Part shown: positions 1 through 51,765 of the stretch, piece after piece
How the letters are laid out: each line of letters begins with the position of its first letter
Position numbering within the stretch: the stretch's first letter is position 1
Origin: a candidate division FCPU426 bacterium
GTDB taxonomy: Bacteria; Oederibacteriota; Muellerivitia; Muellerivitales; Muellerivitaceae
Assembly: GCA_030038835.1 (NCBI GenBank)
Contig: JASHQZ010000055.1
Span: 1-51,765, forward strand
Direction of reading: 5' to 3'
DNA: 51,765 nt
The notes under the pieces: generated by a model
What the model saw: only the letters and a program-made list of their open reading frames with translations
The model's database searches: none
Told to the model about the DNA's origin: nothing
Position numbers and translations under genes: made by a program

Positions 1-122
1 TTGGCCTCGCTTTTAGAGGCCAGTCCTTTTTGCCCCTCCCCCTCATAGGCCCTGCCCAATTGTTTGTAAATTTCGGCGTTTTGGGGGTTGAGGGACGCTG
101 CGGTTTTAAGGGCCTGGACAGC
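1..122 (-). CDS. TPR-like reading frame running off the left edge (partial, start unclear)
   Basis: Reverse-complement translation of 122..3 reads AVQALKTAASLNPQNAEIYKQLGRAYEGEGQKGLASKSEA, a typical TPR helix pair. An in-frame TAA lies immediately upstream (plus-strand 123..125). The only start candidate is TTG at 59..57. Confidence 0.3.
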
Positions 123-222
123 TTACGGCCATTTGCCAAGGGACGGATAGGCCCAGGGAATCACTGCCATACCGACCCACATAAGGGCCTTTGTATAGGG
201 TCGGCATGCATTAAAATGAATC

Positions 223-1962
223 ATGCCTTCCAACGGCAAATCCAAACATGTCAGTTCCACTCAACTTTCGCTTTGGGTTTGGGGGGGATATTTCCTTTTG
301 CTTTGGCAAATCCTGCTTTGGGCCCAGAACCCCGGGCTCATGGCCGACGACAGCGGGGAAATGGCTGCGGCGGCCTATAACCTGGGCTTGCCCCATCCAC
401 CCGGTTATCCCTTTTTCGACCTCCTCGGGCATTTAGTGGTTCTAATCCCCATCGGGACCGTGGCTTTCCGGCTCAACCTTTTTTCTGCGGTCTTAACCCT
501 TTTTTCCCTTTTTTTCACGTTGAATGCCGCGCGGAACTGGGATTACTCCCAGCTTGGTTCGGGCCGGTTGGAGAAGGGTTGGACACGGGAAATCCTTTTG
601 GCGGCCTTGGGGGTCGTCTTTATATCGTCCCGAGGCGTTTTCGCCCAAAGCCTGACGGCCAAGGGATGCATTTACACTTTGACACTCTTTTGGACGACGG
701 CGGCGGTACGGCTTTACGTCTTCCAGCAACAGCATCCGGAGGATGACCGGCCGTGGTGGGCGGTATTGTTTTTGTGGGCGGTGGGATTGGCCAACCACTG
801 GCAAACACTCGTGTTGTGGATTCCTTTCCTGGCGGTTTGGACCCTCCAGAGGCGCCAACGGTGGCGGGGACGGACCCTCCTTCTGGGGGCTGGCCTTGTT
901 GTTATTGGCCTATCCCCCTATCTCTACCTTCCTTTTCGGGCCAGGTTGAATTGCGAACCCTGTTGGGGTTATCCCACCAACCTGCCTTTATTTGATTGGG
1001 TGATTTCACGCCGATTGGTGGAGGGTTTGGAGCATTGGATTCAAGCTGGAACTTTTTATCTCTCGTCAGCCAAGGAAATGGTAAAAACCGGCTTCGCGGA
1101 TTGGCTACCGGGTTTTGTGGTCGCGAGCCTGATCGGACTGGTTCTTTTGGGGAAAAGGGACCGGAACCTGTTTTATGGCTCTTGCGCACTTTTCTTCCCA
1201 GTTTTGTTGGGCGTCTTCGCCGTTCACGAGTCGTACAATACCTATCTCATCCCTTGCTATCTGGTATCCCTTTCAGGGTTGGCGCTCTTATGGGGATTCG
1301 TCGCCTTGCGAAGCCTCCAAGAGGAGCTGCCCACCCTCCAAGCGGGGGTCGTTTTAGCTGGATTCCTGGGCCTGGCCTCCGCCGGGTGGTTTGCGCATGT
1401 TTTCCAAGCCGAGGATAAAAGCCGTTACACCTTGGCAGAGGATTTTGGAACGAACGTCCTGATGAGCCTGCCACGGGGAGCCGTTCTTTTGGCCGACGGG
1501 GACCACTATGTGATGCCTATTTGGTATGAGCGTTACGCCGAGGGGAAAAGGCCCGACGTGGTTTTCGAGCCTTCGGTGTTCCTCTACCACGGATGGGGAT
1601 GGAAACAGCTGGCAAACCAATCCGCCGATTTGAAACCCGTGGATTCCTCGCCCCTGTTCCAGGACAGGCTCAACGCCTTGGCCCGGGATTGGCCAGCCCA
1701 CCCGCTTTTCTATTCCTTAGGCCGGGAATTCCTTGAACCGGCCTTGGAGAAAATGCCAGGGGCCTGGATGCCCCGCGGCTTGGTTTACGCGTGGCAGCCA
1801 CGACGTCTATCCCCCCTGGAAGCCTCCAAGAAGACGTTTCAAGGAATGGAGAAGGAGAGGCTAAGGGGCCTGGAGGACTTTGAACTGGACCCGCAACTTG
1901 ACCGGTCCACGGAGCAAATCTACCGTTATTACGCCGAGCAGTTGAGCGTGCTAAAACAGTAA
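223..1962 (+). CDS. DUF2723 / PMT-like (GT-C type) polytopic membrane glycosyltransferase
   Basis: 579-aa ORF with many hydrophobic helices in the N-terminal half. The motif DSGEMAAAAYNLGLPHPPGYPFFDL directly after the first TM helix is the DUF2723 hallmark. The C-terminal half is soluble. Confidence 0.7.
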   Translation: MPSNGKSKHVSSTQLSLWVWGGYFLLLWQILLWAQNPGLMADDSGEMAAAAYNLGLPHPPGYPFFDLLGHLVVLIPIGTVAFRLNLFSAVLTLFSLFFTLNAARNWDYSQLGSGRLEKGWTREILLAALGVVFISSRGVFAQSLTAKGCIYTLTLFWTTAAVRLYVFQQQHPEDDRPWWAVLFLWAVGLANHWQTLVLWIPFLAVWTLQRRQRWRGRTLLLGAGLVVIGLSPYLYLPFRARLNCEPCWGYPTNLPLFDWVISRRLVEGLEHWIQAGTFYLSSAKEMVKTGFADWLPGFVVASLIGLVLLGKRDRNLFYGSCALFFPVLLGVFAVHESYNTYLIPCYLVSLSGLALLWGFVALRSLQEELPTLQAGVVLAGFLGLASAGWFAHVFQAEDKSRYTLAEDFGTNVLMSLPRGAVLLADGDHYVMPIWYERYAEGKRPDVVFEPSVFLYHGWGWKQLANQSADLKPVDSSPLFQDRLNALARDWPAHPLFYSLGREFLEPALEKMPGAWMPRGLVYAWQPRRLSPLEASKKTFQGMEKERLRGLEDFELDPQLDRSTEQIYRYYAEQLSVLKQ

Positions 1963-1988
1963 TAATTCGATTTTTAAGCCCTTCCTGT

Positions 1989-1997
1989 TGGTATAAT
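1989..1997 (+). promoter_or_regulatory. Extended -10 promoter element TGGTATAAT upstream of the pilT-TPR gene
   Basis: The exact TGnTATAAT match lies 42 nt before the ATG at 2039, in a 76-nt intergenic gap. There is no convincing -35, which an extended -10 makes dispensable. Confidence 0.35.
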
Positions 1998-2038
1998 GCT
2001 TCGGTCTCATCCGGCGTTTAGACCCTTCGCGAGGGAAG

Positions 2039-4342
2039 ATGGACCTGCAAGAAATCCTCAATTCCATGGTCAGCAAAAAGGCCTCGGACGTCCATTTAAA
2101 GGCTGGATCGCCCCCCCTTTTCCGTATTGACGGCGACCTCACCCCCCAAAGCGATACTGCTTTGACCCCCCAGGAACTGGCCGAAGTGGCTTCCTACCTC
2201 ATGGATGAGAAGCAGCAGCGCCTGTTTTTCGAGGAACGCAGGGAGGTGGACCTGGCCTATGCGGTGGAGGGTTTGGCCCGCTTTAGGACCAACGCCATGT
2301 GGCAGAGGGGCCTGCCGGAAATCATCATGCGGGTCATCCCCCAGCGCATCCCCAACATCGAGGACATCAACATGCCCACGGCGGTCTTGAAACAGATCGC
2401 TATGGAGCAAAGGGGCCTGATCCTAGTGACGGGCATCACTGGGTCCGGCAAATCCACCACCCTGGCGGGCCTGATCAACGAAATGAACACCAACAGGGCG
2501 GCTCATATCGTGACGGTCGAGGATCCCATCGAGTTCGTCCATCCGGACAAGAAATGCAGCGTCACCCAGCGGGAAGTGGGCCTGGATACGGAAAGTTTCA
2601 AGTCCGCCCTCAAGTATGTCCTGCGGCAGGACCCGGATATCATCCTCATCGGTGAAATGCGCGACGTTGAAACGGTGCAGGCCGCCATCACGGCCGCGGA
2701 AACGGGTCATTTGGTGCTTTCCACTCTCCATACGATGGACACTATCCAGACCATCGAACGCATCCTGGACTTCTTCCCGCCGGAGCAGCAAAACCAGGTT
2801 CGTGTGCAACTCTCAGGCACCTTGAGGGCCGTCATATCCCAGCGCTTGGTGAACAAGGCGGACGGCGTGGGAGTGGTACCGGCAGCCGAAATTATGATCG
2901 TGACACCCACTATTAAATCCTTGATCGCCGAGGGAAAAATTTCCTCCATCCGCCAATACATCGCCGAGGGGCAAAGCCAGTACGGCATGCAAACCTTCGA
3001 CCAGTCCCTCATCCAGCTGGTGAAAAAAGGCTTTATCACCAAGGAAAGCGCCATGGAACAGGCTTCCTCGCCCTCGGAAATCGACCTGGGGTTGAAGGGC
3101 ATTTCCTCCTCCAAGGCCTCGGCCCAATCCCTCATTTCCCAGATGGAAAACGCGCAGCAAAAAGAGCGCCTGGCCGGCTGGCTAAAACGGGCGCAAGAGT
3201 ACTACGAAAAGAGGCGCTATGAGGAGGCCCGCGCGGAACTGAAACGCATCTTGCAGGAGGTTCCCGACCACAAGGAAGGTAACGCCCTGATGGCCCGCTT
3301 GAGGGAAATGGACAACCAAACCGAGAAGAAGAAGGACGCTTCCGGCAACATCAAAGCAGCCCTGCAACTTTACCGCGAAGGCAAGCACCAGGCTTCCATC
3401 CTGGAGTTTCAGAAAGCCTTGGAAGTGGACCCCGACAATAAGCAGGCCCAGGCCTACCTCAAGTCGATCCAAGCGGAATTGGAAAACCGTGGACGCGCGA
3501 GGGAGTACTACCAGGCGGCCCTTTCGGCGCAGCAGCAAAACGACCTGGCGGGCGCGCTTTCCCAGGTTGAACAGGCCCTTGTCCTGGACCCGGAAAACGA
3601 GCAAGTGCGGGAACTGGAAAAAAACCTCAAGATCGCCGTCCAAAAAGACCAGGCCAGGACCAAAGCGGATACCTTGAACCAGTCCGCCATCGAACTTTAC
3701 AAGGCGGGGGATTTGCTGGGGGCCCTGGTGGCTTGGAACAAGGCTCACGAGATCAACTCGGAGCTGGCCGAGGTGGCCAATTATCTCCAGCAGGGCACGG
3801 CCAAATTGTTGTCCTTCGGCGTGGACGGCATCGACGCAAATCCGGAAAAACAAGTCATCCTTAACCTTTTCGAGCAAGGGGTGCGCAGCTACGTGCGCTG
3901 CGACTTTCAAACCGCCATGGACTTTTTCAAAAAAGCCCTTTCCAGGGCGGATGGAAACGCCTATTTAAACGCCTATTACCAAAAATCGTCCCAAATGCAG
4001 GAACAACAGGTTTCCGAATTTTTCCAGGAAGGTTTGAGGCTCCAGCAGGCGGGAGACCTGGCGGCGGCCCAAAAGGAATTCACCAAGGTCATCCGGCTTT
4101 CTCCCGGGCACCCGGAGGCCCTCCAGCAAATGGCGGCCCTGAAGTCCGCCATCCAGCAAACCTCCGAGAAACTTTATGCGGAGGGAAAGCAGTTTTTCGA
4201 CGCCAACCAGATGGACCAGGCTATCCGCATTTGGAGCCAAATCCTGGAGCTGGACCCCTCCAACGAAAGGGCCCAAAAACGGATCGAAGAGGCTAAGATC
4301 AAGAAGAACACCTTGAGCGGCATTTTTTCCAAAATCAGTTGA
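2039..4342 (+). CDS. pilT: PilT/PilU-family type IV pilus retraction ATPase fused to a C-terminal TPR-repeat region of about 420 aa
   Basis: N-terminal ~345 aa carry Walker A GITGSGKSTTLA, Walker B DPDIILIGEMRD, His box GHLVLSTLHT and a PilT-like IKSLIAEGK motif. The remainder holds at least 7 TPR-like repeats (e.g. FQKALEVDPDNKQAQAYL, QILELDPSNERAQKRIEEA). It is a single uninterrupted 767-aa ORF. Confidence 0.85.
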   Translation: MDLQEILNSMVSKKASDVHLKAGSPPLFRIDGDLTPQSDTALTPQELAEVASYLMDEKQQRLFFEERREVDLAYAVEGLARFRTNAMWQRGLPEIIMRVIPQRIPNIEDINMPTAVLKQIAMEQRGLILVTGITGSGKSTTLAGLINEMNTNRAAHIVTVEDPIEFVHPDKKCSVTQREVGLDTESFKSALKYVLRQDPDIILIGEMRDVETVQAAITAAETGHLVLSTLHTMDTIQTIERILDFFPPEQQNQVRVQLSGTLRAVISQRLVNKADGVGVVPAAEIMIVTPTIKSLIAEGKISSIRQYIAEGQSQYGMQTFDQSLIQLVKKGFITKESAMEQASSPSEIDLGLKGISSSKASAQSLISQMENAQQKERLAGWLKRAQEYYEKRRYEEARAELKRILQEVPDHKEGNALMARLREMDNQTEKKKDASGNIKAALQLYREGKHQASILEFQKALEVDPDNKQAQAYLKSIQAELENRGRAREYYQAALSAQQQNDLAGALSQVEQALVLDPENEQVRELEKNLKIAVQKDQARTKADTLNQSAIELYKAGDLLGALVAWNKAHEINSELAEVANYLQQGTAKLLSFGVDGIDANPEKQVILNLFEQGVRSYVRCDFQTAMDFFKKALSRADGNAYLNAYYQKSSQMQEQQVSEFFQEGLRLQQAGDLAAAQKEFTKVIRLSPGHPEALQQMAALKSAIQQTSEKLYAEGKQFFDANQMDQAIRIWSQILELDPSNERAQKRIEEAKIKKNTLSGIFSKIS

Positions 4343-4369
4343 CATTTCCCGCGCAGGAGGAGATAGAGG

Positions 4370-4798
4370 ATGAAGTCCAGCGACAATATGATGCGCAACC
4401 TGATCGTCGGTGTAGTCCTATTAGGAATCATCTTTATCGTCGTGCTCAATTCGGGAATGGTGGCCGACCAGGCCGTCGGATGGGTGAAGGACCATCCCAC
4501 GGATCCCGACGCACCCGATATTTTGTACAAAACCGCGCGGTGGTGCGACGTCCTGGGCAATGACGACAAGGCCCAAGCGCTTTACTGGATGTTGTACCAA
4601 CAATATCCCGAGCGGGGGGAGCTTTGCGCCCCGGCGATGTATTACACGGCCTACGACAAGTTCAATGACACCGACATCGTCGGCGTCAAGAAGCAGGCCC
4701 AAACGTATTTGGACATCCTTTTCAACCAATATTCTGGCCAGACGGAGTGGTGCTCCAAGGGTAAACAAATTCAGGATGAGGTGAATTATGCCCATTAA
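4370..4798 (+). CDS. Hypothetical membrane-anchored protein (one N-terminal TM helix, short TPR/YbgF-like helical domain)
   Basis: 142-aa ORF that starts 28 nt after the pilT-TPR stop. The hydrophobic segment is LIVGVVLLGIIFIVVL. I recognise no family. Confidence 0.55.
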   Translation: MKSSDNMMRNLIVGVVLLGIIFIVVLNSGMVADQAVGWVKDHPTDPDAPDILYKTARWCDVLGNDDKAQALYWMLYQQYPERGELCAPAMYYTAYDKFNDTDIVGVKKQAQTYLDILFNQYSGQTEWCSKGKQIQDEVNYAH

Positions 4799-5771
4799 TC
4801 GGCGGTGGTGGATCAATGTGGTGTTGCCCGCGCTGGTGGCGGCATCCTTGACGGCCCCGCCCTTACGGGCCGCCACCATTGAAGTGGAACAAGAGGACGA
4901 GGACATCGCGGCCCCGGCGACGCCTGGCGCCTCGACGGCCCCTTCCATGACTTCCACGGCGTCCCCCGCTTCGGCCCCGCCGACAGCCGTACCCACCTCG
5001 CCCGCCTCTGCCACGACTTCGGGAGGCACTACGGTAGGGGTCGCCTTCGAAGCGGCGCCCGCCCTCCATCGAGTGCGGATTAGCGACAACGTTGGTTTTT
5101 ATTATTTCGTCAAGGCGGGTTACATTACTAACCCTGACCGGCTTTCCCCCATCGCGCACGTTATCGGCAGTTTCGACTACAATCTCAGCTATTCCACGGC
5201 CAAGCGCACCTACATCGAAACGGATTCGGACCAGATCAAGCTGTCCCCCGACGACCTGCTGGTGGTTTACCGGGCCGATCTACCTCTGGAAGAACCGCAT
5301 TCGGGCGCCTTAGGCTTCCAAGTTCAGAACCTCGCCATTGTGAAGGTGGTGGACGTCCAAAGGCAGCGCTACCAAGTGGAAGTGGTCCAGTCTTTCTCTC
5401 CTTTCAAGGAGGGCGACAAGGTAGAAGCTTACGACACTGAAATCCAAAGGTGGAAGCAAGCCCAGGCCAAAAAGCCCCTTCCGGCCCACCCCGTGACTTG
5501 TTTCGTGGCAGGAGGCACACAAGAAGCTGGGCAACAATCATACAACGAGGAAGATTTTATCTTCCTGACCGCGGGTACACGGAAAGGAGTCGTCGAGGGA
5601 CAGACCTTCCAGCTGAGAAAGGTGCTCGAAACCGGCCTGCTTCAGGAACCGATCCGTCCCCTCGTGGGCGAAATCCAGGTCATTTTCGCCGGGCCCGATT
5701 GCTCCACGGCCCGGATCCTCCACAACAGCGAACCGATCCTAAAAGGTTTCGAGGCCGATTACCAACCCTGA
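4788..5771 (+). CDS. Hypothetical secreted protein with an Ala/Pro/Ser/Thr low-complexity linker
   Basis: 327-aa ORF whose start overlaps the upstream stop by 11 nt. It has a signal-like N-terminus (WWINVVLPALVAASLTAPPLRA), then an acidic patch and an APATPGASTAPSMTSTASPASAPPTAVPTSPASATTSGG linker, then a ~230-aa globular part. Confidence 0.6.
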   Translation: MPINRRWWINVVLPALVAASLTAPPLRAATIEVEQEDEDIAAPATPGASTAPSMTSTASPASAPPTAVPTSPASATTSGGTTVGVAFEAAPALHRVRISDNVGFYYFVKAGYITNPDRLSPIAHVIGSFDYNLSYSTAKRTYIETDSDQIKLSPDDLLVVYRADLPLEEPHSGALGFQVQNLAIVKVVDVQRQRYQVEVVQSFSPFKEGDKVEAYDTEIQRWKQAQAKKPLPAHPVTCFVAGGTQEAGQQSYNEEDFIFLTAGTRKGVVEGQTFQLRKVLETGLLQEPIRPLVGEIQVIFAGPDCSTARILHNSEPILKGFEADYQP

Positions 5772-5778
5772 GAGGCGG

Positions 5779-5888
5779 TTTTGAGTTGGGAGTTCGAAGT
5801 TCTGAGTTATGGATGTGTTTTTCGAGCCTTTGGTTCAAAAACATCCTTAAACTCACTGCTCGCAACTCAAGACTCATAACTGAATTTT
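5779..5888. repeat. Intergenic imperfect palindrome A built from tandem heptamers
   Basis: Left arm: TTTTGAG TTGGGAG TTCGAAG TTCTGAG TTATGGA. Core: gtgtttttcgagcctttggttcaaaaacatcc. Right arm: CTC at an exact 7-nt period (5852, 5859, 5866, 5873), reading CTCACTG CTCGCAA CTCAAGA CTCATAA. Confidence 0.65.
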
Positions 5889-5891
5889 GCG

Positions 5892-6731
5892 ATGGCTGCA
5901 AAGAGCGAGGAAGACCCAAATTTTCACCAAATCCTTTCGTTCTTGTTGAAGGCGAAGGGCTTCGACGGGCACCGTTACAAACCCAACTACATTAAACGCC
6001 GCGTCGCGGTAAGGATGAGAGCGACGGGTTTGGCCACCTACCGGGACTATTTGGGGTTTTTGGAAAAGGACCGCCTAGAACCCTCCCACTTGCTGGACCG
6101 CCTCACGATCCACGTCACGGAGTTTTTCAGGGATCCTCCGGTCTACAAGGCGGTCGAGGAGAAGATACTGCCGAGGCTTTCCAAGGTCCCTTATGGGAAA
6201 ATCAAGGTCTGGTGCGCCGGCTGCAGCACGGGGGAAGAAGCCTATTCGGTGGCCATCCTGTTAAAGGAGTGGGTAGCTGGGATGCCCCATCTTTCATTTG
6301 AGATCTTCGCCACGGACATTGACGCGTCCAGCGTGAAGGCAGCCGAAAAGGGGGAATATCCGGCGGAGGCCGTCCAACGGCTGCCCCGGGTCCTGGCGGG
6401 CCGTTGGTTGAGAATGGCAGGGCCGAAGGCGCAGGCGTTCCAGGAGCTCAAACATCCCATCCGGTTCAGGGTGCACGACCTGCTGGGGGACTGGGAACCG
6501 GTTTTATCCGGCTTTCACCTGATCTTTTGCCGGAACCTATTGATTTATCTCACGGCACCCCAGCAGCAGAAGCTTTACGAGCGTTTCGCCGAGGTCCTGT
6601 CGCCTGGAGGATATTTGGTCCTGGGGCTAACCGAAACACTTTTGGGGCCCGCTCGGCGATTTTACCACTGCGTGGACGTGAAACACCGCATCTACCAAGT
6701 GCTGCCCCGGATCAATGAAACGTACCTTTAA
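5892..6731 (+). CDS. cheR: CheR-type chemotaxis protein methyltransferase
   Basis: 279 aa. It has the CheR N-terminal helical domain (YKPNYIKRRVAVRM), an FFRD motif and the SAM-binding VWCAGCSTGEEAYSVAILL. Confidence 0.9.
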   Translation: MAAKSEEDPNFHQILSFLLKAKGFDGHRYKPNYIKRRVAVRMRATGLATYRDYLGFLEKDRLEPSHLLDRLTIHVTEFFRDPPVYKAVEEKILPRLSKVPYGKIKVWCAGCSTGEEAYSVAILLKEWVAGMPHLSFEIFATDIDASSVKAAEKGEYPAEAVQRLPRVLAGRWLRMAGPKAQAFQELKHPIRFRVHDLLGDWEPVLSGFHLIFCRNLLIYLTAPQQQKLYERFAEVLSPGGYLVLGLTETLLGPARRFYHCVDVKHRIYQVLPRINETYL

Positions 6732-6835
6732 AAAACAGTTCGCATTCGATAGTTGGTAGTCCGCGGTCAAACGCAAAAAACTTTTCTGAAAGCACAGAGC
6801 AAGCAACCCAATATTCGTTTTTGGATGAGGAATTT

Positions 6836-8008
6836 ATGGACAAGGCCCAAGACCACATCAACCTAGGTACCGCTTTTTCTCTTTCCCGGCGTTATGAGGA
6901 CGCTATCGTGGAATTTAAACGAGCGTTGGAATTAAGCCCTTCCGACGGGGAAATCTTGTTCCAATTGGGAGGGCTTTGCACCAACGTGGGAAATTACGGT
7001 GAGGCGGAATCCCATTACCGCCGGTGCCTGGAGCTCAATCCCATGAACCTGAACGCCCATTGCAAACTTGGGCTCCTCTTGGAAGTCCAGGGGAAGTATG
7101 CCGAGGCGATCGAGGAATTTAAGAAAGCCGTCGAGCTGAACCCGGGGGACGCGGGTCTTTACAATAACTTAGGCAACGTTTATTCCAAAATGGGCCAATA
7201 TGCCGTGGCAGTCGGACAGTACCAAAAATATATCTCCATTAACTCCAGTAACGCCGAGATTTTCTTCAAAATGGGATTCGCCCATGAGCAGGCCGGACAG
7301 CTCGACGGGGCCATATCGGCCTACGAAAGGGCGCTGATCATCAATCCCCGGCATGCCGCGGTTTATGCCATCCTGGGAAATGCTTACTTGAAGCGGGGGG
7401 AATACGCGGCCTCCATCACCCAATACCTGCAGGCCCTGAAGATCAATCCCAACGAGCCCGAGGTCCATTTGAAACTGGGGCAGGCCTATATGTCGCTGGG
7501 ACGCTATGACGAAGCCTTGGAGGTCCTGAAGCAAGCCCGCCAAAGGAACCCGAGCAATGCCGAAGTTTACTTGAAGATGGGCATGATCCACGCCGGACGG
7601 GGCCACCACGAGGAGGCCATCCAAATGTACCGGAAGGTCATGGAAATCAATCCTCACGACGCCAGCGTGCACAATGTGCTGGGCTACATTTACGACAAAC
7701 AGGGCGACCTGTCAAAGGCGCTCGAAGAGTACCGGTCCGCCAAGGCCATCAATCCCAACGACGTGTTGATACTGGAAAACCTGGGAAACTTGAACTACCG
7801 GCAAGGAAATTTCGACGCCGCAGCGGAGGAATATGAAAAACTGGCCGTCCTGAACCCTTCCCACGCCGAGGCCCACTCCAAGCTGGGGAACATCTACCTC
7901 AAGAAAGGGGACCGACCCCGGGCGATGGTTCATTGGGAAAAGGCCCTGGTCCTGGATCCGGATAATGAAATTTTGAAAAATAACCTGAAGATCATCCAAG
8001 GAAATTAA
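6836..8008 (+). CDS. TPR-repeat protein
   Basis: About 11 consecutive 34-aa TPR units (e.g. AIEEFKKAVELNPGDAGLYNNLGNVY). The ATG at 6836 is preferred over the in-frame TTG at 6821. Confidence 0.85.
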   Translation: MDKAQDHINLGTAFSLSRRYEDAIVEFKRALELSPSDGEILFQLGGLCTNVGNYGEAESHYRRCLELNPMNLNAHCKLGLLLEVQGKYAEAIEEFKKAVELNPGDAGLYNNLGNVYSKMGQYAVAVGQYQKYISINSSNAEIFFKMGFAHEQAGQLDGAISAYERALIINPRHAAVYAILGNAYLKRGEYAASITQYLQALKINPNEPEVHLKLGQAYMSLGRYDEALEVLKQARQRNPSNAEVYLKMGMIHAGRGHHEEAIQMYRKVMEINPHDASVHNVLGYIYDKQGDLSKALEEYRSAKAINPNDVLILENLGNLNYRQGNFDAAAEEYEKLAVLNPSHAEAHSKLGNIYLKKGDRPRAMVHWEKALVLDPDNEILKNNLKIIQGN

Positions 8009-8029
8009 CCAAAAATTTTGAATTGTGAA

Positions 8030-8151
8030 TTTTGAGTTGCGGAAAATAACATTCACTTACTGATGTTCACATATTTGGATGACACCAAACGCTTTATCTG
8101 GAAAAGAGGTTGGTGTCACTCAATAATGCGAACATCAGTAACACTCAAAAC
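8030..8151. repeat. Intergenic imperfect palindrome B
   Basis: It is preceded by the heptamers TTTTGAA TTGTGAA TTTTGAG TTGCGGA (8016..8043). Two perfect 9-bp arm blocks pair: ttactgatg/catcagtaa and tgacaccaa/ttggtgtca. The loop spans 8089..8109 and the right end reads actcaaaac. Confidence 0.6.
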
Positions 8152-8173
8152 TTGTTATCAATGAGGTTTTTAG

Positions 8174-8839
8174 ATGAAACCCCAGGAAAAGTCCCTTGGC
8201 GAACTCCTGCGCCAAGCCGGTAAGATCACCCACCGCCAGATCCAGGTGGCGCTGGGGGAACAGAAGAAAAGCCACGAACCCATCGGGAAGGTCCTTGTGC
8301 GCTTGGGGTTCGTGGAAGAGAGGGATATCCTTCAGGTCCTTCAGGGCATGATGGCCCTGACTTTCCGGACAGGGATGGAATGGTATGGAGTTGAAACTTT
8401 CCGGGTCAGGGAAGTGCTTAAATACGCCTCTTTTACGAAACTGGAACCGCCCCGGGAACCCTGGGAGGGCGAGTACACCTTAAGGGGGCAAGAACTTCCC
8501 CTCCTTTCTTTCTACAAAATCATGGGACTTTCCGCGCCGCGGGACCCCAAAGGCACATGGTTCGTTGTTTTAGAAAATAATGGACGCCTTTACGTCCTTT
8601 GGGTGGACGAGGTGCGGGAAGTGGCCCGGTTCAAGATCGACCAAATTGAGCCCATTCCACCCTATCTTTTCGGGAAAAAGAACGAATTGTTTTATTGTTT
8701 GGGTAGAATAAAGGGCGAGCTTTATTCCATCCTGAACCCGGACAAACTTGCCGCCGTGGCGGACTTGCGTTTCCTCTCCCCGGGCATGGAAGAACCGCAG
8801 GAAGAGATTTCCCGCCTTCCAGGCGTGGAACAGCTTTAG
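8174..8839 (+). CDS. cheW: Fusion of a T2SSE_N (MshEN-like) domain and a CheW-like domain
   Basis: N-terminus: SLGELLRQAGKITHRQIQVALGEQ-KKSHE-PIGKVLVRLGFVEERDILQVLQGM, i.e. two 24-residue GspE/MshE N-domain-type motifs with a 5-residue spacer. The C-terminal ~140 aa are CheW-like (YGVETFRVREVL ... LWVDEVREV ... GELYSILNPDKL). Confidence 0.8.
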   Translation: MKPQEKSLGELLRQAGKITHRQIQVALGEQKKSHEPIGKVLVRLGFVEERDILQVLQGMMALTFRTGMEWYGVETFRVREVLKYASFTKLEPPREPWEGEYTLRGQELPLLSFYKIMGLSAPRDPKGTWFVVLENNGRLYVLWVDEVREVARFKIDQIEPIPPYLFGKKNELFYCLGRIKGELYSILNPDKLAAVADLRFLSPGMEEPQEEISRLPGVEQL

Positions 8840-8853
8840 AAAGTTAACAAAAG

Positions 8854-8937
8854 TTTTGAGTTCTGAGTTGATGATTGTTTTGAACCTTTGGCCAAATAGA
8901 TTTCCATAACTCAGTGCTTAGACCCCATAATTCGAAA
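8854..8937. repeat. Intergenic imperfect palindrome C (more degenerate copy of A and D)
   Basis: Left arm: TTTTGAG TTCTGAG TTGATGA TTGTTTT. Core: gattgttttgaacctttggccaaatagatttcc, alignable with elements A and D. The right arm contains ccataactcag. Confidence 0.5.
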
Positions 8938-8960
8938 CTGTCTTTCAAAGAGGTTTATCG

Positions 8961-11174
8961 ATGCCCACTCGACCTGAAACCAAGACCATCCGAGAGATGG
9001 CCAATGGCAGCGACCAGGGAGACGCCTCCACCCACAACAATCTCGGCGTTTTCTATTATTCCAAGGGGATGCACGCGGAGGCTGTCAAGGAGTTTAAAAC
9101 CGCCCTGGAAGTGGACCCTGAGAACCAACAGGCCCAAGAAAACCTGAAGTCCGTCAACCGACACACGGGCCTTTTTGACCGTTCCATTGAAGCTTACAGA
9201 AAGTCGGTCCAGATGTTTCCGCAGGACCCCGAGGCCCATTACAACCTGGCCAATTCCTACCGCTACATCGGGCAGTTCGAGAAGGCCGTGGAAAGCTACC
9301 AAAGATGCCTTTCACTCAACCCGGATCACCCCTTTGCCCGCAATTACCTTGGAATCGCCTACAAGTGCCTGGGTAAGTTCGACGAGGCCATGGCCGAATT
9401 CCGAAGGGCCATCGAAAAGAACCCCTTTTTCGCAGACCTTCACAACAACTTGGGCGAGGTTTACTACAAAAAAGCCATGGTGAACGAGGCCCTCATCGAA
9501 TTTAAAAAAGCCATATCGCTCAACCCGGATTACGCCACCGCCCATTACAACCTCAGTTTCGTGTACGGCGACAAGAACATGCTGGAGGAGGCGGAGCGGG
9601 AGTTTAAGAGGGCCGTGGACTTAAATCCCAACTTCGGGCAGGGAGCCCAGGCGCTTTTGTCGATTGAACGGCCCAAAACCTTGGAAGAGAGGATGGCCGA
9701 AAAGGTGGCTTCCCAGCCTACGGGCGTCTCCAGCGTGGAAACCTACCTGAGCTTGGCAGCCGCCTACAAGGGGAAGGGCCTTTTGGACGAGGCGGTCAAG
9801 GAGTACAAACGGGCTATCGAGGCCATCCCCAACGAGGAAAAACTTTACCGGGCCTTAGGCGAGATTTACCTCCTTCGGGGAATGCTGGAGGAATCACTGG
9901 CCGCGTCACAAAAAGCCATTGAACTGGCGCCCAAGAGCGTGGAGAACCACATCCAGGCGGGCATCGCCCTACGGGAACTCAACCAAACCGCGGAAGCGGC
10001 CCGTCAATTCCAAACGGCCATCGAAATCACTCCCGGATCCAGCATGGCCCATTTTGAATTAGGGGTCACCTATTTCAAAATCGGGGAAAGCGAAAAGGCC
10101 ACACGCGAAGTGCGCGAGGCCCTGCAAATCGACCCACAAAACGCCGAGGCCCACTACTACCTGGGTGTCTATTACTACAAGGTGAACCTTTATGACGAGG
10201 CCATTCGCGAGATTTCCCAGGCCATTGACTTGAACGTTACCATTGCCTCCAGCGCCGAGGCCCTAACTTACCTGGGGCTTGCTCTGGCGGACAAGGGCCG
10301 TTTTGAGGAGGCCATCGTGGAATACAAAAAGGCCATGGAGTTTGACCCCAAAAACCCCATCATCCATAACAGCTTAGGCGTGGCCTACAAAAACGCGGGC
10401 ATGAGCCAAGAAGCCATCCGCCATTACCAGCAGGCCATCGAGCTCAATCCCCGATATGCCAAAGCCTATAACAACCTGGGAGTAGTTTATTTCAAGTTGA
10501 GCCAATACGACAGGGCCATTGAGGCCTTCAAGCGAGCGGTGGAAATCGAACCCGACTACAAGACGGCCCAGAACAACCTGGCCGTGGCTATGAAGAAGAA
10601 GAACGTGCTCTCAGAGGCCTCTGAAGTCTTGATCAAGCAAATTATGGCTGACCCGGAAAACCCGTCGCTTCACTTCAATTTGGGAAGCCTTTACAAAAAC
10701 ACCGGCCAGTATGCCGAGGCGGTGAGGGAGTACCAGGAGACCGTCCGCCTGGCGCCCAAAAACCGTGAGGCCCTGACCAGCCTGGGTGAGGTCTACTTGA
10801 ACATGGAGAGCTTGGACGACGCGGTTAAGGTCTTGGCCAAGGCTGTTTCCTGCGATCCCAAATTCCCGGAGGCCCACCTGCAATTGGCCAAAGTCTATAT
10901 CCGGCGCAAGTGGTGGGATGAGGCCCTGGTTGAGCTGAAGAAGACACAGGAATTGAAGGCGAACCTCACGGAGATTCATTTCCACCTGGGACAGGTTTAT
11001 CGGTCGAAAAGCTGGTGGGATGAAGCCATTGAGGAGTACCAAAAGTATATGGATTCCCCCGGCGCGGAGGAGGAGAAGGCCGCCCAGGCCATCGATTCCA
11101 TCCAGCAGATCCAGGCATGGAAAAAGGAACTCCAGGTTTCGCCCAGCGCGAATAAGTCGAAGCTAATCAAGTAA
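8961..11174 (+). CDS. Large TPR-repeat protein (737 aa)
   Basis: It is almost entirely TPR units (AIE.NP..A.AY.NLG.VY pattern, about 16 or more repeats). No other domain is recognisable. Confidence 0.85.
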   Translation: MPTRPETKTIREMANGSDQGDASTHNNLGVFYYSKGMHAEAVKEFKTALEVDPENQQAQENLKSVNRHTGLFDRSIEAYRKSVQMFPQDPEAHYNLANSYRYIGQFEKAVESYQRCLSLNPDHPFARNYLGIAYKCLGKFDEAMAEFRRAIEKNPFFADLHNNLGEVYYKKAMVNEALIEFKKAISLNPDYATAHYNLSFVYGDKNMLEEAEREFKRAVDLNPNFGQGAQALLSIERPKTLEERMAEKVASQPTGVSSVETYLSLAAAYKGKGLLDEAVKEYKRAIEAIPNEEKLYRALGEIYLLRGMLEESLAASQKAIELAPKSVENHIQAGIALRELNQTAEAARQFQTAIEITPGSSMAHFELGVTYFKIGESEKATREVREALQIDPQNAEAHYYLGVYYYKVNLYDEAIREISQAIDLNVTIASSAEALTYLGLALADKGRFEEAIVEYKKAMEFDPKNPIIHNSLGVAYKNAGMSQEAIRHYQQAIELNPRYAKAYNNLGVVYFKLSQYDRAIEAFKRAVEIEPDYKTAQNNLAVAMKKKNVLSEASEVLIKQIMADPENPSLHFNLGSLYKNTGQYAEAVREYQETVRLAPKNREALTSLGEVYLNMESLDDAVKVLAKAVSCDPKFPEAHLQLAKVYIRRKWWDEALVELKKTQELKANLTEIHFHLGQVYRSKSWWDEAIEEYQKYMDSPGAEEEKAAQAIDSIQQIQAWKKELQVSPSANKSKLIK

Positions 11175-11279
11175 ATTGACTCTGATTTTCCGAATCGAAA
11201 CCAGCAGGCTTTTTATTTTGATTCTTGCCGGTTTTGAGGTTAAAACAGGTTCGGCGGAAACCATGAATGGAAGGGTGTT

Positions 11280-11618
11280 ATGAGATTCCTGGTGTGCGTA
11301 ATTCCTCCGAAAAAGATCGATCAGGTCAAGAAGGTTCTTTGGGAGGCGGGCATTCGGGGCGTGACCCTTTCGGACGGATCGGGCTATGGTTATCAAAAGG
11401 TCCAAGTGGAATCGGTCAAGGGGGCGGACTACAAGGTCCAGTACCAGCCGCGGGTGAGGGTTGAGATTGCCTTACCCGACGAGGAAGTGGAGAAAGTCGT
11501 GGAATTGCTCCTGGACACGGTCCGAACGGGTCGTATTGGTGACGGAAAATTCTTTATTCTGCCACTGGAGGACGCAATCCGGGTCCGTACGGGCGAACGA
11601 GGTGAAAACGCGCTGTAA
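11280..11618 (+). CDS. P-II (GlnB/GlnK) family signal-transduction protein
   Basis: 112 aa that align without gaps to E. coli GlnB (sequence as recalled). Tyr51 of the T-loop (KGADY), Q39-K40, the B-loop GDGKFF and the R101-x-R103 TGE tail are present. Differences include Y38 for R38 and R58 for K58. Confidence 0.85.
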   Translation: MRFLVCVIPPKKIDQVKKVLWEAGIRGVTLSDGSGYGYQKVQVESVKGADYKVQYQPRVRVEIALPDEEVEKVVELLLDTVRTGRIGDGKFFILPLEDAIRVRTGERGENAL

Positions 11619-11622
11619 CAAC

Positions 11623-11645
11623 AATTTTGGATTGTGGATTTTGCC
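11623..11645. repeat. Post-stop heptamer array TTTTGGA TTGTGGA TTTTGCC
   Basis: It starts 5 nt after the P-II stop. The 21-mer aattttggattgtggattttg is 19/21 identical to aattttgaattgtgaattttg at 8014..8034. Confidence 0.55.
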
Positions 11646-11844
11646 CCTATTTCCTTGTCGGGTATCGGGCACCGCTCGATAAAAACAGTAAAATTATGTG
11701 ATACGGAGTTTTCAATTTGGGGCTGGAAGCCCCATTTGTAACGGACAAACTGTGTGGATTTTAAATCGTGGTCAATTTTCATTCCGTGAAAATTTTCCAT
11801 CATTAAAATTAGGAATTAAAAATTGATTTTTGTGGGAGGAAGCC

Positions 11845-12207
11845 GTGGCCCAAAGTGTACTACTCGTCGACGACGCGTCGTTTATGCGGATGATGTTGAA
11901 GAATATCCTGGTCGGCTCCGGCTATGAGGTGGCGGGCGAGGCGGAAAATGGGGCCAAGGCCATCGAGCAATATAAAGCCCTGAAGCCGGACCTAGTTATT
12001 ATGGATATCATCATGCCCGAAATGGGAGGCATTGACGCTGTCCGGGAAATCATGAAGTTGAGTCCAGGGGCAAAAATCCTGATGTGCAGTTCAATGGGCC
12101 AACAATCCCTGGTGGTGGAAGCCATCCAGGCCGGAGCCAAGGATTTCATCGTCAAGCCCTTCCAGCCCTCCAACGTCCTGGAAGCGGTGAAGAAAGTTCT
12201 GGGCTGA
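11845..12207 (+). CDS. cheY: CheY-like single-domain response regulator
   Basis: REC domain with LLVDD, the phospho-acceptor context LVIMDIIMPEMGG, and KPF. The GTG at 11845 is preferred over the upstream in-frame TTG at 11830. Confidence 0.9.
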   Translation: MAQSVLLVDDASFMRMMLKNILVGSGYEVAGEAENGAKAIEQYKALKPDLVIMDIIMPEMGGIDAVREIMKLSPGAKILMCSSMGQQSLVVEAIQAGAKDFIVKPFQPSNVLEAVKKVLG

Positions 12208-12228
12208 AAGTTAGTTTTGGATTTTAAG
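12208..12228. repeat. Post-stop heptamer array (AAGTTAG) TTTTGGA TTTTAAG
   Basis: It lies immediately after the cheY stop codon. It has the same TTTTGGA unit as the array at 11625. Confidence 0.4.
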
Positions 12229-12312
12229 CGTTGTCCCACATCTCATTAATAAAGTTAATGTTTTGTGGGGCTATACCGATCTCATTATTATTTTTTTATT
12301 TTACGAAGATCC

Positions 12313-12384
12313 GTATGAGTTTTGAGTTGAGGGGTGTTTTTCAACCATGGGTTCAAAAACCTTCCTCAATTCAAAACTTATGCA
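12313..12384. repeat. Intergenic palindrome D (best-preserved hairpin of the family)
   Basis: The arms are gtatgagttttgagttgaggggtgttttt and aaaaaccttcctcaattcaaaacttatgca, with about 22 of 29 positions complementary. The loop caaccatgggttc is itself near-palindromic. The core matches element A. Confidence 0.65.
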
Positions 12385-12505
12385 GTTCAACCTTTTAAAA
12401 GGGTCTCCGACCCTGAAATGTGAACTGTGTTGCCCTCATAACCTTCATCGGTCTGCCCTATATTAACAAGGTGAATGAGGGTAGAACTCATAATTGTTTT
12501 AGGGG

Positions 12506-13150
12506 ATGATCATGGGCCAAGAAGCTGAACTTTTCAACGACTTTCAACTGGATGCCTTAAAGGAGATTGGAAACATCGGCGCTGGCAACGCTGCCACTGC
12601 TCTTTCCCAAATGGTAGGCCGCCGCGTGGATATGTCCGTAACCCAGGTCCAGGTTTTGAAAACGGACAGAATCGCGGCATTTTTAGGAGGCATGGAACAA
12701 AATGTTGCCGCAGTCCATATGCCGGTTTACGGCGAGATCTGTGGCGTGGCCTTGGTTTTTTTCCCTCTTGAGCGCGTCGGGGAACTTTGCGGCATGCTGG
12801 TCGGTAAAAGGGAAGACGATCCCTTTCGCCTCTCCGAAATGGGTCAATCCGCCATCAAGGAAATGGGAAGCATCCTCACCGGAGCCTACCTGAGTGCCCT
12901 TTTCCGACTCATGAATCTTCAGATGATCCACGGAGTCCCCGGCCTGGCCATCGACATGGCTCAAGCCGTCCTGGACACAGTGTTGGTGGAATTGGAGCAG
13001 AAAGAGGAAGTCGCCATCGTGATTGAGACCCAATTTTTGGAGAATGATAAAAAGTTGACGGGAAGCTTTTTTCTGCTGCCTGAAACAGGTTCTCTAAGGA
13101 AGCTGTTCAACGCCTTTTCTAAAACCATCGGGCTTTCCGGCAATGGATGA
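12506..13150 (+). CDS. cheC: CheC-family protein with both consensus phosphatase sites degenerate
   Basis: DALKEIGNIGAGNAATALS and SAIKEMGSILTGAYLSAL are the two CheC repeats. Site 1 lacks the Pro 23 residues after the Asn (Thr instead). Site 2 has Ser in place of the Asn. Confidence 0.85.
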   Translation: MIMGQEAELFNDFQLDALKEIGNIGAGNAATALSQMVGRRVDMSVTQVQVLKTDRIAAFLGGMEQNVAAVHMPVYGEICGVALVFFPLERVGELCGMLVGKREDDPFRLSEMGQSAIKEMGSILTGAYLSALFRLMNLQMIHGVPGLAIDMAQAVLDTVLVELEQKEEVAIVIETQFLENDKKLTGSFFLLPETGSLRKLFNAFSKTIGLSGNG

Positions 13151-13631
13151 TGACAGCCAGGTTGTCGGAATCGCCGAAATCACAGTCGCCCAAAGCCCTC
13201 AGCGCCTTATGGCTTACGGCCTAGGCTCCTGCGTAGGGGTAACGCTTTACGACGTTAAAACCAAAACCGGCGGGATGGCCCACGTGATGCTGCCTTCCAG
13301 CCGGCTCCGTCCGTTGGCAACTCCTCTCGGGAAATACGCAGATACGGCCCTGGGGGTTTTGGCGGCGGAAGTCGAAAAGGCGGGCGGACGGCGGGAAAAA
13401 TTGGAGGCCAAAATCGTGGGCGGCGCCAATATGTTTGAGGGCCTTCCCCAAAACGTAGCAGCGCCCATCGGCCTCCGGAACGTGGCCGCCGTCCGACAGA
13501 AGCTGGGGGAACTGGGGATTCCCATTGTGGGGGAGCAAGTGGGGGGCAACCGGGGCCGCACGATGATATTTAACCTCGAGGATGGGCGTGTGGAAATACG
13601 AATGCTGAACCAGCCAGCGCAATATTTATAA
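13143..13631 (+). CDS. cheD: CheD chemoreceptor glutamine deamidase
   Basis: 162 aa with GLGSCVGVTLYD (catalytic Cys) and GGMAHVMLP (His). The start overlaps the cheC stop by 8 nt. Confidence 0.9.
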   Translation: MDDDSQVVGIAEITVAQSPQRLMAYGLGSCVGVTLYDVKTKTGGMAHVMLPSSRLRPLATPLGKYADTALGVLAAEVEKAGGRREKLEAKIVGGANMFEGLPQNVAAPIGLRNVAAVRQKLGELGIPIVGEQVGGNRGRTMIFNLEDGRVEIRMLNQPAQYL

Positions 13632-13662
13632 CTCGAAATTTAAAATTTGATTAGAGGATTCA

Positions 13663-14190
13663 ATGAGCCTGCCCAAGCCCGAAACCACCGGCCTTTCCAA
13701 ACCTGAAACAACTCAAGCCCAATGGGTGGTGTTCACATTAGCCGGCTGCGAGTCCGCCGTGGCCATCCGGCAGGTCCGGGAAATCCTTCGCGTGGGCGAG
13801 ATTACCCGAATGCCCAAGGCTCCTTTATTTTTGGAAGGTATCATCAACCTAAGGGGAAAGATTATTCCGGTGATCGATCTAAAAAAACGCTTCCAAATGC
13901 CCCCAGTGGACCGCACGGAGGAATCGCGGATACTCATTGTCGAAATACAAGACCAGATAGTGGGCTTCCTGGTGGATAAGGTAGTGGAGGTCTTGCGCTT
14001 TTCCAAAACGGCGATCGAGGCGGTCCAGGGGCCGATATTGACCGTCGGAGCCGAGTTTCTGGACGGTCTTATCCCCATGGACAGGCGACTGATTTTTCTG
14101 CTCAACCTGAAGAAACTTTCAACATTGGACGACGCGAAAGCGCTCCCCGATCCCCATTCCCCTACGGAGGCAAGAAACTTTGGCCATTAA
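13663..14190 (+). CDS. cheW: CheW coupling protein
   Basis: 175 aa of a single CheW-like domain (WVVFTLAGCESAVAIRQVREI ... INLRGKIIPVIDLKKRF ... VGFLVDKVVEVL). Confidence 0.9.
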   Translation: MSLPKPETTGLSKPETTQAQWVVFTLAGCESAVAIRQVREILRVGEITRMPKAPLFLEGIINLRGKIIPVIDLKKRFQMPPVDRTEESRILIVEIQDQIVGFLVDKVVEVLRFSKTAIEAVQGPILTVGAEFLDGLIPMDRRLIFLLNLKKLSTLDDAKALPDPHSPTEARNFGH

Positions 14191-14194
14191 GGTG

Positions 14195-14545
14195 ATGTTC
14201 GTCGACGACTCCTCCTTCATGCGGACGATCCTCAAGGGGATTATCCTCAGGGATTCCTTTGAACTCGCGGGCGAGGCCGCTAACGGCAAGGAGGCCATCG
14301 AGCTTTACCAAAAGGTCCAACCCGACATCGTGACCATGGACATCATCATGCCGGAAATGAACGGGATTGACGCGGTCAAGCAAATTCGTGCCATGGATCC
14401 TAACGCCAAGATCATCATGGTAAGCGCTATGGGCCAACAAGGAATGGTGATTGACGCTATCCAGGCAGGCGCAAGGGATTTCATCATCAAGCCCTTTCAA
14501 CCGCCCCGCATCCATGAAGCGCTCCGGCGTGTCATCGGAAACTGA
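14195..14545 (+). CDS. cheY: CheY-like single-domain response regulator (paralogue of 11845..12207)
   Basis: REC domain with FVDDSSFMR, IVTMDIIMPEMNG and KPF. Start is the ATG at 14195 or the GTG at 14192, just after the cheW stop. Confidence 0.9.
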   Translation: MFVDDSSFMRTILKGIILRDSFELAGEAANGKEAIELYQKVQPDIVTMDIIMPEMNGIDAVKQIRAMDPNAKIIMVSAMGQQGMVIDAIQAGARDFIIKPFQPPRIHEALRRVIGN

Positions 14546-14579
14546 CTAAAAATTATGGTTAGCTCAAAACTTATTTTGG

Positions 14580-15692
14580 ATGGTTTCTATGGTTGCTCCA
14601 AAACCTAATGCGGTCCGCGTGCTGGTAGTGGACGATTCCTATTTCATGCGCAAGATGGTCCAGGACATGCTGGCTGATTCGGATGGCTCCGTCCTGGTCC
14701 TGGATACGGCTCAAAACGGCTTGGAGGCCGTTGAAAAGACAAAAACCCTAAAGCCCGATGTCGTTACCCTCGACGTGGAAATGCCCAATATGAACGGGCT
14801 TGAGGCGCTGGAAAAAATAATGGCCGAGCGGCCCACGCCCGTGATCATGCTTTCCAGCCACACGGGAGAAGGAACGGCCACCGCGATACGTGCCCTGGAA
14901 TTGGGCGCTGTGGATTGCCTGGCCAAGCCCGCCGGCCGTGCTTTAGAAAAAATGAAGGATATCCAAGGGGAGCTGATCGAAAAGATTAAAATGGCGTCGG
15001 CCATTCGTCCCCGTCAACGGGTTTCAGTATTTTCCGAGCCCCTCTCTGCCGCTATTCTTGAAAAAAGGGGAATTTTTCCGAAGGGGTCCCTCCCCCCCAA
15101 AGAGGATAAACCGGCCCGTTTTGTCGCAGCCATTGCCTCCTCCACCGGCGGCCCCCGCGCACTGAACGAACTTTTTTCCCGACTCCAGCGCAACTCTTCC
15201 GTGGCTTACGTGATCGTCCAGCACATTTCAGTTGGCTTTACCAAGGCCTTGGCCCGCCGATTGGCGGAAGTCAGCCGCCTCGATATTTCAGAGGCGGAGG
15301 GGCAAGAAACCCTATTAGGCGGACACGTCTACGTAGCTCCCGGCGGGTCGCATTTGGTTTTGGAGGGACTGCCTGGACGTTACCGCGTGGCCTTTAGTGA
15401 TTCGCCGCCCCGTTTGGGCGTCAAACCATCGGCCGACATCATGATGGAATCAGTCGCCGCCGTGGCGGCCAAGAATTGTTTAGGAGTGGTTTTAACCGGT
15501 ATGGGGCGGGATGGGACCGATGGATTGAAGGCCATCCGAGCCGTCGGCGGCAGAACCTTCGCACAGGACGCGGAAAGCTGCGTGGTCTATGGAATGCCCA
15601 AATCCGCAGTGGACGCCGGGATTGTGGACCGGCAATTAGCCCTTCCTAAGATGGCTGAAGAAATAAATGCTTTTCTAATCAAACTGGGTTAA
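14580..15692 (+). CDS. cheB: CheB protein-glutamate methylesterase (REC plus esterase)
   Basis: N-terminal REC domain (VLVVDDS, VVTLDVEMPNMNG). C-terminal esterase with ASSTGGP (Ser), VQHIS (His) and GMGRDG (Asp). Confidence 0.9.
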   Translation: MVSMVAPKPNAVRVLVVDDSYFMRKMVQDMLADSDGSVLVLDTAQNGLEAVEKTKTLKPDVVTLDVEMPNMNGLEALEKIMAERPTPVIMLSSHTGEGTATAIRALELGAVDCLAKPAGRALEKMKDIQGELIEKIKMASAIRPRQRVSVFSEPLSAAILEKRGIFPKGSLPPKEDKPARFVAAIASSTGGPRALNELFSRLQRNSSVAYVIVQHISVGFTKALARRLAEVSRLDISEAEGQETLLGGHVYVAPGGSHLVLEGLPGRYRVAFSDSPPRLGVKPSADIMMESVAAVAAKNCLGVVLTGMGRDGTDGLKAIRAVGGRTFAQDAESCVVYGMPKSAVDAGIVDRQLALPKMAEEINAFLIKLG

Positions 15693-15787
15693 AGAACCGC
15701 CGAAAATCCTACGGTTAAATCTGTTCAGAAGAGCGTCTATTTAATCTAAAATAGCCTTGAAAAACATAAAGCCCTTCCGGAATCCTC

Positions 15788-17881
15788 ATGAACAGCGGCG
15801 AATACAAAGAGATTTTTCTCACTGAGGCGCGAGAATACCTGTCGAACCTCAATAACTCCCTTGTGCTTTTGGAAAAAGATCCCTCCCAAGTGGAGGCCAT
15901 CCGAGAGATTTTCCGGGCCGCCCATACCTTGAAGGGAATGTCGGCCACCATGGGATACGACCCCATGGTGCGCCTGACCCACCAAATGGAGGCAGTACTG
16001 GAGCCCATCCGGTCGGGTACCCAAAGCCTTTCCACGAGGTTGGTGGACATCCTTTTCGTTTGTCTGGACCAATTGTCCAAATGGGTGGACGTGCTGGCGA
16101 ACCAGGATTTCATCGAGGAAGAAGGGCTTCAATCCGCCCTTCAACTGCTTGCTTCCGCCGGACAGGAGGGAAACGGCCCAGGAATGGCCCCCGCGCCTGT
16201 GCCGGTGTCTCCCACGGCTTCCCAAGCGTTCCTCTCTTTTTCAGAGAATGAAAGGGAAGTATTGATTCAAGCCACCCGGGGCGGTCTTGCCATTTATAAA
16301 ATCGCAGTGGAACTCTCACCTGACTGTGTCTTCAAGGAAGTGCGGGCATTCATGATCCTGAAGAACATGAACGAAAGGGGTGAAATCGCCAAAAGCATTC
16401 CGGCCCCGGAAGAGATCGAAAAGGGGCATTTTTCCAAGGGTTTCATCCTGGTTGTGGTCACGGATTCAACCGCCGAACAGTTGCGGCAAGCTGCTGGGAG
16501 TGTGGCCGAGGTGGCGATGGCGGAAGTGGAAAACCTCAAACCGGAGGACTTGGCCACGCCGCCGGTGACGGAGCAAGGAGAAGGATCGGGAATGGCCCAA
16601 GGCGGATCCAAGGCTTCCGCGTCCACCATGGTTGCCGACGACCGGCACTTTGCCTTACCGACCATTCGCGTGCATACCTCCAAACTCGACAAGCTCATGG
16701 CCCTGGTTCAGGAGCTGGTCATTTCCAAGATCCGCTTCGAGCAGGTGGCCAATACCAAGGCCCTCCGGGAACTTTCCGACCCACTTTCCCAGCTCCACCA
16801 CATCACCGACGAGCTGCAGGACGAAATCATGAAGGTGCGCCTGATGCCAGTGAAACAGATATTTGACCGGTTTCCTCGCATGGTGCGGGACTTGGCGCGC
16901 AACTTGAACAAACAGGTGGACTTGGAGATGGACGGCGCGGAAGTGGAATTGGACCGCACCGTTCTAGAGGAAATGAGCGAGCCCCTGGTGCACCTTTTGC
17001 GCAACGCCGTGGACCACGGCATCGAGGACCCGGAGGCGCGGGCCCGTGAGGGAAAGGACCCTTACGGCACTATCCGCCTGCAGGCGAAGAGGGAAAAATC
17101 CCAGGTAATCATCTCCATCTCCGACGACGGCCGCGGCATCGACCCGGATGTGGTGCGCCAAAAAGCCGTGGACAAGGGGCTGGTCACGCCGGATGAAACA
17201 GCCAAAATGACCGACGAAGAAGCGATTCGCTTGATCTCCCTTCCGGGTTTCTCCACAGTGGACAGCGCGACTGAAATTTCGGGCCGAGGCGTGGGGGTGG
17301 ACGTGGCCAAGACCAAGGTGGAGGCCGTGGGTGGCGTCTTCCGCATCCAAAGCAAGAAAGGGCAGGGAACGACTTTTATTCTCCGGTTCCCCCTTACCTT
17401 AGCCATCATCAAGGCGTTGTTGGTGAGATGCAAGGCCGAGGTTTTCGCCATCCCGGTCGTGAACATCATTGAAACCGTGGACGTGACCCCGGCTGAAAAA
17501 AGGACGATCCAGCAGCAGGAAGCCATCCTGTTGAGGGAGGAGGTGATCCCGCTTTACCCTCTCCAGGAGCTTTTGGAGATGCCTGACACCGAGACTGGGG
17601 ACGCCTCGGGGCTGGAAACGGTGCTCATCACAGAAGTTGGGGAATCCCGCGTGGCCTTGCGGGTAGACGAGGTCGTCGGCCAGCAGGAAATCGCCATCAA
17701 ACCCCTTGACCGGCTTTTAAAGGGAATTCGGGGTTTTTCCGGCGCCACCATCCTGGGCAGTGGTAAGATAGCGCTGATTCTCGACGTGAACAGCCTGGTG
17801 GAGGACTTGAAGGATAAACGGTTCCAGGCCGAACGCTCCCTCATGGAAAAGGACGACACACATGCCGACCCGCATTCTTAA
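15788..17881 (+). CDS. cheA: CheA histidine kinase (P1 to P5 all present)
   Basis: HPt domain FRAAHTLKGMSATMG, dimerisation segment IRVHTSKLDKLMALVQELV, N box LVHLLRNAVDHGIE, G boxes DDGRGID and GRGVGVDV, and a C-terminal CheW-like P5 domain. Confidence 0.95.
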   Translation: MNSGEYKEIFLTEAREYLSNLNNSLVLLEKDPSQVEAIREIFRAAHTLKGMSATMGYDPMVRLTHQMEAVLEPIRSGTQSLSTRLVDILFVCLDQLSKWVDVLANQDFIEEEGLQSALQLLASAGQEGNGPGMAPAPVPVSPTASQAFLSFSENEREVLIQATRGGLAIYKIAVELSPDCVFKEVRAFMILKNMNERGEIAKSIPAPEEIEKGHFSKGFILVVVTDSTAEQLRQAAGSVAEVAMAEVENLKPEDLATPPVTEQGEGSGMAQGGSKASASTMVADDRHFALPTIRVHTSKLDKLMALVQELVISKIRFEQVANTKALRELSDPLSQLHHITDELQDEIMKVRLMPVKQIFDRFPRMVRDLARNLNKQVDLEMDGAEVELDRTVLEEMSEPLVHLLRNAVDHGIEDPEARAREGKDPYGTIRLQAKREKSQVIISISDDGRGIDPDVVRQKAVDKGLVTPDETAKMTDEEAIRLISLPGFSTVDSATEISGRGVGVDVAKTKVEAVGGVFRIQSKKGQGTTFILRFPLTLAIIKALLVRCKAEVFAIPVVNIIETVDVTPAEKRTIQQQEAILLREEVIPLYPLQELLEMPDTETGDASGLETVLITEVGESRVALRVDEVVGQQEIAIKPLDRLLKGIRGFSGATILGSGKIALILDVNSLVEDLKDKRFQAERSLMEKDDTHADPHS

Positions 17882-17943
17882 AAGTTTCAGGGAGGTTGGT
17901 ATTGCACCGATTTCCTTCAATCCTTCAAAAGGAGAAGTGGAGC

Positions 17944-18558
17944 ATGCTGCTCAACCTGGATGAGCTGACGCCGGGCCAACTGGACGCATTGAAGGAAGTG
18001 GGAAATATTGGCGCCGGGCACGGTGCCACGGCTCTTTCGCAGCTTTTAGGGAAGAAAATCTTCATTACCGTGCCAAAGGCCTCCATCCTCCCCTTGTCGG
18101 AAGTCCCTCGGCTGGTGGGCGATCCCAACACGCTGGTGGCCGGCCTGACCCTGAACATCCTGGGCGACGCAACGGGCAAAATCATCCTTCTTTTTCCACG
18201 CGAATCGGCGCTACACCTGGGGGACATGCTCTTGAAGCAGCCCGTGGGAACCAGCAAGATCCTCACCGAAATGGGTCACTCGGCCATCAAGGAAGCAGGC
18301 AATATCCTAACCGGCGCTTACTTGAGTGCCTTAAACGAGTTCTTGGGAATGCTGCTTCTCATTTCCGTCCCCACCCTAGTGTTCGACATGGCGGGAGCCC
18401 TGCTTTCCATCATCACCCAGGGTATGGAGGAATCCCTCAAGGTCATCTGCATCGAAACGAAATTCAGCGACGATCACGAAGAAATCGGAGGTTATTTCAT
18501 CTTGGTCCCGGACGCCGTTTCACTCCGCGCCATATTCCAAGCCATCAAAGTGAAGTAA
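17944..18558 (+). CDS. cheC: CheC-family phosphatase with both consensus sites intact
   Basis: DALKEVGN-x22-P and SAIKEAGN-x22-P both fit [DS]xxxExxN(x22)P. The ATG at 17944 is preferred over the upstream in-frame TTG at 17896. Confidence 0.85.
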   Translation: MLLNLDELTPGQLDALKEVGNIGAGHGATALSQLLGKKIFITVPKASILPLSEVPRLVGDPNTLVAGLTLNILGDATGKIILLFPRESALHLGDMLLKQPVGTSKILTEMGHSAIKEAGNILTGAYLSALNEFLGMLLLISVPTLVFDMAGALLSIITQGMEESLKVICIETKFSDDHEEIGGYFILVPDAVSLRAIFQAIKVK

Positions 18559-18643
18559 CCCTTTAGGGTTATAAAACATGTTAAGATATCGTCCGCTTTG
18601 TATTTTTCTTGGTTCAGCCAAAGCCTGCGTTTAGAGGATCCTG

Positions 18644-19744
18644 ATGCTTGCCAGCGCCATTCTCGCCGAAAAACTGAGAGCTTCGTTTAAAAAAAGCCAT
18701 ATCACCCAGGCCGATTTAATATCCTGTTGCAAAATCATCCTGGACAATTATAAATTCGACTGCGTTTTCCTGGCCAACGCTTCCACCCCCGAGGAAACGC
18801 CCTCACCCCTGGCCTTTGATGGCAGAGAAGAGATAATGGAAACCTGCCTTTACCGTTTGGGAGTGGAGGAACGGCAAACACTGGCCAAGCGTCCCATGAA
18901 AACCTACCGGGATATCACGGGTAAGCCGATCTTTAATAAATCGGGCTCCTTGCGTATTCAAAAGCCTAATAGCGGCGTTTTTTTGTCCTTTTACCTCCCC
19001 AAGAAACTTTACCTCCTGCTGGGGTGCGCCCACCAAAATTCCCAGGATTACGACCTGAAACTGCTGGAGGAGTTGGACGGCGCCTGGAAGCAATGGCAGG
19101 CCTCCCTCGAAAATGCGGTGTTACAGATCACCTCTTCGAGGAAAATGGAACTGCCAGTTGCGGCCAGAGACACGCCTCGGGTCGAGGAAAAAAGTGGCCC
19201 GACAGCCGTAGTGCAACCGATACCACCCCTCCCGAAAGAGGTCGAACCCCGGGACAACGGACGCAGGCCGGTAATCCTGGTGGACGAAGTGACCCGTCTT
19301 TTCAACAAGGATTATTTTTCCGAGTGCCTGGCCATCGAAGTGGAAAGAGCCAAACGCTATTCCCGCATGATGAGCTTGATGTTCCTCAGTGTGGCGCCCA
19401 ATAACGGGGCCTTGGCGCCCCAGGAGGAAAACCATGTGGCGACCCAAGTGGCGGAAATCCTGTCGAAGAGCCTTCGAAGGGTGGACATCATCTGCCGGCT
19501 GGAGAAGGAAAAATACGCTATCGTGCTTCCCGACACGGCCCACAACACCTATGGCATCATCGCCAAGCGTATTTTTAAGTTCTTCAAACTCATCATGGGT
19601 GATGCACCCTTGGTTTTCCTAAACATTAGCGCCTCCACTTACCCCAAGCACGCCACTACCCACCACGATCTCTTGGAAAGCGCCGAAAAACTATTAGGCC
19701 AGTCAAAGGAAGCGGGCCCTAATAAGGCGGTGCTTCCGGAATGA
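18644..19744 (+). CDS. Degenerate GGDEF-domain protein (inactive cyclase fold with retained RxxD I-site) and an unknown N-terminal domain
   Basis: The C-terminal ~165 aa align to GGDEF domains (DEVTRLFNKDYF ... RRVDIICRLEKEKYAIVLPDT). The GG(D/E)EF position reads EKEKY, and the metal-binding DxD/HFK segment is replaced by SVAPNNG. RRVD sits exactly 5 residues upstream of the ex-GGDEF position. Confidence 0.7.
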   Translation: MLASAILAEKLRASFKKSHITQADLISCCKIILDNYKFDCVFLANASTPEETPSPLAFDGREEIMETCLYRLGVEERQTLAKRPMKTYRDITGKPIFNKSGSLRIQKPNSGVFLSFYLPKKLYLLLGCAHQNSQDYDLKLLEELDGAWKQWQASLENAVLQITSSRKMELPVAARDTPRVEEKSGPTAVVQPIPPLPKEVEPRDNGRRPVILVDEVTRLFNKDYFSECLAIEVERAKRYSRMMSLMFLSVAPNNGALAPQEENHVATQVAEILSKSLRRVDIICRLEKEKYAIVLPDTAHNTYGIIAKRIFKFFKLIMGDAPLVFLNISASTYPKHATTHHDLLESAEKLLGQSKEAGPNKAVLPE

Positions 19745-19813
19745 AAGCGCAGTTTGTATGGCCTTTGAACTTGCCGTTGGATATTTTGCCTAAATCGTTG
19801 AGCGAATAATGGG

Positions 19814-20935
19814 GTGGACGGAATGGATGAACGGGAAGCTTTGTTGGCGCTTCACTTAACAGGCGTCATTGGTCCACGGCGCTTGAAAGCCGCACGGGAG
19901 GTATTTCCTGAATTGTCTGATGTTTTCGGCGCTTCCGAGGAGTCCCTGACCCGGTTACCCGATTGGACCTTTTCATGCGCCCAAAAAGTTCTGGCCTTTA
20001 AGGACCCGCTTCAAAAAGTAGAGGTCGAATTGGAAAAGGCCGAAAGGGCTGGGGCAACGGTTTTGGTGGAAAGGGACGCGGAATTCCCCAAGGTGTTTGA
20101 AAACCTTTTCGACCCGCCCTTCGTTCTTTGGAAAGCGGGGAATTACCTTCCGGAAGACAAGAATTCCATCGCGGTCATTGGATGCCGCAGACCCAGCGCC
20201 TATGGCAAACAGGCGGCCTTACGGCTGTCGGAAGACGTGGCGAAAGCGGGATACGCGGTGGTTTCGGGCCTAGCTCGCGGGATTGACTCTTTGGCCCATT
20301 TGGGGGCCCTCCGAGTTCCACGCGGCCGCACCATCGCCTTCTTGGGGAGTGGGCTATTGAATCTTTACCCACCAGAAAATCAGAAGTTGGCCCAGGAAAT
20401 CACCGAACGTGGCGCGATTTTCAGTGAGTATCCACTTTTTGCCAAACCCTTGGCTCTGCATTTTCCACAGCGCAACCGCCTGATCAGCGGGGCCGCCAAG
20501 GGAGTCCTGGTGGTGGAGGCCAAAAAAGACAGCGGGTCCTTCATCACCGTGGATCACGCCATCGAGCAGGGCAAGCCGGTCTTTGCCGTGCCCGGTCCCA
20601 TCACCCACACCGAGTCCGAAGGGACCCATGCGCTGATCCAACAGGGGGCCAAGCTGGTGATGGGGGTAGAGGATATCTTCCACGAACTGAACGACATGAG
20701 GGCGGAAACGGTGTTTAAGTCGGGTAACGCCAGGGTTTCCACGGCCGCGCTTTTGGAAACATTGACTGAAGAAGAAAAAAAGATGCTGGAGAAACTGACT
20801 TATACCCCCCTCCACGTGGATATCCTGCTCCGCGAAACCGGCATGGCGTTGCGCCGGGTCAACGAACTGCTTCTCGCGCTGGAGATGAGAGGACTGGTCC
20901 AACAGGCCCCGGGACATTGCTATTTTAAAATCTGA
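19814..20935 (+). CDS. dprA: DNA-processing protein DprA
   Basis: Rossmann-like core GCRRPSAYGKQAALRLSEDVAKAGYAVVSGLARGIDSLAH and FPQRNRLISG. It lies upstream of topA, which is common synteny. Confidence 0.9.
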   Translation: MDGMDEREALLALHLTGVIGPRRLKAAREVFPELSDVFGASEESLTRLPDWTFSCAQKVLAFKDPLQKVEVELEKAERAGATVLVERDAEFPKVFENLFDPPFVLWKAGNYLPEDKNSIAVIGCRRPSAYGKQAALRLSEDVAKAGYAVVSGLARGIDSLAHLGALRVPRGRTIAFLGSGLLNLYPPENQKLAQEITERGAIFSEYPLFAKPLALHFPQRNRLISGAAKGVLVVEAKKDSGSFITVDHAIEQGKPVFAVPGPITHTESEGTHALIQQGAKLVMGVEDIFHELNDMRAETVFKSGNARVSTAALLETLTEEEKKMLEKLTYTPLHVDILLRETGMALRRVNELLLALEMRGLVQQAPGHCYFKI

Positions 20936-21073
20936 TTTCCTTCCGGTCACGTCCTTTCGAACCAAACGGTTCCAAAAAATTTTGAAGCCTTTTGAACGGC
21001 GGCAAATGAAAGTATTTTAATGGATTTTGCGTTTTTTCGATCCCTCATTCAACCCCTTCCTATCGGCCAAAAC

Positions 21074-21103
21074 TTGACAAAGGGCTGGCCGCCTGCCTAT
21101 TCT
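21074..21103 (+). promoter_or_regulatory. Candidate sigma70-type promoter for topA (TTGACA - 18 nt - TATTCT)
   Basis: A perfect -35 hexamer at 21074..21079 and a weak -10 at 21098..21103, about 65 nt upstream of the GTG start. Confidence 0.3.
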
Positions 21104-21169
21104 TGCGAAACCGAACGGCCCTTCCTTGAAGGGTTGTTCCCGCAACGAACGCGTCAAATGGAGTAGGAA

Positions 21170-23509
21170 GTGGCAAAGGCAAAAGCTAAGAAAGAAGAAA
21201 ACAAGAAACTCGTGATCGTCGAGTCCCCGTCCAAGGCGAAAACCATCAATAAATATCTCGGCGCGGATTATGTCGTGCTGGCCTCCAAGGGCCATCTGAT
21301 CGACCTGCCCAAGAGCAAATTGGGTGTGGATGTAGATAAAAATTTTGAACCCCAATACATTCCCATCCGTGGCAAGGCTTCCATCATCAAGGAGCTTAAA
21401 AAGGCTGCCCAAAAATCCTCGGCGGTCTACTTGGCCGCTGACCCGGACCGGGAAGGGGAGGCCATTGGTTGGCATATCCGCAACTTCCTGACCACCATGG
21501 AAACGGTGCCCACCATCTACCGCCTGCGCCTGAACGAGATCACCAAACCCGCCATTGAGGAAGCCATAAAATCGCCCAGCGAAGTGGATTTGAACATGGT
21601 TAACGCCCAGCAAGCCCGCCGCGTTTTGGACCGCTTGGTGGGTTACGGCATCAGTCCCCTTTTGTGGAAGAATATCCGGCGGGGACTTTCGGCCGGCCGG
21701 GTGCAATCCGTGGCCCTGAGGCTTATTTACGAACGGGAAAAAGAAATCGCGAATTTCAAACCCGTGGAATACTGGACCCTGGAAGCCGACTTCCTCATGG
21801 AAGATGGCCGGGTCATCCGTACCAAACTGGCGAAGGTGGACGGGGAAAAGCCGGATTTGAAGACCCAGGCCGATACCCAGGCCTTGATCACTCGTATACA
21901 ATCGGCGGATTTCAGGGTTTCGGCCGTCCTGCACCGGGAAAAATCCAAAAAACCCCCCATGCCCTTTACCACCTCCAAGCTCCAACAGGAGGCCTATAAA
22001 CAGTTGCGTTTCGGGGCCCGCAAGACCATGTCTATCGCGCAGGGACTCTACGAGGGAGTTGAGATCGGAGAATCGGGGCCTGTGGGCTTGATCACTTACA
22101 TGCGCACGGACTCTAAACGCATTTCGCCCGAGGCCAAGGCGGAGGCGGCCAAGTTCATCCAACAAACCTACGGTGAGAAGTACCTGGCCCAGGGTGAGCG
22201 GGATACTTCCAGCAAGCAGAAGATACAGGATGCCCATGAGGCCATCCGGCCCACCTCCGCTTTCCGCACTCCCGAACAGGTCAAAACCTACCTGACTCCC
22301 GAACAGTTCAAGCTTTACAAGCTGATCTGGGAAGATTTTATGGCCAGCCAGATGGCCTCGGCCCTGTACCGGGAAACCAGCGTGGAAATAGCCGGAAACA
22401 ATGTGATTTTCAGGGCCACAGGCACGGAAACTTTGTTCGACGGCTATACCAAGGTTTACGAGGAAGCCGCGGACGAGGATAAAAAGGAAGGGCCAACCGA
22501 GGGGGAGGAAGCCGAGGTAGTCAACCCTAACAAGCTTTCGGGAATCATCGAGGGCCAAAAGGCCACCTGGAAGGAACCTCTGCCGGAACAACATTTCACC
22601 CAGCCGCCCCCGCGTTACACCGACGCTTCCATGGTCAAGACCCTAGAGGAAATGGGTATCGGCCGGCCCTCCACTTACGCCCCGACGCTGGAAACCATCC
22701 AAGCCCGACATTACGTGAAAAAGGAAAACGGCCGATTTTTCCTGGCCGAGTTGGGGAACCTGGTGTTGGAACTTTTGATGAAGAACTTCCCCAATATCCT
22801 GGATTACGAGTTCACGGCCAAGATGGAGACCGAACTGGACCAGGTGGAATCGGGTGAGCAGGAGTGGCGCAAGGTCATCGGGGATTTCTATACGCCCTTC
22901 AAGGACACCCTGGCGGAAGCCGAAAAACTGATGGGGGAGGAAAAGTCCCGAATCGAGCAGGTGACCGACATCCCTTGCGAGAAATGCGGCCAGATGATGA
23001 TCGTGAAATGGGGCCGCCATGGAAAATTTCTGGCCTGCTCCAAATACCCCGAATGCCAGAACACCAAGAGCTTGAAGGAAACCATGGACGGCTCCATCCA
23101 AGTGGACACGGACACGAAAACCGACGAGAAATGCCCCAAGTGCGGGGCGGACATGGTGGTCAAAATGGGGCGCTTCGGCAAATTCCTAGCTTGTTCCCGT
23201 TACCCGGAATGCAAGACCGCCAAGCCCATTTCGCTCGGCATCAAGTGCCCGCTGGGCTGCGGAGGGGAAGTGGTTTCCCGGGGGTCGCGGCGCGGCGTCT
23301 TTTACGGCTGCAACAAATATCCCGACTGCAAGTTTATCTCCTGGTACAAGCCCGTCAACCGGCCTTGCCCCCAGTGCTCCAGCCCTTATTTGGTGGACAA
23401 ATACCTCAAGACTCTGGGGCCCCACATCGCCTGTCCGAACAAGGAGTGCGACTACAAGGAATTTCCGAAACAGGAAGCCACTACCGGCGGGGCCACTCCA
23501 GCCTCATAA
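21170..23509 (+). CDS. topA: DNA topoisomerase I
   Basis: Toprim domain (LVIVESPSKAKTI, DPDREGEAI) and active-site region LITYMRTDS. There are four C-terminal C4 zinc-ribbon repeats (CEKCG..C..C, CPKCG..C..C, etc.). GTG start with a GGAG RBS. Confidence 0.95.
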   Translation: MAKAKAKKEENKKLVIVESPSKAKTINKYLGADYVVLASKGHLIDLPKSKLGVDVDKNFEPQYIPIRGKASIIKELKKAAQKSSAVYLAADPDREGEAIGWHIRNFLTTMETVPTIYRLRLNEITKPAIEEAIKSPSEVDLNMVNAQQARRVLDRLVGYGISPLLWKNIRRGLSAGRVQSVALRLIYEREKEIANFKPVEYWTLEADFLMEDGRVIRTKLAKVDGEKPDLKTQADTQALITRIQSADFRVSAVLHREKSKKPPMPFTTSKLQQEAYKQLRFGARKTMSIAQGLYEGVEIGESGPVGLITYMRTDSKRISPEAKAEAAKFIQQTYGEKYLAQGERDTSSKQKIQDAHEAIRPTSAFRTPEQVKTYLTPEQFKLYKLIWEDFMASQMASALYRETSVEIAGNNVIFRATGTETLFDGYTKVYEEAADEDKKEGPTEGEEAEVVNPNKLSGIIEGQKATWKEPLPEQHFTQPPPRYTDASMVKTLEEMGIGRPSTYAPTLETIQARHYVKKENGRFFLAELGNLVLELLMKNFPNILDYEFTAKMETELDQVESGEQEWRKVIGDFYTPFKDTLAEAEKLMGEEKSRIEQVTDIPCEKCGQMMIVKWGRHGKFLACSKYPECQNTKSLKETMDGSIQVDTDTKTDEKCPKCGADMVVKMGRFGKFLACSRYPECKTAKPISLGIKCPLGCGGEVVSRGSRRGVFYGCNKYPDCKFISWYKPVNRPCPQCSSPYLVDKYLKTLGPHIACPNKECDYKEFPKQEATTGGATPAS

Positions 23510-23554
23510 ACCAACTGTCATCGCGAGGAATGACAGTTCATATAGGAGTTTTTC

Positions 23555-24418
23555 TTGAAGGGATCCATCCAAAAAGCCAAAATCCTCGTTGAAGCTTTCC
23601 CCTACATCAAGCAATGGTCCGGCCGTACCGTCGTCGTCAAGTATGGCGGAAGCACGCGTGGCGGAATGGAGGGACTCGAGAATACCCTCCAGGATATCGT
23701 GCTGATGAAATTCGTGGGTATGCGGCCTGTAGTCGTCCACGGCGGCGGGAAGGATATCACCCGAGCCATGGAAAAAATAGGCCTTGCCTCTCAATTCGTG
23801 GACGGACTTCGGGTGACTGACCTGACGGCCATAAAGGTGGTGGAAAAGATCCTTGGAGGAAAGATCAATAAGCAACTGGTGAACTTGATCCACAAACTGG
23901 GAGGACTGGCCGTGGGGTTATCGGGAAAAGACGCGGCCATGCTGCAGGTTTCGCGGGTCAAATCCAAAAGCGGCAAGGACATCGGCTACGTGGGGCGGGT
24001 TTCCAAGGTGAATACGGCGGTTTTACAAAGCATGGACCGGGAAAAATTTATTCCCGTGATCGCGCCCATGGGCTTAGGGAAGGATGGCCATACCTATAAC
24101 GTCAACGCAGATGAGGCGGCTGGAGCTATTGCCGGGGCCTTGAAAGCCGAAAAGTTGGTATTTCTTACGGATGTCCCGGGCATTTGCAAAAGGAAGGATG
24201 ACCCTAAAACCCTTCTTTCGACGATTAAGGCCGGGGAAGTTCCCAAACTTCTGAAGAAGGGGGTCATTTCCGGAGGAATGATCCCTAAAATCGAGGCCTG
24301 CCTCCATGCCTTAAAGTCGGGTGTCCATAAAACTCATATTATTGACGGCACCCAACCCCATGCCCTTCTTCTAGAGATATTCACACCCCAAGGCGTTGGG
24401 ACTGAGATTATCCCCTGA
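23555..24418 (+). CDS. argB: Acetylglutamate kinase
   Basis: TVVVKYGGS, VVVHGGG, and the YNVNADEAAGAIAGAL motif. TTG start preceded by an AGGAG RBS. Confidence 0.9.
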   Translation: MKGSIQKAKILVEAFPYIKQWSGRTVVVKYGGSTRGGMEGLENTLQDIVLMKFVGMRPVVVHGGGKDITRAMEKIGLASQFVDGLRVTDLTAIKVVEKILGGKINKQLVNLIHKLGGLAVGLSGKDAAMLQVSRVKSKSGKDIGYVGRVSKVNTAVLQSMDREKFIPVIAPMGLGKDGHTYNVNADEAAGAIAGALKAEKLVFLTDVPGICKRKDDPKTLLSTIKAGEVPKLLKKGVISGGMIPKIEACLHALKSGVHKTHIIDGTQPHALLLEIFTPQGVGTEIIP

Positions 24419-24457
24419 TTAAAAATCCTCATTTTAACCAATCCGTTGAGGGTTCTT

Positions 24458-24487
24458 TTCATTCGGCCCACCTACCTGTGGTATAAT
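24458..24487 (+). promoter_or_regulatory. Candidate promoter for nrdR (TTCATT - 18 nt - TGGTATAAT)
   Basis: Extended -10 TGGTATAAT at 24479..24487 and a weak -35 at 24458..24463, 43 nt upstream of the ATG. Confidence 0.4.
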
Positions 24488-24529
24488 CCGCCCGCTTGAT
24501 AATACCTACCACCGGTTGAGGAATGGGTT

Positions 24530-24988
24530 ATGAAGTGCCCTTTTTGTGGACACCAGGAAGACAAAGTCATGGATTCGCGGCCCAGCAAGGGCGGGGCGGC
24601 TATCCGCCGCCGGCGGGAATGCCTGAAGTGTGAGAAGCGTTTTACCACCTACGAGCAAATCGAGGAAATCCTGCCCATGGTCGTGAAACGGGACGGGCGC
24701 CGGGAACCCTTTGACCGTTTGAAGATTGTCGCAGGCGTCCGCAAGGCAGTTGAAAAGCGGCCGGTTTCTTCCGAGAAGATTGAAGCCTTGGTGGACGATA
24801 TCGAAAACGCGCTGATGGAGCGGGCCGCTAAAGAAATCAACTCCACTGAAATCGGGGAAATGGTCATGAACCGCTTGAAAGAATTGGACGACGTGGCCTA
24901 TGTGCGTTTTGCCAGCGTTTATCGGCAATTTAAGGACATCAACGCCTTCATGGATGAAGTGAAAAAACTCCTCAACCGTAAAAGTTAA
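24530..24988 (+). CDS. nrdR: Transcriptional repressor NrdR
   Basis: MKCPFCG ... [17 protein letters not shown] zinc ribbon followed by an ATP-cone domain. Confidence 0.95.
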
Positions 24989-25058
24989 CGCCCATCGTTA
25001 GCTGTTGGCTCTAGGTTGTCAGCAAAACCTCAAAGACAAAAATAACAGAAAGGCTTTT

Positions 25059-26369
25059 ATGGCGAAGATCATTCCATTTCGCGGAATCCGTTATGCCGTA
25101 ACCGGGGGCAGCCGCCTGTCTAAGGTGGTGGCCCCGCCTTACGACGTCATTTCTACGCAACAAAAAAAACAATTAAAAACGGCCGATCCCCACAATGTCA
25201 TCCGCCTGATCATCGGAAACCCCAGCCATGAGGCGCATCGACCTTCCGATTACCAAGCGGCTAAAAAGCACTTTAGCGAATGGCGGGAAAAAGGTGTCCT
25301 GAAACGGGATGACGAGACCTCCATCTATGTCTACCGGCAAAGTTTTACCTTGCGCGGGAAGACTTTTCATCGAACCGGCTTTGTGGCTCTGTCCCGCTTG
25401 ACGCCTTTTGGCAACCAGAAGGGCGGAATCCTTGCCCATGAGCATACCTTGAGTGGCCCCAAGGCCGATCGGCTGAAATTGATGAAGGCCTGTCACGCCA
25501 ATTTCAGCAGCATTTTTTCCCTCTATCCCGACAAAGGCGGAGTTAGAAAAGCCCTGAAAAAGATCACTGCCCGCAAGGCCGACATGAGCGTTCATTATCC
25601 CAAAGACGTCCACAATCAAGTTTGGAGGGTTTCAGACCCGAAAGCGGTTAAAGAAATCCAGGGTCGGATCAAAAACGCCACTCTGTTCATTGCCGACGGC
25701 CACCACAGGTACGAGACCGCTTTGGCCTACCAGGACCATTGTTCCCATTGGGCCAAAGGCCTCCTGGGTTCAAGGCCTTTCGATTACGTCCAGATGATGT
25801 TCGTGGCTATGGAAGATCCGGGCCTGGTTATTTTGCCCACGCACCGGATGCTCCCCAAACGCCATGATTCCTCACCCTCCCTTTTGCTGAGCCGCTTGTC
25901 CTCGCTAGGAGAAGTCCACGAGTATCCGAAACCATTGAGCGGGTTGGCGCCCTGGCAATGGATGGAAAAATTGGGTAAGAAACAACCGACCCTTGGCCTG
26001 TCATTCGACGGCCAAAGGCTTTATGCCCTGAAGTTTTCCAAGTCGGTCGCAAAGTCGCCGTTTTTGAAAGATGTTTCCGACGCCCAAAAGAAGTTGGATG
26101 TGACTTTACTGCACCGACTCATCCTGGAGCCCTTTTTCGGGATCACCAAGGAAAAAGTCGAGAATGAAATTTTCTTCACCAGCAAAGCGGAGGAGGCGGT
26201 GGAACGCCTGCGCAAGGGAGAGGTTGCCGCGACCTTCTTTTTAAACCCGACCCGGATCGAGCAACTGAGGGAAGTGGCCTTGAAACGGGAAAGAATGCCC
26301 CAGAAATCCACTTACTTCTATCCCAAGCTTGTCACGGGACTGGTCTTTAATGACCTGGATTCTTTCTGA
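25059..26369 (+). CDS. DUF1015 family protein
   Basis: It has the typical N-terminus MAKIIPFRGIRY and the FIADGHHRYETAL motif. The ATG at 25059 is preferred over the upstream in-frame TTG at 25005. Confidence 0.8.
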   Translation: MAKIIPFRGIRYAVTGGSRLSKVVAPPYDVISTQQKKQLKTADPHNVIRLIIGNPSHEAHRPSDYQAAKKHFSEWREKGVLKRDDETSIYVYRQSFTLRGKTFHRTGFVALSRLTPFGNQKGGILAHEHTLSGPKADRLKLMKACHANFSSIFSLYPDKGGVRKALKKITARKADMSVHYPKDVHNQVWRVSDPKAVKEIQGRIKNATLFIADGHHRYETALAYQDHCSHWAKGLLGSRPFDYVQMMFVAMEDPGLVILPTHRMLPKRHDSSPSLLLSRLSSLGEVHEYPKPLSGLAPWQWMEKLGKKQPTLGLSFDGQRLYALKFSKSVAKSPFLKDVSDAQKKLDVTLLHRLILEPFFGITKEKVENEIFFTSKAEEAVERLRKGEVAATFFLNPTRIEQLREVALKRERMPQKSTYFYPKLVTGLVFNDLDSF

Positions 26370-26479
26370 TCCGGCATGATTTCCGCCTTCTCCTGGGATT
26401 AAAAGGGAAACGCTTGCGGGTTGCGGCGGCCCGCCTGTAAAATCATCGCTCCTTCGAAACGGTTTTAACCATATCTTGA

Positions 26480-27781
<1,302 letters not shown>

Positions 27782-27883
27782 CATAGGTCCTTGCGAAAGC
27801 ACGGAGACCGCGATCGAAATTTAAATTTTGGCTTTCCTCGCGGCCTTCGCACGCTCGCGGTAAAAGATGTTTCGGAGGTTTCT

Positions 27884-28801
27884 GTGGCTTCCGCTGTATC
27901 CAATTCGTCCCGTATTTATGAAAACGTCACAGAGTTGGTGGGAAGGACCCCCCTCCTTAAGATCGAGGGCCATGACGTGCCGGGAGTGGAGATTTGGGCC
28001 AAGTTGGAAGCCTATAATCCCGGCCGTTCGGTCAAGGACCGCCCGGCCCTCCGCATGATTCAAGAGGGGATCCGGAATGGAAAACTCAGGGATAAGACCA
28101 TCCTGGACGCCACCTCAGGCAATACGGGCATCGCCTATGCCTGGATCGGGGCGGCGCTGGGTTACAAAGTGGCTTTGGCGATTCCCGCCAATGTCAGCGA
28201 CGAGCGCAAACGAATTCTTAAATCCTTCAACGCCGAAGTTCATTATTCCAGCGAGATGGACGGTTCGGATGGCGCGATCCTCTTGGCACGTGAGCTTTAC
28301 AAGAAAAATCCGGAGAAATATTTCGTCCCTGACCAGTACAACAACCCTGAAAATCCCAGGGCCCATGCGCTCACCACGGCTGAAGAGATCATGGAACATA
28401 TGAAGGATAAGATCACCCATTTCGCGGCCACCATTGGAACCAGCGGCACCCTGATGGGAACCGGCAAGCGGATCAAGGAACTCAAGCCTTCAGTCAGGGT
28501 GGTCGCTCTGGAGCCTTCCCAGCCTTTCCACGGCTTGGAAGGGCTAAAACATATGGCTTCCTCGATCGTCCCGGGCATTTACAACCCCAAGGCCTATGAC
28601 CAAAATATCCCCATTGATACCGACGAGGCCTACGAATGGGTCAAAAAATTGGCCCAGCGAGAAGGGGTTCTAGGTGGTCTTTCCTCCGGTGGCGCCATGG
28701 CCGGTTGTGTTCAATTGGCCAAACAGATCAAGGGGGGATGCATTGTGACTGTCTTTCCCGATTCAGGTGACAAATACCTTTCCACAAGAGTATGGGAGTA
28801 G
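27884..28801 (+). CDS. PLP-dependent cysteine synthase (CysK/CysM family)
   Basis: PLP-lysine motif NPGRSVKDRPA and TSGNTGIAYAW. The GTG at 27884 has a GGAGG RBS and is preferred over the upstream TTG at 27791. Confidence 0.85.
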   Translation: MASAVSNSSRIYENVTELVGRTPLLKIEGHDVPGVEIWAKLEAYNPGRSVKDRPALRMIQEGIRNGKLRDKTILDATSGNTGIAYAWIGAALGYKVALAIPANVSDERKRILKSFNAEVHYSSEMDGSDGAILLARELYKKNPEKYFVPDQYNNPENPRAHALTTAEEIMEHMKDKITHFAATIGTSGTLMGTGKRIKELKPSVRVVALEPSQPFHGLEGLKHMASSIVPGIYNPKAYDQNIPIDTDEAYEWVKKLAQREGVLGGLSSGGAMAGCVQLAKQIKGGCIVTVFPDSGDKYLSTRVWE

Positions 28802-28805
28802 CCTT

Positions 28806-29213
28806 ATGGTTTCCTTTAAGCCCGAAGCCCAGTCTCAAATGATCTTTATTGCTGAAAAAGGTTATCCATATGAAATTTGCGGACTTCTGCTTGGAAAGAC
28901 CAGCAATGCTCGCTTGGTTACCGAGGTTTTTGAGTGTGGGAACCTTAATAAACTCAAGCCGGAAACTCGTTATGACATGGACCCCAAAGATTACTTGAAA
29001 GGAGAGGCGTTGGCCCGGCAAAAGAAGTTGGACGTGGTGGGCATTTTCCATTCCCATCCCGATCATCCCGATAAGGCCTCCGAAACTGACCGGCAGGCGG
29101 CTTGGCCGGGTTTTTCCTACGTCATCATGTCCATCCAGAAGGGCAAATTTTCATCGATGAAATCGTGGGTCCTCAACGACCAATCTCAATTCGACGAAGA
29201 ACCCATCGGTTAA
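28806..29213 (+). CDS. JAMM/MPN+ (Mov34, Mec-like) metalloprotease
   Basis: YEICGLLLG (Glu) plus HSHPDHPDKASETD, which matches HxH-x7-S-xx-D exactly. It starts 4 nt after the cysteine synthase stop. Confidence 0.8.
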   Translation: MVSFKPEAQSQMIFIAEKGYPYEICGLLLGKTSNARLVTEVFECGNLNKLKPETRYDMDPKDYLKGEALARQKKLDVVGIFHSHPDHPDKASETDRQAAWPGFSYVIMSIQKGKFSSMKSWVLNDQSQFDEEPIG

Positions 29214-29218
29214 ATCCC

Positions 29219-30046
29219 GTGATTTGGCTCGGGATGGCGGTGGTGGCCGGCTTCTTCAACGCCTTTTGGTCTGCCCTTTCCAAGAAACTTCTCGATCATC
29301 TTTCCGCCCGCGAATTCACCATGGTCTTCCGCATCCAGACCTGCCTTTTGCTGCTACCCTTCGCACTTTTTCAATGGTCCTGGATGACTTCCTGGAAGTG
29401 GTGGGCTTTCACGGTGGCTTCCGGTGTTTTTGAGGGAGGACGCATCTGGCTTTTGACAACAGGGGTTAAAAAGGACTATTACTCCACTTATGCCTTTTAT
29501 AACCTCGCGCCTTTTTTTACGGTGCTAGCCGCACCCCTTCTGCTCTCTGAACCCCAACCCCCAACTTTGATACTAGGGGGGATCTTGATCGCTTTGGGGG
29601 CTCTTGTCTTTCACAGCTTGGGTCGGTGGTCATGGCCCGGATTGATAGGTGCTTTGTTTTCGACCGTAGCGGCCATTCTCGGCAAAGAGGCACTTCGGAA
29701 CTCTCCTCCCCTTTTTTTCACTTTTTGCTCATTTCTCGTAGGCGCCCTGATGCTTATCCCCTTGGAGTCGTTGGAGCCCGAATCTCACAAAGGAAAACGC
29801 AAGATGGGCTGGAAGGATTGGAAAGAGGTGCTCCCGGTGGCCTTTTTGTCCTTTATTGCTTCTCTTCTTTTCTATGTGGCCCTGAAATATGCCCCGGTTT
29901 CAAAAATCAACCCCTTGGTGCGCGCTAACTTGCTTTTCGGCTTTTTGTTCAGCCATTACCTCCTAAAAGAAAAGGAAGGGTGGAAGTCCAAAGCCTTGGG
30001 TGGGGGACTCATTATGGCCGGACTCCTCCTAGTTGCCTTTGCATAA
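29219..30046 (+). CDS. EamA/DMT-family transporter
   Basis: About 10 hydrophobic helices arranged as two EamA-like halves. Start is the GTG at 29219 or the ATG at 29234, after the JAMM stop at 29213. Confidence 0.7.
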   Translation: MIWLGMAVVAGFFNAFWSALSKKLLDHLSAREFTMVFRIQTCLLLLPFALFQWSWMTSWKWWAFTVASGVFEGGRIWLLTTGVKKDYYSTYAFYNLAPFFTVLAAPLLLSEPQPPTLILGGILIALGALVFHSLGRWSWPGLIGALFSTVAAILGKEALRNSPPLFFTFCSFLVGALMLIPLESLEPESHKGKRKMGWKDWKEVLPVAFLSFIASLLFYVALKYAPVSKINPLVRANLLFGFLFSHYLLKEKEGWKSKALGGGLIMAGLLLVAFA

Positions 30047-30070
30047 GGCCTATAGGGTTTCCCATCCCAC

Positions 30071-30079
30071 TGTTACAAT
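30071..30079 (+). promoter_or_regulatory. Extended -10 element TGTTACAAT upstream of yjbQ
   Basis: TGnTAnAAT-type element 21 nt before the ATG at 30100. No clear -35. Confidence 0.3.
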
Positions 30080-30099
30080 AGCGACGCGAGGTGGAACCA

Positions 30100-30513
30100 A
30101 TGAAATTCCTGACCGAGTACATGTGGTTTAATGCGAAGAAGCACCGGGAATACGTCAACATTACCGCCGACGTGGAAAAGGCGATCAAGAAAAGCGGTAT
30201 CAAGGAAGGTATGGCCCTGGTTTCCGCCATGCACATCACGGCTGGGGTTTATGTTAATGACGCGGAAGATGGTCTGATCGCTGATATCGATGAGTGGCTT
30301 GAAAAATTGGCCCCTTACCGCGAAAACTACCGTCACCACTTGACCGGGGAAACCAACGGGGATTCTCATTTGAAGAGCCTGCTGGTCCACCATGAAGTGG
30401 TGGTCCCCGTGACGGATGGGAAACTGGATTTCGGACCTTGGCAACAGATTTATTATGCTGAATTTGATGGCCAACGCAAAAAGAGGTTAATCATTAAGGT
30501 GATGGGGGAGTAA
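30100..30513 (+). CDS. yjbQ: YjbQ/UPF0047 family (secondary thiamine-phosphate synthase) protein
   Basis: About 137 aa with [24 protein letters not shown] and the [16 protein letters not shown] motif characteristic of UPF0047. Confidence 0.85.
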
Positions 30514-30809
30514 TGGAACAATCAAATCCTAATTTTGAGAAATATGTGTTTGTCTGCACTAACGAAAGGCCTAACGGGGAACGGGTTTCCTGCGGCGGCA
30601 GTTTCTGCGGGACGGAACTTTCGGAGAAACTGAAGGATTCGGTGAAGGCCGCTGGGCAGGCGGGCCGTATCCGGGTTTCCAAGACCAAGTGCCTGGACGT
30701 CTGTGAGGAAGGACCCAATGTTCTGATTTATCCTGATAATGTCTGGTTAAAGCATGTGGGGTTGGCAGACATTCCTGCCATTCTTGAGAAATTGGGCATA
30801 AAACCTTAA
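30513..30809 (+). CDS. Thioredoxin-like [2Fe-2S] ferredoxin family protein
   Basis: 98 aa with FVCTNERP..G..SCG and CLDVCEEGPNVLIYP cysteine motifs. The ATG overlaps the yjbQ TAA (taATGg). Confidence 0.7.
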   Translation: MEQSNPNFEKYVFVCTNERPNGERVSCGGSFCGTELSEKLKDSVKAAGQAGRIRVSKTKCLDVCEEGPNVLIYPDNVWLKHVGLADIPAILEKLGIKP

Positions 30810-30891
30810 AATCACATTCAATAAAACTTGGATAGCGGATCAGCGGAACAGTTGACCGCAATTCCGCATTTAGTCCTTTTAACTGTCCACC

Positions 30892-30900
30892 TGTTTTAAT
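30892..30900 (+). promoter_or_regulatory. Candidate extended -10 element TGTTTTAAT upstream of ssrA
   Basis: It lies 39 nt upstream of the mature tmRNA 5' end. This would give a short leader containing the hairpins at 30909..30940. Confidence 0.25.
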
Positions 30901-30938
30901 GTTCAATTGCTCCGTGAATTTTGCGGAGCAAAATTCAC

Positions 30939-31280
30939 GGGGGTGACCGGTTTCGACTGGGAAACTGAACTTTTGGGTGCGTGTCGAGGCGCCATCGCTC
31001 GTCAAACATGGCAACGGTTTAACTGCCGACAATCAGTTAGCTCTGGCCGCTTAAGCGGCTAGCGTTCCGCCCTTGATGCCTATTAGGGGGAGGGAACGTA
31101 AGCAATAGGCTGGTCCGCAACAGGGTTGTTCCACCGATGGGCGGACGAGACCCATAGGAGCTGGCTCTCCGCCGGCCGCTCGGGAGCGAGCGGGGGGCGA
31201 GATTCTTTCCGGAGCTACGCACGTAGGGCCCATTACGGATGCTTTTCAGGACGTGGGTTCGATTCCCACCACCTCCACCA
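30939..31280 (+). ncRNA. ssrA: tmRNA (SsrA), tag peptide ADNQLALAA
   Basis: The 5' end GGGGGUGACCGGUUUCGAC pairs with the 3' end CACCUCCACCA, giving a G3-U wobble. The T-arm is GGGUUCGAUUCCCAC. The tag reading frame GCC GAC AAU CAG UUA GCU CUG GCC GCU UAA spans 31025..31054. Confidence 0.93.
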
Positions 31281-31289
31281 ATCATCATT

Positions 31290-31312
31290 CCTGCCGGGAT
31301 TATCCCGGCAGG
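31290..31312 (+). terminator. Strong hairpin just 3' of tmRNA (terminator or processing hairpin; no U-tract)
   Basis: CCTGCCGGGA-TTA-TCCCGGCAGG is a perfect 10-bp stem located 10 nt after the CCA end. Confidence 0.45.
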
Positions 31313-31337
31313 CCGCCAGCTAACAGCCAAGGAAGAT

Positions 31338-31883
31338 ATGAAAATTTTGAGGAACATCCTTATTACTGCTTCTGTTTTGATCATTTCGTTCATTCTCATT
31401 GATTTTTTGTTACCCACCCAATGGAAAGTTGAACGTTCGATTGTCATCAACGCGTGGGCCCAAAATGTCTATCCCTTAGTGGCGAACTTCAAGTCTGGAT
31501 GGCCCCAATGGAGTGCCTTTGATTTTGAAGATCCTTCCATTCAATATAGTTATCCCAGTCCCGAGGAAGGAGTTGGGGCCACCCGCTCCTGGGTTTCCAA
31601 AAAAATGGGTAACGGCACCCAAAAAACCATCGGGGCTGATCCGGCTTCTGGGATCACTTACCAGCTTCAAATGGTTCAAAACGGTTTTTTGCTGAATAGC
31701 CACCTCGCCTTTGAGCCCGTTGGGCAGGGGACCAAAGTTACTTGGACGGATTTCGGAGACACGGGCAACAACCCGATTTTCCGTTATATGGGTGCTTTAA
31801 TGGACAAAATGATGGGCGACATCTTTGAGAAAAGCCTGACCTCGCTCAAGCAAAAGGTGGAGACTCAAGGCCCCAAAAGTTGA
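31338..31883 (+). CDS. SRPBCC (polyketide cyclase/START-like) protein with an N-terminal TM anchor
   Basis: The ATG at 31338 follows the ssrA hairpin. The longer track ORF from 31239 would overlap tmRNA. The hydrophobic N-terminus is ILITASVLIISFILIDFLL, followed by a ~150-aa SRPBCC-like fold pattern (W.VERSI.INA....V...V.....WP.W). Confidence 0.65.
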   Translation: MKILRNILITASVLIISFILIDFLLPTQWKVERSIVINAWAQNVYPLVANFKSGWPQWSAFDFEDPSIQYSYPSPEEGVGATRSWVSKKMGNGTQKTIGADPASGITYQLQMVQNGFLLNSHLAFEPVGQGTKVTWTDFGDTGNNPIFRYMGALMDKMMGDIFEKSLTSLKQKVETQGPKS

Positions 31884-32311
31884 CGCTTTCCTAAGGGATG
31901 TTTTAAAAAAGCCAAATGTTGGACCGGTGATTTTCTAATGATAAGCGTTAAAGCTGGCTTGGTTGGCGCGCTCTTTTTTGTGGTTAATAAAATTATGAAA
32001 TACGTCATAAACGCGGTTGAAAGCCAATCTTTATCCCCTGGCGTTGATTTAACGCTTTAGACCGGTTTAGTTTTTGAAAAAATCGTCGTTAGAAATTCAA
32101 TCTAACATCTTGAAACCAAGCCTTGCCAGTTTAATCTTTGAAAAGATCAGAGCTTTTGTTAAACTAATTCAGCTTTCCAACCTTCGCTTCCACTTGGATT
32201 GTTTTTTCGTTTGAGGGGACTGCCCTGTCCCTTGGTAAGGGAGGATAGGTTGATTTTCCAAGCTCCACTTAAATGCCTACCTTAGACCAAAGTTGAAAGG
32301 GGCCATTTTTC

Positions 32312-33355
32312 ATGAAAAAAAACGCATCGTATTTCATTCTGGGGTTGCTCATACTGATGAGTTGTCGTATTGCGATGGCTGCGGGCCCCACCTATGTGAA
32401 GGACAACATCTTGGCTTCCGCCGAATGGACGAAAGACAACAGCCCCTATGTGGTTCAAAATGATATTATTGTCAATAAAGGGGTTGTTCTTACCATTGAT
32501 CCAGGCGTTGAGGTGCAGCTCGCTGCGGCGACGAACGGTAAAGTGGGCTCCGGGACCAACCTGGTGATTGAGGGCGGACTCAAAGCCGTTGGAAACGCTA
32601 CTACGCCTATTTCTTTCAATCCGTCGGTCACCGGATCCTTGTGGGGAGCCATTTATTTCTTGAATTCCGATTCCAATAACTGCCTTCTGCAGGGCTGTTT
32701 GGTGAAAGGAGGGAGAATCGTTTGTAACGGCTCCTCTCCCACTATTACCCAGTGCGCTATTTACGGAGCCAGGACAGGAATTGAAATTTATGCCAATTCC
32801 CAACCCCAAATCATCAACAACCGAATTACCGCGAATGGGTATGGAATTAGCCTAAGGGCGGATACCGCAAGCCCAGTTATTTCAAATAATGAGGTTTACA
32901 ATAACAATTATGGTTTTTATTTTGAAAATTTTGGCACACCTACGATTTCTGGGAACAAAATCTATAATAATTTAAAATACAACATGGTTAATTATTCGGC
33001 TAAACCCTTGGACACACCCAATAACGATTTTCGCGTGGCGGATGGTCAACAGATTGCCCGAACCATCTATGACGGCGCTTTTAACGCTACCTTGGGGCGG
33101 GTTAATTTTATGCCTTATGTGGGCATGCCCGCAGGCCAAGCCCAGGTTTCAACAACCATGGCAAGCGTTCCTGCCGGCGCAGCCAGTCAGGAAAAGCCTA
33201 AGATTCAACAAGAGGATTTTTGGAGCTACGGCCGGCCCTTTGACGCGATGAAGATCAGCAACGAGCAAGATAAAAGTAAGGATTCTTCCGGAACGGTCAA
33301 AGTGCTGGCGGTCGGCGCGACGGCCGTGGTGACAGTGGTCCTCCTGTTCCTTTGA
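32312..33355 (+). CDS. Secreted right-handed parallel beta-helix (PbH1/NosD-like) repeat protein with a C-terminal hydrophobic tail
   Basis: Signal peptide MKKNASYFILGLLILMSCRIAMAA. Repeated ~22-aa units follow (I.NN.I..N.YGI pattern: ITQCAIYGARTGIEIY, IINNRITANGYGISL, ISNNEVYNNNYGFYF, ISGNKIYNN). The protein ends in VKVLAVGATAVVTVVLLFL. Confidence 0.7.
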   Translation: MKKNASYFILGLLILMSCRIAMAAGPTYVKDNILASAEWTKDNSPYVVQNDIIVNKGVVLTIDPGVEVQLAAATNGKVGSGTNLVIEGGLKAVGNATTPISFNPSVTGSLWGAIYFLNSDSNNCLLQGCLVKGGRIVCNGSSPTITQCAIYGARTGIEIYANSQPQIINNRITANGYGISLRADTASPVISNNEVYNNNYGFYFENFGTPTISGNKIYNNLKYNMVNYSAKPLDTPNNDFRVADGQQIARTIYDGAFNATLGRVNFMPYVGMPAGQAQVSTTMASVPAGAASQEKPKIQQEDFWSYGRPFDAMKISNEQDKSKDSSGTVKVLAVGATAVVTVVLLFL

Positions 33356-33430
33356 CATCCTTCCGATCCTAAAAATCTGCCTTCCCGCGTCCGCCGGTTT
33401 TTCCACCCCAGGCGGCACAGAGTAAAGACG

Positions 33431-33803
33431 ATGGGCGACCCGGCCGTGAAACTCGAGAAACGAAAAGCTAGCCGCGTCGTTCTTTCGGTCCCTGTGCATT
33501 ACAAAATTTTCCAACTTGTGCGTTAGAGAAAGGTATTCAAGACGACACCTTGGGGTTAAAGGCTAAGCTTCAGGATTTCAGTTTGGGCGGCTTTCGATTG
33601 GTTTCGCCCGTAGCTTTCCGGCAGGGGAGGTCCTGGAAATTGAAGTTGAAATTCCGTGTAAAGCCCGTGTGAAGTCGGCGGCCAAAGTGGTTTGGTGCAA
33701 AAGGAATGAAACAGAGGCGAATTTTAGGTCGGGAATCCGTTTTATCCCCGTCTATAAGGATGACCCGAAGAAACTGGAAGATTACCTGAAAGGCAGCGGT
33801 TGA
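33431..33803 (+). pseudogene. PilZ-domain gene disrupted by a stop and two frameshifts
   Basis: Three frame segments are visible. (1) 33431..33523 reads MGDPAVKLEKRKASRVVLSVPVHYKIFQLVR and then a stop, and carries the RxxxR motif. (2) From 33526 the text reads EKGIQDDTLGLKAKLQDFSLGGFRLVSPVAFRQG, carrying the DxSxxG motif. (3) A third frame reads EVLEIEVEIPCKARVKSAAKVVWCKRNETEANFRSGIRFIPVYKDDPKKLEDYLKGSG and ends at 33803. Confidence 0.6.
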
Positions 33804-33806
33804 TCC

Positions 33807-34187
33807 ATGGGTTCACCCTATTTTCCCGACAAACGTATTGCACCCCGCTATCCGGTGCGAATCCATGTCCGTTTCAGGCTTTTGAAGTCGCCGGATGGCG
33901 AACCGCCCGAAGCCGACCTTCATAATGGCAACAACTTGATGTCAAACATCAGCCGGACAGGCTTTTTTCTTTCGACCAAGAACTATTTGGAAATCGACTC
34001 CCAAATCGAGGTGGAATTCCCATTGGAGGAATTCCGAAAGATTTTAAGGGCGGAAGCCCAGGTAGTGCGCGCCAACCACGCGAATTTTCCCAACCAAGGA
34101 CGCTATGAATACGGCCTGCAATTCCTGTCGATGCACCCGCATTTCCGCGAGACGTTGGATACCTTCCTGAAGGTGACTGGGGGATGA
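33807..34187 (+). CDS. PilZ-domain c-di-GMP-binding protein
   Basis: 126 aa with both binding motifs intact: RIAPR (RxxxR) and NISRTG ([DN]xSxxG). Confidence 0.8.
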   Translation: MGSPYFPDKRIAPRYPVRIHVRFRLLKSPDGEPPEADLHNGNNLMSNISRTGFFLSTKNYLEIDSQIEVEFPLEEFRKILRAEAQVVRANHANFPNQGRYEYGLQFLSMHPHFRETLDTFLKVTGG

Positions 34188-34229
34188 TGCGCCAAAAGCC
34201 CCCGTTTCCATGCGCTCCCGAAACCTTTC

Positions 34230-34258
34230 TTGTCCTCCCGCCCCAATTCGTGTAAGAT
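34230..34258 (+). promoter_or_regulatory. Candidate promoter of the skp-lpx operon (TTGTCC - 17 nt - TAAGAT)
   Basis: The hexamers sit at 34230..34235 and 34253..34258, about 100 nt upstream of skp. A CCTTCC-TTCG-GGAAGG hairpin follows in the leader. Confidence 0.3.
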
Positions 34259-34354
34259 TTGCCTTCTATTTCCGGCCCTCGGTTTGGGGGACTCCTTCCT
34301 TCGGGAAGGTCCAAAGCCACTGTGGGAGAGGCCGAATAAAACCAAGGAGCCTTT

Positions 34355-34867
34355 ATGCGCTGGATTTCTTTGCTGTGCTGCCTTTTAACCGCCTCGGTGG
34401 CTTCTGCCAAGGATTTGAGGATTGCGGTCGTGGACATGCAAAAACTTTTCAACAGTTACCCTGGGACACAGAGTGCCAAGGACAAGCTCAAGGACCTTGA
34501 ACAAAAGAAGATGAGCGATTTGCAGGATACGGCCCAGGAAGTGAAAGACTTGAAGAGCGACTTGAGTGATTCCACCGTCCTATCGGAGAAGGAACGGGCC
34601 CGGAAGGAAAAGGAGCTTCAGGAAAAGGAAGCCACCTTGGAACAGGCGCAGAACGATGCCCAGAAGGAATTGATGAACCAGGAATCCGAAATGACCCAGG
34701 ATATCGTGGACAAGATTAAGGCCATCGTGGCCGGTGTGGCCAAGGACAAGGGAATTGACCTGGTCCTGGACCAGGACAAAACCGTTTACGCCAAGGATGC
34801 CGTTGATTTGACCGACGATGTGTTGAAGACATTCGGTGCCGCCAGTTCAGACGGCGATTCCAAGTAA
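34355..34867 (+). CDS. skp: OmpH/Skp periplasmic chaperone
   Basis: Signal peptide followed by IAVVDMQKLFNSYPGTQSAKDKL and a long charged coiled-coil. It lies directly upstream of lpxD (classic synteny). AAGGAG RBS. Confidence 0.85.
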   Translation: MRWISLLCCLLTASVASAKDLRIAVVDMQKLFNSYPGTQSAKDKLKDLEQKKMSDLQDTAQEVKDLKSDLSDSTVLSEKERARKEKELQEKEATLEQAQNDAQKELMNQESEMTQDIVDKIKAIVAGVAKDKGIDLVLDQDKTVYAKDAVDLTDDVLKTFGAASSDGDSK

Positions 34868-35066
34868 TCACGGTCACAATTGTTCAGTCGGCTTTGAGCT
34901 TGGAAAAAACCACGGTGGCTTGCGTGGTGACTTTGCCGGAGCGGCTTCGGGGAGCCGGTAACATGGAAGAACGTCTTGAACCTTCTTCCCGATCCTTCCG
35001 CGCGTTGGTTGGGGAGGACAGGCGGCTCAAGGAAGCACCTTTCCCCAATTTATCAAGGAGCGGGGG

Positions 35067-36128
35067 TTGGTGAGCAAGGGCATTTCTTATTCTCTGGAAG
35101 ACTTGGCCGGGAAGATAGGAGCAACCTTCTCGGGTGAGGGCGCCCTTCATCTCACGGGGGTGGCGCCCTTGGATTCGGCTCGGGAAGGTGATCTCACTTT
35201 CCTTACCAATCCCCGTTACGCCAAGTTCGCGGAAAGGACCCGAGCTTCCGCTATTTTGTGTGAAAAGGCGATCCCGAAGGTCGCCAAATCTTTCTTGTTG
35301 ACTTCTAATCCCTATGCGGCCCTGGCCAAGGTCATTCCCCTTTTTTTCCCCCCGAAGACACCGATACCTGGCATTCGAAAGGGCGCCTGGGTGGATACAA
35401 CTGCTTCGGTTCATCCCCAAGCCTGCGTGGCGGACGGCGCTACAGTGGCGGCGGGAGCCCGCGTGGGGGCTCGAAGTGTTCTTTATCCCGGCGTCTATGT
35501 GGGTGAGGACGCCGTGGTGGGCGAGGACTGCTTGCTTTACCCCAACGTGGCCCTCCGGGAGAATTGCATCCTGGGTGACCGGGTGATTTTGCAGCCGGGC
35601 GCGGTGGTGGGATCGGACGGCTTCGGCTTTGCTCCGGAGGGCGAGGAGTACCGCAAAATTCCACAAGTCGGGAACGTGGTCATCGAGGACGACGTGGAGC
35701 TGGGGGCCAATACCTGCGTGGATCGGGCTGTCTTGGGAACCACCCGCATCGGCAAGGGAACAAAACTCGACAATCTCATCCAGGTCGGCCACAACGTGGT
35801 GATCGGCCACCATACCGTTGTGGCCGCCTTGAGCGGCATTTCAGGTTCCACCCAAGTGGGTAACCACGTGGTCATGGGGGGCCAGGTGGGACTGGCGGGC
35901 CACCTCAGGATCGGTGACTACGTGACCTTGGCCACTCGCACTGGCGTCATGGAGGATATTCCGGAGAAAGGTGTTTACTGGGGGTCCCCCTCGTCTGAAA
36001 TGTCCGTCGAGATGAAAAACGTGGCCGCTTACCGCCAATTGCCAGAACTCCTGAAGCGCGTCCGAAACCTGGAGAAATCCTTGGAAAAACTCCAGGGGCT
36101 CCAGGGAAAGGAACCCGATGGGAAATAA
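35067..36128 (+). CDS. lpxD: UDP-3-O-acylglucosamine N-acyltransferase
   Basis: N-terminus LEDLAGKIGA..SG plus a long hexapeptide-repeat left-handed beta-helix (IGDRVILQPGAVVGSDGFGF ... GNVVIEDDVELGANT). Confidence 0.92.
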   Translation: MVSKGISYSLEDLAGKIGATFSGEGALHLTGVAPLDSAREGDLTFLTNPRYAKFAERTRASAILCEKAIPKVAKSFLLTSNPYAALAKVIPLFFPPKTPIPGIRKGAWVDTTASVHPQACVADGATVAAGARVGARSVLYPGVYVGEDAVVGEDCLLYPNVALRENCILGDRVILQPGAVVGSDGFGFAPEGEEYRKIPQVGNVVIEDDVELGANTCVDRAVLGTTRIGKGTKLDNLIQVGHNVVIGHHTVVAALSGISGSTQVGNHVVMGGQVGLAGHLRIGDYVTLATRTGVMEDIPEKGVYWGSPSSEMSVEMKNVAAYRQLPELLKRVRNLEKSLEKLQGLQGKEPDGK

Positions 36129-37452
36129 AACGCCGTTTCCCAGCCAAGCCACGATCGCTAAGCCCTTCACCTTTGAAGGTGTGGGTCTGCACACGGGTAA
36201 AAAATGTCGTGTGACGGTTTCCCCCCTGCCGGATGGATCGGGCCTACGGTTTTTCAGGTCCGATCTAAAAGTGGAAATCCCAATTTCTCCAGAAGCGGTT
36301 TTCAGCACCCAACGAGGAACAACCTTGGCTGGAGGGGAAAACGCCGTTATTCATACTATTGAACATTTCCTGGCTACGGTCCAAGGGCTTGGAGTCACCA
36401 ACCTTCAAGTGGAGATGGACTCAGAGGAAATGCCTATCCTGGACGGTAGTGCCGCCCCTTTTTGCGAATTGTTCAAAAAAGCGGGAATCCTGCTGCAAAA
36501 AGGCAGCGTGGACCCCTTGCGGGTCACCGAGCCCATCGAACTGAATTTTGGGGAAACCGTCCTAAAGGCCGAGCCTGCGGAAGGTCTCTACTTGGAAGTC
36601 ACGACCTCCTTTCCCTATCCCGGCTTGGAAAACCAAAAAAAGACCTTTCGGCTGCCCGAACAGAGTTTTGAGGATGAATTGGCTAGGGCCCGGACTTTTT
36701 GTTTTGAGGAGGAGGTGGAACAGCTTCGGCGCCAGGGGCTCATCAAAGGGGGCCACTTGGATTGCGCTATCGTCTTGGGGAAGGTCGGCATCCTGAACGG
36801 CCCCTTCCGGTATGAGGACGAGATCGTCCGTCACAAGACGCTGGATTTGTTGGGCGATCTGACGCTCTTGAACCGTCCCTTGTGGGCGAAAGTTACCGTG
36901 AAGAAAGCCGGACACCGTTACCACGTGGAATTGGCGAAGGCCATCCTGAGACAGTCCGGAAAAGGGAACCGGAAAATCAAACCTGCCTTAAAAGAGGGGG
37001 CTATGCTCGATATTACGGAAATCCAGAAAATCCTTCCCCACCGGTACCCTTTTTTGTTGGTGGACCGAATCTTGGAATTGGAGCCCAACAAGAGGGTGGT
37101 GGCGATCAAAAACGTGACGATGAACGAACCGTTTTTCCAAGGACATTTTCCCGATAACCCCATCATGCCTGGGGTCCTTGTCATTGAGGCCATGGCTCAA
37201 GCAAGCGGAGGCGCTTTGCTCACCGAAAACGGAAGTAAAGGAAAAGGCCTCTATTTAGCTGGAATCGAAAACGCGAGGTTCCGCAGGCCCATCCGTCCGG
37301 GCGATCAAATCCGTTTTGAGGTGGATGTCATTTTGCGCCGCTCCAACATCGCGAAAGTGCGCGGGAAAGCCTTTGTGGATGGACAATTGGCTGTCGAAGC
37401 CGAGATTACCAGCGCCATTGTGGATAGGACATCTGGAGAGGGGGAAAAATGA
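36118..37452 (+). CDS. lpxC-fabZ: Bifunctional UDP-3-O-acyl-GlcNAc deacetylase / 3-hydroxyacyl-ACP dehydratase (LpxC-FabZ fusion)
   Basis: The N-terminal ~290 aa are LpxC (GVGLHTGK, TIEHFLA, MPILDGSAAPF, HKTLDLLGDL). The C-terminal ~150 aa are FabZ (ILPHRYPFLLVDRI, FFQGHFPDNPIMPGVLVIEAMAQ). Confidence 0.92.
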   Translation: MGNKTPFPSQATIAKPFTFEGVGLHTGKKCRVTVSPLPDGSGLRFFRSDLKVEIPISPEAVFSTQRGTTLAGGENAVIHTIEHFLATVQGLGVTNLQVEMDSEEMPILDGSAAPFCELFKKAGILLQKGSVDPLRVTEPIELNFGETVLKAEPAEGLYLEVTTSFPYPGLENQKKTFRLPEQSFEDELARARTFCFEEEVEQLRRQGLIKGGHLDCAIVLGKVGILNGPFRYEDEIVRHKTLDLLGDLTLLNRPLWAKVTVKKAGHRYHVELAKAILRQSGKGNRKIKPALKEGAMLDITEIQKILPHRYPFLLVDRILELEPNKRVVAIKNVTMNEPFFQGHFPDNPIMPGVLVIEAMAQASGGALLTENGSKGKGLYLAGIENARFRRPIRPGDQIRFEVDVILRRSNIAKVRGKAFVDGQLAVEAEITSAIVDRTSGEGEK

Positions 37453-37453
37453 A

Positions 37454-38239
37454 ATGCCCGTTTCCTCGCTGAAAGTCCACCCCACGGCCATCGTGGACTC
37501 CCGGGCCCGGCTGGGTGAAGGTGTTTCCATAGGGCCCTATTCCATCGTGGACGGGGATGTTGCGATCGGCGAAGGCACATTTATTGGCGCCCATTGCGTC
37601 ATCACCGGCCATACAACCCTGGGCCGCAAGAACCGGCTATTCACTGGCGCGGTGGTAGGGAGTGATCCGCAGGACGTCAAGTACCACGGTGAGGAAACCT
37701 TCCTGGAGATCGGAGATGGGAACGTCATCCGCGAATACGCGACCATCAACCCGGGGACGGGTGAAGGCAGCAAAACGGTCATCGGCAACGACAACTGGCT
37801 GATGATCCAATCCCACGTGGGCCATAACTGCGTCATCCACAACCATGTGAAGCTGGCCAACGGCGTAATGCTAGGCGGGCACGCGGTCATTGGGGACCAT
37901 GCGACGGTGGGCGGCGGCACGCCCGTCCACCAATATGTGCGGATTGGAAAACACGCGATGATCGGCGGAGGCTTCCGGGTGGTCCAAGATGTAGTGCCCT
38001 TCATGATCGCGGGCGACGAGCCCCTGAAAATTTACGGGTTGAACCAAATCGGTTTGGAGCGCAACCAATTCCCCAAGGAAACCATCGACGCCCTGAAAAA
38101 AGCCCACCGTGTCATCTTCCGCCAGAACCTAACCTTGAAAGAAGCTGTCCAAACCCTTTCCGTAGACTTCCCGCCCCTTGAGGAGATCAAGTGCTTGATT
38201 GAATTCCTCCAATCCTCCACCCGCGGAATTGTTCGCTAA
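37454..38239 (+). CDS. lpxA: Acyl-ACP--UDP-GlcNAc O-acyltransferase
   Basis: VHPTAIVDSRARLGEGVSIGPYSIV hexapeptide repeats and a C-terminal helical domain. The ATG is 2 nt after the lpxC-fabZ stop. Confidence 0.92.
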   Translation: MPVSSLKVHPTAIVDSRARLGEGVSIGPYSIVDGDVAIGEGTFIGAHCVITGHTTLGRKNRLFTGAVVGSDPQDVKYHGEETFLEIGDGNVIREYATINPGTGEGSKTVIGNDNWLMIQSHVGHNCVIHNHVKLANGVMLGGHAVIGDHATVGGGTPVHQYVRIGKHAMIGGGFRVVQDVVPFMIAGDEPLKIYGLNQIGLERNQFPKETIDALKKAHRVIFRQNLTLKEAVQTLSVDFPPLEEIKCLIEFLQSSTRGIVR

Positions 38240-38241
38240 CG

Positions 38242-39051
38242 ATGGCCTCCTCGCCCGTGATCGGCTTGATTGCCGGGGGAGGGGAGCTTCCCATCCTTTT
38301 TGCCCACCAAGCCCAGCGCCGGGGATTGTCGGTCCGAACGGTCGCCCTCCGGGGCTCAGCCCCAATTTCGATTGAAAGAAATAGCGACGCTGTCACATGG
38401 ATTTCCATCGGCCAACTCGGCTCCCTGATCCGTTTTTTCAAGGGTCAGGGTGTCCGCCGGGCGGTCATGCACGGTAAAGTGCAGCATTCCCAGTTGTTCA
38501 GGAGCCTCCGCCTGGACTGGAAGGCCCTATCGCTTTGGAGCCGCTTAAAGGACCGATCGGGCGAAGCCTTGCTCAAGGCCGTGGCAGGTGAGTTGGGACA
38601 TGCGGGCGTGGAACTTTTGGATGGGCGGACTTTCATGGAGGAATCAGTTATCCGGAAGGGCTGGGTGACCCGAATCCGCGCCAAGAGCGATTCCAACCCT
38701 TCCATCGCTTATGGTCTCAAGCGAGCCCGCGTACTGGCTCGGCTGGGAATCGGCCAAACCCTGGTGGTCAAGGGTAATGCGGTGGTGGCTGTGGAAGGTA
38801 TGGAAGGCACAGACGAGGCCATACGCCGCGCCGGGCGTTGGGCCGGCCTTGGAACTATCGCAGTAAAAGTATCAAGCCCATCGCAAGACTGGCGCTTCGA
38901 TATTCCTACACTTGGACCTCGCACCCTTCAGAGCCTTATCTGGGCCAAAGCCAGGGGGATCGTCGTGGAGGGAGGGAAAAGCTTTCTGATTGACCGAGAG
39001 AAAACTCTTGCCTTGGCTGAAAAAAACGGGATCTTCATTCTTGCGGTTTAA
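38242..39051 (+). CDS. lpxI: LpxI (DUF1009) UDP-2,3-diacylglucosamine pyrophosphatase
   Basis: IGLIAGGGELP N-terminus and GQTLVVKGNAVVAVEGMEGTDEAIRRAG in the C-terminal domain. It sits directly after lpxA. Confidence 0.8.
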   Translation: MASSPVIGLIAGGGELPILFAHQAQRRGLSVRTVALRGSAPISIERNSDAVTWISIGQLGSLIRFFKGQGVRRAVMHGKVQHSQLFRSLRLDWKALSLWSRLKDRSGEALLKAVAGELGHAGVELLDGRTFMEESVIRKGWVTRIRAKSDSNPSIAYGLKRARVLARLGIGQTLVVKGNAVVAVEGMEGTDEAIRRAGRWAGLGTIAVKVSSPSQDWRFDIPTLGPRTLQSLIWAKARGIVVEGGKSFLIDREKTLALAEKNGIFILAV

Positions 39052-39194
39052 CTAAGGAACGAAATAATCGGTGGAGGCCTACCCCTTTCCAATAACCGAA
39101 GCTCACGGCTGACAGCCCATAGTCGAAGGCGAGGACGGGAAATGTGGTTTAAAGTCCTTGTGGTGAACCACTGATTGTTAGATATGGACTGCCG

Positions 39195-40283
39195 TTACCG
39201 GTTTTTCCAAACCAACAAGATGGGCCCGATAACCGCGAAGATCACGTTCGCGATCCAAACAGACAGGAAGGGGGACACCAGACCCGATTCCCCCAAGTGC
39301 TGGCCAATTTGCATGCCGCCGATGTAGGCGAAGGCCACCAGTGTGCAGATGCCAACGCTCGCGATGACACCGGTGTACTTGCGCATGCTCCAGCCCCAAG
39401 GAACCCCCAAGATGACCATAATGACGCAGCCGAAGGGCGAAGCGAACTTCAGGTAGAGGGTTACAAGCTCCTTGTGGTAGTCCGAGCCGTTGTGTTTGAG
39501 CTGGCGGATATAGGACGTCAGTTCCACCATGTTCAGCTCGCCGGGTTCTTTTTGGGCCTTAAGGAAATCGGCCGGCTTTTCAGGCAGGGGAATGGCCGCA
39601 CGGTCGAAGGCCTGGTCCGATATCTCCGCCCCTGTGTCGTCGAATGCCCTCTGATAACCACTGAAAAAAATCCATTGGCTGTTTTCGTACCGGGCCACCC
39701 GGGCGTCCAACCTGCTCTTGAGGCGCATATCCGAATCGAATTCCAGCACTAGGATGTCGGTCATGGTGTTGGTGGAGCCGTCGAAGGATCCGATGTGGTA
39801 GATCTCCCCCTCCGTTCCAACCATAGAGATGTTCTGGCGGGACAGGTTTGCCGATTCCTCCGGGGAGTGGGTGATTTCCACCGTCTTCGTATGGCGCTTG
39901 CGGGCCTCTGCCGTTGGCACAACCAATTCGCTGAATAGGAGGCTTAAGACGCAGATGGCAGCGCCGGCGAAAAAGAGGGGAACGGCGATGCGATAGATAT
40001 CCACTCCTCCGGACCGCATGGCGATTAGTTCGTTGCCCCGTGAAAGAGTGCCCATGGAAAAAAGCACGCCGAACAGGCAGGCAATGGGGAGGATTTGTAC
40101 CATGAAGCTTGGCAAGAAAAAAAAGAAGTATTTCAGGGTCACTCCGATCCCAGGCTTGAACTCCATGAGCAAATGCATATCGTTGAAGACTTGCACGACG
40201 AGTACGATGACGCTGAACCCGGCCAAGGCCAGAACGAAGGGCTTGGTGAACTCGCCGAGGATATACCTCGTGAGGACTTTCAT
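39195..40283 (-). CDS. lptG: LPS export permease, YjgP/YjgQ family (LptG position)
   Basis: MKVLTRYILGEF N-terminus, 6 TM helices and a periplasmic insert. The ATG at 40283 overlaps the upstream stop (ATGA). The longer track ORF to 40412 is rejected. Confidence 0.85.
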   Translation of the reverse strand: MKVLTRYILGEFTKPFVLALAGFSVIVLVVQVFNDMHLLMEFKPGIGVTLKYFFFFLPSFMVQILPIACLFGVLFSMGTLSRGNELIAMRSGGVDIYRIAVPLFFAGAAICVLSLLFSELVVPTAEARKRHTKTVEITHSPEESANLSRQNISMVGTEGEIYHIGSFDGSTNTMTDILVLEFDSDMRLKSRLDARVARYENSQWIFFSGYQRAFDDTGAEISDQAFDRAAIPLPEKPADFLKAQKEPGELNMVELTSYIRQLKHNGSDYHKELVTLYLKFASPFGCVIMVILGVPWGWSMRKYTGVIASVGICTLVAFAYIGGMQIGQHLGESGLVSPFLSVWIANVIFAVIGPILLVWKNR

Positions 40284-41440
40284 CGGCGGCTTTCCTTTCG
40301 GGAGCCTCGGGTGCGAACTGCGGAAGAAAAATGACGGAAGGCTGAATGCTCCATGATCACCAGGTAATAAAGCAGGCTGCCCAAAACCGCTAGGATGATG
40401 TCCGCGCCCCATAGTCCGGTCACGGGATTAAGAGTGCCTTGGTTACTGAGTGTCTCCCCCAGGACGAACATAAAATAATAAACGAAGATGAGGGCCAGCC
40501 CAAGAACAAAGCCCATGAAGCCCTTTGATTTGGTCCAAAGTCCCAAGGGGGCGCAAAACCAGGACAGCACTAGGCAGGCGAAAGGCAGGGACAACCTTTT
40601 CTGGTATTCGGACCTCAAGCGGTTGAGCCGTCCCGGGTCCATTTCTTGGGGGATAGCCCGCGAAAGTTCATCCAGGTCCATTTCCTCGTAGTCCTTTTTC
40701 ACGTCCGCCAGCCGGGACAGTTGGTTCTCGAAATTAAGGCGGATGATGTAGCGGTCGAAGTAAAGCTGGTTGTAAGTGTTGTAATTATTGTTGTCCCAGC
40801 TCATGACGCCGTTGTTGAGGTGAAAGAAAACCTGATAGGTGTTGGGGTCGTTGACGAGCGTGCCCGTTTTTGCCACGGTCGTCTGGAGGGGGGCTTTGGG
40901 CGACCAGTAATTGAAAGCCTTGATGTTGGAGAAAGATCCGTCGGGTTCCTGATGGTCGATTAAGAATCGATAATTTTCGAACTGATCGATCCAGACCTTC
41001 TCCCGGATGGCCAAATTCGCCTGCTTCTGGAGGATTTGGAATTGGGTTTCCTTGAATAGGAAGTTGGCGGCGGGCAGCACTTTGTCGTTGAAGTACATCA
41101 TGGCACCAGTCATCAAGAGGCCTAAAGCCAGCACGGGCGCAACCAAATGGAATAAATGGATTCCGCTGCTTTTAAAAGCGGTCACCTCCATGTCGGAGCT
41201 CAACCGGCCGAAAGCCAGAAGGGTTCCTACCATCATGGACATGGGGATGGTCATGGAAAGGATGAAGGGAACCAGGCTCAGGTACAGCACCAGGGTTTGG
41301 AAAAGGGGGACTTTTTTGTTGAGCACCAGGTCCAGCATCAGGAATATCTTGTTGGTCATGAAGAGGCAGGTGAGAAGGCCTACACACACCAGGAAAGAAG
41401 GGACCATTTCGGTGAGGACATAGCGGTAAACGGTTTTCAA
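40280..41440 (-). CDS. lptF: LPS export permease, YjgP/YjgQ family (LptF position)
   Basis: MKTVYRYVLTEM N-terminus with the same topology. It is the first gene of the minus-strand pair. Confidence 0.85.
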   Translation of the reverse strand: MKTVYRYVLTEMVPSFLVCVGLLTCLFMTNKIFLMLDLVLNKKVPLFQTLVLYLSLVPFILSMTIPMSMMVGTLLAFGRLSSDMEVTAFKSSGIHLFHLVAPVLALGLLMTGAMMYFNDKVLPAANFLFKETQFQILQKQANLAIREKVWIDQFENYRFLIDHQEPDGSFSNIKAFNYWSPKAPLQTTVAKTGTLVNDPNTYQVFFHLNNGVMSWDNNNYNTYNQLYFDRYIIRLNFENQLSRLADVKKDYEEMDLDELSRAIPQEMDPGRLNRLRSEYQKRLSLPFACLVLSWFCAPLGLWTKSKGFMGFVLGLALIFVYYFMFVLGETLSNQGTLNPVTGLWGADIILAVLGSLLYYLVIMEHSAFRHFSSAVRTRGSRKESRR

Positions 41441-42018
41441 TTCGCATCCTTGAAAGGCAGGTTACAGCCCATGGTCGACAAGTTCACAGCAAGACCTTCC
41501 TTCCGCTTTTTGACTCGGCTGTCAGCTGTGAAATGTGACCCGTCAGCTGCTTTCAGGGGGCAAAGTATAACATGGGTTTTCCCGCCAAAATACCGGCGTT
41601 CGGCCCACTCACGCCCGTTCAGTGACCTTTTTCGGCTTTTCGGGTATTCGCAACCCTTTTGCCCCCCGTTTGGGATATTTTTAACGAAGGGCGATTAGGA
41701 CTGGCTTGAGCGGCAAGACAACCGCAGCCGATCCTGATCTTGGGCACCACGGCCCTGCTCTAAGGCGGGGCCGTGTTCTTCTAAACATAAAAATTCCCCG
41801 TTTTGAAAAATGGGGCGAGGGGGCTGGAGTCTTTTTCGATAACCGAGTCCAAAATCCCCTGCCATCCCCCGGGATGGTTTGCCGACCAAGGGGCCTCAGG
41901 GTTTTATGAAGGGAGCGGTTCCGTTGGCCATGAAAGGACCCTCCACTTGCAAAAGGTGAAAATAAGCCGTTGGGATTATTCCAGTGTTGGTATCATCTCC
42001 GGAAAGAAGAGCCTGGCT

Positions 42019-42038
42019 CCGGGGAATACCCCGGTTTT
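42019..42038 (+). terminator. Terminator/attenuator-like hairpin CCGGGG-AATA-CCCCGG followed by TTTT
   Basis: A GC-only 6-bp stem, a 4-nt loop and a T4 run, 47 nt upstream of the preferred kinase start. Confidence 0.3.
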
Positions 42039-42084
42039 GGCGAAAACTGCCGCTGACGGATCGGCACAACCGGTGAAATGGCGG

Positions 42085-43218
42085 ATGAACCAACTCTGGA
42101 AAAAAATCTTCTTCCTTGATTTCGAGAAGTCCTTCTTTTCCTCCTGTGCCAAGCTCCTTTTTGTTTGGAACCCCCTTTGGACCCTTTTGGTCAGTTTTGT
42201 ATTGAGCAATTGGACCTTATCTCTTTTCCGCTGGGGCTGGAACTTTTTTGAGGCAAGCTGTGCCGTTTTGATAGGGTTGGTCCTTGTAAAAGCCTATCTT
42301 TTTGCGGAAAGAGCTTGGGCCCAATGGTCGGCTAAAAACCTTCCACGACACGGATTGGCCTGGCATCTTCTGTTTGTGGCTTTCGTAGCTCCTTTAGGGG
42401 TTTACATTGCGGATCATCTGATATTAGTTTTCATCAACTCTATTTACCCTGGCGAACCTATACCCTTCGAGTTTCATTGGCGGTTTTACGGCACCGAGAT
42501 TTCCTGGATTTGGTCCCTTTTTTTGGTTTGTTTCCTTTTCTTTTCCTTCTTGGATCTGCGGGACGCAGCCCGTTTAAGCCAAATCCGGGCCGAAGAGCTT
42601 GAAAAGGAAAGACTGCAGGCGGCCCTGGACAAACTAAAAGACCAGATGAATCCCCACTTCCTTTTCAATACCCTCAACACGGTGGCGGCCCTAATCCCCG
42701 CCGATCCCGGCAAGGCCGAGGAAGTGGTAGTGAAACTTTCGACCCTCTTCCAGGCAGTTTTGGAAGCCACCCGAGAATCCAACCATTCCCTAGTCAAAGA
42801 ATTGGAGTTCTGCAGGACCTACTTGGACATTGAAAAGGCTCGGTTTGGTCCACGGCTTTCCTCTTCTATTGAGATCGGGCAGGGGTTGGACCCCGCCCAG
42901 GTCCTGGTGCCCGTCCTTTTGCTTCAACCCCTAGTGGAAAACGCGGTGAAACACGGCCTTTCTTCCCGTGCGGCGGGGGGAAGGATCTGGATCCGGGCGG
43001 TGTTGGCCGGCGGTCGTTTGGAACTGGTTGTGGAGGACGATGGCGTGGGGTTTGGGAATTCCCCTTACGCGGGTTCGGGAACGGCCTTGGAGAATTGCCG
43101 CAAGAGGCTGGAATTGGGGTTTGGAAAAGAAGGACGGCTGGAAATAACACTCCGTCCAGGGGGTGGGACGAAAATCGGGTTGTCGATGCCGCTCTTAGCG
43201 GCAAATGGTAACGAATAA
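42085..43218 (+). CDS. LytS/YehU-type sensor histidine kinase (polytopic sensor, His_kinase plus HATPase_c)
   Basis: NPHFLFNTLNTVAALI (H box of the LytS family) and LLQPLVENAVKHG (N box), preceded by 4-6 TM helices. The ATG at 42085 is preferred because the 94-aa upstream extension from 41803 has no membrane or domain character. Confidence 0.8.
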   Translation: MNQLWKKIFFLDFEKSFFSSCAKLLFVWNPLWTLLVSFVLSNWTLSLFRWGWNFFEASCAVLIGLVLVKAYLFAERAWAQWSAKNLPRHGLAWHLLFVAFVAPLGVYIADHLILVFINSIYPGEPIPFEFHWRFYGTEISWIWSLFLVCFLFFSFLDLRDAARLSQIRAEELEKERLQAALDKLKDQMNPHFLFNTLNTVAALIPADPGKAEEVVVKLSTLFQAVLEATRESNHSLVKELEFCRTYLDIEKARFGPRLSSSIEIGQGLDPAQVLVPVLLLQPLVENAVKHGLSSRAAGGRIWIRAVLAGGRLELVVEDDGVGFGNSPYAGSGTALENCRKRLELGFGKEGRLEITLRPGGGTKIGLSMPLLAANGNE

Positions 43219-43240
43219 TTTATGGGTTTAGGGGGTCTTC

Positions 43241-43987
43241 ATGATTAAGGCTTTGATCGTCGATGACGAGTCTCCCGCCAGGTCGCGGCTAGCCCGATTG
43301 CTTTCCGCCTTCCCGGACTTGGAGGTAACCGGGGAGGCCGCCAACGGGTTGGAGGCCCTGCAGTCCGCCCAAACCCTCCATCCAGACCTGGTGTTTTTGG
43401 ACATTGAAATGCCCGAGCTGAACGGTCTGGAAGTGGCGGAAGCCTGGGGCGGGAAGGGGCCAGCGGTGGTTTTCGTGACGGCCTACAGTGAGCATGCCTT
43501 GAGGGCATTTGAGCTTTCGGCCCTGGATTACCTGGTGAAACCCGTGTCACCCGAGAGGCTAGCCGAAACCATGGACCGCCTGAAACGGCGTAAGGAATCC
43601 GGTTCCCGTGCTCCCCTCCAAAAGCTCATCGAACGCATGGAGGAGGGCCGCGCCCGCAGGCGCATGGCGGTCAAGTGCGGGTCCAAGTACCGCGTTTTCG
43701 AACCATCCCAGGTTTCGGCCATCGTGGCCCGCGAGCACTACGCTGCCTTGCTAGTGGACGGCCAGGAATTGTTATCCGACGATAGCCTGGACCAACTGGC
43801 CCAAAGGCTGGACCCCAACCGTTTCTTGAGGATTCACCGCAGCGCCATCATTAATCTGGATTACCTCAGGGAACTGGAACATGAGGGTGACCGCAAGTAC
43901 ACGGCGGTTTTGTCCGATCCGGCCAAAACACGCCTACCGGTAAGCCGCGAAAGGCTGGAGGATTTGAGGAAAACACTGGGATTGTAG
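43241..43987 (+). CDS. LytR/AlgR-family response regulator (REC plus LytTR DNA-binding domain)
   Basis: REC domain (ALIVDDE, LVFLDIEMPELNG, KP). LytTR domain (VSAIVAREHYAALLVDGQELL ... FLRIHRSAIINL). Confidence 0.9.
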   Translation: MIKALIVDDESPARSRLARLLSAFPDLEVTGEAANGLEALQSAQTLHPDLVFLDIEMPELNGLEVAEAWGGKGPAVVFVTAYSEHALRAFELSALDYLVKPVSPERLAETMDRLKRRKESGSRAPLQKLIERMEEGRARRRMAVKCGSKYRVFEPSQVSAIVAREHYAALLVDGQELLSDDSLDQLAQRLDPNRFLRIHRSAIINLDYLRELEHEGDRKYTAVLSDPAKTRLPVSRERLEDLRKTLGL

Positions 43988-44028
43988 AAAGATTGAGCAC
44001 TCTAAATTGGATTTTATGGATGGTTTAA

Positions 44029-47000
44029 ATGTTGGCTGGTGGACTTCTTCTTCAACGCTTTCAACAACTGGCCCTTCTGGGTTTGGGGATCGTTTTTTTT
44101 ATCTTTCCGCTCCGTGGGGCAAACGCCCAAACAACAACTTCGGCCACGCCGGCTGTTTCGTCTTCCCCGGCAGCCACTTCCGCTTCCGATTTGATGGTAA
44201 GTCCTGAAGAGGAAATCAAGATACTGGACGCCATTGACGCCCAGTCCAATAGCCTTAACGCCCAAACCACGCCGTTGGCCACGTCTTCCATCTCCGGGTC
44301 CGCCTCAACCGCCGCCCCGGCAACGGCGGCCGGAGGCGGAGGGGCGTCAATTTTAGCGCCGCTTTCCGGAGCCGCAGCTCCGGTCAACTATCCTCCCCCG
44401 GCAGCTCCAACCGGTTTGAGCGTGCTAATTCTTAAGGAAGGGGTTTACCTTTCCTGGGACGCGGCGCCGGCGGGCTCCCCCGTCACGGCCTACGACGTTT
44501 ACCGCTCCACCACACCGGGTGAGGGATACCTGCGCGTTAACACCCAACCCGTCCCAGCCCCGTATTTCCTGGACGGTTCCCAAACCAGCCTTTCTCCCCC
44601 GCGAAACGGCGAGGATTATTTCTACGTGGTGACCGCCAGCGATTCCTACGGCAAAACTAGTCCTGATTCAGATGAATTGACGGTTACACCCGATGGCATG
44701 GAAATTGTCCAGTCTGAAGCAACGGCGCCGACCCCCAGCCCAACGCCCGAGGCGGAAAAAGTCCTGGCTATTCCGGAAAAGAATCTGATCAACCTCCAGT
44801 TGCCGGCGGACACGTCGCTTTCCATCCAGGGTTACAAGAAAATCGAGGCGGATTTGTCCTTCCAGGATTTCTACGACCGGCCCGTGGAGAATGGCGTTCC
44901 GCAGCAGCAGGACACCACGCTTATCAATCAGGAGCTAGTAGTCGACTTGGTGGGCAAGGTGGGGAAAAACGTGGACGTGAACGTGGACTATAGCGACGTC
45001 AACCGGGCGGGAGGCGTGGACCAGACCAAGCAGGTCATTTCCATCACCTACCACGGCGATGAGGACAGTCCCGTCCAGGAGGTGGAATTCGGTGACCTGC
45101 AGCTGGTGCTCCCCAACACCCAGTTCGCGGGCTTCAGCAAGAACCTCTTCGGCCTCGAGGCCATGTTCAAGTTCGATAACTTTCACTTGACCACTTTTTT
45201 CGCCCAGACCCAGGGCATTTCGGCTACCAAGACCTTCACCGGCAACACCGTGCAAGTGGACAAGATGATCCAGGACATCCAGTATGTCCCGAACAAATAC
45301 TTTCTCATTACCCGTGAAAACCTGACCCCCACCACAAGCACATCGACCAATGGCGCCCTTCCCGCGCCCAATACGGAGCAGATCTGGGTGGACCAGGGGA
45401 CGGGCCAGATCAACCCCACTGGGCCCAATTTCGGAGGGCCCAACAATCTTTTTGCACATTGGTTGCCGGGACGGGACTACACCATCGACTACTCCACGGG
45501 TATCATCACCTTCATCACGGCCCTGCCCTCCACGGCCCGCATCGCCGTGGGATTCCAGAACCAAAACGGCCAATACCGGGGCTTGAACGCTTATAACAAT
45601 AGCAACACAGCGAATTTTCCCCAGAACGTGCCTTCCACTGACCTGTTCGTGCCGGACAATGGGGCGGTGGGGGTTACAGTTAGCGTCTCGAATCCAACCT
45701 TGAATCAAACAGGGAAATACCCGGGATTCCTGATCAAGGACAACAACAATTCCACCGGCTGGACATCGGCCAACGCCATTGCCTGCTCGCCCCTTTATCT
45801 GGTCAATTTTTTCAACCTGGGCACCGACAAGATCGTGCCCCCCCAGGACGACCCGGGTTTTCTTTTCCAAGTCATTTCCACCAACAATACGGTCCTTCAA
45901 ACCGGGCAGGGCGTCTCAACGGTGGGCTCTTCCACCCCCTGGGTCTACAACGTGGACCTGGACTTCAACTACCTAACGGTCATCAACGCCAATTTCCTGG
46001 CCTCGGCCGCGCCGACCTCCTTCTTATGGCCGGAACGGCCCTTCGCCAACCTGGACACCTCCGGCGGCTCCAGCTCCAGCGCCAACCCGCCGGACGTCTA
46101 CTGTCAGACCGTTGCGCCCACTAGCCAGTATACCGTCCATGTCCGCTACAAGACCCAGTCGAACAACTACTCGCTGGGCCAGTTCAACATCATCCAGGGA
46201 AGCGAGTCGGTGTATCTGGACGGCCGTCGCCTCCAGCGCAACGTGGACTACATGATCGACTACACCTCCGGCACCCTGGATTTCCCCAACAAGAGCATCC
46301 TCTCACCGGACAGCCAGATCGTGGTGACCTACGAGTACGCGCCCTTTGGCTCCACCGGCCAAAACAACATCCTGGGTGCCCGGGCCGAATACGACATTAC
46401 CGACAACTTCTTCATCGGCTCCACCTTCCTTGAGGACGACGCCCAGCAGCCCCTGGAGGTGCCGCAGATCGGTTCCACGCCCGACTCCCTCACCCTTTTC
46501 GACGCGGACACGCGCCTGGACCTGTCCCGGGATGACGTGAAATCCCTCACTGGCGTGATCCCCGGTCTTGAAGATTGGAAGCCTCCCTTGAGCGTCAAGC
46601 TCTCAGGGGAAGTCGCCCAAAGCTACTACAACCCCGACACCTACAACGCCGAGGGGGAAAACGGCGTCGCCATGATCGACAACATGCAGGGCATCGACAG
46701 CGCAACGGCCCTCTCAACGAACCAGACTTCCTGGCTGGTTTCCGCTCCCCCCGAGCCCGTGGGGTTTCTGGGCAACGTCACCTACGACGGGGGAGCGGAC
46801 GCCACCAATAATCGGGTCCGTTTCTACAACTCCGGCGCACCCAACTCCGTCATGGAGGTTTTTCAAACCATCGGCACGTCTAACACCACCGGCGGCTACA
46901 CCACGGTGCCCGCCTACGGCGGCAATGTTTATGCCCAAACCCAACAGGCCAACGATGCGGTACAGGTGTTGCAGTTTCCTTATTCGAACCTTACCAACCA

Positions 47001-50000
47001 GAGGTGGGCGGGGTTGAGGACGGTGATTTCCACGAACGGCGCCGATTTTTCCAACGTGACCTATTTCGACAGCTGGATTTACAACGACGGCAATCCCAAG
47101 TGGATCATGGTGGATTTCGGGGTTTTGAACGAAGACGTCAACGGCCAACCGAGCGTCGGCCCCGGCAGCCCTTTTTTTTCCGATCCCAACGAGTACGCCC
47201 AACCCCAGCTTCCAGCCAACCCTCTTTACGCCATTCCCACCTACTATTACCAGGGAAATCCCTGGTCAGCCGGCGGGAGTTCCACGGCCCCGATCACCTA
47301 TCTCCTTCCGGGGGAAGAGACCTCGCAGGAAGGGGTCAGCGTGGGGAGCGGAACCAGTTACGTCAACGAGAACATGAACGGCACCAATATTTTGAACAAC
47401 ACGGATGCCTATTACGAATACGGCATCGATGCCAATTGGACCGGATGGCATGAAGTGAAGATTCCCATCAACTTATCCGGTTCGGCAAGCCCGGGAACGA
47501 CCCCGGACGGAATCAGCTATTTCTTCAACACTGTAGGCGCGCCGACCCCCACTATTATCCGCTCGGCCCGCATCTGGATGACCGGTTCCAATTCCACGCC
47601 CATCAACGGCGACGTTTATTTCGAGAGCGTCAACTTCACCCAAAACCTTTGGGTCCTGCAGGTGGACCCCACGGCAAACGCCAGCCAGGGCGTGACGGTC
47701 AACCCCACCAAGTTCGACGTGGATTCCATCAGCCAGGCTGAGAACTCCAGTTTCGTGCCCACGCTCAACTTCGTGACCGTGCAGTCGGGCCAGGATCAGT
47801 CCGCTCTCCTATACCAGGAAAAGGCCCTGGAAATTACCTACAATCTTTCCTCGGCCGATTTCCAGCCCTCCGGCAACATCAACGGCACGCCCATTTATTA
47901 CGCCACCCGGCTCTTTAGCCAGGGGCTGGACCTCACCAACTTCCAGGACCTGCGGTTTGAACTTTACCTCAGGGCCTATCAGCCGGGGGACGTGCTTTTC
48001 CTGCGCGTAGGGAACGACCCGCAGGATTATTACCAGTTCAACATGCAGTTGAGCCAGGCCGCCGTTTCCTGCCTCAATACCTGGGGCACGGTGGACTTCC
48101 CCTTGAGCGGGTCGGCGGGCAATCGGCTCCAGGTGGGGACGCCTTTCATCAACCGCGTCACCAACATCAGCTTCGGGGTGGTCTCCCCCAACCCGCCCTC
48201 GGGTTTCACGGGCGACATGTGGATCATCAACCTGCACGCCGCCAACTCCGTCGTGCGCAGCGGCATGGCCCGCCGGGCCGACGCGGCCTTTGTCATCGGC
48301 GACGACGCCAAGAAGCCCTTTGCCACGATGAACCTGCGCTACGAGGAAGTGGACTCGGGCTTCACCCAAATGGACCAAACCAGCACCCATTTCCAGCATT
48401 CCACCCAGTTGGGGGCGGACTACACCTCCAGCGGGGTCTCCCTTTTTTCCCAGCCGCTGGTCACCCAGGCTTCCTATACCCACCAGGATCTCACCACCGA
48501 GTCCGCGCTCTTGGACAACCCTTATTACATTTCCTTGCCCAATACCCACAGCGACAACGCCATCGGCAGCATCAGCTATACCAAGGATCTGGGGTCCTCG
48601 TTCGGCCGCCTGACCTCCTTCCAGCTTTCCGGCAGCCTGAATGACCAAAACTCAACCTATCCCAACCAAGAATACCTCTCCCAACCCGGGGTGCAGGGTA
48701 ACAACCAAAACAACCAGGCTGTCTACACGGTGGCCTCCACCTACGACGCACCTGCGAAAATTTTCTTCCTGCCCATCGGGGCCAACCAGTTCACTGAAAG
48801 TTATTCCATGACCTACAACACCGAGGATTTCCTGGCCCCCAACTACGAGGGGCTGGCCAATTACGACCGCACCACCCGTACGCAGACCTACGGCTGGACC
48901 AACACCACGGAGCTCGTGAAGAACCTGGTTATCACTCCGGGATATACCTGGACCCTGACGGACGCGATGGGCAATACCAACTCGGCCGGGGTGCCGGTTT
49001 CGGTCTCCAGTTATTCGGTGACCTACATGCCCTTCCAGGAGCAGGAACAGCCCAAGGCTGGGCTGGTGTACCGGGGCATCTCAGGACTGACCCCCTCCGT
49101 GGCCTATACCGGAAGCAACAGCTACGACTGGGTCTCCTATTCCACCGGCCTGCAGTTCAACAGCGCCAACAATCTCGCCTTCACGGGCAACTTCACACCG
49201 AGCAGTTGGTTCGGTTTCCTCCAGAAGATCAACCCCACCTTGACCTATGGCCTCACCTATGCCGCTAATTCCACCATCCCCGGCTACCGCCAGGGGATGC
49301 TGAATTTGGACGAACAATGGGGCATTAACCCCGATTTCACCGACTCCCTTACCGCAAGCCAGTCGGAAACCAACCAGGTGACCGGCGACTTTAAGCTTTT
49401 CGACGTATGGGATTTCCGGCCTAACGCCTCTTGGACCAACCAGTTGAACCTTCTTTCCCAGGGCTCCAATCCAGCGCCCCAGTATGGTAAAACCATAGGG
49501 CTGACTACGGTGTACAATCGTAAAATCCTAACCTTGCCCCTGGTGGGCCTCACCGTGGACTCGGCCCAGTTCCAATATACCCACACGGACAGCACCCAGT
49601 ACGACAGCACTGTCCCGCCCAGCATCGACAATGAAACGGACAGCGATCTTTACGGTATCACCCTGCCTTACGACCTGGGCAAGGGCGCGGGCCAGGGCAA
49701 CATCCACCTCCAGCAAACCACGGGATACCAGAACGGCCTTTCCACCCTGAGCACCGGGGTCACCCAACTGGACCAACAGGCTTCCGTCGAGTATGACCAG
49801 CGGTTCAACCCCCACTTGGAGCTTCATGTTCCCCTCACCCACTGGGTCATCCGTATGGGCAATGACGTGGACCTGAAGGCCACATATTTCATGGAGTTCG
49901 TGAACAACCAGTCCAGCTACATCAACAACGAGCTCCAGACCCAAACGTACCGTGTTACAATCAACTGCCAGTACAATGCCCTCACGAACCTGCTGTTGGG

Positions 50001-50097
50001 CGTGGGCCTGACTAACACGTATTTCACCAACCAGCAGAACAACCAGTTGAACTATGTGCTGTGGATGGGAACCGTCTCGGCGGAAGCAAGATTCTAA
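44029..50097 (+). CDS. Giant (2022 aa) outer-membrane protein: signal peptide, low-complexity A/S/T region, FN3 domain, then a very large beta-rich body with blocks I recollect as SprA/Sov-like and a C-terminal beta-signal
   Basis: One uninterrupted ORF. The signal peptide ends at GANA-QT. The FN3 domain is APTGLSVLILKEGVYLSWDAAP..VTAYDVYRS. The block VDLVGKVGKNVDVNVDYSD...ISITYHGDEDSPVQEVEFGDLQLVLPNTQFAGFSKNLFGLEAMFKFDNFHLTTFFAQTQG resembles the SprA N-terminal repeat as I recall it (not computed). The composition is N/T/S/Q/Y/G-rich with alternating hydrophobicity. The last residues, VSAEARF, have hydrophobics at every second position and a terminal Phe. Confidence 0.7.
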   Translation: MLAGGLLLQRFQQLALLGLGIVFFIFPLRGANAQTTTSATPAVSSSPAATSASDLMVSPEEEIKILDAIDAQSNSLNAQTTPLATSSISGSASTAAPATAAGGGGASILAPLSGAAAPVNYPPPAAPTGLSVLILKEGVYLSWDAAPAGSPVTAYDVYRSTTPGEGYLRVNTQPVPAPYFLDGSQTSLSPPRNGEDYFYVVTASDSYGKTSPDSDELTVTPDGMEIVQSEATAPTPSPTPEAEKVLAIPEKNLINLQLPADTSLSIQGYKKIEADLSFQDFYDRPVENGVPQQQDTTLINQELVVDLVGKVGKNVDVNVDYSDVNRAGGVDQTKQVISITYHGDEDSPVQEVEFGDLQLVLPNTQFAGFSKNLFGLEAMFKFDNFHLTTFFAQTQGISATKTFTGNTVQVDKMIQDIQYVPNKYFLITRENLTPTTSTSTNGALPAPNTEQIWVDQGTGQINPTGPNFGGPNNLFAHWLPGRDYTIDYSTGIITFITALPSTARIAVGFQNQNGQYRGLNAYNNSNTANFPQNVPSTDLFVPDNGAVGVTVSVSNPTLNQTGKYPGFLIKDNNNSTGWTSANAIACSPLYLVNFFNLGTDKIVPPQDDPGFLFQVISTNNTVLQTGQGVSTVGSSTPWVYNVDLDFNYLTVINANFLASAAPTSFLWPERPFANLDTSGGSSSSANPPDVYCQTVAPTSQYTVHVRYKTQSNNYSLGQFNIIQGSESVYLDGRRLQRNVDYMIDYTSGTLDFPNKSILSPDSQIVVTYEYAPFGSTGQNNILGARAEYDITDNFFIGSTFLEDDAQQPLEVPQIGSTPDSLTLFDADTRLDLSRDDVKSLTGVIPGLEDWKPPLSVKLSGEVAQSYYNPDTYNAEGENGVAMIDNMQGIDSATALSTNQTSWLVSAPPEPVGFLGNVTYDGGADATNNRVRFYNSGAPNSVMEVFQTIGTSNTTGGYTTVPAYGGNVYAQTQQANDAVQVLQFPYSNLTNQRWAGLRTVISTNGADFSNVTYFDSWIYNDGNPKWIMVDFGVLNEDVNGQPSVGPGSPFFSDPNEYAQPQLPANPLYAIPTYYYQGNPWSAGGSSTAPITYLLPGEETSQEGVSVGSGTSYVNENMNGTNILNNTDAYYEYGIDANWTGWHEVKIPINLSGSASPGTTPDGISYFFNTVGAPTPTIIRSARIWMTGSNSTPINGDVYFESVNFTQNLWVLQVDPTANASQGVTVNPTKFDVDSISQAENSSFVPTLNFVTVQSGQDQSALLYQEKALEITYNLSSADFQPSGNINGTPIYYATRLFSQGLDLTNFQDLRFELYLRAYQPGDVLFLRVGNDPQDYYQFNMQLSQAAVSCLNTWGTVDFPLSGSAGNRLQVGTPFINRVTNISFGVVSPNPPSGFTGDMWIINLHAANSVVRSGMARRADAAFVIGDDAKKPFATMNLRYEEVDSGFTQMDQTSTHFQHSTQLGADYTSSGVSLFSQPLVTQASYTHQDLTTESALLDNPYYISLPNTHSDNAIGSISYTKDLGSSFGRLTSFQLSGSLNDQNSTYPNQEYLSQPGVQGNNQNNQAVYTVASTYDAPAKIFFLPIGANQFTESYSMTYNTEDFLAPNYEGLANYDRTTRTQTYGWTNTTELVKNLVITPGYTWTLTDAMGNTNSAGVPVSVSSYSVTYMPFQEQEQPKAGLVYRGISGLTPSVAYTGSNSYDWVSYSTGLQFNSANNLAFTGNFTPSSWFGFLQKINPTLTYGLTYAANSTIPGYRQGMLNLDEQWGINPDFTDSLTASQSETNQVTGDFKLFDVWDFRPNASWTNQLNLLSQGSNPAPQYGKTIGLTTVYNRKILTLPLVGLTVDSAQFQYTHTDSTQYDSTVPPSIDNETDSDLYGITLPYDLGKGAGQGNIHLQQTTGYQNGLSTLSTGVTQLDQQASVEYDQRFNPHLELHVPLTHWVIRMGNDVDLKATYFMEFVNNQSSYINNELQTQTYRVTINCQYNALTNLLLGVGLTNTYFTNQQNNQLNYVLWMGTVSAEARF

Positions 50098-50099
50098 CC

Positions 50100-51765
50100 A
50101 TGAAACCCAACAAAAGCTCACAGTCGACGGTTGGCAGTAGGTGGCCACGTCTTTTCAGGCGATCCCTGTCGCCTGCTGACTGCGGACTTTTAGCCCTTCT
50201 CTTTTTAGGGGTTTCCACACTGGTTTTCGCGCAGCCGCCCGTGCCTTCGGGGCTTTCCGTCATCGCCCCCTACGATGGGGAAGTGAACCTGGTATGGACT
50301 CCAGACGTCTCGGAAACACCGGCGGTAACGGCTTATCTCCTCAGCCGGCAAGAACTCAATGTGCCGAACACGCCCACCCCCACCGGTACCCTGACGCCCA
50401 CCACGTGCACACCCCAACCCCTGGCCACCGTGCTTTTGTCCTCCATGCCCGGCCCCGGAACGCCCGTTTACCAGGATTTGCAGGTGACCGACGGCCTGGA
50501 TTACCTCTACCAAGTGGCGGGTATTGATTCGGGCGGGGTACCGGGGGGAGCCTCTTCCGTTACAGCCGCTCCTTATTTAGGTCCTGTGGCCATCCAGCCC
50601 GTAACCGTCCAAAACATTCATTCCAATGCCTTGGATCTTTCCTGGGGAGTTCCCGCCTCCAGCTATCCGATTTCTTTTTATCAAGTCTATCTTTTCAAGT
50701 ACCTCACAGCGACTCCCACACCTAATCCTCCCAACACCGCGACTTTTACCCCAATCGGTACCTGGAATACACCTTCCCCTACCTTCACCCCCACTTTCCC
50801 CCAAACTCCTGTCCCAGCCTCCACGGTTTTAAGCGCCATGCCCTTGGCCACAGTTTTTGGAACCGCCTACAGCGATACCACGGCCAATTCCTCGGGCGCG
50901 GCGGCTTTTTATTACGTGGTGATGGCCACGGACAGCCAGGGCCACTTGGGTGCCCAACCCACTTACGCTAGCAACCCGGACCTGCCCATCAACATGTCAC
51001 CTCCCGGGCCACCCACGCTTACCGCCTTGGTGACGCTGACCCCCACGCCCCCCGTTATTGGGCAGAACGGTTACGGCGCAAGGCTCATCTGGAACTCTTC
51101 GCTTGGCTCGGAAGGGGTAACGGCTTACGAAATACTGCAGAACAACACCCCCATTGCCACCGTCCCCTACCAGGCCGCCACGCCCACGATGACCTACGAT
51201 GATTCCACCCTGCCTGCGGGAAACAACGGCAATCTCATCACCGTTTACAACGTGGTGGCCGTGAACACTTATGGGACCGGAACCTCCAATACCGTGGCCG
51301 TCACCCTAAACGCGGCCGTGGAGTCGGAGCCGATCACGGTGACGCCCAATGCCACCACCAACGCCGTCACCCTCACATGGAACCCTGCCACCCCTGGAAC
51401 CTACGGCCTGGCCGGCTACCAGCTTTATAAGAGCCCTTTCGGGGTGCCCGCGATCAATCCTACTCCCATCCCGGCCGGGAGCCCCACGGCCACTGTCACG
51501 CCTACCCCCTTCGCCACCATCTTTACCAACCCCTCCGTGACGGCCGTTTTGACATGGGTGGATACCCCCATCGTCAACCACATGAACTATTGGGTGCAAC
51601 CCGTGGACCTGACTGGCCATGGAGGGTGGTTAAATGCGGCCTCTCCACCCGCCTTAAACTTGGCCCCCACGCCGCCTTCCAGCGTGGGTGTCGCCAATCC
51701 GGTGGGGAACAACCAGATCGCGGTGACATGGGCGCCGGGAGGCCCGGGGTTTTACGGAACGCAGT
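50100..51765 (+). CDS. Secreted multi-FN3 repeat protein, 3'-truncated by the window edge
   Basis: The ATG is 2 nt after the giant gene stop. The frame stays open for all 555 codons to the window end, which is why the ORF track does not list it. The signal peptide is LLALLFLGVSTLVFAQ. At least 5 FN3-like modules are present (LSVIAPYDGEVNLVWTP..VTAYLL; ALDLSWGVP..ISFYQVY; ARLIWNSS..VTAYEIL; AVTLTWNP..LAGYQLY; QIAVTWAP). Confidence 0.8.
   Translation, partial: MKPNKSSQSTVGSRWPRLFRRSLSPADCGLLALLFLGVSTLVFAQPPVPSGLSVIAPYDGEVNLVWTPDVSETPAVTAYLLSRQELNVPNTPTPTGTLTPTTCTPQPLATVLLSSMPGPGTPVYQDLQVTDGLDYLYQVAGIDSGGVPGGASSVTAAPYLGPVAIQPVTVQNIHSNALDLSWGVPASSYPISFYQVYLFKYLTATPTPNPPNTATFTPIGTWNTPSPTFTPTFPQTPVPASTVLSAMPLATVFGTAYSDTTANSSGAAAFYYVVMATDSQGHLGAQPTYASNPDLPINMSPPGPPTLTALVTLTPTPPVIGQNGYGARLIWNSSLGSEGVTAYEILQNNTPIATVPYQAATPTMTYDDSTLPAGNNGNLITVYNVVAVNTYGTGTSNTVAVTLNAAVESEPITVTPNATTNAVTLTWNPATPGTYGLAGYQLYKSPFGVPAINPTPIPAGSPTATVTPTPFATIFTNPSVTAVLTWVDTPIVNHMNYWVQPVDLTGHGGWLNAASPPALNLAPTPPSSVGVANPVGNNQIAVTWAPGGPGFYGTQ

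Follow-up and report, generated by a model that had tools for sequence, protein, structure and literature searches.

A CheW coupling protein of 221 residues is encoded in the window (the whole stretch of 51,765 nucleotides that was analysed, contig JASHQZ010000055.1 of assembly GCA_030038835.1, from a bacterium of candidate phylum FCPU426), and its first 58 residues were shown by modelling to adopt a predicted MshEN_N-type four-helix bundle, which is joined without a linker to strand β1 of the CheW domain. The domain architecture is new, while its component parts are known. We give somewhat less than an even chance to the fusion being a coupling protein that responds to c-di-GMP, with an affinity that is probably modest; c-di-GMP binding by the N-terminal module is by itself plausible. 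The gene and its parts are as follows.

8174..8839, + strand: MshEN_N-CheW fusion gene, 221 aa (open reading frame, domain matches and AF2 model).
8192..8263, + strand: motif I, residues 7-30, SLGELLRQAGKITHRQIQVALGEQ, helices α1-α2 (NF053729 alignment over residues 8-57, AF2 helices).
8264..8278, + strand: five-residue spacer KKSHE, residues 31-35 (read from the sequence).
8279..8350, + strand: motif II, residues 36-59, PIGKVLVRLGFVEERDILQVLQGM, helices α3-α4 running into CheW strand β1 (AF2).
8357..8755, + strand: CheW domain, residues 62-194 (PF01584, Foldseek).
8756..8836, + strand: variable, low-confidence C-terminal tail, residues 195-221 (pLDDT, alignment).

The open reading frame starts with ATG and is preceded by GAGG 8 nt upstream. 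The AF2 model of the fusion protein had a mean pLDDT of 85.9, falling to about 49-56 in the final 20-30 residues, and both length and sequence of this tail differed across the family alignment. Helices were predicted at residues 8-14, 20-33, 37-44 and 49-57, followed by a strand from residue 59. The N-terminal sequence quoted in the original prediction was exact, i.e. two 24-residue units separated by KKSHE, and their spacing (53 residues in all) is that of the MshE motif. A tandem-motif module of 53 residues is a c-di-GMP binder in MshE, PilB/PilF and NfrB, and the motif given in the original prediction agreed with the one published (PMC5013675).

The N-terminal module was matched by NCBIfam model NF053729 ('c-di-GMP_motif, MshE-related', cut-off 38 bits) with 56.4 bits in the full protein (E 1.9e-15) and with 60.2 bits in the N-terminal 64 residues, a tandem-motif match that lies far beyond chance. 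A phmmer search of the PDB with the first 64 residues recovered PilF (E 1.5e-14) and MshE 5HTL (E 2.2e-5), and the AF2 N-module was superposed by Foldseek over 52 residues on c-di-GMP-bound MshE (5HTL_B) at 0.8 Å and on PilF GSPII-B (8PDK_A) at 1.2 Å. This agreement in homology and predicted fold argues for the c-di-GMP reading. The original prediction of a T2SSE_N/MshEN-like domain fused to CheW was thus borne out for the MshEN_N module and for CheW, but not for a full T2SSE_N domain: Pfam T2SSE_N (PF05157), the search that had been asked for, gave no match to the fusion protein, even at E ≤ 10. That outcome had formally been named as a refutation. It is ill-suited as such to a helical-only module, and was rejected as a refutation, since the module is recognised both by the NF053729 motif model and by structure comparison; PF05157 is silent because the helical MshEN_N half alone is present and not the full T2SSE_N/GSPII domain. 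The CheW strand begins at residue 59 and therefore leaves no space for MshEN_C, the C-terminal α/β subdomain, which is missing together with its Asp108 contact; this loss would count against binding. The fusion fits the class 'MshEN_N only, no T2SSE_N1 domain' of Wang 2016 (PMC5013675).

As a control, NF053729 was run on the GSPII domains of PilF. Scores of the binders were 54.3 bits (GSPII-C) and 63.5 bits (GSPII-B); GSPII-A, experimentally shown to be a non-binder, passed the cut-off with 55.6 bits. With a non-binder scoring like the binders and like the fusion protein, which counts against the c-di-GMP reading, the score was rejected as a predictor of binding; the match shows homology, not binding.

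The 12 side chains contacting c-di-GMP were defined in the MshE structure and their conservation was read in 114 family members. Nine of the 12, both glycines among them, were kept and almost invariant, which would favour binding, and three carry substitutions that have become fixed in the family: Ser and Pro for the two Arg residues, and Met/Leu for the final Gln. Motif I begins with Ser (S7) in 111/114 sequences, has L8, G9 and L27 invariant and ends with Gln (Q30) in 113/114. Motif II begins with Pro (P36) in 112/114 and has G38 and G58 invariant; its last residue, at position 59, is Met in this protein and M, L, I or V in the family, with Gln in 0/114. The Leu-Gly positions 2-3 of each motif (L8-G9 and I37-G38) and the hydrophobic triads L8/I52/L56 and I23/L27/I37 were invariant or conservatively substituted throughout the 114 sequences. 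Several contact Leu residues are replaced by Ile/Val, which may also count against binding; in MshE, L29V by itself costs 4-fold in affinity (PMC5013675). The related loci were gathered with the peptide pattern QEKSLGELL, so that its invariance in loci L006-L038 is partly circular. Representatives found independently of this pattern (P0126, P0154, P0218 and P0227) had (K/R)-(S/A)-L-G in motif I, and their motif II started with P, K or L.

The absence of the leading Arg from both halves (Ser and Pro instead) and the retention of the terminal Gln in the first half, as originally described, could be read in the sequence. The lack of Arg had been regarded as an obstacle to binding, a concern that published data largely remove: changes of R9 in MshE cost <5-fold (PMC5013675), PilF GSPII-B carries Lys/Leu in place of Arg and binds c-di-GMP with a Kd of 6 nM, and PilF GSPII-C, whose motif II starts with Pro, shows binding at 0.3-0.5 µM (PMC11731258). 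These data show that the leading Arg is dispensable. Pro at motif II position 1 lies within the relaxed set [RKPN], while Ser at motif I position 1 lies outside both published consensus sets, [RKPN] and (R/K/L), and cannot stack on guanine; K6 is a candidate to take the place of the Arg lid. Both this Ser and the constant absence of the second Gln count against binding.

A costlier change than that of the Arg residues, which had been overlooked, is the loss of the second terminal Gln; the corresponding Q61A mutation weakened binding by MshE 11.8-fold without abolishing it (PMC5013675). The most damaging mutations in MshE were those of Gly (G11L, binding non-detectable; G40I, 72-fold loss), and the isolated 62-residue MshEN_N bound c-di-GMP unaided with a Kd of 0.35 µM (PMC5013675). 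When the published single-change penalties were multiplied, a Kd in the tens of micromolar was obtained at worst. The three changed contacts have precedents or a modest cost, which supports the c-di-GMP reading.

Under that reading, the fusion protein would enter receptor-CheA arrays via its CheW domain, beside the plain CheW of the same operon, and the N-module would there sense a small ligand, most likely c-di-GMP. The ligand would be held by the triads L8/I52/L56 and I23/L27/I37, the backbone amides after G9 and G38, and Q30. With neither stacking Arg present and the second Gln also exchanged, affinity would probably be modest, in the micromolar range. Ligand occupancy would alter CheW-CheA or CheW-receptor coupling through the rigid junction of the bundle with the CheW β-sheet; alternatively, it might decide whether the fusion CheW or the plain CheW joins the array. 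As a result, kinase output would be tuned to the cellular c-di-GMP level.

The remainder of the protein had been described as a regular CheW domain, and the fusion product was indeed shown to be a genuine CheW coupling protein. PF01584 matched residues 62-194 with E 1.2e-21 (77.3 bits, cut-off 23.5), and Foldseek comparison with solved CheW structures gave E values of 4e-13 to 1e-9 and TM(target) of 0.81-0.89. The LRG motif of CheW proteins is present. The E. coli CheW residues E38 and R62, which we take to be the conserved functional Glu/Arg pair of coupling proteins, correspond in the alignment to E80 and R104, and the latter two are invariant in 41 family sequences. With this invariant pair, and with CheA, CheR, CheB, CheD and CheY as neighbours, the CheW domain looks functional, a further point in favour of the c-di-GMP reading. 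Public annotation of the family reads plain 'CheW', with PF01584 alone, and Pfam-based domain-architecture surveys therefore overlook the fusion.

The fusion gene was shown to be a strongly conserved single-copy member of an FCPU426 chemosensory operon, in the order CheR - TPR(~392) - MshEN_N-CheW - TPR(~738) - P-II - CheY - CheC - CheD - CheW - CheY - CheB. Its neighbours in the window include the following.

5892..6731, + strand: CheR, with which the conserved core begins (Pfam CheR and CheR_N).
6821..8008, + strand: TPR protein, 395 aa, directly upstream of the fusion gene (Pfam TPR).
8961..11174, + strand: TPR protein, 737 aa, next gene after the fusion gene (Pfam TPR).
11280..11618, + strand: P-II protein within the che operon (PF00543, E 2.4e-22).
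13663..14190, + strand: plain single-domain CheW of the same operon (PF01584, E 9.4e-35).
15788..17881, + strand: CheA, Hpt-P2-dimerisation-HATPase-CheW/P5 (domain matches).
18644..19744, + strand: degenerate GGDEF protein, closing the operon (GGDEF domain, E 3.6e-15).

Synteny was counted over loci extending far enough, in relatives down to ~30% identity. CheR was syntenic in most of these loci and P-II in nearly all. The upstream TPR gene always immediately precedes the fusion gene, and its product had 390-404 aa in most loci, those of ~30% identity included, with a few longer ORF calls; the downstream TPR gene adjoined the fusion gene in nearly all loci and mostly encoded 730-757 aa, with one call of 687 aa. 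The CheA of the operon is the likely partner kinase of the fusion CheW; one other CheA-like frame was found in the genome, on contig C60. No MCP genes were present in the window and four were found elsewhere in the genome. A PilT-family ATPase at the start of the cluster had been thought to echo the N-domain of the fusion. The likeness proved superficial, and a shared N-domain was rejected: the PilT-TPR protein matches T2SSE over residues 3-275 and pilT_fam over residues 3-347, with no N-terminal MshEN/T2SSE_N part.

The invariant TPR neighbours are equally compatible with a protein partner, which counts against the c-di-GMP reading. The main rival reading is that the N-bundle works independently of nucleotides, as a docking module by which one or both flanking TPR proteins (~392 and ~738 aa), or some other partner, are attached to the CheW/CheA array; the conserved hydrophobic surface that holds guanine in MshE would then receive a peptide or helix instead. 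Docking on GspL is known for N domains of the GspE family, and the constant gene order TPR392 - fusion - TPR738 in nearly all loci, the near-constant TPR lengths and the gene ends that often abut or overlap would all suit such a tether. The Ser, Pro and Met/Leu changes are fixed and not drifting, as expected of a re-purposed surface, and the invariant Q4-E5-K6 before motif I has no counterpart in the MshE basic patch. The homologous N-terminal bundle of XpsE has lost c-di-GMP binding (PMC5013675). We nevertheless regard docking as rather less likely than c-di-GMP sensing, since the ligand-specific features (both Gly and both hydrophobic triads) are kept and the MshEN_N constructs and intact proteins tested bound c-di-GMP at low-micromolar or stronger affinity (Wang et al., PMC5013675); docking is also compatible with ligand binding, the two roles not being mutually exclusive.

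The Ser, Pro and Met changes are located exactly at base-stacking and ribose-phosphate contact positions and might instead re-tune specificity towards another nucleotide, such as 3'3'-cGAMP, pGpG or a different cyclic dinucleotide. MshEN_N does bind cGAMP, but weakly (Kd 0.33 mM; PMC5013675). The guanine-specific backbone-amide readout after the conserved Gly is retained in both halves, and among the genes of the operon none was recognised as a synthase of another dinucleotide, which makes this explanation improbable.

The fusion was found as a single copy in 65 of 99 species genomes of the uncultured phylum FCPU426 and, among high-quality genomes (≥90% completeness), in 47 of 60; the N-module was kept in every match. 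Mean pairwise identity was 78% in the N-module vs 50% in the CheW domain, and 56% vs 26% in the most divergent pairs. The N-module is under stronger constraint than the CheW domain, which supports a ligand-sensing role; together with its retention, this makes it very improbable that the module serves only structure or solubility, or persists as an evolutionary relic, with no regulatory role, a null hypothesis that has no direct support. In a profile search of 1.84 billion representatives, the best 150 were dominated by proteins with 3-4 CheW domains, and at least five complete full-length representatives covered both domains (P0032, P0126, P0154, P0218 and P0227). Of the ≥90% complete genomes, 39 had both the module and FlhA (the flagellar export gate), eight the module only, seven FlhA only and six neither. 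This association is loose (Fisher p = 0.06), and tight tracking of flagella by the module was rejected on that basis. The pathway is kept in at least eight high-quality genomes without FlhA, and its output may therefore be non-flagellar.

The GGDEF protein closing the operon has the degenerate signature EKEKY and retains an RRVD I-site (sequence ...RRVDIICRLEKEKYAIVLPDT). The sole ortholog aligned through the signature (L001/L023: RRVDVLCRVSPNQY) was likewise degenerate with RRVD kept; the remaining ortholog alignments end at or just past RRVD. The genome encodes a c-di-GMP network of ~7 GGDEF and at least 10 PilZ proteins. This network and the operon-closing GGDEF protein with its RxxD I-site, found in the family of the window, support the c-di-GMP reading. 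In families f9-f11 the module is separated from the closest two GGDEF genes by 8-12 kb of upstream sequence that includes the housekeeping genes rho, rpmE, prfA and prmC; in f9-type loci these GGDEF genes encode GAF-GGEEF proteins. The arrangement may be mere neighbourhood, and in f15-f23 no GGDEF gene was found near the module among the matches listed. The tie of the module to c-di-GMP genes is not universal across the phylum, which counts against the reading. It is possible, if on balance doubtful, that the array scaffold is itself a second-messenger receptor, in which c-di-GMP on the N-bundle directly switches receptor-to-CheA coupling and which forms a hitherto unrecognised input layer with the two TPR proteins, P-II and, in this family, the I-site-only GGDEF protein, gating the chemosensory pathway by c-di-GMP and metabolic state.

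Like V. cholerae MshE (5HTL) and T. thermophilus PilF GSPII-B/-C (8PDK), the fusion has two 24-residue motifs with a five-residue spacer, a predicted four-helix bundle, Leu-Gly at positions 2-3, both triads and the motif I Gln, and it shares Pro at motif II position 1 with GSPII-C. It differs from them in having Ser for R/K/L at motif I position 1 and Met/Leu for the motif II Gln, and in lacking both MshEN_C and the ATPase, the module being joined directly to the CheW β-strand. The MshEN_N-CheW fusion was found in no paper, and the architecture is absent from Supplementary Table 4 of Wang 2016 (PMC5013675). That table does list Aeromonas veronii CheA (HPT-P2-MshEN_N-dimerisation-HATPase-CheW) and Geobacter lovleyi (MshEN_N)2-CheX, i.e. 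MshEN_N inside chemotaxis proteins, which by architecture only implies a c-di-GMP input to the Che pathway; no experimental test of either was found in the literature. In the present case the host is a stand-alone scaffold CheW, neither kinase nor phosphatase. Coupling proteins bearing sensors are known in CheV (CheW-REC), CheW-CZB and Treponema denticola CheWS (CheW-CheR-like SAM sensor; PMC10653840). The fusion resembles these as an array-anchored coupling protein with a candidate small-molecule or phospho-sensing domain able to modulate CheA, but its putative sensor is of another type, N-terminal and attached without a linker. Both sets of precedents would favour the c-di-GMP reading.

C-di-GMP also enters chemotaxis through the PilZ-domain chemoreceptor Cbp1 (PMC6454048) and a c-di-GMP-responsive chemotaxis receptor (PMC3604760). 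As there, the messenger would act on the chemosensory pathway and not on the motor alone; those routes place PilZ on receptors, and the candidate route described here places MshEN_N on the scaffold itself. Known or proposed c-di-GMP routes to chemotaxis comprise PilZ receptors and, by domain architecture only, CheA and CheX. If the c-di-GMP reading is true, the 'stay or move' messenger is placed at the receptor-kinase joint, and the set of coupling proteins with a sensor domain (CheV, CheW-CZB, CheWS) gains one more kind of member. The family also offers a natural test of how much drift of the MshEN motif (Ser, Pro, Met) binding can tolerate. Because a 60-residue domain suffices, the binding claim is cheap to test in vitro; since FCPU426 is uncultured, in vivo work needs a surrogate host.

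The fusion gene is separated from the upstream TPR gene by a gap of 165 nt, which contains the following feature.

8057..8141, no strand assigned: imperfect inverted repeat, 39 nt (sequence).

The arms of this repeat are 82% complementary and 7 nt apart. Other genomes lack such a gap: there the two genes adjoin or share up to 4 nt.

The ORF at 8174..8839 (+ strand), with a GAGG ribosome-binding site and an ATG 8 nt downstream of it, encodes a protein of 221 aa. The original prediction had described it as a T2SSE_N (MshEN-like) domain fused to CheW. Its N-terminal sequence was exact when checked against the ORF, and the motif it had given, RLGxx(L/V/I)(L/V/I)xxG(L/V/I)(L/V/I)xxxxLxxxLxxQ, is the published one (Wang et al. 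2016, PMC5013675). Two units of 24 residues (residues 7-30 and 36-59) are separated by the spacer KKSHE. A Pfam search placed the CheW domain at residues 62-194 (E 1.2e-21) and gave no match to T2SSE_N, even at E<=10; the call thus stood for an MshEN-type module and for CheW, but not for the Pfam family. Residues 8-57 matched NCBIfam NF053729 ('cyclic di-GMP-binding domain-containing protein, MshE-related', 53 positions, cut-off 38 bits) with 56.4 bits (E 1.9e-15), and the first 64 residues matched Thermus thermophilus PilF (E 1.5e-14), Vibrio cholerae MshE (5HTL, E 2.2e-5) and structures of PilF GSPII-B. By these N-terminal matches, the likeness to MshEN_N is real homology and not chance. E80 and R104 occupy the positions of E38 and R62 in Escherichia coli CheW and are, together with the LRG motif, invariant among the family sequences; the CheW part is a working scaffold by all sequence criteria. 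A plain CheW of 175 aa is encoded in the same operon.

An AlphaFold2 model built from a 41-sequence family alignment (mean pLDDT 85.9) showed helices at residues 8-14, 20-33, 37-44 and 49-57, with the first CheW strand starting at residue 59 directly after the helices, without a linker. The top Foldseek matches in the PDB were solved CheW structures (E 4e-13 to 1e-9). The next match, covering the N-terminal 52 residues, was c-di-GMP-bound MshE 5HTL_B (rmsd 0.8 Å, 36% identity), and the same residues matched PilF GSPII-B 8PDK_A (1.2 Å, 38% identity). The N-module, i.e. the first 58 residues, consists of the helical MshEN_N subdomain alone and lacks the α/β MshEN_C. Proteins of this type were classed as 'MshEN_N only, no T2SSE_N1 domain' by Wang et al. 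(2016, PMC5013675), who found that isolated MshEN_N(1-62) alone binds c-di-GMP at 0.35 µM.

The catalogue of the same authors places MshEN_N within CheA of Aeromonas veronii and in a fusion with CheX of Geobacter lovleyi (PMC5013675), and lists no stand-alone CheW as host. Full-text searches, in which co-mentions of MshEN and CheW were judged by title or abstract, did not find an MshEN_N-CheW fusion in the literature, and no paper containing both 'T2SSE_N' and 'CheW' was returned. Known sensor-bearing CheW proteins are CheV, CheW-CZB and the SAM sensor CheWS. Another 30 undescribed CheW architectures were counted in a survey based on Pfam, which would miss this one because Pfam sees CheW alone. 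Absent from the catalogue and from the literature searches, MshEN_N-CheW combines known parts in a new domain architecture.

The MshE structure shows 12 contact side chains for c-di-GMP, and the backbone amides following each Gly are further contacts. The states of these side-chain positions were read from an alignment of 114 family members.

Contact positions for c-di-GMP (MshE; fusion protein; state in the family)
Kept (9): L10, G11, L25, L29, Q32, L39, G40, L54, L58; L8, G9, I23, L27, Q30, I37, G38, I52, L56; invariant or conservatively substituted
Changed: R9; S7; Ser in 111/114
Changed: R38; P36; Pro in 112/114
Changed: Q61; M59; M, L, I or V, Q in none

Substitutions of R9 in MshE cost less than 5-fold in binding. 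PilF GSPII-B, which carries Lys and Leu in place of the two Arg, binds at 6 nM, and PilF GSPII-C, with Pro at position 1 of motif II, at 0.3-0.5 µM. Q61A and Q32A led to 11.8-fold and 9-fold losses, respectively. The most damaging MshE changes are G11L (binding undetectable), G40I (72-fold) and L10A or L39A (~36-fold), and changes of these types are absent from the fusion protein. Against binding, the motif I Ser lies outside both published position-1 residue sets, [RKPN] and (R/K/L), and is unable to stack on guanine; Ile also occupies several contact Leu positions, and L29V alone costs MshE 4-fold. Multiplying the published penalties gave an estimated Kd of a few micromolar to tens of micromolar, i.e. 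the upper part of the published physiological c-di-GMP range.

As a control, known MshE and PilF sequences were scored with NF053729 alongside the fusion protein.

NF053729 scores
MshE, binder: 86.5 bits
PilF GSPII-B, 6 nM: 63.5 bits
PilF GSPII-C, about 0.4 µM: 54.3 bits
PilF GSPII-A, non-binder by experiment: 55.6 bits
Fusion protein (first 64 aa), candidate binder: 60.2 bits

Since the non-binder GSPII-A scores 55.6 bits, a match proves homology and not ligand binding. The motif II Gly is lost in GSPII-A but kept in the fusion protein.

The fusion itself and its fold class are established, as are its conservation and genomic context. The original interpretation is supported in part: the identity of the module as MshEN-type holds, and sensing of c-di-GMP is a plausible hypothesis. 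The CheW domain would bring the protein into receptor-CheA arrays, with the sensor module presumably attached rigidly to strand β1 of CheW. The most likely reading, put forward tentatively, is that the N-module has a modest affinity for c-di-GMP and that its occupancy alters coupling or, alternatively, shifts competition with plain CheW for array sites. The main rival, which is less likely, is that its surface now serves to dock the invariant TPR neighbours, without nucleotide. These flank the fusion gene in the order CheR - TPR(~392 aa) - fusion - TPR(~738 aa) - P-II - CheY - CheC - CheD - CheW - CheY - CheB, which is rigid down to ~30% identity. CheA and CheC/X often follow CheB; the fetched f9-type loci (L004, L005, L027-L029, L038) have no CheA there. 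The three substitutions, which are fixed and not drifting, and the invariant Q4-E5-K6 lead-in are compatible with either c-di-GMP binding or docking. Binding of another dinucleotide is improbable, and a module without regulatory role highly so. The N-module is better conserved than the CheW domain, with a mean pairwise identity of 78% vs 50%, and 56% vs 26% in pairs whose CheW domains are <35% identical. The c-di-GMP-sensing hypothesis is attractive and cheap to test; the phylum is uncultured.

A word-based search found 112 clusters of ~211 aa, all with PF01584 alone in precomputed Pfam annotation and, where named, called 'CheW'. A genome scan with the pattern QEKSLGELL located family members in MAGs that bear the label 'candidate division FCPU426', and more distant copies in MAGs labelled Goldbacteria and Methylomirabilis. 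When the motif was rechecked on pattern-free representatives from an exhaustive profile search, motif I read (K/R)-(S/A)-L-G and motif II began with P, K or L. The gene was present in 65 of 99 species genomes scanned for the phylum (47/60 of high quality), as a single copy in every carrier. Because all phylum matches start within query residues 1-4, the N-module is part of every copy. Proteins of 450-770 aa with 3-5 tandem CheW domains were plentiful among library representatives P0114-P0259, and scored above the single-domain family in the profile search.

Features around the fusion gene in the window
2039-4342: PilT/PilU-family ATPase (pilT_fam 470 bits, residues 3-347) with a C-terminal TPR array of ~420 aa, ~768 aa in all, without an MshEN/T2SSE_N domain
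4370-5771: overlapping ORFs of 142 and 327 aa after pilT-TPR, without a Pfam family
8057-8141: imperfect inverted repeat of 39 nt, with 82% complementarity around a 7-nt loop
11280-11618: canonical 112-aa P-II protein, between the gene of the downstream TPR protein (TPR737) and cheY
18644-19744: GGDEF-domain protein, last gene of the operon in the window's family

In this family a TMEM260-like protein, the PilT-TPR fusion, whose upstream position is kept, and two unknown ORFs come before the operon. The 142- and 327-aa ORFs are conserved (matched in most of the related loci L001-L030). The inverted repeat occupies part of the 165 nt that separate the fusion gene from the gene before it; elsewhere in the family these two genes abut or overlap. 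The P-II gene keeps its place in nearly every locus, even where the CheW fusion is only ~30% identical. The GGDEF protein is degenerate and, by its signature, catalytically dead: EKEKY replaces GGDEF, with an RRVD I-site at the canonical distance of five residues upstream. The one ortholog aligned as far as the signature (L001/L023) is likewise degenerate, RRVDVLCRVSPNQY (RRVD...SPNQY). With its EKEKY signature and kept I-site, the window's protein is a candidate for a c-di-GMP receptor that has only the I-site, not for a cyclase. Families f9-f11 have two GGDEF genes 8-12 kb upstream of the fusion gene, on the far side of rho, rpmE, prfA and prmC; those of the fetched f9-type loci encode GAF-GGEEF proteins. 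This placement may be neighbourhood only; in f15-f23 no GGDEF was near the fusion gene among the matches listed.

The host MAG (2.6 Mb, ~85% complete) encodes about seven GGDEF proteins, at least 10 PilZ proteins, four MCPs (none within the window), one further CheA/CheW pair (contig C60) and FlhA; the genome therefore has both c-di-GMP signalling and flagellar chemotaxis. Its two other NF053729 matches are PilB/GspE-type ATPases. A PilB-type ATPase at C107:4489-4647 has a canonical motif I (KKRLGEMLVDEGII...EQ) and scored 71.8 bits; its motif II, RLEKIL, has Glu at the Gly position, where G40I costs MshE 72-fold. A stand-alone PilZ-domain ORF (126 aa, PF07238 E 5e-10) lies at 33807-34187 of the window. 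At C221:1684-3073 a PilZ ORF (134-aa frame) directly adjoins an MCP gene on the same strand, possibly another contact between c-di-GMP and chemotaxis. Among genomes at least 90% complete, 39 carried the fusion gene and FlhA, eight the fusion gene only (G019, G026, G028, G030, G031, G033, G052 and G078), seven FlhA only and six neither (Fisher p = 0.06), so that the tie to flagella across the phylum is only loose. Six genomes at least 95% complete had the fusion gene without FlhA. The FlhA-less carriers hint that the output of the operon is not, or not only, the flagellum. A very long ORF of 2022 aa was also observed in the window at 44029-50097 (+ strand).

Follow-up and report, generated by a model that had tools for sequence, protein, structure and literature searches.

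The LytTR-type two-component pair encoded beside a giant SprA-like gene in an uncultured soil bacterium of candidate division FCPU426 probably activates its own operon through a pair of direct repeats, and with it a putative translocon and an FN3-array cargo protein whose C-terminal domain (CTD) resembles those of type IX secretion system (T9SS) substrates; the probability of this reading is estimated at about 60%. The window (the whole stretch of DNA analysed, 51,765 nucleotides) carries the four genes concerned in one orientation at 42085-51765, and the open reading frame coordinates confirm the spacers of 22, 41 and 2 nt reported in a preliminary description (Table 1). An lptF/lptG pair is transcribed divergently from this module.

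Table 1. Features of the window in and around the four-gene module
Coordinates	Strand	Feature	Details
39195..41440	-	lptF/lptG pair (LPS export permeases)	PF03739, E 3e-82 and 4e-76
41564..41572	-	AGTATAACA motif, probable lptGF -10 box	TATACT within reverse complement
41611..41644	+	LytTR-box-like direct repeat	Half-sites ACGCCCGTTCAGT and TCGGCTTTTCGGG, 13 nt each, 21-bp period
41676..41681	+	-10-like hexamer TATTTT	44-46 nt from start of second half-site
41686..41783	+	Two-hairpin structured RNA, ~100 nt	Ends in intrinsic terminator: hairpin 41748-41775 and T-run
41958..41996	+	Motif AAAATAAGCC..TTGGTATCAT	Conserved in nearly all pair-bearing loci
42085..43218	+	Sensor histidine kinase, 377 aa	Stop TAA 43216-43218
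43241..43987	+	Response regulator, 248 aa	22-nt spacer after kinase
44029..50097	+	SprA/Sov-family giant gene, 2022 aa	41-nt spacer after regulator
50100..51765	+	FN3-array gene, 5' 555 codons	ATG 50100; 2-nt spacer; continues past window end

The giant protein and its candidate cargo

Sequence profiles and a structural model identify the giant protein as a divergent SprA/Sov-family translocon. Its match to the NCBIfam SprA model TIGR04189 is borderline (202.1 bits in three stretches, against a cut-off of 200). The profile of its family matches PDB SprA 6h3i at E 1e-30, and hhalign aligns it to a SprA_N-bearing protein at E 7e-39 over 1152 columns with ~25% identity; about two thirds of the protein align to SprA by sequence. 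Pfam SprA_N (PF14349) was not matched by the window protein at E <= 0.1, although the two profile comparisons do align this region, and precomputed PF14349 matches were found only for the homologues P0029, P0030 and P0040. From its N terminus, the protein consists of a signal peptide, an S/T/A-rich linker, an FN3-like module at ~125-222 and a SprA-like body ending in ...AEARF. An AF2 model of residues 823-2022 (pLDDT 73.6) contains ~26 long strands in the last 630 residues and has a giant beta-barrel fold like that of solved SprA. The top Foldseek matches of the model were the SprA chains 8gl6_A, 8gl8_A, 6h3i_A and 6h3j_A (E 4e-31 to 2e-26), with the next match at 2e-6. As the model covers only part of the protein, its TM-score to SprA reaches no more than 0.40, and structural alignment gives 13% identity to F. 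johnsoniae SprA. The link of the giant protein to secretion, on which the preliminary description depended, is thus upheld by sequence (TIGR04189 and the PDB profile) and by fold (Foldseek).

The protein encoded downstream had been described as an array of FN3 modules. By itself the window fragment gives a weak Pfam fn3 match (E 0.0025). The array is borne out by a profile built from 19 orthologues, which matches FN3 domains of titin, chitinase A1 and a Fn3-like protein at E 1.5e-10 to 1e-5, with matches spread over several profile regions from about 400 to 1190. Full-length orthologues, which answer for the complete gene, have ~1400-1640 aa and ~12 FN3 modules with Thr/Pro-rich linkers between them. 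A signal peptide is visible by inspection. Beyond the window end, as known from the full-length orthologues, the protein has an Ig-like CTD resembling a T9SS sorting domain, which stops at the last residue in all orthologues and ends with a K-x-A-V-I-K strand. T9SS C-terminal regions, that of PorZ among them, are matched by each of the five full-length orthologues tested; the matches fall at the extreme end of the orthologues (E 3e-6 to 4e-4), and three of the five also match PorU and TIGR04183. Scored against TIGR04183, the orthologue CTDs reach 14-16.5 bits, below the cut-off of 23, and the closest orthologue likewise falls below the curated cut-offs of PF18962 (17.3 vs 27) and PF13860 (25 vs 27); at E <= 0.01, PF13860 is matched by 26/26 CTDs and PF18962 by 14/26. 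The modelled CTD is an Ig-like sandwich (pLDDT >94 over the last 90 aa) that matches the PorZ CTD 5m11, FlgD and PorU. Since this fold is generic, the model is supportive of a sorting role rather than diagnostic of one. In 37 loci, some of them from relatives with no more than 25-27% identity, the giant gene is followed by one for a protein with this CTD, and the 2-nt junction of the window is 0-3 nt or an overlap in many orthologous loci. Because the orthologues end in an Ig-like domain like those used for T9SS sorting, the FN3 protein is likely to be cargo of the SprA-like pore. The neighbouring translocon would carry it through the outer membrane to the cell surface, where it would act as an adhesin or surface-layer component.

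The preliminary description had seen no other T9SS gene in the window, and none was found among the scanned window ORFs of at least 150 aa; no GldK/L/M/N, PorU or PorV gene turned up in the window or, for its clade, at distances of up to 10 kb. Among relatives, three loci (L050, L046 and L049) have PorV/PorQ-family genes that pass the NCBIfam cut-off next to the giant homologue, and sub-threshold members of this family occur in the Firestonebacteria loci L042 and L048. The rest of the T9SS machinery is presumably encoded in this genome. A different explanation would make the giant protein a barrel with a structural or LPS-linked role that no longer serves as a translocon, with the FN3 protein as its bound cap or surface-layer anchor. 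This would fit the lack of motor genes nearby, the restriction of the SprA alignment to about two thirds of the sequence, the synteny with lptFG and lipid A or O-antigen genes held across phyla, and a one-to-one pairing of barrel and FN3 protein that is more like a complex than a general secretion system. It is nevertheless improbable, given that SprA is the best structural match of the C-terminal part by >20 orders of magnitude, that the very C-terminus of the partner is a T9SS-like sorting domain, and that the giant homologues of relatives are accompanied by PorV/PorQ-family genes and by further proteins with this CTD.

Conservation and origin of the module

Conservation of the four-gene block in relatives, one of the checks proposed at the outset, was found in 20 further loci from independent FCPU426 assemblies, with giant-protein identity falling from 89% to ~50%. 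By itself this is weak evidence, because the whole skp/lpxD-to-tpiA region is syntenic throughout the clade. The 21 loci with the kinase/regulator pair form one crown FCPU426 clade, and deeper relatives have the sprA-like and FN3 genes without the pair, which must therefore be dispensable for core function. The core that is conserved, lptFG <> sprA-like > FN3-CTD > comF-like, is found in FCPU426 and also in Firestonebacteria, Goldbacteria and Elusimicrobia. Across these four groups lptF/lptG lie beside the giant homologue in 43 loci, and no other neighbour of the sprA-like gene is conserved as deeply. Judged by gene order, the pairing of translocon and cargo is old, lying next to lptFG and comF-like throughout FCPU426 and neighbouring phyla.

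The pair was inserted once, in the crown FCPU426 clade, between the promoter and the sprA-like gene. The AGTATAACA motif is kept in loci with and without the pair, and its reverse complement includes TATACT, probably the -10 box of the lptGF promoter. In basal pair-less loci the repeats are absent and a CTTATAATG box stands in their place. Two loci, L017 and L028, have lost the pair and retain 2 or 3 repeats directly upstream of the giant gene, at the same distance from a -10-like box, here TAAAAT. These observations bear on the view that the pair and the translocon are adjacent by descent only, within a slowly rearranging outer-membrane-biogenesis region, and have no functional link. The synteny of the entire skp/lpxD-to-tpiA region is what this view would predict; it would not predict an insertion placed precisely at the junction of promoter and translocon gene and accompanied by a switch in promoter type, regulator-to-giant spacers that are still short (overlap to ~110 nt in the loci inspected), or operator repeats that remained before the translocon gene after loss of the pair. 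Adjacency by descent only therefore appears very improbable.

Predicted operator repeats, structured RNA and transcription

The kinase was described as polytopic and LytS-type. The family assignment holds, with Pfam matches to PF06580 His_kinase and HATPase_c, as do its four hydrophobic segments, which are predicted to span the membrane. The sensor part does not fit, since neither 5TMR_LYT nor GAF was matched in the Pfam search of the window protein; by sequence the kinase is therefore a member of the LytS/YehU HPK family with a sensor part that is not LytS-like. Its loops are short, which makes a signal in or at the membrane the probable input. The start of the kinase is ambiguous between ATG 42085 and an in-frame TTG at 41947. 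Met or Val is conserved at the position of ATG 42085 in 18 loci, and a start there gives a length equal to that of paralogous kinases; the in-frame extension upstream is preserved in 16/17 loci. The identification of the second protein as a LytTR regulator proved correct, as both the receiver (PF00072, E 1.7e-21) and LytTR (PF04397, E 3.9e-20) domains were matched in Pfam. Kinase and regulator together have the domain make-up of a LytS/LytTR (HPK8-type) system. The regulator falls below the NCBIfam equivalog cut-offs for BtsR (162 vs 246) and LytR (124 vs 375), and its orthologues are 68-94% identical.

A search for LytTR-type direct repeats upstream of the kinase gene and of the giant gene had been proposed. 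Upstream of 42085 such repeats were found at 41611-41644, as two half-sites whose family consensus is CCGTCCATTCGGG; the predicted operator thus consists of a repeated half-site, its copies separated by about two helical turns, in front of a promoter. The 41-nt spacer before 44029 contains no such repeats, so any control of the giant gene would go through the operon promoter. The repeat is conserved in register among the pair-bearing loci aligned or scanned. It is the window's top PWM match (score 22.9), and in held-out loci the best match lies at the equivalent position. The same motif is the top upstream match at paralogous kinase/regulator operons in unrelated contexts (L087, 30.4; L089, 21.8). 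The spacing from half-site to TATTTT is constant although the sequence between them varies. No -35 element is conserved before this hexamer in pair-bearing loci, which suggests an activator-dependent promoter.

These elements can be combined in a provisional mechanism. The crown clade gained a four-TM LytS/YehU-family kinase and a LytTR regulator, placed after the promoter region and ahead of the gene for the translocon, and the ancestral TATAAT-type promoter gave way to a probably activator-dependent one, with two 13-nt repeats 45 nt upstream of a -10-like box. The phosphorylated regulator would bind the repeats and activate its own operon. Translocon and cargo would be activated too, because the genes are tightly packed with no terminator between them. 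Both regulator binding and co-transcription of the four genes are predictions of this scheme. No strong terminator or sigma-70 consensus promoter was found between the four genes, either of which would have separated them; a terminator scan gave 12 weak hairpins, where 15.1 would be expected at random. Together with the upstream repeats, this supports the earlier suggestion of a single transcription unit forming a LytTR-controlled surface and secretion module.

The sole strong + strand terminator is located upstream of the kinase, in a structured RNA with an MFE of -52.4 kcal/mol (z -5.1). The same architecture is found in L001, L002, L011, L012 and L030 (z -3.7 to -6.2), with compensatory changes, and no Rfam family was matched. 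The terminator-bearing RNA between operator promoter and kinase thus belongs to the window's own subclade (the window and these five related loci). Lying downstream of the operator promoter, it may act as a small RNA or as an attenuator. In terminator-bearing loci the operator promoter may make mainly small RNA, and the operon may then be transcribed by read-through or from a second promoter-like motif at 41987-41996. Two readings apply to the conserved motif at 41958..41996, as an extended -10 promoter (TGnTATnAT) or as coding sequence within a kinase N-terminal extension from the upstream TTG.

This arrangement raises the alternative that the direct output of the two-component system is the ~100-nt RNA at 41686-41783, the operon being constitutive from 41987-41996 and the adjacency of the pair to the translocon reflecting only the site of insertion. 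The strong terminator right after the operator promoter, with a similar hairpin and T-run in the five related loci, would be accounted for, as would the pronounced structure and covariation of the RNA and the behaviour of the sequence TTGnTAT(C/G)AT, which is conserved across nearly all pair-bearing loci and varies exactly at non-consensus extended -10 positions. However, no such terminator was detected between operator promoter and kinase in 12 other pair-bearing loci, L017 and L028 retain repeats directly before the giant gene without the RNA, and the repeats at L087 and L089 lie right before their own operons, as autoregulation predicts. Moreover, in 16/17 loci the kinase reading frame continues through the extended -10 motif, which may be coding. 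RNA as the direct output is thus rather unlikely, and autoactivation of the operon remains the preferred reading.

Relation to known systems

Like SprA of F. johnsoniae (6H3I/6H3J/8GL6) and Sov of P. gingivalis, the window protein is a giant Sec-exported beta-barrel in the range of ~2000-2400 aa. The likeness extends to homology over ~1150 columns, a score past the equivalog cut-off, SprA as the top structural hit over the C-terminal 1200 aa, and a following gene for a protein with a T9SS-like CTD. Unlike SprA, the window protein has an N-terminal FN3-like module and gives no Pfam SprA_N match. Its gene also differs from those of SprA and Sov in being syntenic with lptFG and comF-like, with no GldKLMN/PorKLMN seen nearby, and in occurring in FCPU426 and neighbouring phyla outside the FCB group. 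T9SS type A CTD cargo includes surface adhesins and S-layer proteins, such as SprB and RemA of F. johnsoniae and TfsA and TfsB of Tannerella. The FN3 protein is likewise large, repetitive and secreted, with a signal peptide and an Ig-like domain at its extreme C-terminus, but its CTD is nearer to FlgD-Ig PF13860 than to PF18962 or TIGR04183 and scores below the cut-offs of these profiles. Its gene has a fixed place immediately after that of the translocon, an arrangement not known to be the rule in Bacteroidota.

The kinase and regulator share with AlgZ(FimS)/AlgR, BtsS/BtsR, YpdA/YpdB, LytS/LytR and AgrC/AgrA the combination of PF06580 and HATPase_c with receiver and LytTR domains, and the predicted direct repeats are spaced by two helical turns and sit just before the -35 position of their own operon, as in those systems. 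The half-site includes CCGTTCG, which is also contained in the AlgR site CCGTTCGTC, and the small structured RNA adjoining the operator promoter recalls agr P3-RNAIII. Unlike these systems, the pair scores below every equivalog cut-off and has a four-TM sensor without 5TMR_LYT or GAF. Its output would be a translocon and its cargo, whereas these systems control murein hydrolases, alginate, pyruvate transport and quorum sensing. PorX is a PglZ-domain regulator that is encoded apart from the translocon gene, is not of the LytTR type and acts via SigP. PorX/PorY resembles the pair described here as a two-component system coupled to expression of type IX secretion components. In Porphyromonas gingivalis, T9SS genes are known to be regulated by PorX/PorY together with SigP (PMC9757075). 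The preliminary description knew of no LytTR system linked to a SprA-like translocon plus an FN3 surface array, and a full-text literature search found no paper that connects LytTR regulators with a T9SS translocon.

A broader proposal, put forward tentatively and with a low probability, is that FCPU426, Firestonebacteria, Goldbacteria and Elusimicrobia possess an ancestral, pared-down relative of the T9SS, in which the barrel is hard-wired to one CTD-bearing FN3 protein and to lptFG and may run without the GldKLMN/PorKLMN motor or ring; one clade would have placed it under a LytTR switch that also drives an undescribed small RNA. The presence of a SprA-related pore in FCPU426 matters because reviews describe T9SS genes as lacking in phyla other than those of the Bacteroidota (FCB) group (PMC11285876).

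The giant protein and its probable cargo

The preliminary description had linked the giant protein, encoded by the third of four co-oriented genes, to secretion, and several lines of evidence bear this out. The protein scores 202.1 bits against the NCBIfam SprA equivalog TIGR04189 (cut-off 200); a Pfam search of the same protein gave no SprA_N match. Among PDB entries, a profile built from 18 giant homologues finds F. johnsoniae SprA (E 1e-30), and hhalign aligns residues 156-1399 over 1152 columns to a 2527-aa SprA_N-bearing protein (E 7e-39). An AlphaFold2 model of residues 823-2022, computed from 16 sequences, is of moderate confidence (mean pLDDT 73.6) and contains a partial barrel, with ~26 long beta-strands modelled in the last 630 residues. 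When the PDB was searched with Foldseek, the best four matches were all SprA chains (E 4e-31 to 2e-26), and the fifth had an E of 2e-6. Judged by profile comparison and predicted structure, the giant protein is a member of the SprA/Sov family. It carries a signal peptide, an S/T/A-rich linker and an FN3-like module at ~residues 125-222, and its C-terminal ...A-x-F is invariant among homologues. An exact-match look-up found no record of this protein. Matches of residues 698-772 to PF09343 and to phage tail-tube proteins were rejected, being sub-threshold and inside a stretch matched by the SprA model as well. GC skew is sharply negative over the giant gene (-0.12 to -0.19 across 44001-50000) and mostly positive elsewhere in the window, which looks like a compositional signature of the gene and not a replication feature.

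The FN3 protein encoded immediately downstream runs past the window end, where the locus was read through an orthologue, L001, that is 89% identical. Orthologues are ~1400-1640 aa long, of which the window holds 555 codons. A profile of 19 orthologues matches the FN3 domains of titin, chitinase A1 and other proteins, in agreement with the modular composition described earlier. Every orthologue ends in a strongly conserved ~90-aa C-terminal domain (CTD) with the pattern ...W-D-x-x-N-x-x-G-x-x-V-A-S-G-V-Y...K-V-A-V-I-K. In all five full-length orthologues tested, the domain matches the far C-terminal end of PorZ (E 3e-6 to 4e-4), and in three of the five also PorU and TIGR04183, with all of these scores under the curated cut-offs. 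At E <= 0.01, PF13860 (FlgD_ig) was matched by 26/26 CTDs and PF18962 (Por_Secre_tail) by 14. The CTD is modelled as an Ig-like sandwich similar to the PorZ CTD, FlgD and the PorU CTD. A homology search with the CTD profile returned 2368 matches; the 120 matches listed are all short fragments, and among them are similar domains in Endomicrobiia and Poribacteria that NCBI names "T9SS type A sorting domain". With its T9SS-like CTD, the FN3 protein is probably a cargo of the adjacent translocon.

Coordinates of the module, its regulatory features and other genes in the window and in related loci (L handles)
Feature	Position	Strand	Basis or remark
Kinase	42085-43218	+	ORF; His_kinase PF06580 + HATPase_c
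Regulator	43241-43987	+	ORF; Response_reg + LytTR
Giant protein, 2022 aa	44029-50097	+	ORF
FN3 protein, first 555 codons	from 50100, past window end	+	ORF
Predicted operator, 34 bp	41611-41644		alignment of 18 loci
-10-like hexamer TATTTT	41676-41681		fixed spacing to second repeat
Structured RNA	41686-41783	+	folding z = -5.1
Structured RNA, other loci	L001 7640-7738; L002 7719-7819; L011 7565-7663; L012 7748-7842; L030 7631-7731		
PorV/PorQ-family genes	L050 17384-18529; L046 287-2602; L049 1854-3908; L042 2090-3989; L048 2182-4078		
T2SSE/PilT-like ATPase-TPR repeat fusion	2039-4342		chemotaxis cluster comes after
Chemotaxis cluster cheR, cheW, cheC, cheD, cheW, cheB, cheA, cheC/X	within 5892-18558		
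LpxC-FabZ fusion protein	36118-37452		
LpxI	38242-39051		

Phyletic range and gene order of the translocon locus

T9SS genes are described in reviews as confined to the FCB superphylum (PMC11285876), and a full-text literature search turned up no relevant work on T9SS in FCPU426, Elusimicrobia, Poribacteria or Endomicrobia. The giant protein has homologues in FCPU426, Firestonebacteria, Goldbacteria, Elusimicrobia and some MAGs labelled Spirochaetia, with the nearest genome locus in a "candidate division FCPU426" MAG (89% identity). A T9SS-type translocon paired with its probable cargo in phyla outside the FCB group is a new form of a known kind of system. In Poribacteria, tblastn matched just the N-terminal half of the giant protein, and the neighbours of giant homologues in Poribacteria are unrelated sugar and oxidoreductase genes, so this lineage is uninformative on the module.

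Synteny was tabulated for 86 loci by tblastn and ORF clustering. The deep core order is lptFG (divergent), the sprA-like gene, the gene for a CTD-bearing protein and a comF-like gene. Among the tabulated loci, lptFG adjoins the giant homologue in 43, and the CTD-bearing protein and the comF-like phosphoribosyltransferase are encoded downstream in 37 and 36, respectively. The order lptF/lptG (divergent), sprA-like, comF-like is common to FCPU426, Firestonebacteria, Goldbacteria and Elusimicrobia (window 39195-50097; loci L005-L009, L035-L038, L041, L042, L047, L048, L051, L055, L057 and L058). In four loci of another lineage (L046, L049, L052 and L053), O-antigen-ligase-like and heptosyltransferase genes lie upstream, replacing lptFG.

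Some relatives outside the FCB group have PorV/PorQ-family genes beside the giant gene, with scores of 105, 108 and 100 bits in loci L050, L046 and L049 (cut-off 90) and below threshold in the Firestonebacteria loci L042 and L048. Two of these five genes carry a fused OmpA-like C-terminal domain, and those of Firestonebacteria adjoin genes for two more proteins with the same kind of CTD. A Jackhmmer search over all fetched loci found no PorV-like gene within 10 kb in the window's clade. No other T9SS gene was present among the scanned ORFs of the window, as had been observed at the outset.

The rest of the window includes an outer-membrane biogenesis cluster (skp, lpxD, lpxC-fabZ, lpxA and lpxI, then the divergent lptF/lptG), which in relatives has a PilZ-domain gene 5' of skp. 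Interspersed among the chemotaxis genes are those for one GGDEF and two large TPR proteins, and dprA, topA and eno are also present, unrelated to the module. A 180-aa ORF at 41156-41698 was dismissed as spurious: it matches no family and lies antisense to lptG, which it overlaps.

The kinase-regulator pair and its predicted operator

The four ORFs have exactly the coordinates first assigned to them, with spacers of 22, 41 and 2 nt, and a sequence scan for internal signals found no strong terminator or consensus promoter between them. Across the pair-bearing loci inspected, the regulator-to-giant spacer is short, ranging from overlapping to ~110 nt, and the giant-FN3 junction is frequently overlapping or 0-3 nt in orthologous loci. 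The tight spacing and the lack of internal terminators or promoters are compatible with a single operon, and are no proof of one. A sigma-70 consensus scan over 41300-51765 gave no promoter, so promoter calls are based on conservation alone.

The regulator is a LytTR regulator, as proposed, by its Pfam domains, and falls below both the BtsR and the LytR equivalog cut-offs. The kinase has four hydrophobic segments, and Pfam finds neither 5TMR_LYT nor GAF in it; it therefore belongs to the LytS/YehU family (PF06580 and HATPase_c), but its sensor is not LytS-type, and only the family part of the earlier assignment as a LytS-type kinase stands. The closest regulators outside the clade are 58-62% identical and come from operons of unrelated context, each of which encodes the regulator along with a 377-378-aa kinase and a small secreted protein. 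In two such paralogous operons (L087 and L089), the first gene encodes a secreted protein of 147-149 aa (L087 8397-8840; L089 8368-8817) with no Pfam or NCBIfam match.

Counting the window, 21 distinct loci have the pair placed between lptG and the giant gene, and the four-gene block is conserved in these relatives. The pair is absent from L017 and L028 (giant proteins 50-51% identical to that of the window), from L005, L009, L022 and L034 (40-42%), and from all relatives at 25-29% identity. In a neighbour-joining tree of the giant protein (calculated without support values), the pair-bearing loci form one crown clade that also encloses L017 and L028, and the pair is missing from the basal branches. 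The pair is a clade-specific insertion, and its distribution fits one gain and one loss.

Alignment of the lptG-kinase intergenic regions of 18 loci revealed two 13-nt direct repeats with a 21-bp period and the consensus CCGTCCATTCGGG. A -10-like hexamer always lies 44-46 nt downstream of the start of the second repeat; the sequence in between is unconserved, and there is no -35 box. The operator, predicted here from alignment, has the layout that a LytTR operator would be expected to show. With a weight matrix built from 13 loci, the best match fell at the same place in each of six held-out loci (L015, L018, L020, L029, L030 and L033), and matches of at least 20 at other places numbered only three in 1.86 Mb of fetched sequence. 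In the independent paralogous loci L087 and L089 (20 kb each), the top-scoring match (30.4 and 21.8, respectively) is found a short way upstream of the kinase/regulator operon, and the secreted-protein genes stand directly behind this same direct-repeat operator. The LytTR-type repeats that the preliminary description proposed to look for are present upstream of 42085 and not upstream of 44029: the matrix found no further site before 44029, before 50100 or in the rest of the window, where 14002-14035 is a background-level match only.

In L017 and L028, which have lost the pair, two or three repeats directly precede the giant gene, again 44-45 nt upstream of a -10-like box, here TAAAAT (repeats at L017 9717-9771 and L028 9723-9756). 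Retention of the repeats without the pair implies either a trans-acting regulator located elsewhere or a site that is a relic. In the basal pair-less loci, the repeats are missing and a CTTATAATG box takes their place. The predicted operator before the pair operon is the main argument that the regulator may control the translocon-containing operon. The original reading of the locus as a regulated secretion and surface module, in which a LytTR two-component pair is joined to a translocon of the SprA family and to its probable FN3-array cargo, is supported.

Two further motifs are conserved in this region. Near the lptG start, loci keep AGTATAACA (window 41564-41572) whether or not they carry the two-component system; its minus-strand reading is TATACT, probably the -10 box of the lptGF promoter. 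The motif TTGnTAT(C/G)AT at 41958-41996 varies only at non-consensus positions of an extended -10 and lies in the kinase reading frame, without stop codons, in 16/17 loci. It is ambiguous, resembling either an extended -10 promoter or kinase coding sequence. The kinase start is likewise ambiguous between 42085 and ~41947, and a second promoter is possible.

A terminator-bearing RNA and the meaning of the module

In the window and five related loci, the operator promoter is followed directly by a two-hairpin RNA of ~100 nt that ends in an intrinsic terminator. Its layout is AGGGC, a long covarying hairpin, UUGGGCA, the terminator hairpin and a U-run; in the five other loci, folding z ranges from -3.7 to -6.2, with compensatory changes. 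An Rfam search of 41400-44100 gave no match, leaving the RNA without an Rfam family. Given this RNA, the main rival explanation is that the operator promoter of the window's subclade may drive a small RNA or be subject to attenuation. No such terminator was detected in twelve other pair-bearing loci.

A literature search combining LytTR with T9SS found no LytTR regulator tied to a type IX translocon, and the coupling of a translocon-cargo pair to such a regulator with a defined candidate operator, as predicted here, is new. The host organisms are uncultured. A SprA-family translocon in FCPU426 and neighbouring phyla extends the range over which the system is known, and the simple arrangement of a translocon plus one probable cargo offers a way to study substrate selection and release by SprA-type pores. 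The LytTR regulator, 34-bp operator, fixed-spacing -10-like box and candidate small RNA together provide a testable regulatory hypothesis.

Follow-up and report, generated by a model that had tools for sequence, protein, structure and literature searches.

The phylum FCPU426 is uncultured, and public records of its genomes name genes such as the one described here "hypothetical protein." This gene, which encodes a protein of 2,022 amino acids (aa) (ATG start, C-terminal end ...WMGTVSAEARF), lies near the end of the window, that is, the whole 51,765-nucleotide (nt) stretch of DNA analyzed. An earlier note, made from the sequence, proposed a likeness to SprA/Sov, raising the question of whether this phylum encodes the translocon that a type 9 secretion system (T9SS) places in the outer membrane and, if so, with which partners it would work. 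The evidence below makes it probable that the gene is the FCPU426 version of SprA/Sov. The locus contains the following features, with the basis of each assignment in parentheses.

41803..43218, + strand: LytS/YehU-type sensor histidine kinase, first gene of the module (PF06580 His_kinase, E 4e-23; HATPase_c, E 1.5e-9)
43241..43987, + strand: LytTR-type response regulator, separated from the pore gene by 41 nt (Response_reg, E 1.7e-21; LytTR, E 3.9e-20)
44029..50097, including the stop codon, + strand: probable SprA/Sov-like outer-membrane translocon ("the pore"), 2,022 aa (TIGR04189, profile against PDB, hhalign, AF2, Foldseek)
44029..44127, + strand: putative Sec signal peptide, residues 1 to 33, cleavage after GANA (reading of the sequence)
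44200..44250, + strand: short conserved motif SPEEEIKILDAIDAQSN, residues 58 to 74, within a variable Ala/Ser/Thr-rich stretch (alignment of 22 relatives)
44383..44706, + strand: N-terminal FN3 domain, residues 119 to 226, presumably periplasmic (family profile against PDB 3mpc, E 5.9e-6)
44707..44778, + strand: acidic/Pro-Thr linker APTPSPTPEAEK, residues 227 to 250, followed by the barrel (sequence)
44818..45312, + strand: SprA N-terminal conserved block, first barrel strands (TIGR04189 positions 99 to 257, 57.6 bits)
46108..46755, + strand: best-conserved SprA block, with the second DY-x-IDY motif (TIGR04189 positions 576 to 789, 127 bits; aligns with SprA from residue 678 onward)
47368..48069, + strand: third SprA-matching block, cap/insert region (TIGR04189 positions 1090 to 1336, 29 bits)
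48211..50094, + strand: predicted C-terminal part of the barrel, 26 consecutive long beta-strands, residues 1395 to 2022 (AF2 model; Foldseek match to SprA, E 1e-35)
50062..50094, + strand: C-terminal beta-signal WMGTVSAEARF (alignment of 22 relatives)
50100..51765, + strand: 5' part of the partner gene, encoding an FN3-array protein of about 1,580 aa with a T9SS type-A C-terminal sorting domain (CTD) (runs off the contig, resumes on contig C131)

The pore open reading frame (ORF) is not a chance ORF because 36 relatives of its product, with 40 to 89% identity, share its length and architecture; the 2,022-aa ORF of the earlier note is thus real, and all the features listed for it there were found. 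Forty of 41 FCPU426 genomes carry the pore as a single ORF, and it is the only SprA-like gene in this one. In 12 of the 13 related loci, a LytS-type kinase gene lies directly 5' of the pore gene, and the LytTR regulator (68 to 94% identity) is present in each case just upstream. Overall, a synteny comparison shows that the order of kinase, regulator, pore, and partner is kept in 12 to 13 of the 13 loci, and judging from this synteny, expression of the pore gene is probably under the control of the LytS/LytTR pair. Genes for lipopolysaccharide (LPS) synthesis and export also neighbor the pore gene; the local context reads lptFG, two-component system, pore, cargo.

Homology to SprA was evaluated with several profile methods. 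The curated equivalog model TIGR04189 matches the pore protein in three colinear stretches (E 9.7e-60) with 202.1 bits, a marginal pass over the cutoff of 200, and matches all 22 aligned relatives (best E 6.9e-75); the search suggested by the earlier note, therefore, came out in favor of its reading. A profile of the pore family retrieved the solved SprA structure 6h3i at E 1.4e-28, again in three ordered stretches, and hhalign comparison of this profile with 11 canonical SprA sequences yielded a probability of 100 and E 3.5e-61 over 1,092 columns, covering the pore from residue 259 to about residue 1430. The segment between nt 44935 and 45300, in which the earlier note saw the conserved N-terminal SprA pattern, falls within the first TIGR04189 match and belongs to a block that aligns residue for residue with positions 153 to 308 of Flavobacterium johnsoniae SprA (6h3i), and the proposed pattern was therefore right. 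The motif DY-x-IDY-xx-G-x-(I/L)-x-F, reported to occur twice, indeed has exactly two copies, at residues 483 and 740. The long polar stretch, previously put at about 1,750 residues, comprises the remaining ~1,770 residues of the pore, in which T, N, S, G, and Q are abundant and Cys occurs only 4 times. One expectation of the earlier note failed: Pfam SprA_N (PF14349) does not match the pore protein even at E ≤1, and it matches only 2 of the 22 relatives at E ≤0.01. The equivalent block of the pore is still aligned by TIGR04189 and to 6h3i. The C-terminal third of the pore (~620 residues) gave no significant sequence-profile match to the SprA C terminus.

For this last region, the evidence comes from structure prediction. 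With AlphaFold, the pore was modeled as two overlapping halves, so that the barrel was never seen whole; the mean AF2 pLDDT is 81.5 for residues 823 to 2022 and 75.3 for the other segment. For both halves, the best four Foldseek matches are the SprA structures 8gl6, 8gl8, 6h3i, and 6h3j, with E values of 1e-35 (residues 823 to 2022) and 7e-45, respectively; the next barrels appear at E 1e-6 or weaker, which puts SprA at least 25 orders of magnitude ahead. Across the two overlapping half-models, 26 long strands were counted in the last 630 residues and about 10 to 14 earlier, the reference being the single-chain, 36-strand, capped barrel of SprA with its lateral opening. By predicted fold only, the C-terminal third is SprA-like, and sequence profiles together with fold prediction suggest that the pore forms a SprA-like giant capped beta-barrel, the outcome that the earlier note had proposed to look for by predicting the structure in segments. 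The terminal WMGTVSAEARF, which that note read as a beta-signal, is in place, and S2017, E2019, A2020, and F2022 are invariant in the 22 relatives.

The region preceding the barrel differs from SprA. Residues 10 to 33 are the sole strongly hydrophobic window of the protein and are followed by RGANA|Q, in agreement with the signal peptide and GANA cleavage site proposed previously. Residues 34 to 122 consist of 22% A, 18% S, and 11% T; the earlier description of about 90 residues of Ala/Ser/Thr/Gly low complexity thus captured the Ala/Ser/Thr richness but missed the conserved motif SPEEEIKILDAIDAQSN within, which is present in most of the 22 aligned relatives between flanks that differ in length and sequence. 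The FN3 module, originally placed at about nt 44398 to 44690, scores only 10.5 bits against Pfam fn3 (PF00041) (E 0.72; the gathering score of 25 is not reached), whereas the pore family profile finds the FN3-like protein 3mpc, a solved structure, at E 5.9e-6; therefore, the fold assignment rests on the profile, not on Pfam. A family FN3 hidden Markov model (HMM) detected the module in each of the 34 close relatives whose sequences cover the N-terminal region and gave no match in the distant SprA homologues P0038 to P0053. The impression that an FN3 head is foreign to characterized SprA/Sov proteins holds for the canonical and distant SprA homologues sampled; in other FCPU426 families, there are 1 to 3 N-terminal FN3 copies. 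The Pro-Thr linker seen earlier, APTPSPTPEAEK, follows.

In F. johnsoniae, SkpA and SprE dock onto the SprA N terminus, which is periplasmic and needed for transport (PMC10994853). Positions 1 to 98 of TIGR04189 have no match in the pore protein, and the hhalign alignment begins at SprA column 169. By sequence comparison, the ~150-residue SkpA/SprE-docking N terminus is thus replaced by the conserved motif, the FN3 module, and the linker. Because the FN3 head occupies the place of this periplasmic segment, it is most likely periplasmic itself and not a surface module.

The partner gene starts with an ATG 2 nt after the pore stop codon. The continuing ORF on contig C131 covers residues 516 to 1582 of the related partner P0054 at 86% identity and ends in ...EFEKVAVIK, an ending that is conserved in the partner family. 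In all 8 related loci, the partner tails match T9SS CTD models; TIGR04183, the type-A model with a cutoff of 23 bits at the extreme C terminus, gives 17 to 27 bits, with 3 of the 8 over the cutoff, and all 8 tails also match the CTD part of the PorZ, PorU, and M6-like cargo models. The tail in this genome ranks first (E 1.3e-35) in a search with an HMM of the related tails.

The search for T9SS components was extended to 41 FCPU426 genomes, 31 of which are of high quality. Type-A CTDs exceed the TIGR04183 cutoff in all 41, with 7 to 68 copies each and 15 in this genome, where an iterated HMM detects about 41 CTD-tailed ORFs. PorV-like matches are likewise present in all 41 (7 to 37 per genome); this genome has 19 such ORFs, several of which adjoin CTD-tailed ORFs. 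Their NF033710 scores are 56 to 98 bits versus an equivalog cutoff of 250, and the matches cover positions from about 5 to 250 of 367; these ORFs are best regarded as PorV-family paralogues and only as candidate orthologues. Nearly all FCPU426 matches to the PorU model NF033707 span only its CTD part; matches to the C25 region occur only in G032, G012, G036, and G019 (families f7, f10, and f13), and there are none in the family of this genome. Profile searches of the 41 genomes detected GldL, GldM, and GldN in none, and GldK yielded only generic FGE-sulfatase matches of at most 88 bits in 17 genomes, this one not among them. A Chryseolinea genome, used as a positive control for the GldM searches alone, scored 289 bits for GldM and 91 bits for GldM_1st; beside it, TIGR03517 in 3 FCPU426 genomes and GldM_1st (PF12081) in 15 gave nothing above noise. 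In phmmer searches with Chryseolinea GldL, GldM, GldN, and GldK, this genome returned a single coiled-coil false match. A motor that had diverged as far as the pore, which reaches about a tenth of the typical score, could escape detection.

From sequence, homology, and genome context, a route can be proposed. The pore precursor would be exported by Sec via its signal peptide and inserted by BAM via the invariant C-terminal ...SAEARF signal. Type-A CTD proteins, at least 15 in this genome including the 1,580-residue FN3-array protein encoded 2 nt downstream, would pass from the periplasm into the pore, where they would bind a PorV-like carrier at the lateral opening and exit together with it. 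Type 9 secretion in Bacteroidota is thought to require the proton-driven GldLM motor, the energy step being the pull-off of the PorV-cargo complex from SprA (PMC10994853). Given that the GldKLMN/PorKLMN motor-ring is undetectable in the phylum, pull-off of the carrier-cargo complex would be driven by something unrecognized, or not be driven at all. A bolder reading, less likely than not, is a stripped-down T9SS, consisting of a SprA-like pore, expanded PorV-like carriers, and CTD cargo, that lacks the GldLM motor, the GldKN ring, and the SkpA/SprE dock, in which the motif and FN3 head may take the docking role and carrier-cargo release may be spontaneous or powered by an undescribed energy source.

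The main competitor is a canonical motor-driven T9SS whose GldLM/GldKN (PorKLMN) components have diverged beyond the reach of sequence models, the pore working as in Bacteroidota. The pore scores just 202 bits with TIGR04189, Bacteroidota proteins scoring far higher, and the PorV-like proteins remain at 56 to 98 bits versus a cutoff of 250; therefore, other T9SS parts could be equally eroded. Against this, searches of up to 41 genomes, 31 of high quality, come up empty for four independent families (GldK, GldL, GldM, and GldN) and for the Pfam GldM domain, although the same genomes do show the pore (40 of 41), carriers (41 of 41), and cargo tags (41 of 41), and the GldM positive control succeeded. 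Furthermore, the pore lacks the SkpA/SprE-docking N terminus, which forms its link to the energy chain, and we consider a hidden motor of this kind doubtful.

Other explanations concern the role of the barrel itself. The pore and partner genes, 2 nt apart here, keep their adjacency and order in all related loci examined, and FN3 modules of one general type occur in both products, as would be expected if the barrel served solely to export or anchor the FN3-array protein, a two-partner-like pair instead of a general translocon. This arrangement is improbable in view of the single SprA-like gene per genome versus 7 to 68 CTD proteins and the numerous PorV-like carriers whose genes lie elsewhere, and the partner CTD is of the same class as those of other cargo. 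Less probable still is a SprA-derived giant barrel without a secretory function, which might act as an uptake channel or have a structural or envelope-tethering role, like the large barrels of Deinococcus SlpA/SDBC: Foldseek does match SlpA/SDBC and TonB-dependent barrels weakly (E 1e-6 to 1e-4), and the adjacent LPS synthesis/export genes also point that way, but SprA matches at least 25 orders of magnitude better and is colinear in sequence over 1,100 residues, and the genome retains cargo tags and carriers, which need a translocon.

The FCPU426 pore is a very divergent SprA relative with a different periplasmic head, in a phylum without a recognizable motor. FCPU426 as a whole combines this pore with many carriers and dozens of tagged cargo proteins and shows no recognizable motor, ring, or docking N terminus. 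If this picture is true, it provides a natural test of which T9SS parts form the essential core and shows how the periplasm is linked to a pore whose known coupling site has given way to an FN3 module. Were the stripped-down reading correct, the pore-carrier pair could be the ancestral, self-sufficient core of the T9SS, and the motor a later addition of the Bacteroidota type. These bacteria live in soil and peat, and the conserved regulator-pore-cargo operon probably makes their principal surface coat or adhesin; the result also gives names to the FCPU426 genes so far recorded as hypothetical.

Among known systems, F. johnsoniae SprA (6H3I, 6H3J, 8GL6, and 8GL8; TIGR04189) is colinear with the FCPU426 pore from after the linker to about residue 1430. 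The two have in common the N-terminal barrel block, a pair of DY-x-(I/V)DY motifs, a giant barrel whose cap inserts are jelly rolls (predicted for FCPU426), a C-terminal Phe beta-signal, and co-occurrence with PorV-type carriers and type-A CTD cargo. They differ in length (2,022 aa versus 2,403 aa, the homologous body being about 500 residues shorter in FCPU426), in the C-terminal third, which is unrecognizable by sequence, in the missing SprA_N match, and in the swap of the docking N terminus for motif, FN3, and linker. The genomic contexts are also distinct, ruvA-sprA-gcvH in a Chryseolinea genome compared with lptFG, two-component system, pore, and cargo in FCPU426, and the Bacteroidota T9SS includes GldKLMN, none of which was found in FCPU426.

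TIGR04189, a model named Sov/SprA, also covers Sov of Porphyromonas gingivalis (PG0809), which is likewise presumed to be the pore for CTD cargo. Sov has as partners the PorKLMN motor-ring, PorW, and the PorU/PorZ/PorQ attachment complex, with regulation by PorXY/SigP (PMC8754138). Comparison with this protein set, made via published descriptions, sets FCPU426 apart by an undetected motor-ring, a PorU-like peptidase confined to a few other FCPU426 families, and an adjacent LytS/LytTR regulator. Reviews consider a T9SS possible outside Bacteroidota in Chlorobiota, Ignavibacteriota, Gemmatimonadota, Cloacimonadota, and Fibrobacterota; their list does not include FCPU426 (PMC11285876). The FN3 head distinguishes the FCPU426 pore from the sampled distant homologues, P0038 to P0053, and the SprA-like proteins of other non-Bacteroidota phyla likewise pair a divergent SprA homologue with CTD cargo.

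The pore gene (44029..50097, plus strand; 2022 aa, ATG start) is the longest ORF within the window, and its translation contains every feature that the earlier note had read from it:

plus strand, N terminus: hydrophobic segment ending RGANA/Q (signal peptide), the sole strongly hydrophobic window in the protein
plus strand, residues 34-122: Ala/Ser/Thr-rich stretch
plus strand, window 44200-44250: 17-residue motif SPEEEIKILDAIDAQSN, inside the Ala/Ser/Thr-rich stretch that separates the signal peptide from the FN3 domain
plus strand, residues 119-226: FN3-like module (the "head")
plus strand, after the FN3-like module: linker APTPSPTPEAEK
plus strand, C-terminal to the linker: Thr/Asn/Ser/Gly/Gln-rich body of ~1770 residues
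plus strand, C-terminal end: ...WMGTVSAEARF

The whole protein contains 4 Cys residues, and the motif DY-x-IDY-xx-G-x-(I/L)-x-F, previously noticed at two sites, is found at residues 483 and 740 and nowhere else. The stretch at residues 34-122 had been described as low complexity; it is indeed Ala/Ser/Thr rich but contains the conserved motif SPEEEIKILDAIDAQSN, which is kept in most of 22 aligned relatives, with freely variable flanks, and may be a docking helix. GC skew is -0.12 to -0.19 over the pore gene (44001-50000) and about zero or positive over nearly all of the remaining window, which probably reflects the Thr/Asn/Ser/Gln-rich composition of the protein.

The pore protein belongs to the SprA family, marginally by the curated model and also by profile and fold. 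The two models proposed as checks in the earlier note gave opposite outcomes: TIGR04189 (NCBIfam, T9SS translocon Sov/SprA) scores 202.1 bits (E 9.7e-60), barely above its 200-bit cut-off, whereas Pfam SprA_N (PF14349) gives no match to the protein even at E<=1. The TIGR04189 match is split into three colinear segments, nt 44818-45312 on model positions 99-257, nt 46108-46755 on 576-789, and nt 47368-48069 on 1090-1336; Pfam fn3 reaches just E 0.72. Because Pfam SprA_N gave no match, homology was established via TIGR04189, profile-to-PDB comparison, and hhalign. TIGR04189 matches 22/22 relatives and Pfam SprA_N only 2/22. The profile of these 22 relatives (A1) finds F. johnsoniae SprA in the PDB (6h3i, E 1.4e-28) over three colinear segments, the first of which reproduces, residue for residue, the conserved N-terminal SprA pattern given in the earlier note. 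Alignment by hhalign with 11 canonical SprA sequences spans 1092 columns (probability 100, E 3.5e-61), pairing pore residues 259 to ~1430 with canonical SprA columns 169-1586. A search of 5.8 billion proteins returned 36 close relatives (40-89% identity, 1200-2045 aa), all of those with a source name being titled "hypothetical protein"; the more remote matches carry Pfam SprA_N or the SprA name. The segment at the second DY-x-IDY motif (window 46120-46345, residues 698-772) weakly matches phage tail families, namely, DUF2460 (E 9e-4), distal tail protein TIGR02217, and tail tube NF052337, the last of which is matched in 6/22 relatives (best E 3e-5); this segment is shared with canonical SprA.

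For structure prediction, the pore was modeled with a 38-row alignment as two overlapping halves. In the model of residues 823-2022 (mean pLDDT 81.5), 26 consecutive strands of 10-20 residues run from residue 1395 on; the model of residues 236-1435 (pLDDT 75.3) shows long strands at its start and at 779-869, with beta-sandwich inserts between. When each half was compared with the PDB using Foldseek, the top four matches were SprA chains (8gl6, 8gl8, 6h3i, and 6h3j), with E values of 1e-35 to 4e-31 and 7e-45 to 1e-32 for the two halves, and the next-best barrels (MtrB, TonB-dependent receptors, and Deinococcus SlpA) scored E 1e-6 or weaker. The segment-wise prediction suggested earlier thus places SprA chains as the best structural matches of both predicted halves; the SprA TM-scores, normalized to the query, are a modest 0.37-0.45, in line with half barrels. 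The C-terminal 620 residues are assigned by fold alone, because their profile similarity to the SprA C-terminus is not significant (hhalign, only E 0.02, probability 2%), and sequence homology of the C-terminal third to SprA was dropped on these values. Foldseek also matches the cap/insert region (residues ~880-1390, nt ~46670-48200) locally to carbohydrate-binding modules of the jelly-roll type (CBM11, CBM4, and CBM22; target-normalized TM 0.5-0.6).

FCPU426 is a candidate phylum without a cultured member, and 40/41 of its genomes encode one family-profile ORF of 1720-2334 aa. A second copy of the SprA-like gene was not found in the window's own assembly (2.6 Mb, 85% complete). Among the 41 genomes, only G037 (99% complete) lacks the pore gene at E<=1e-10; its congener G006 has one, and a gap in the G037 assembly is the probable cause. 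In species-representative genomes, related loci belong mainly to "candidate division FCPU426"; their source labels comprise five FCPU426, five proteobacteria, and three "bacterium" only. The proteobacterial labels are probably wrong. Loci L008, L012, and L017 (MFD MAGs) and L009 are FCPU426-type loci at 61-72% identity that stand under "uncultured proteobacterium" or "Proteobacteria bacterium," which looks like a taxonomic mislabel.

The earlier remark that an FN3 head is not known from characterized SprA/Sov agrees with its distribution: every one of the 34 close relatives whose sequence extends into the N-terminal part has the head, FCPU426 genomes encode it in one to three copies, and it was not found in the distant SprA homologues P0038-P0053. 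An origin of the head as a recent copy of the modules of the partner, the FN3-array gene directly downstream, is unsupported, the similarity being weak (best E 0.001). A 2024 structure paper describes F. johnsoniae SprA as a capped barrel of 36 strands that opens laterally; PorV loops enter the pore and hold the cargo sorting domain, the energy-requiring step is the release of the PorV-cargo complex, with energy supplied by GldLM via a hub, and loss of the SkpA/SprE docking site in SprA abolishes transport (PMC10994853). In the pore protein, homology to SprA starts at the position that corresponds to SprA residue 150-170, and therefore the motif, FN3 domain, and linker should be periplasmic. 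This N terminus takes the place of the SkpA/SprE dock of F. johnsoniae SprA without resembling it.

Upstream of the pore lie skp-lpxD-lpxC/fabZ-lpxA-lpxI, a divergent lptF/lptG pair, a LytS-type kinase, and a LytTR regulator whose 3' end is 41 nt from the pore gene. The LytS/LytTR pair is located directly 5' of the pore in 12/13 related loci and presumably controls it. The partner gene starts 2 nt past the pore stop codon and is interrupted by the contig end, the remaining half being the first ORF of contig C131 of the same assembly. Full-length copies in relatives (1487-1679 aa) are built from FN3 modules plus Pro/Thr-rich inserts and end in a conserved tail, ...IKVY.L.G.F.K.LV...LVASGVYL.T.E..G.QE..K.AVIK. 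Of eight such tails, 8/8 match T9SS C-terminal-domain models, 3/8 above the TIGR04183 cut-off; judged by this sequence match, the partner is a T9SS-type cargo whose gene appears to share an operon with that of the pore.

The other parts of the system were surveyed across 41 FCPU426 genomes, 31 of them of high quality. Type-A sorting domains (CTDs) above the cut-off occur in 41/41 genomes (7-68 copies each, 15 in the window's own genome), as do PorV-like barrels (7-37 each), always under the PorV equivalog cut-off. Iterated HMMs recovered 19 PorV-like ORFs and ~41 ORFs that end in a sorting domain from the own genome. The PorV-like expansion, 19 ORFs in a genome of 2.6 Mb at 85% completeness, is phylum-wide; several of the own-genome ORFs (e.g., on contigs C245, C13, C176, C190, C81, C210, and C262) are 500-780 aa long with added domains, and on C176, C210, C262, and C13, PorV-like ORFs directly adjoin CTD-tailed genes. 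Nearly every match to the PorU model NF033707 covers its CTD portion only, and only four genomes, belonging to three other FCPU426 families (f7, f10, and f13), gave a match to the PorU-like C25 peptidase region; the matching ORFs span 596-1508 aa, with two at ~1195 aa:

genome G032, contig C10: PorU-like C25 match
genome G012, contig C2, 433374-433907: PorU-like C25 match
genome G036, contig C1, 863170-863691: PorU-like C25 match
genome G019, contig C195: PorU-like C25 match

Given this patchiness within the phylum, the attachment or cleavage step may vary among FCPU426 bacteria.

Canonical T9SS has a motor-ring (GldKLMN), whereas none was detected around the FCPU426 pore (GldM 0/41, GldL 0/41, and GldN 0/41 genomes, with a positive control that covers GldM only). 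This control was a Chryseolinea genome found through its SprA; the standard control genomes lack a T9SS motor. Chryseolinea scored 289 bits for GldM and 91 bits for Pfam GldM_1st, and FCPU426 genomes searched alongside it gave nothing above noise (3 genomes for TIGR03517 and 15 for GldM_1st, PF12081). The GldK model, which had no positive control of its own, produced matches of <=88 bits and none in the own genome or two 99%-complete relatives; these were rejected as GldK, being generic FGE-sulfatase domains patchily distributed across genomes. A phmmer search with Chryseolinea GldL, GldM, GldN, and GldK against all own-genome ORFs returned a single false match, the GldL candidate C69_838_1707 (E 0.009), an MlaD/MCE-like protein matched through its coiled coil only. 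Between true absence of the motor and extreme divergence, we infer absence.

The most likely function of the pore is secretion, in which this SprA-type translocon would serve the CTD cargo of the genome via PorV-like carriers. Its periplasmic attachment would differ from that of SprA, and the energy input would be of an undescribed kind, or there would be none. According to reviews, T9SS "may also be present" in a number of FCB phyla and is missing from other lineages (PMC11285876); no report of T9SS in FCPU426 was found in the literature searched. Canonical SprA possesses Pfam SprA_N and a SkpA/SprE-docking N terminus, unlike the FCPU426 pore, which is considered a variant of SprA rather than a canonical one because it lacks both and because no motor-ring was detected in the system around it. 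The gene order differs as well: in Chryseolinea (L037), canonical sprA is located between ruvA and gcvH, with gldK-L-M-N on a separate contig, whereas the FCPU426 pore gene lies between lptFG plus the two-component system and its cargo gene.
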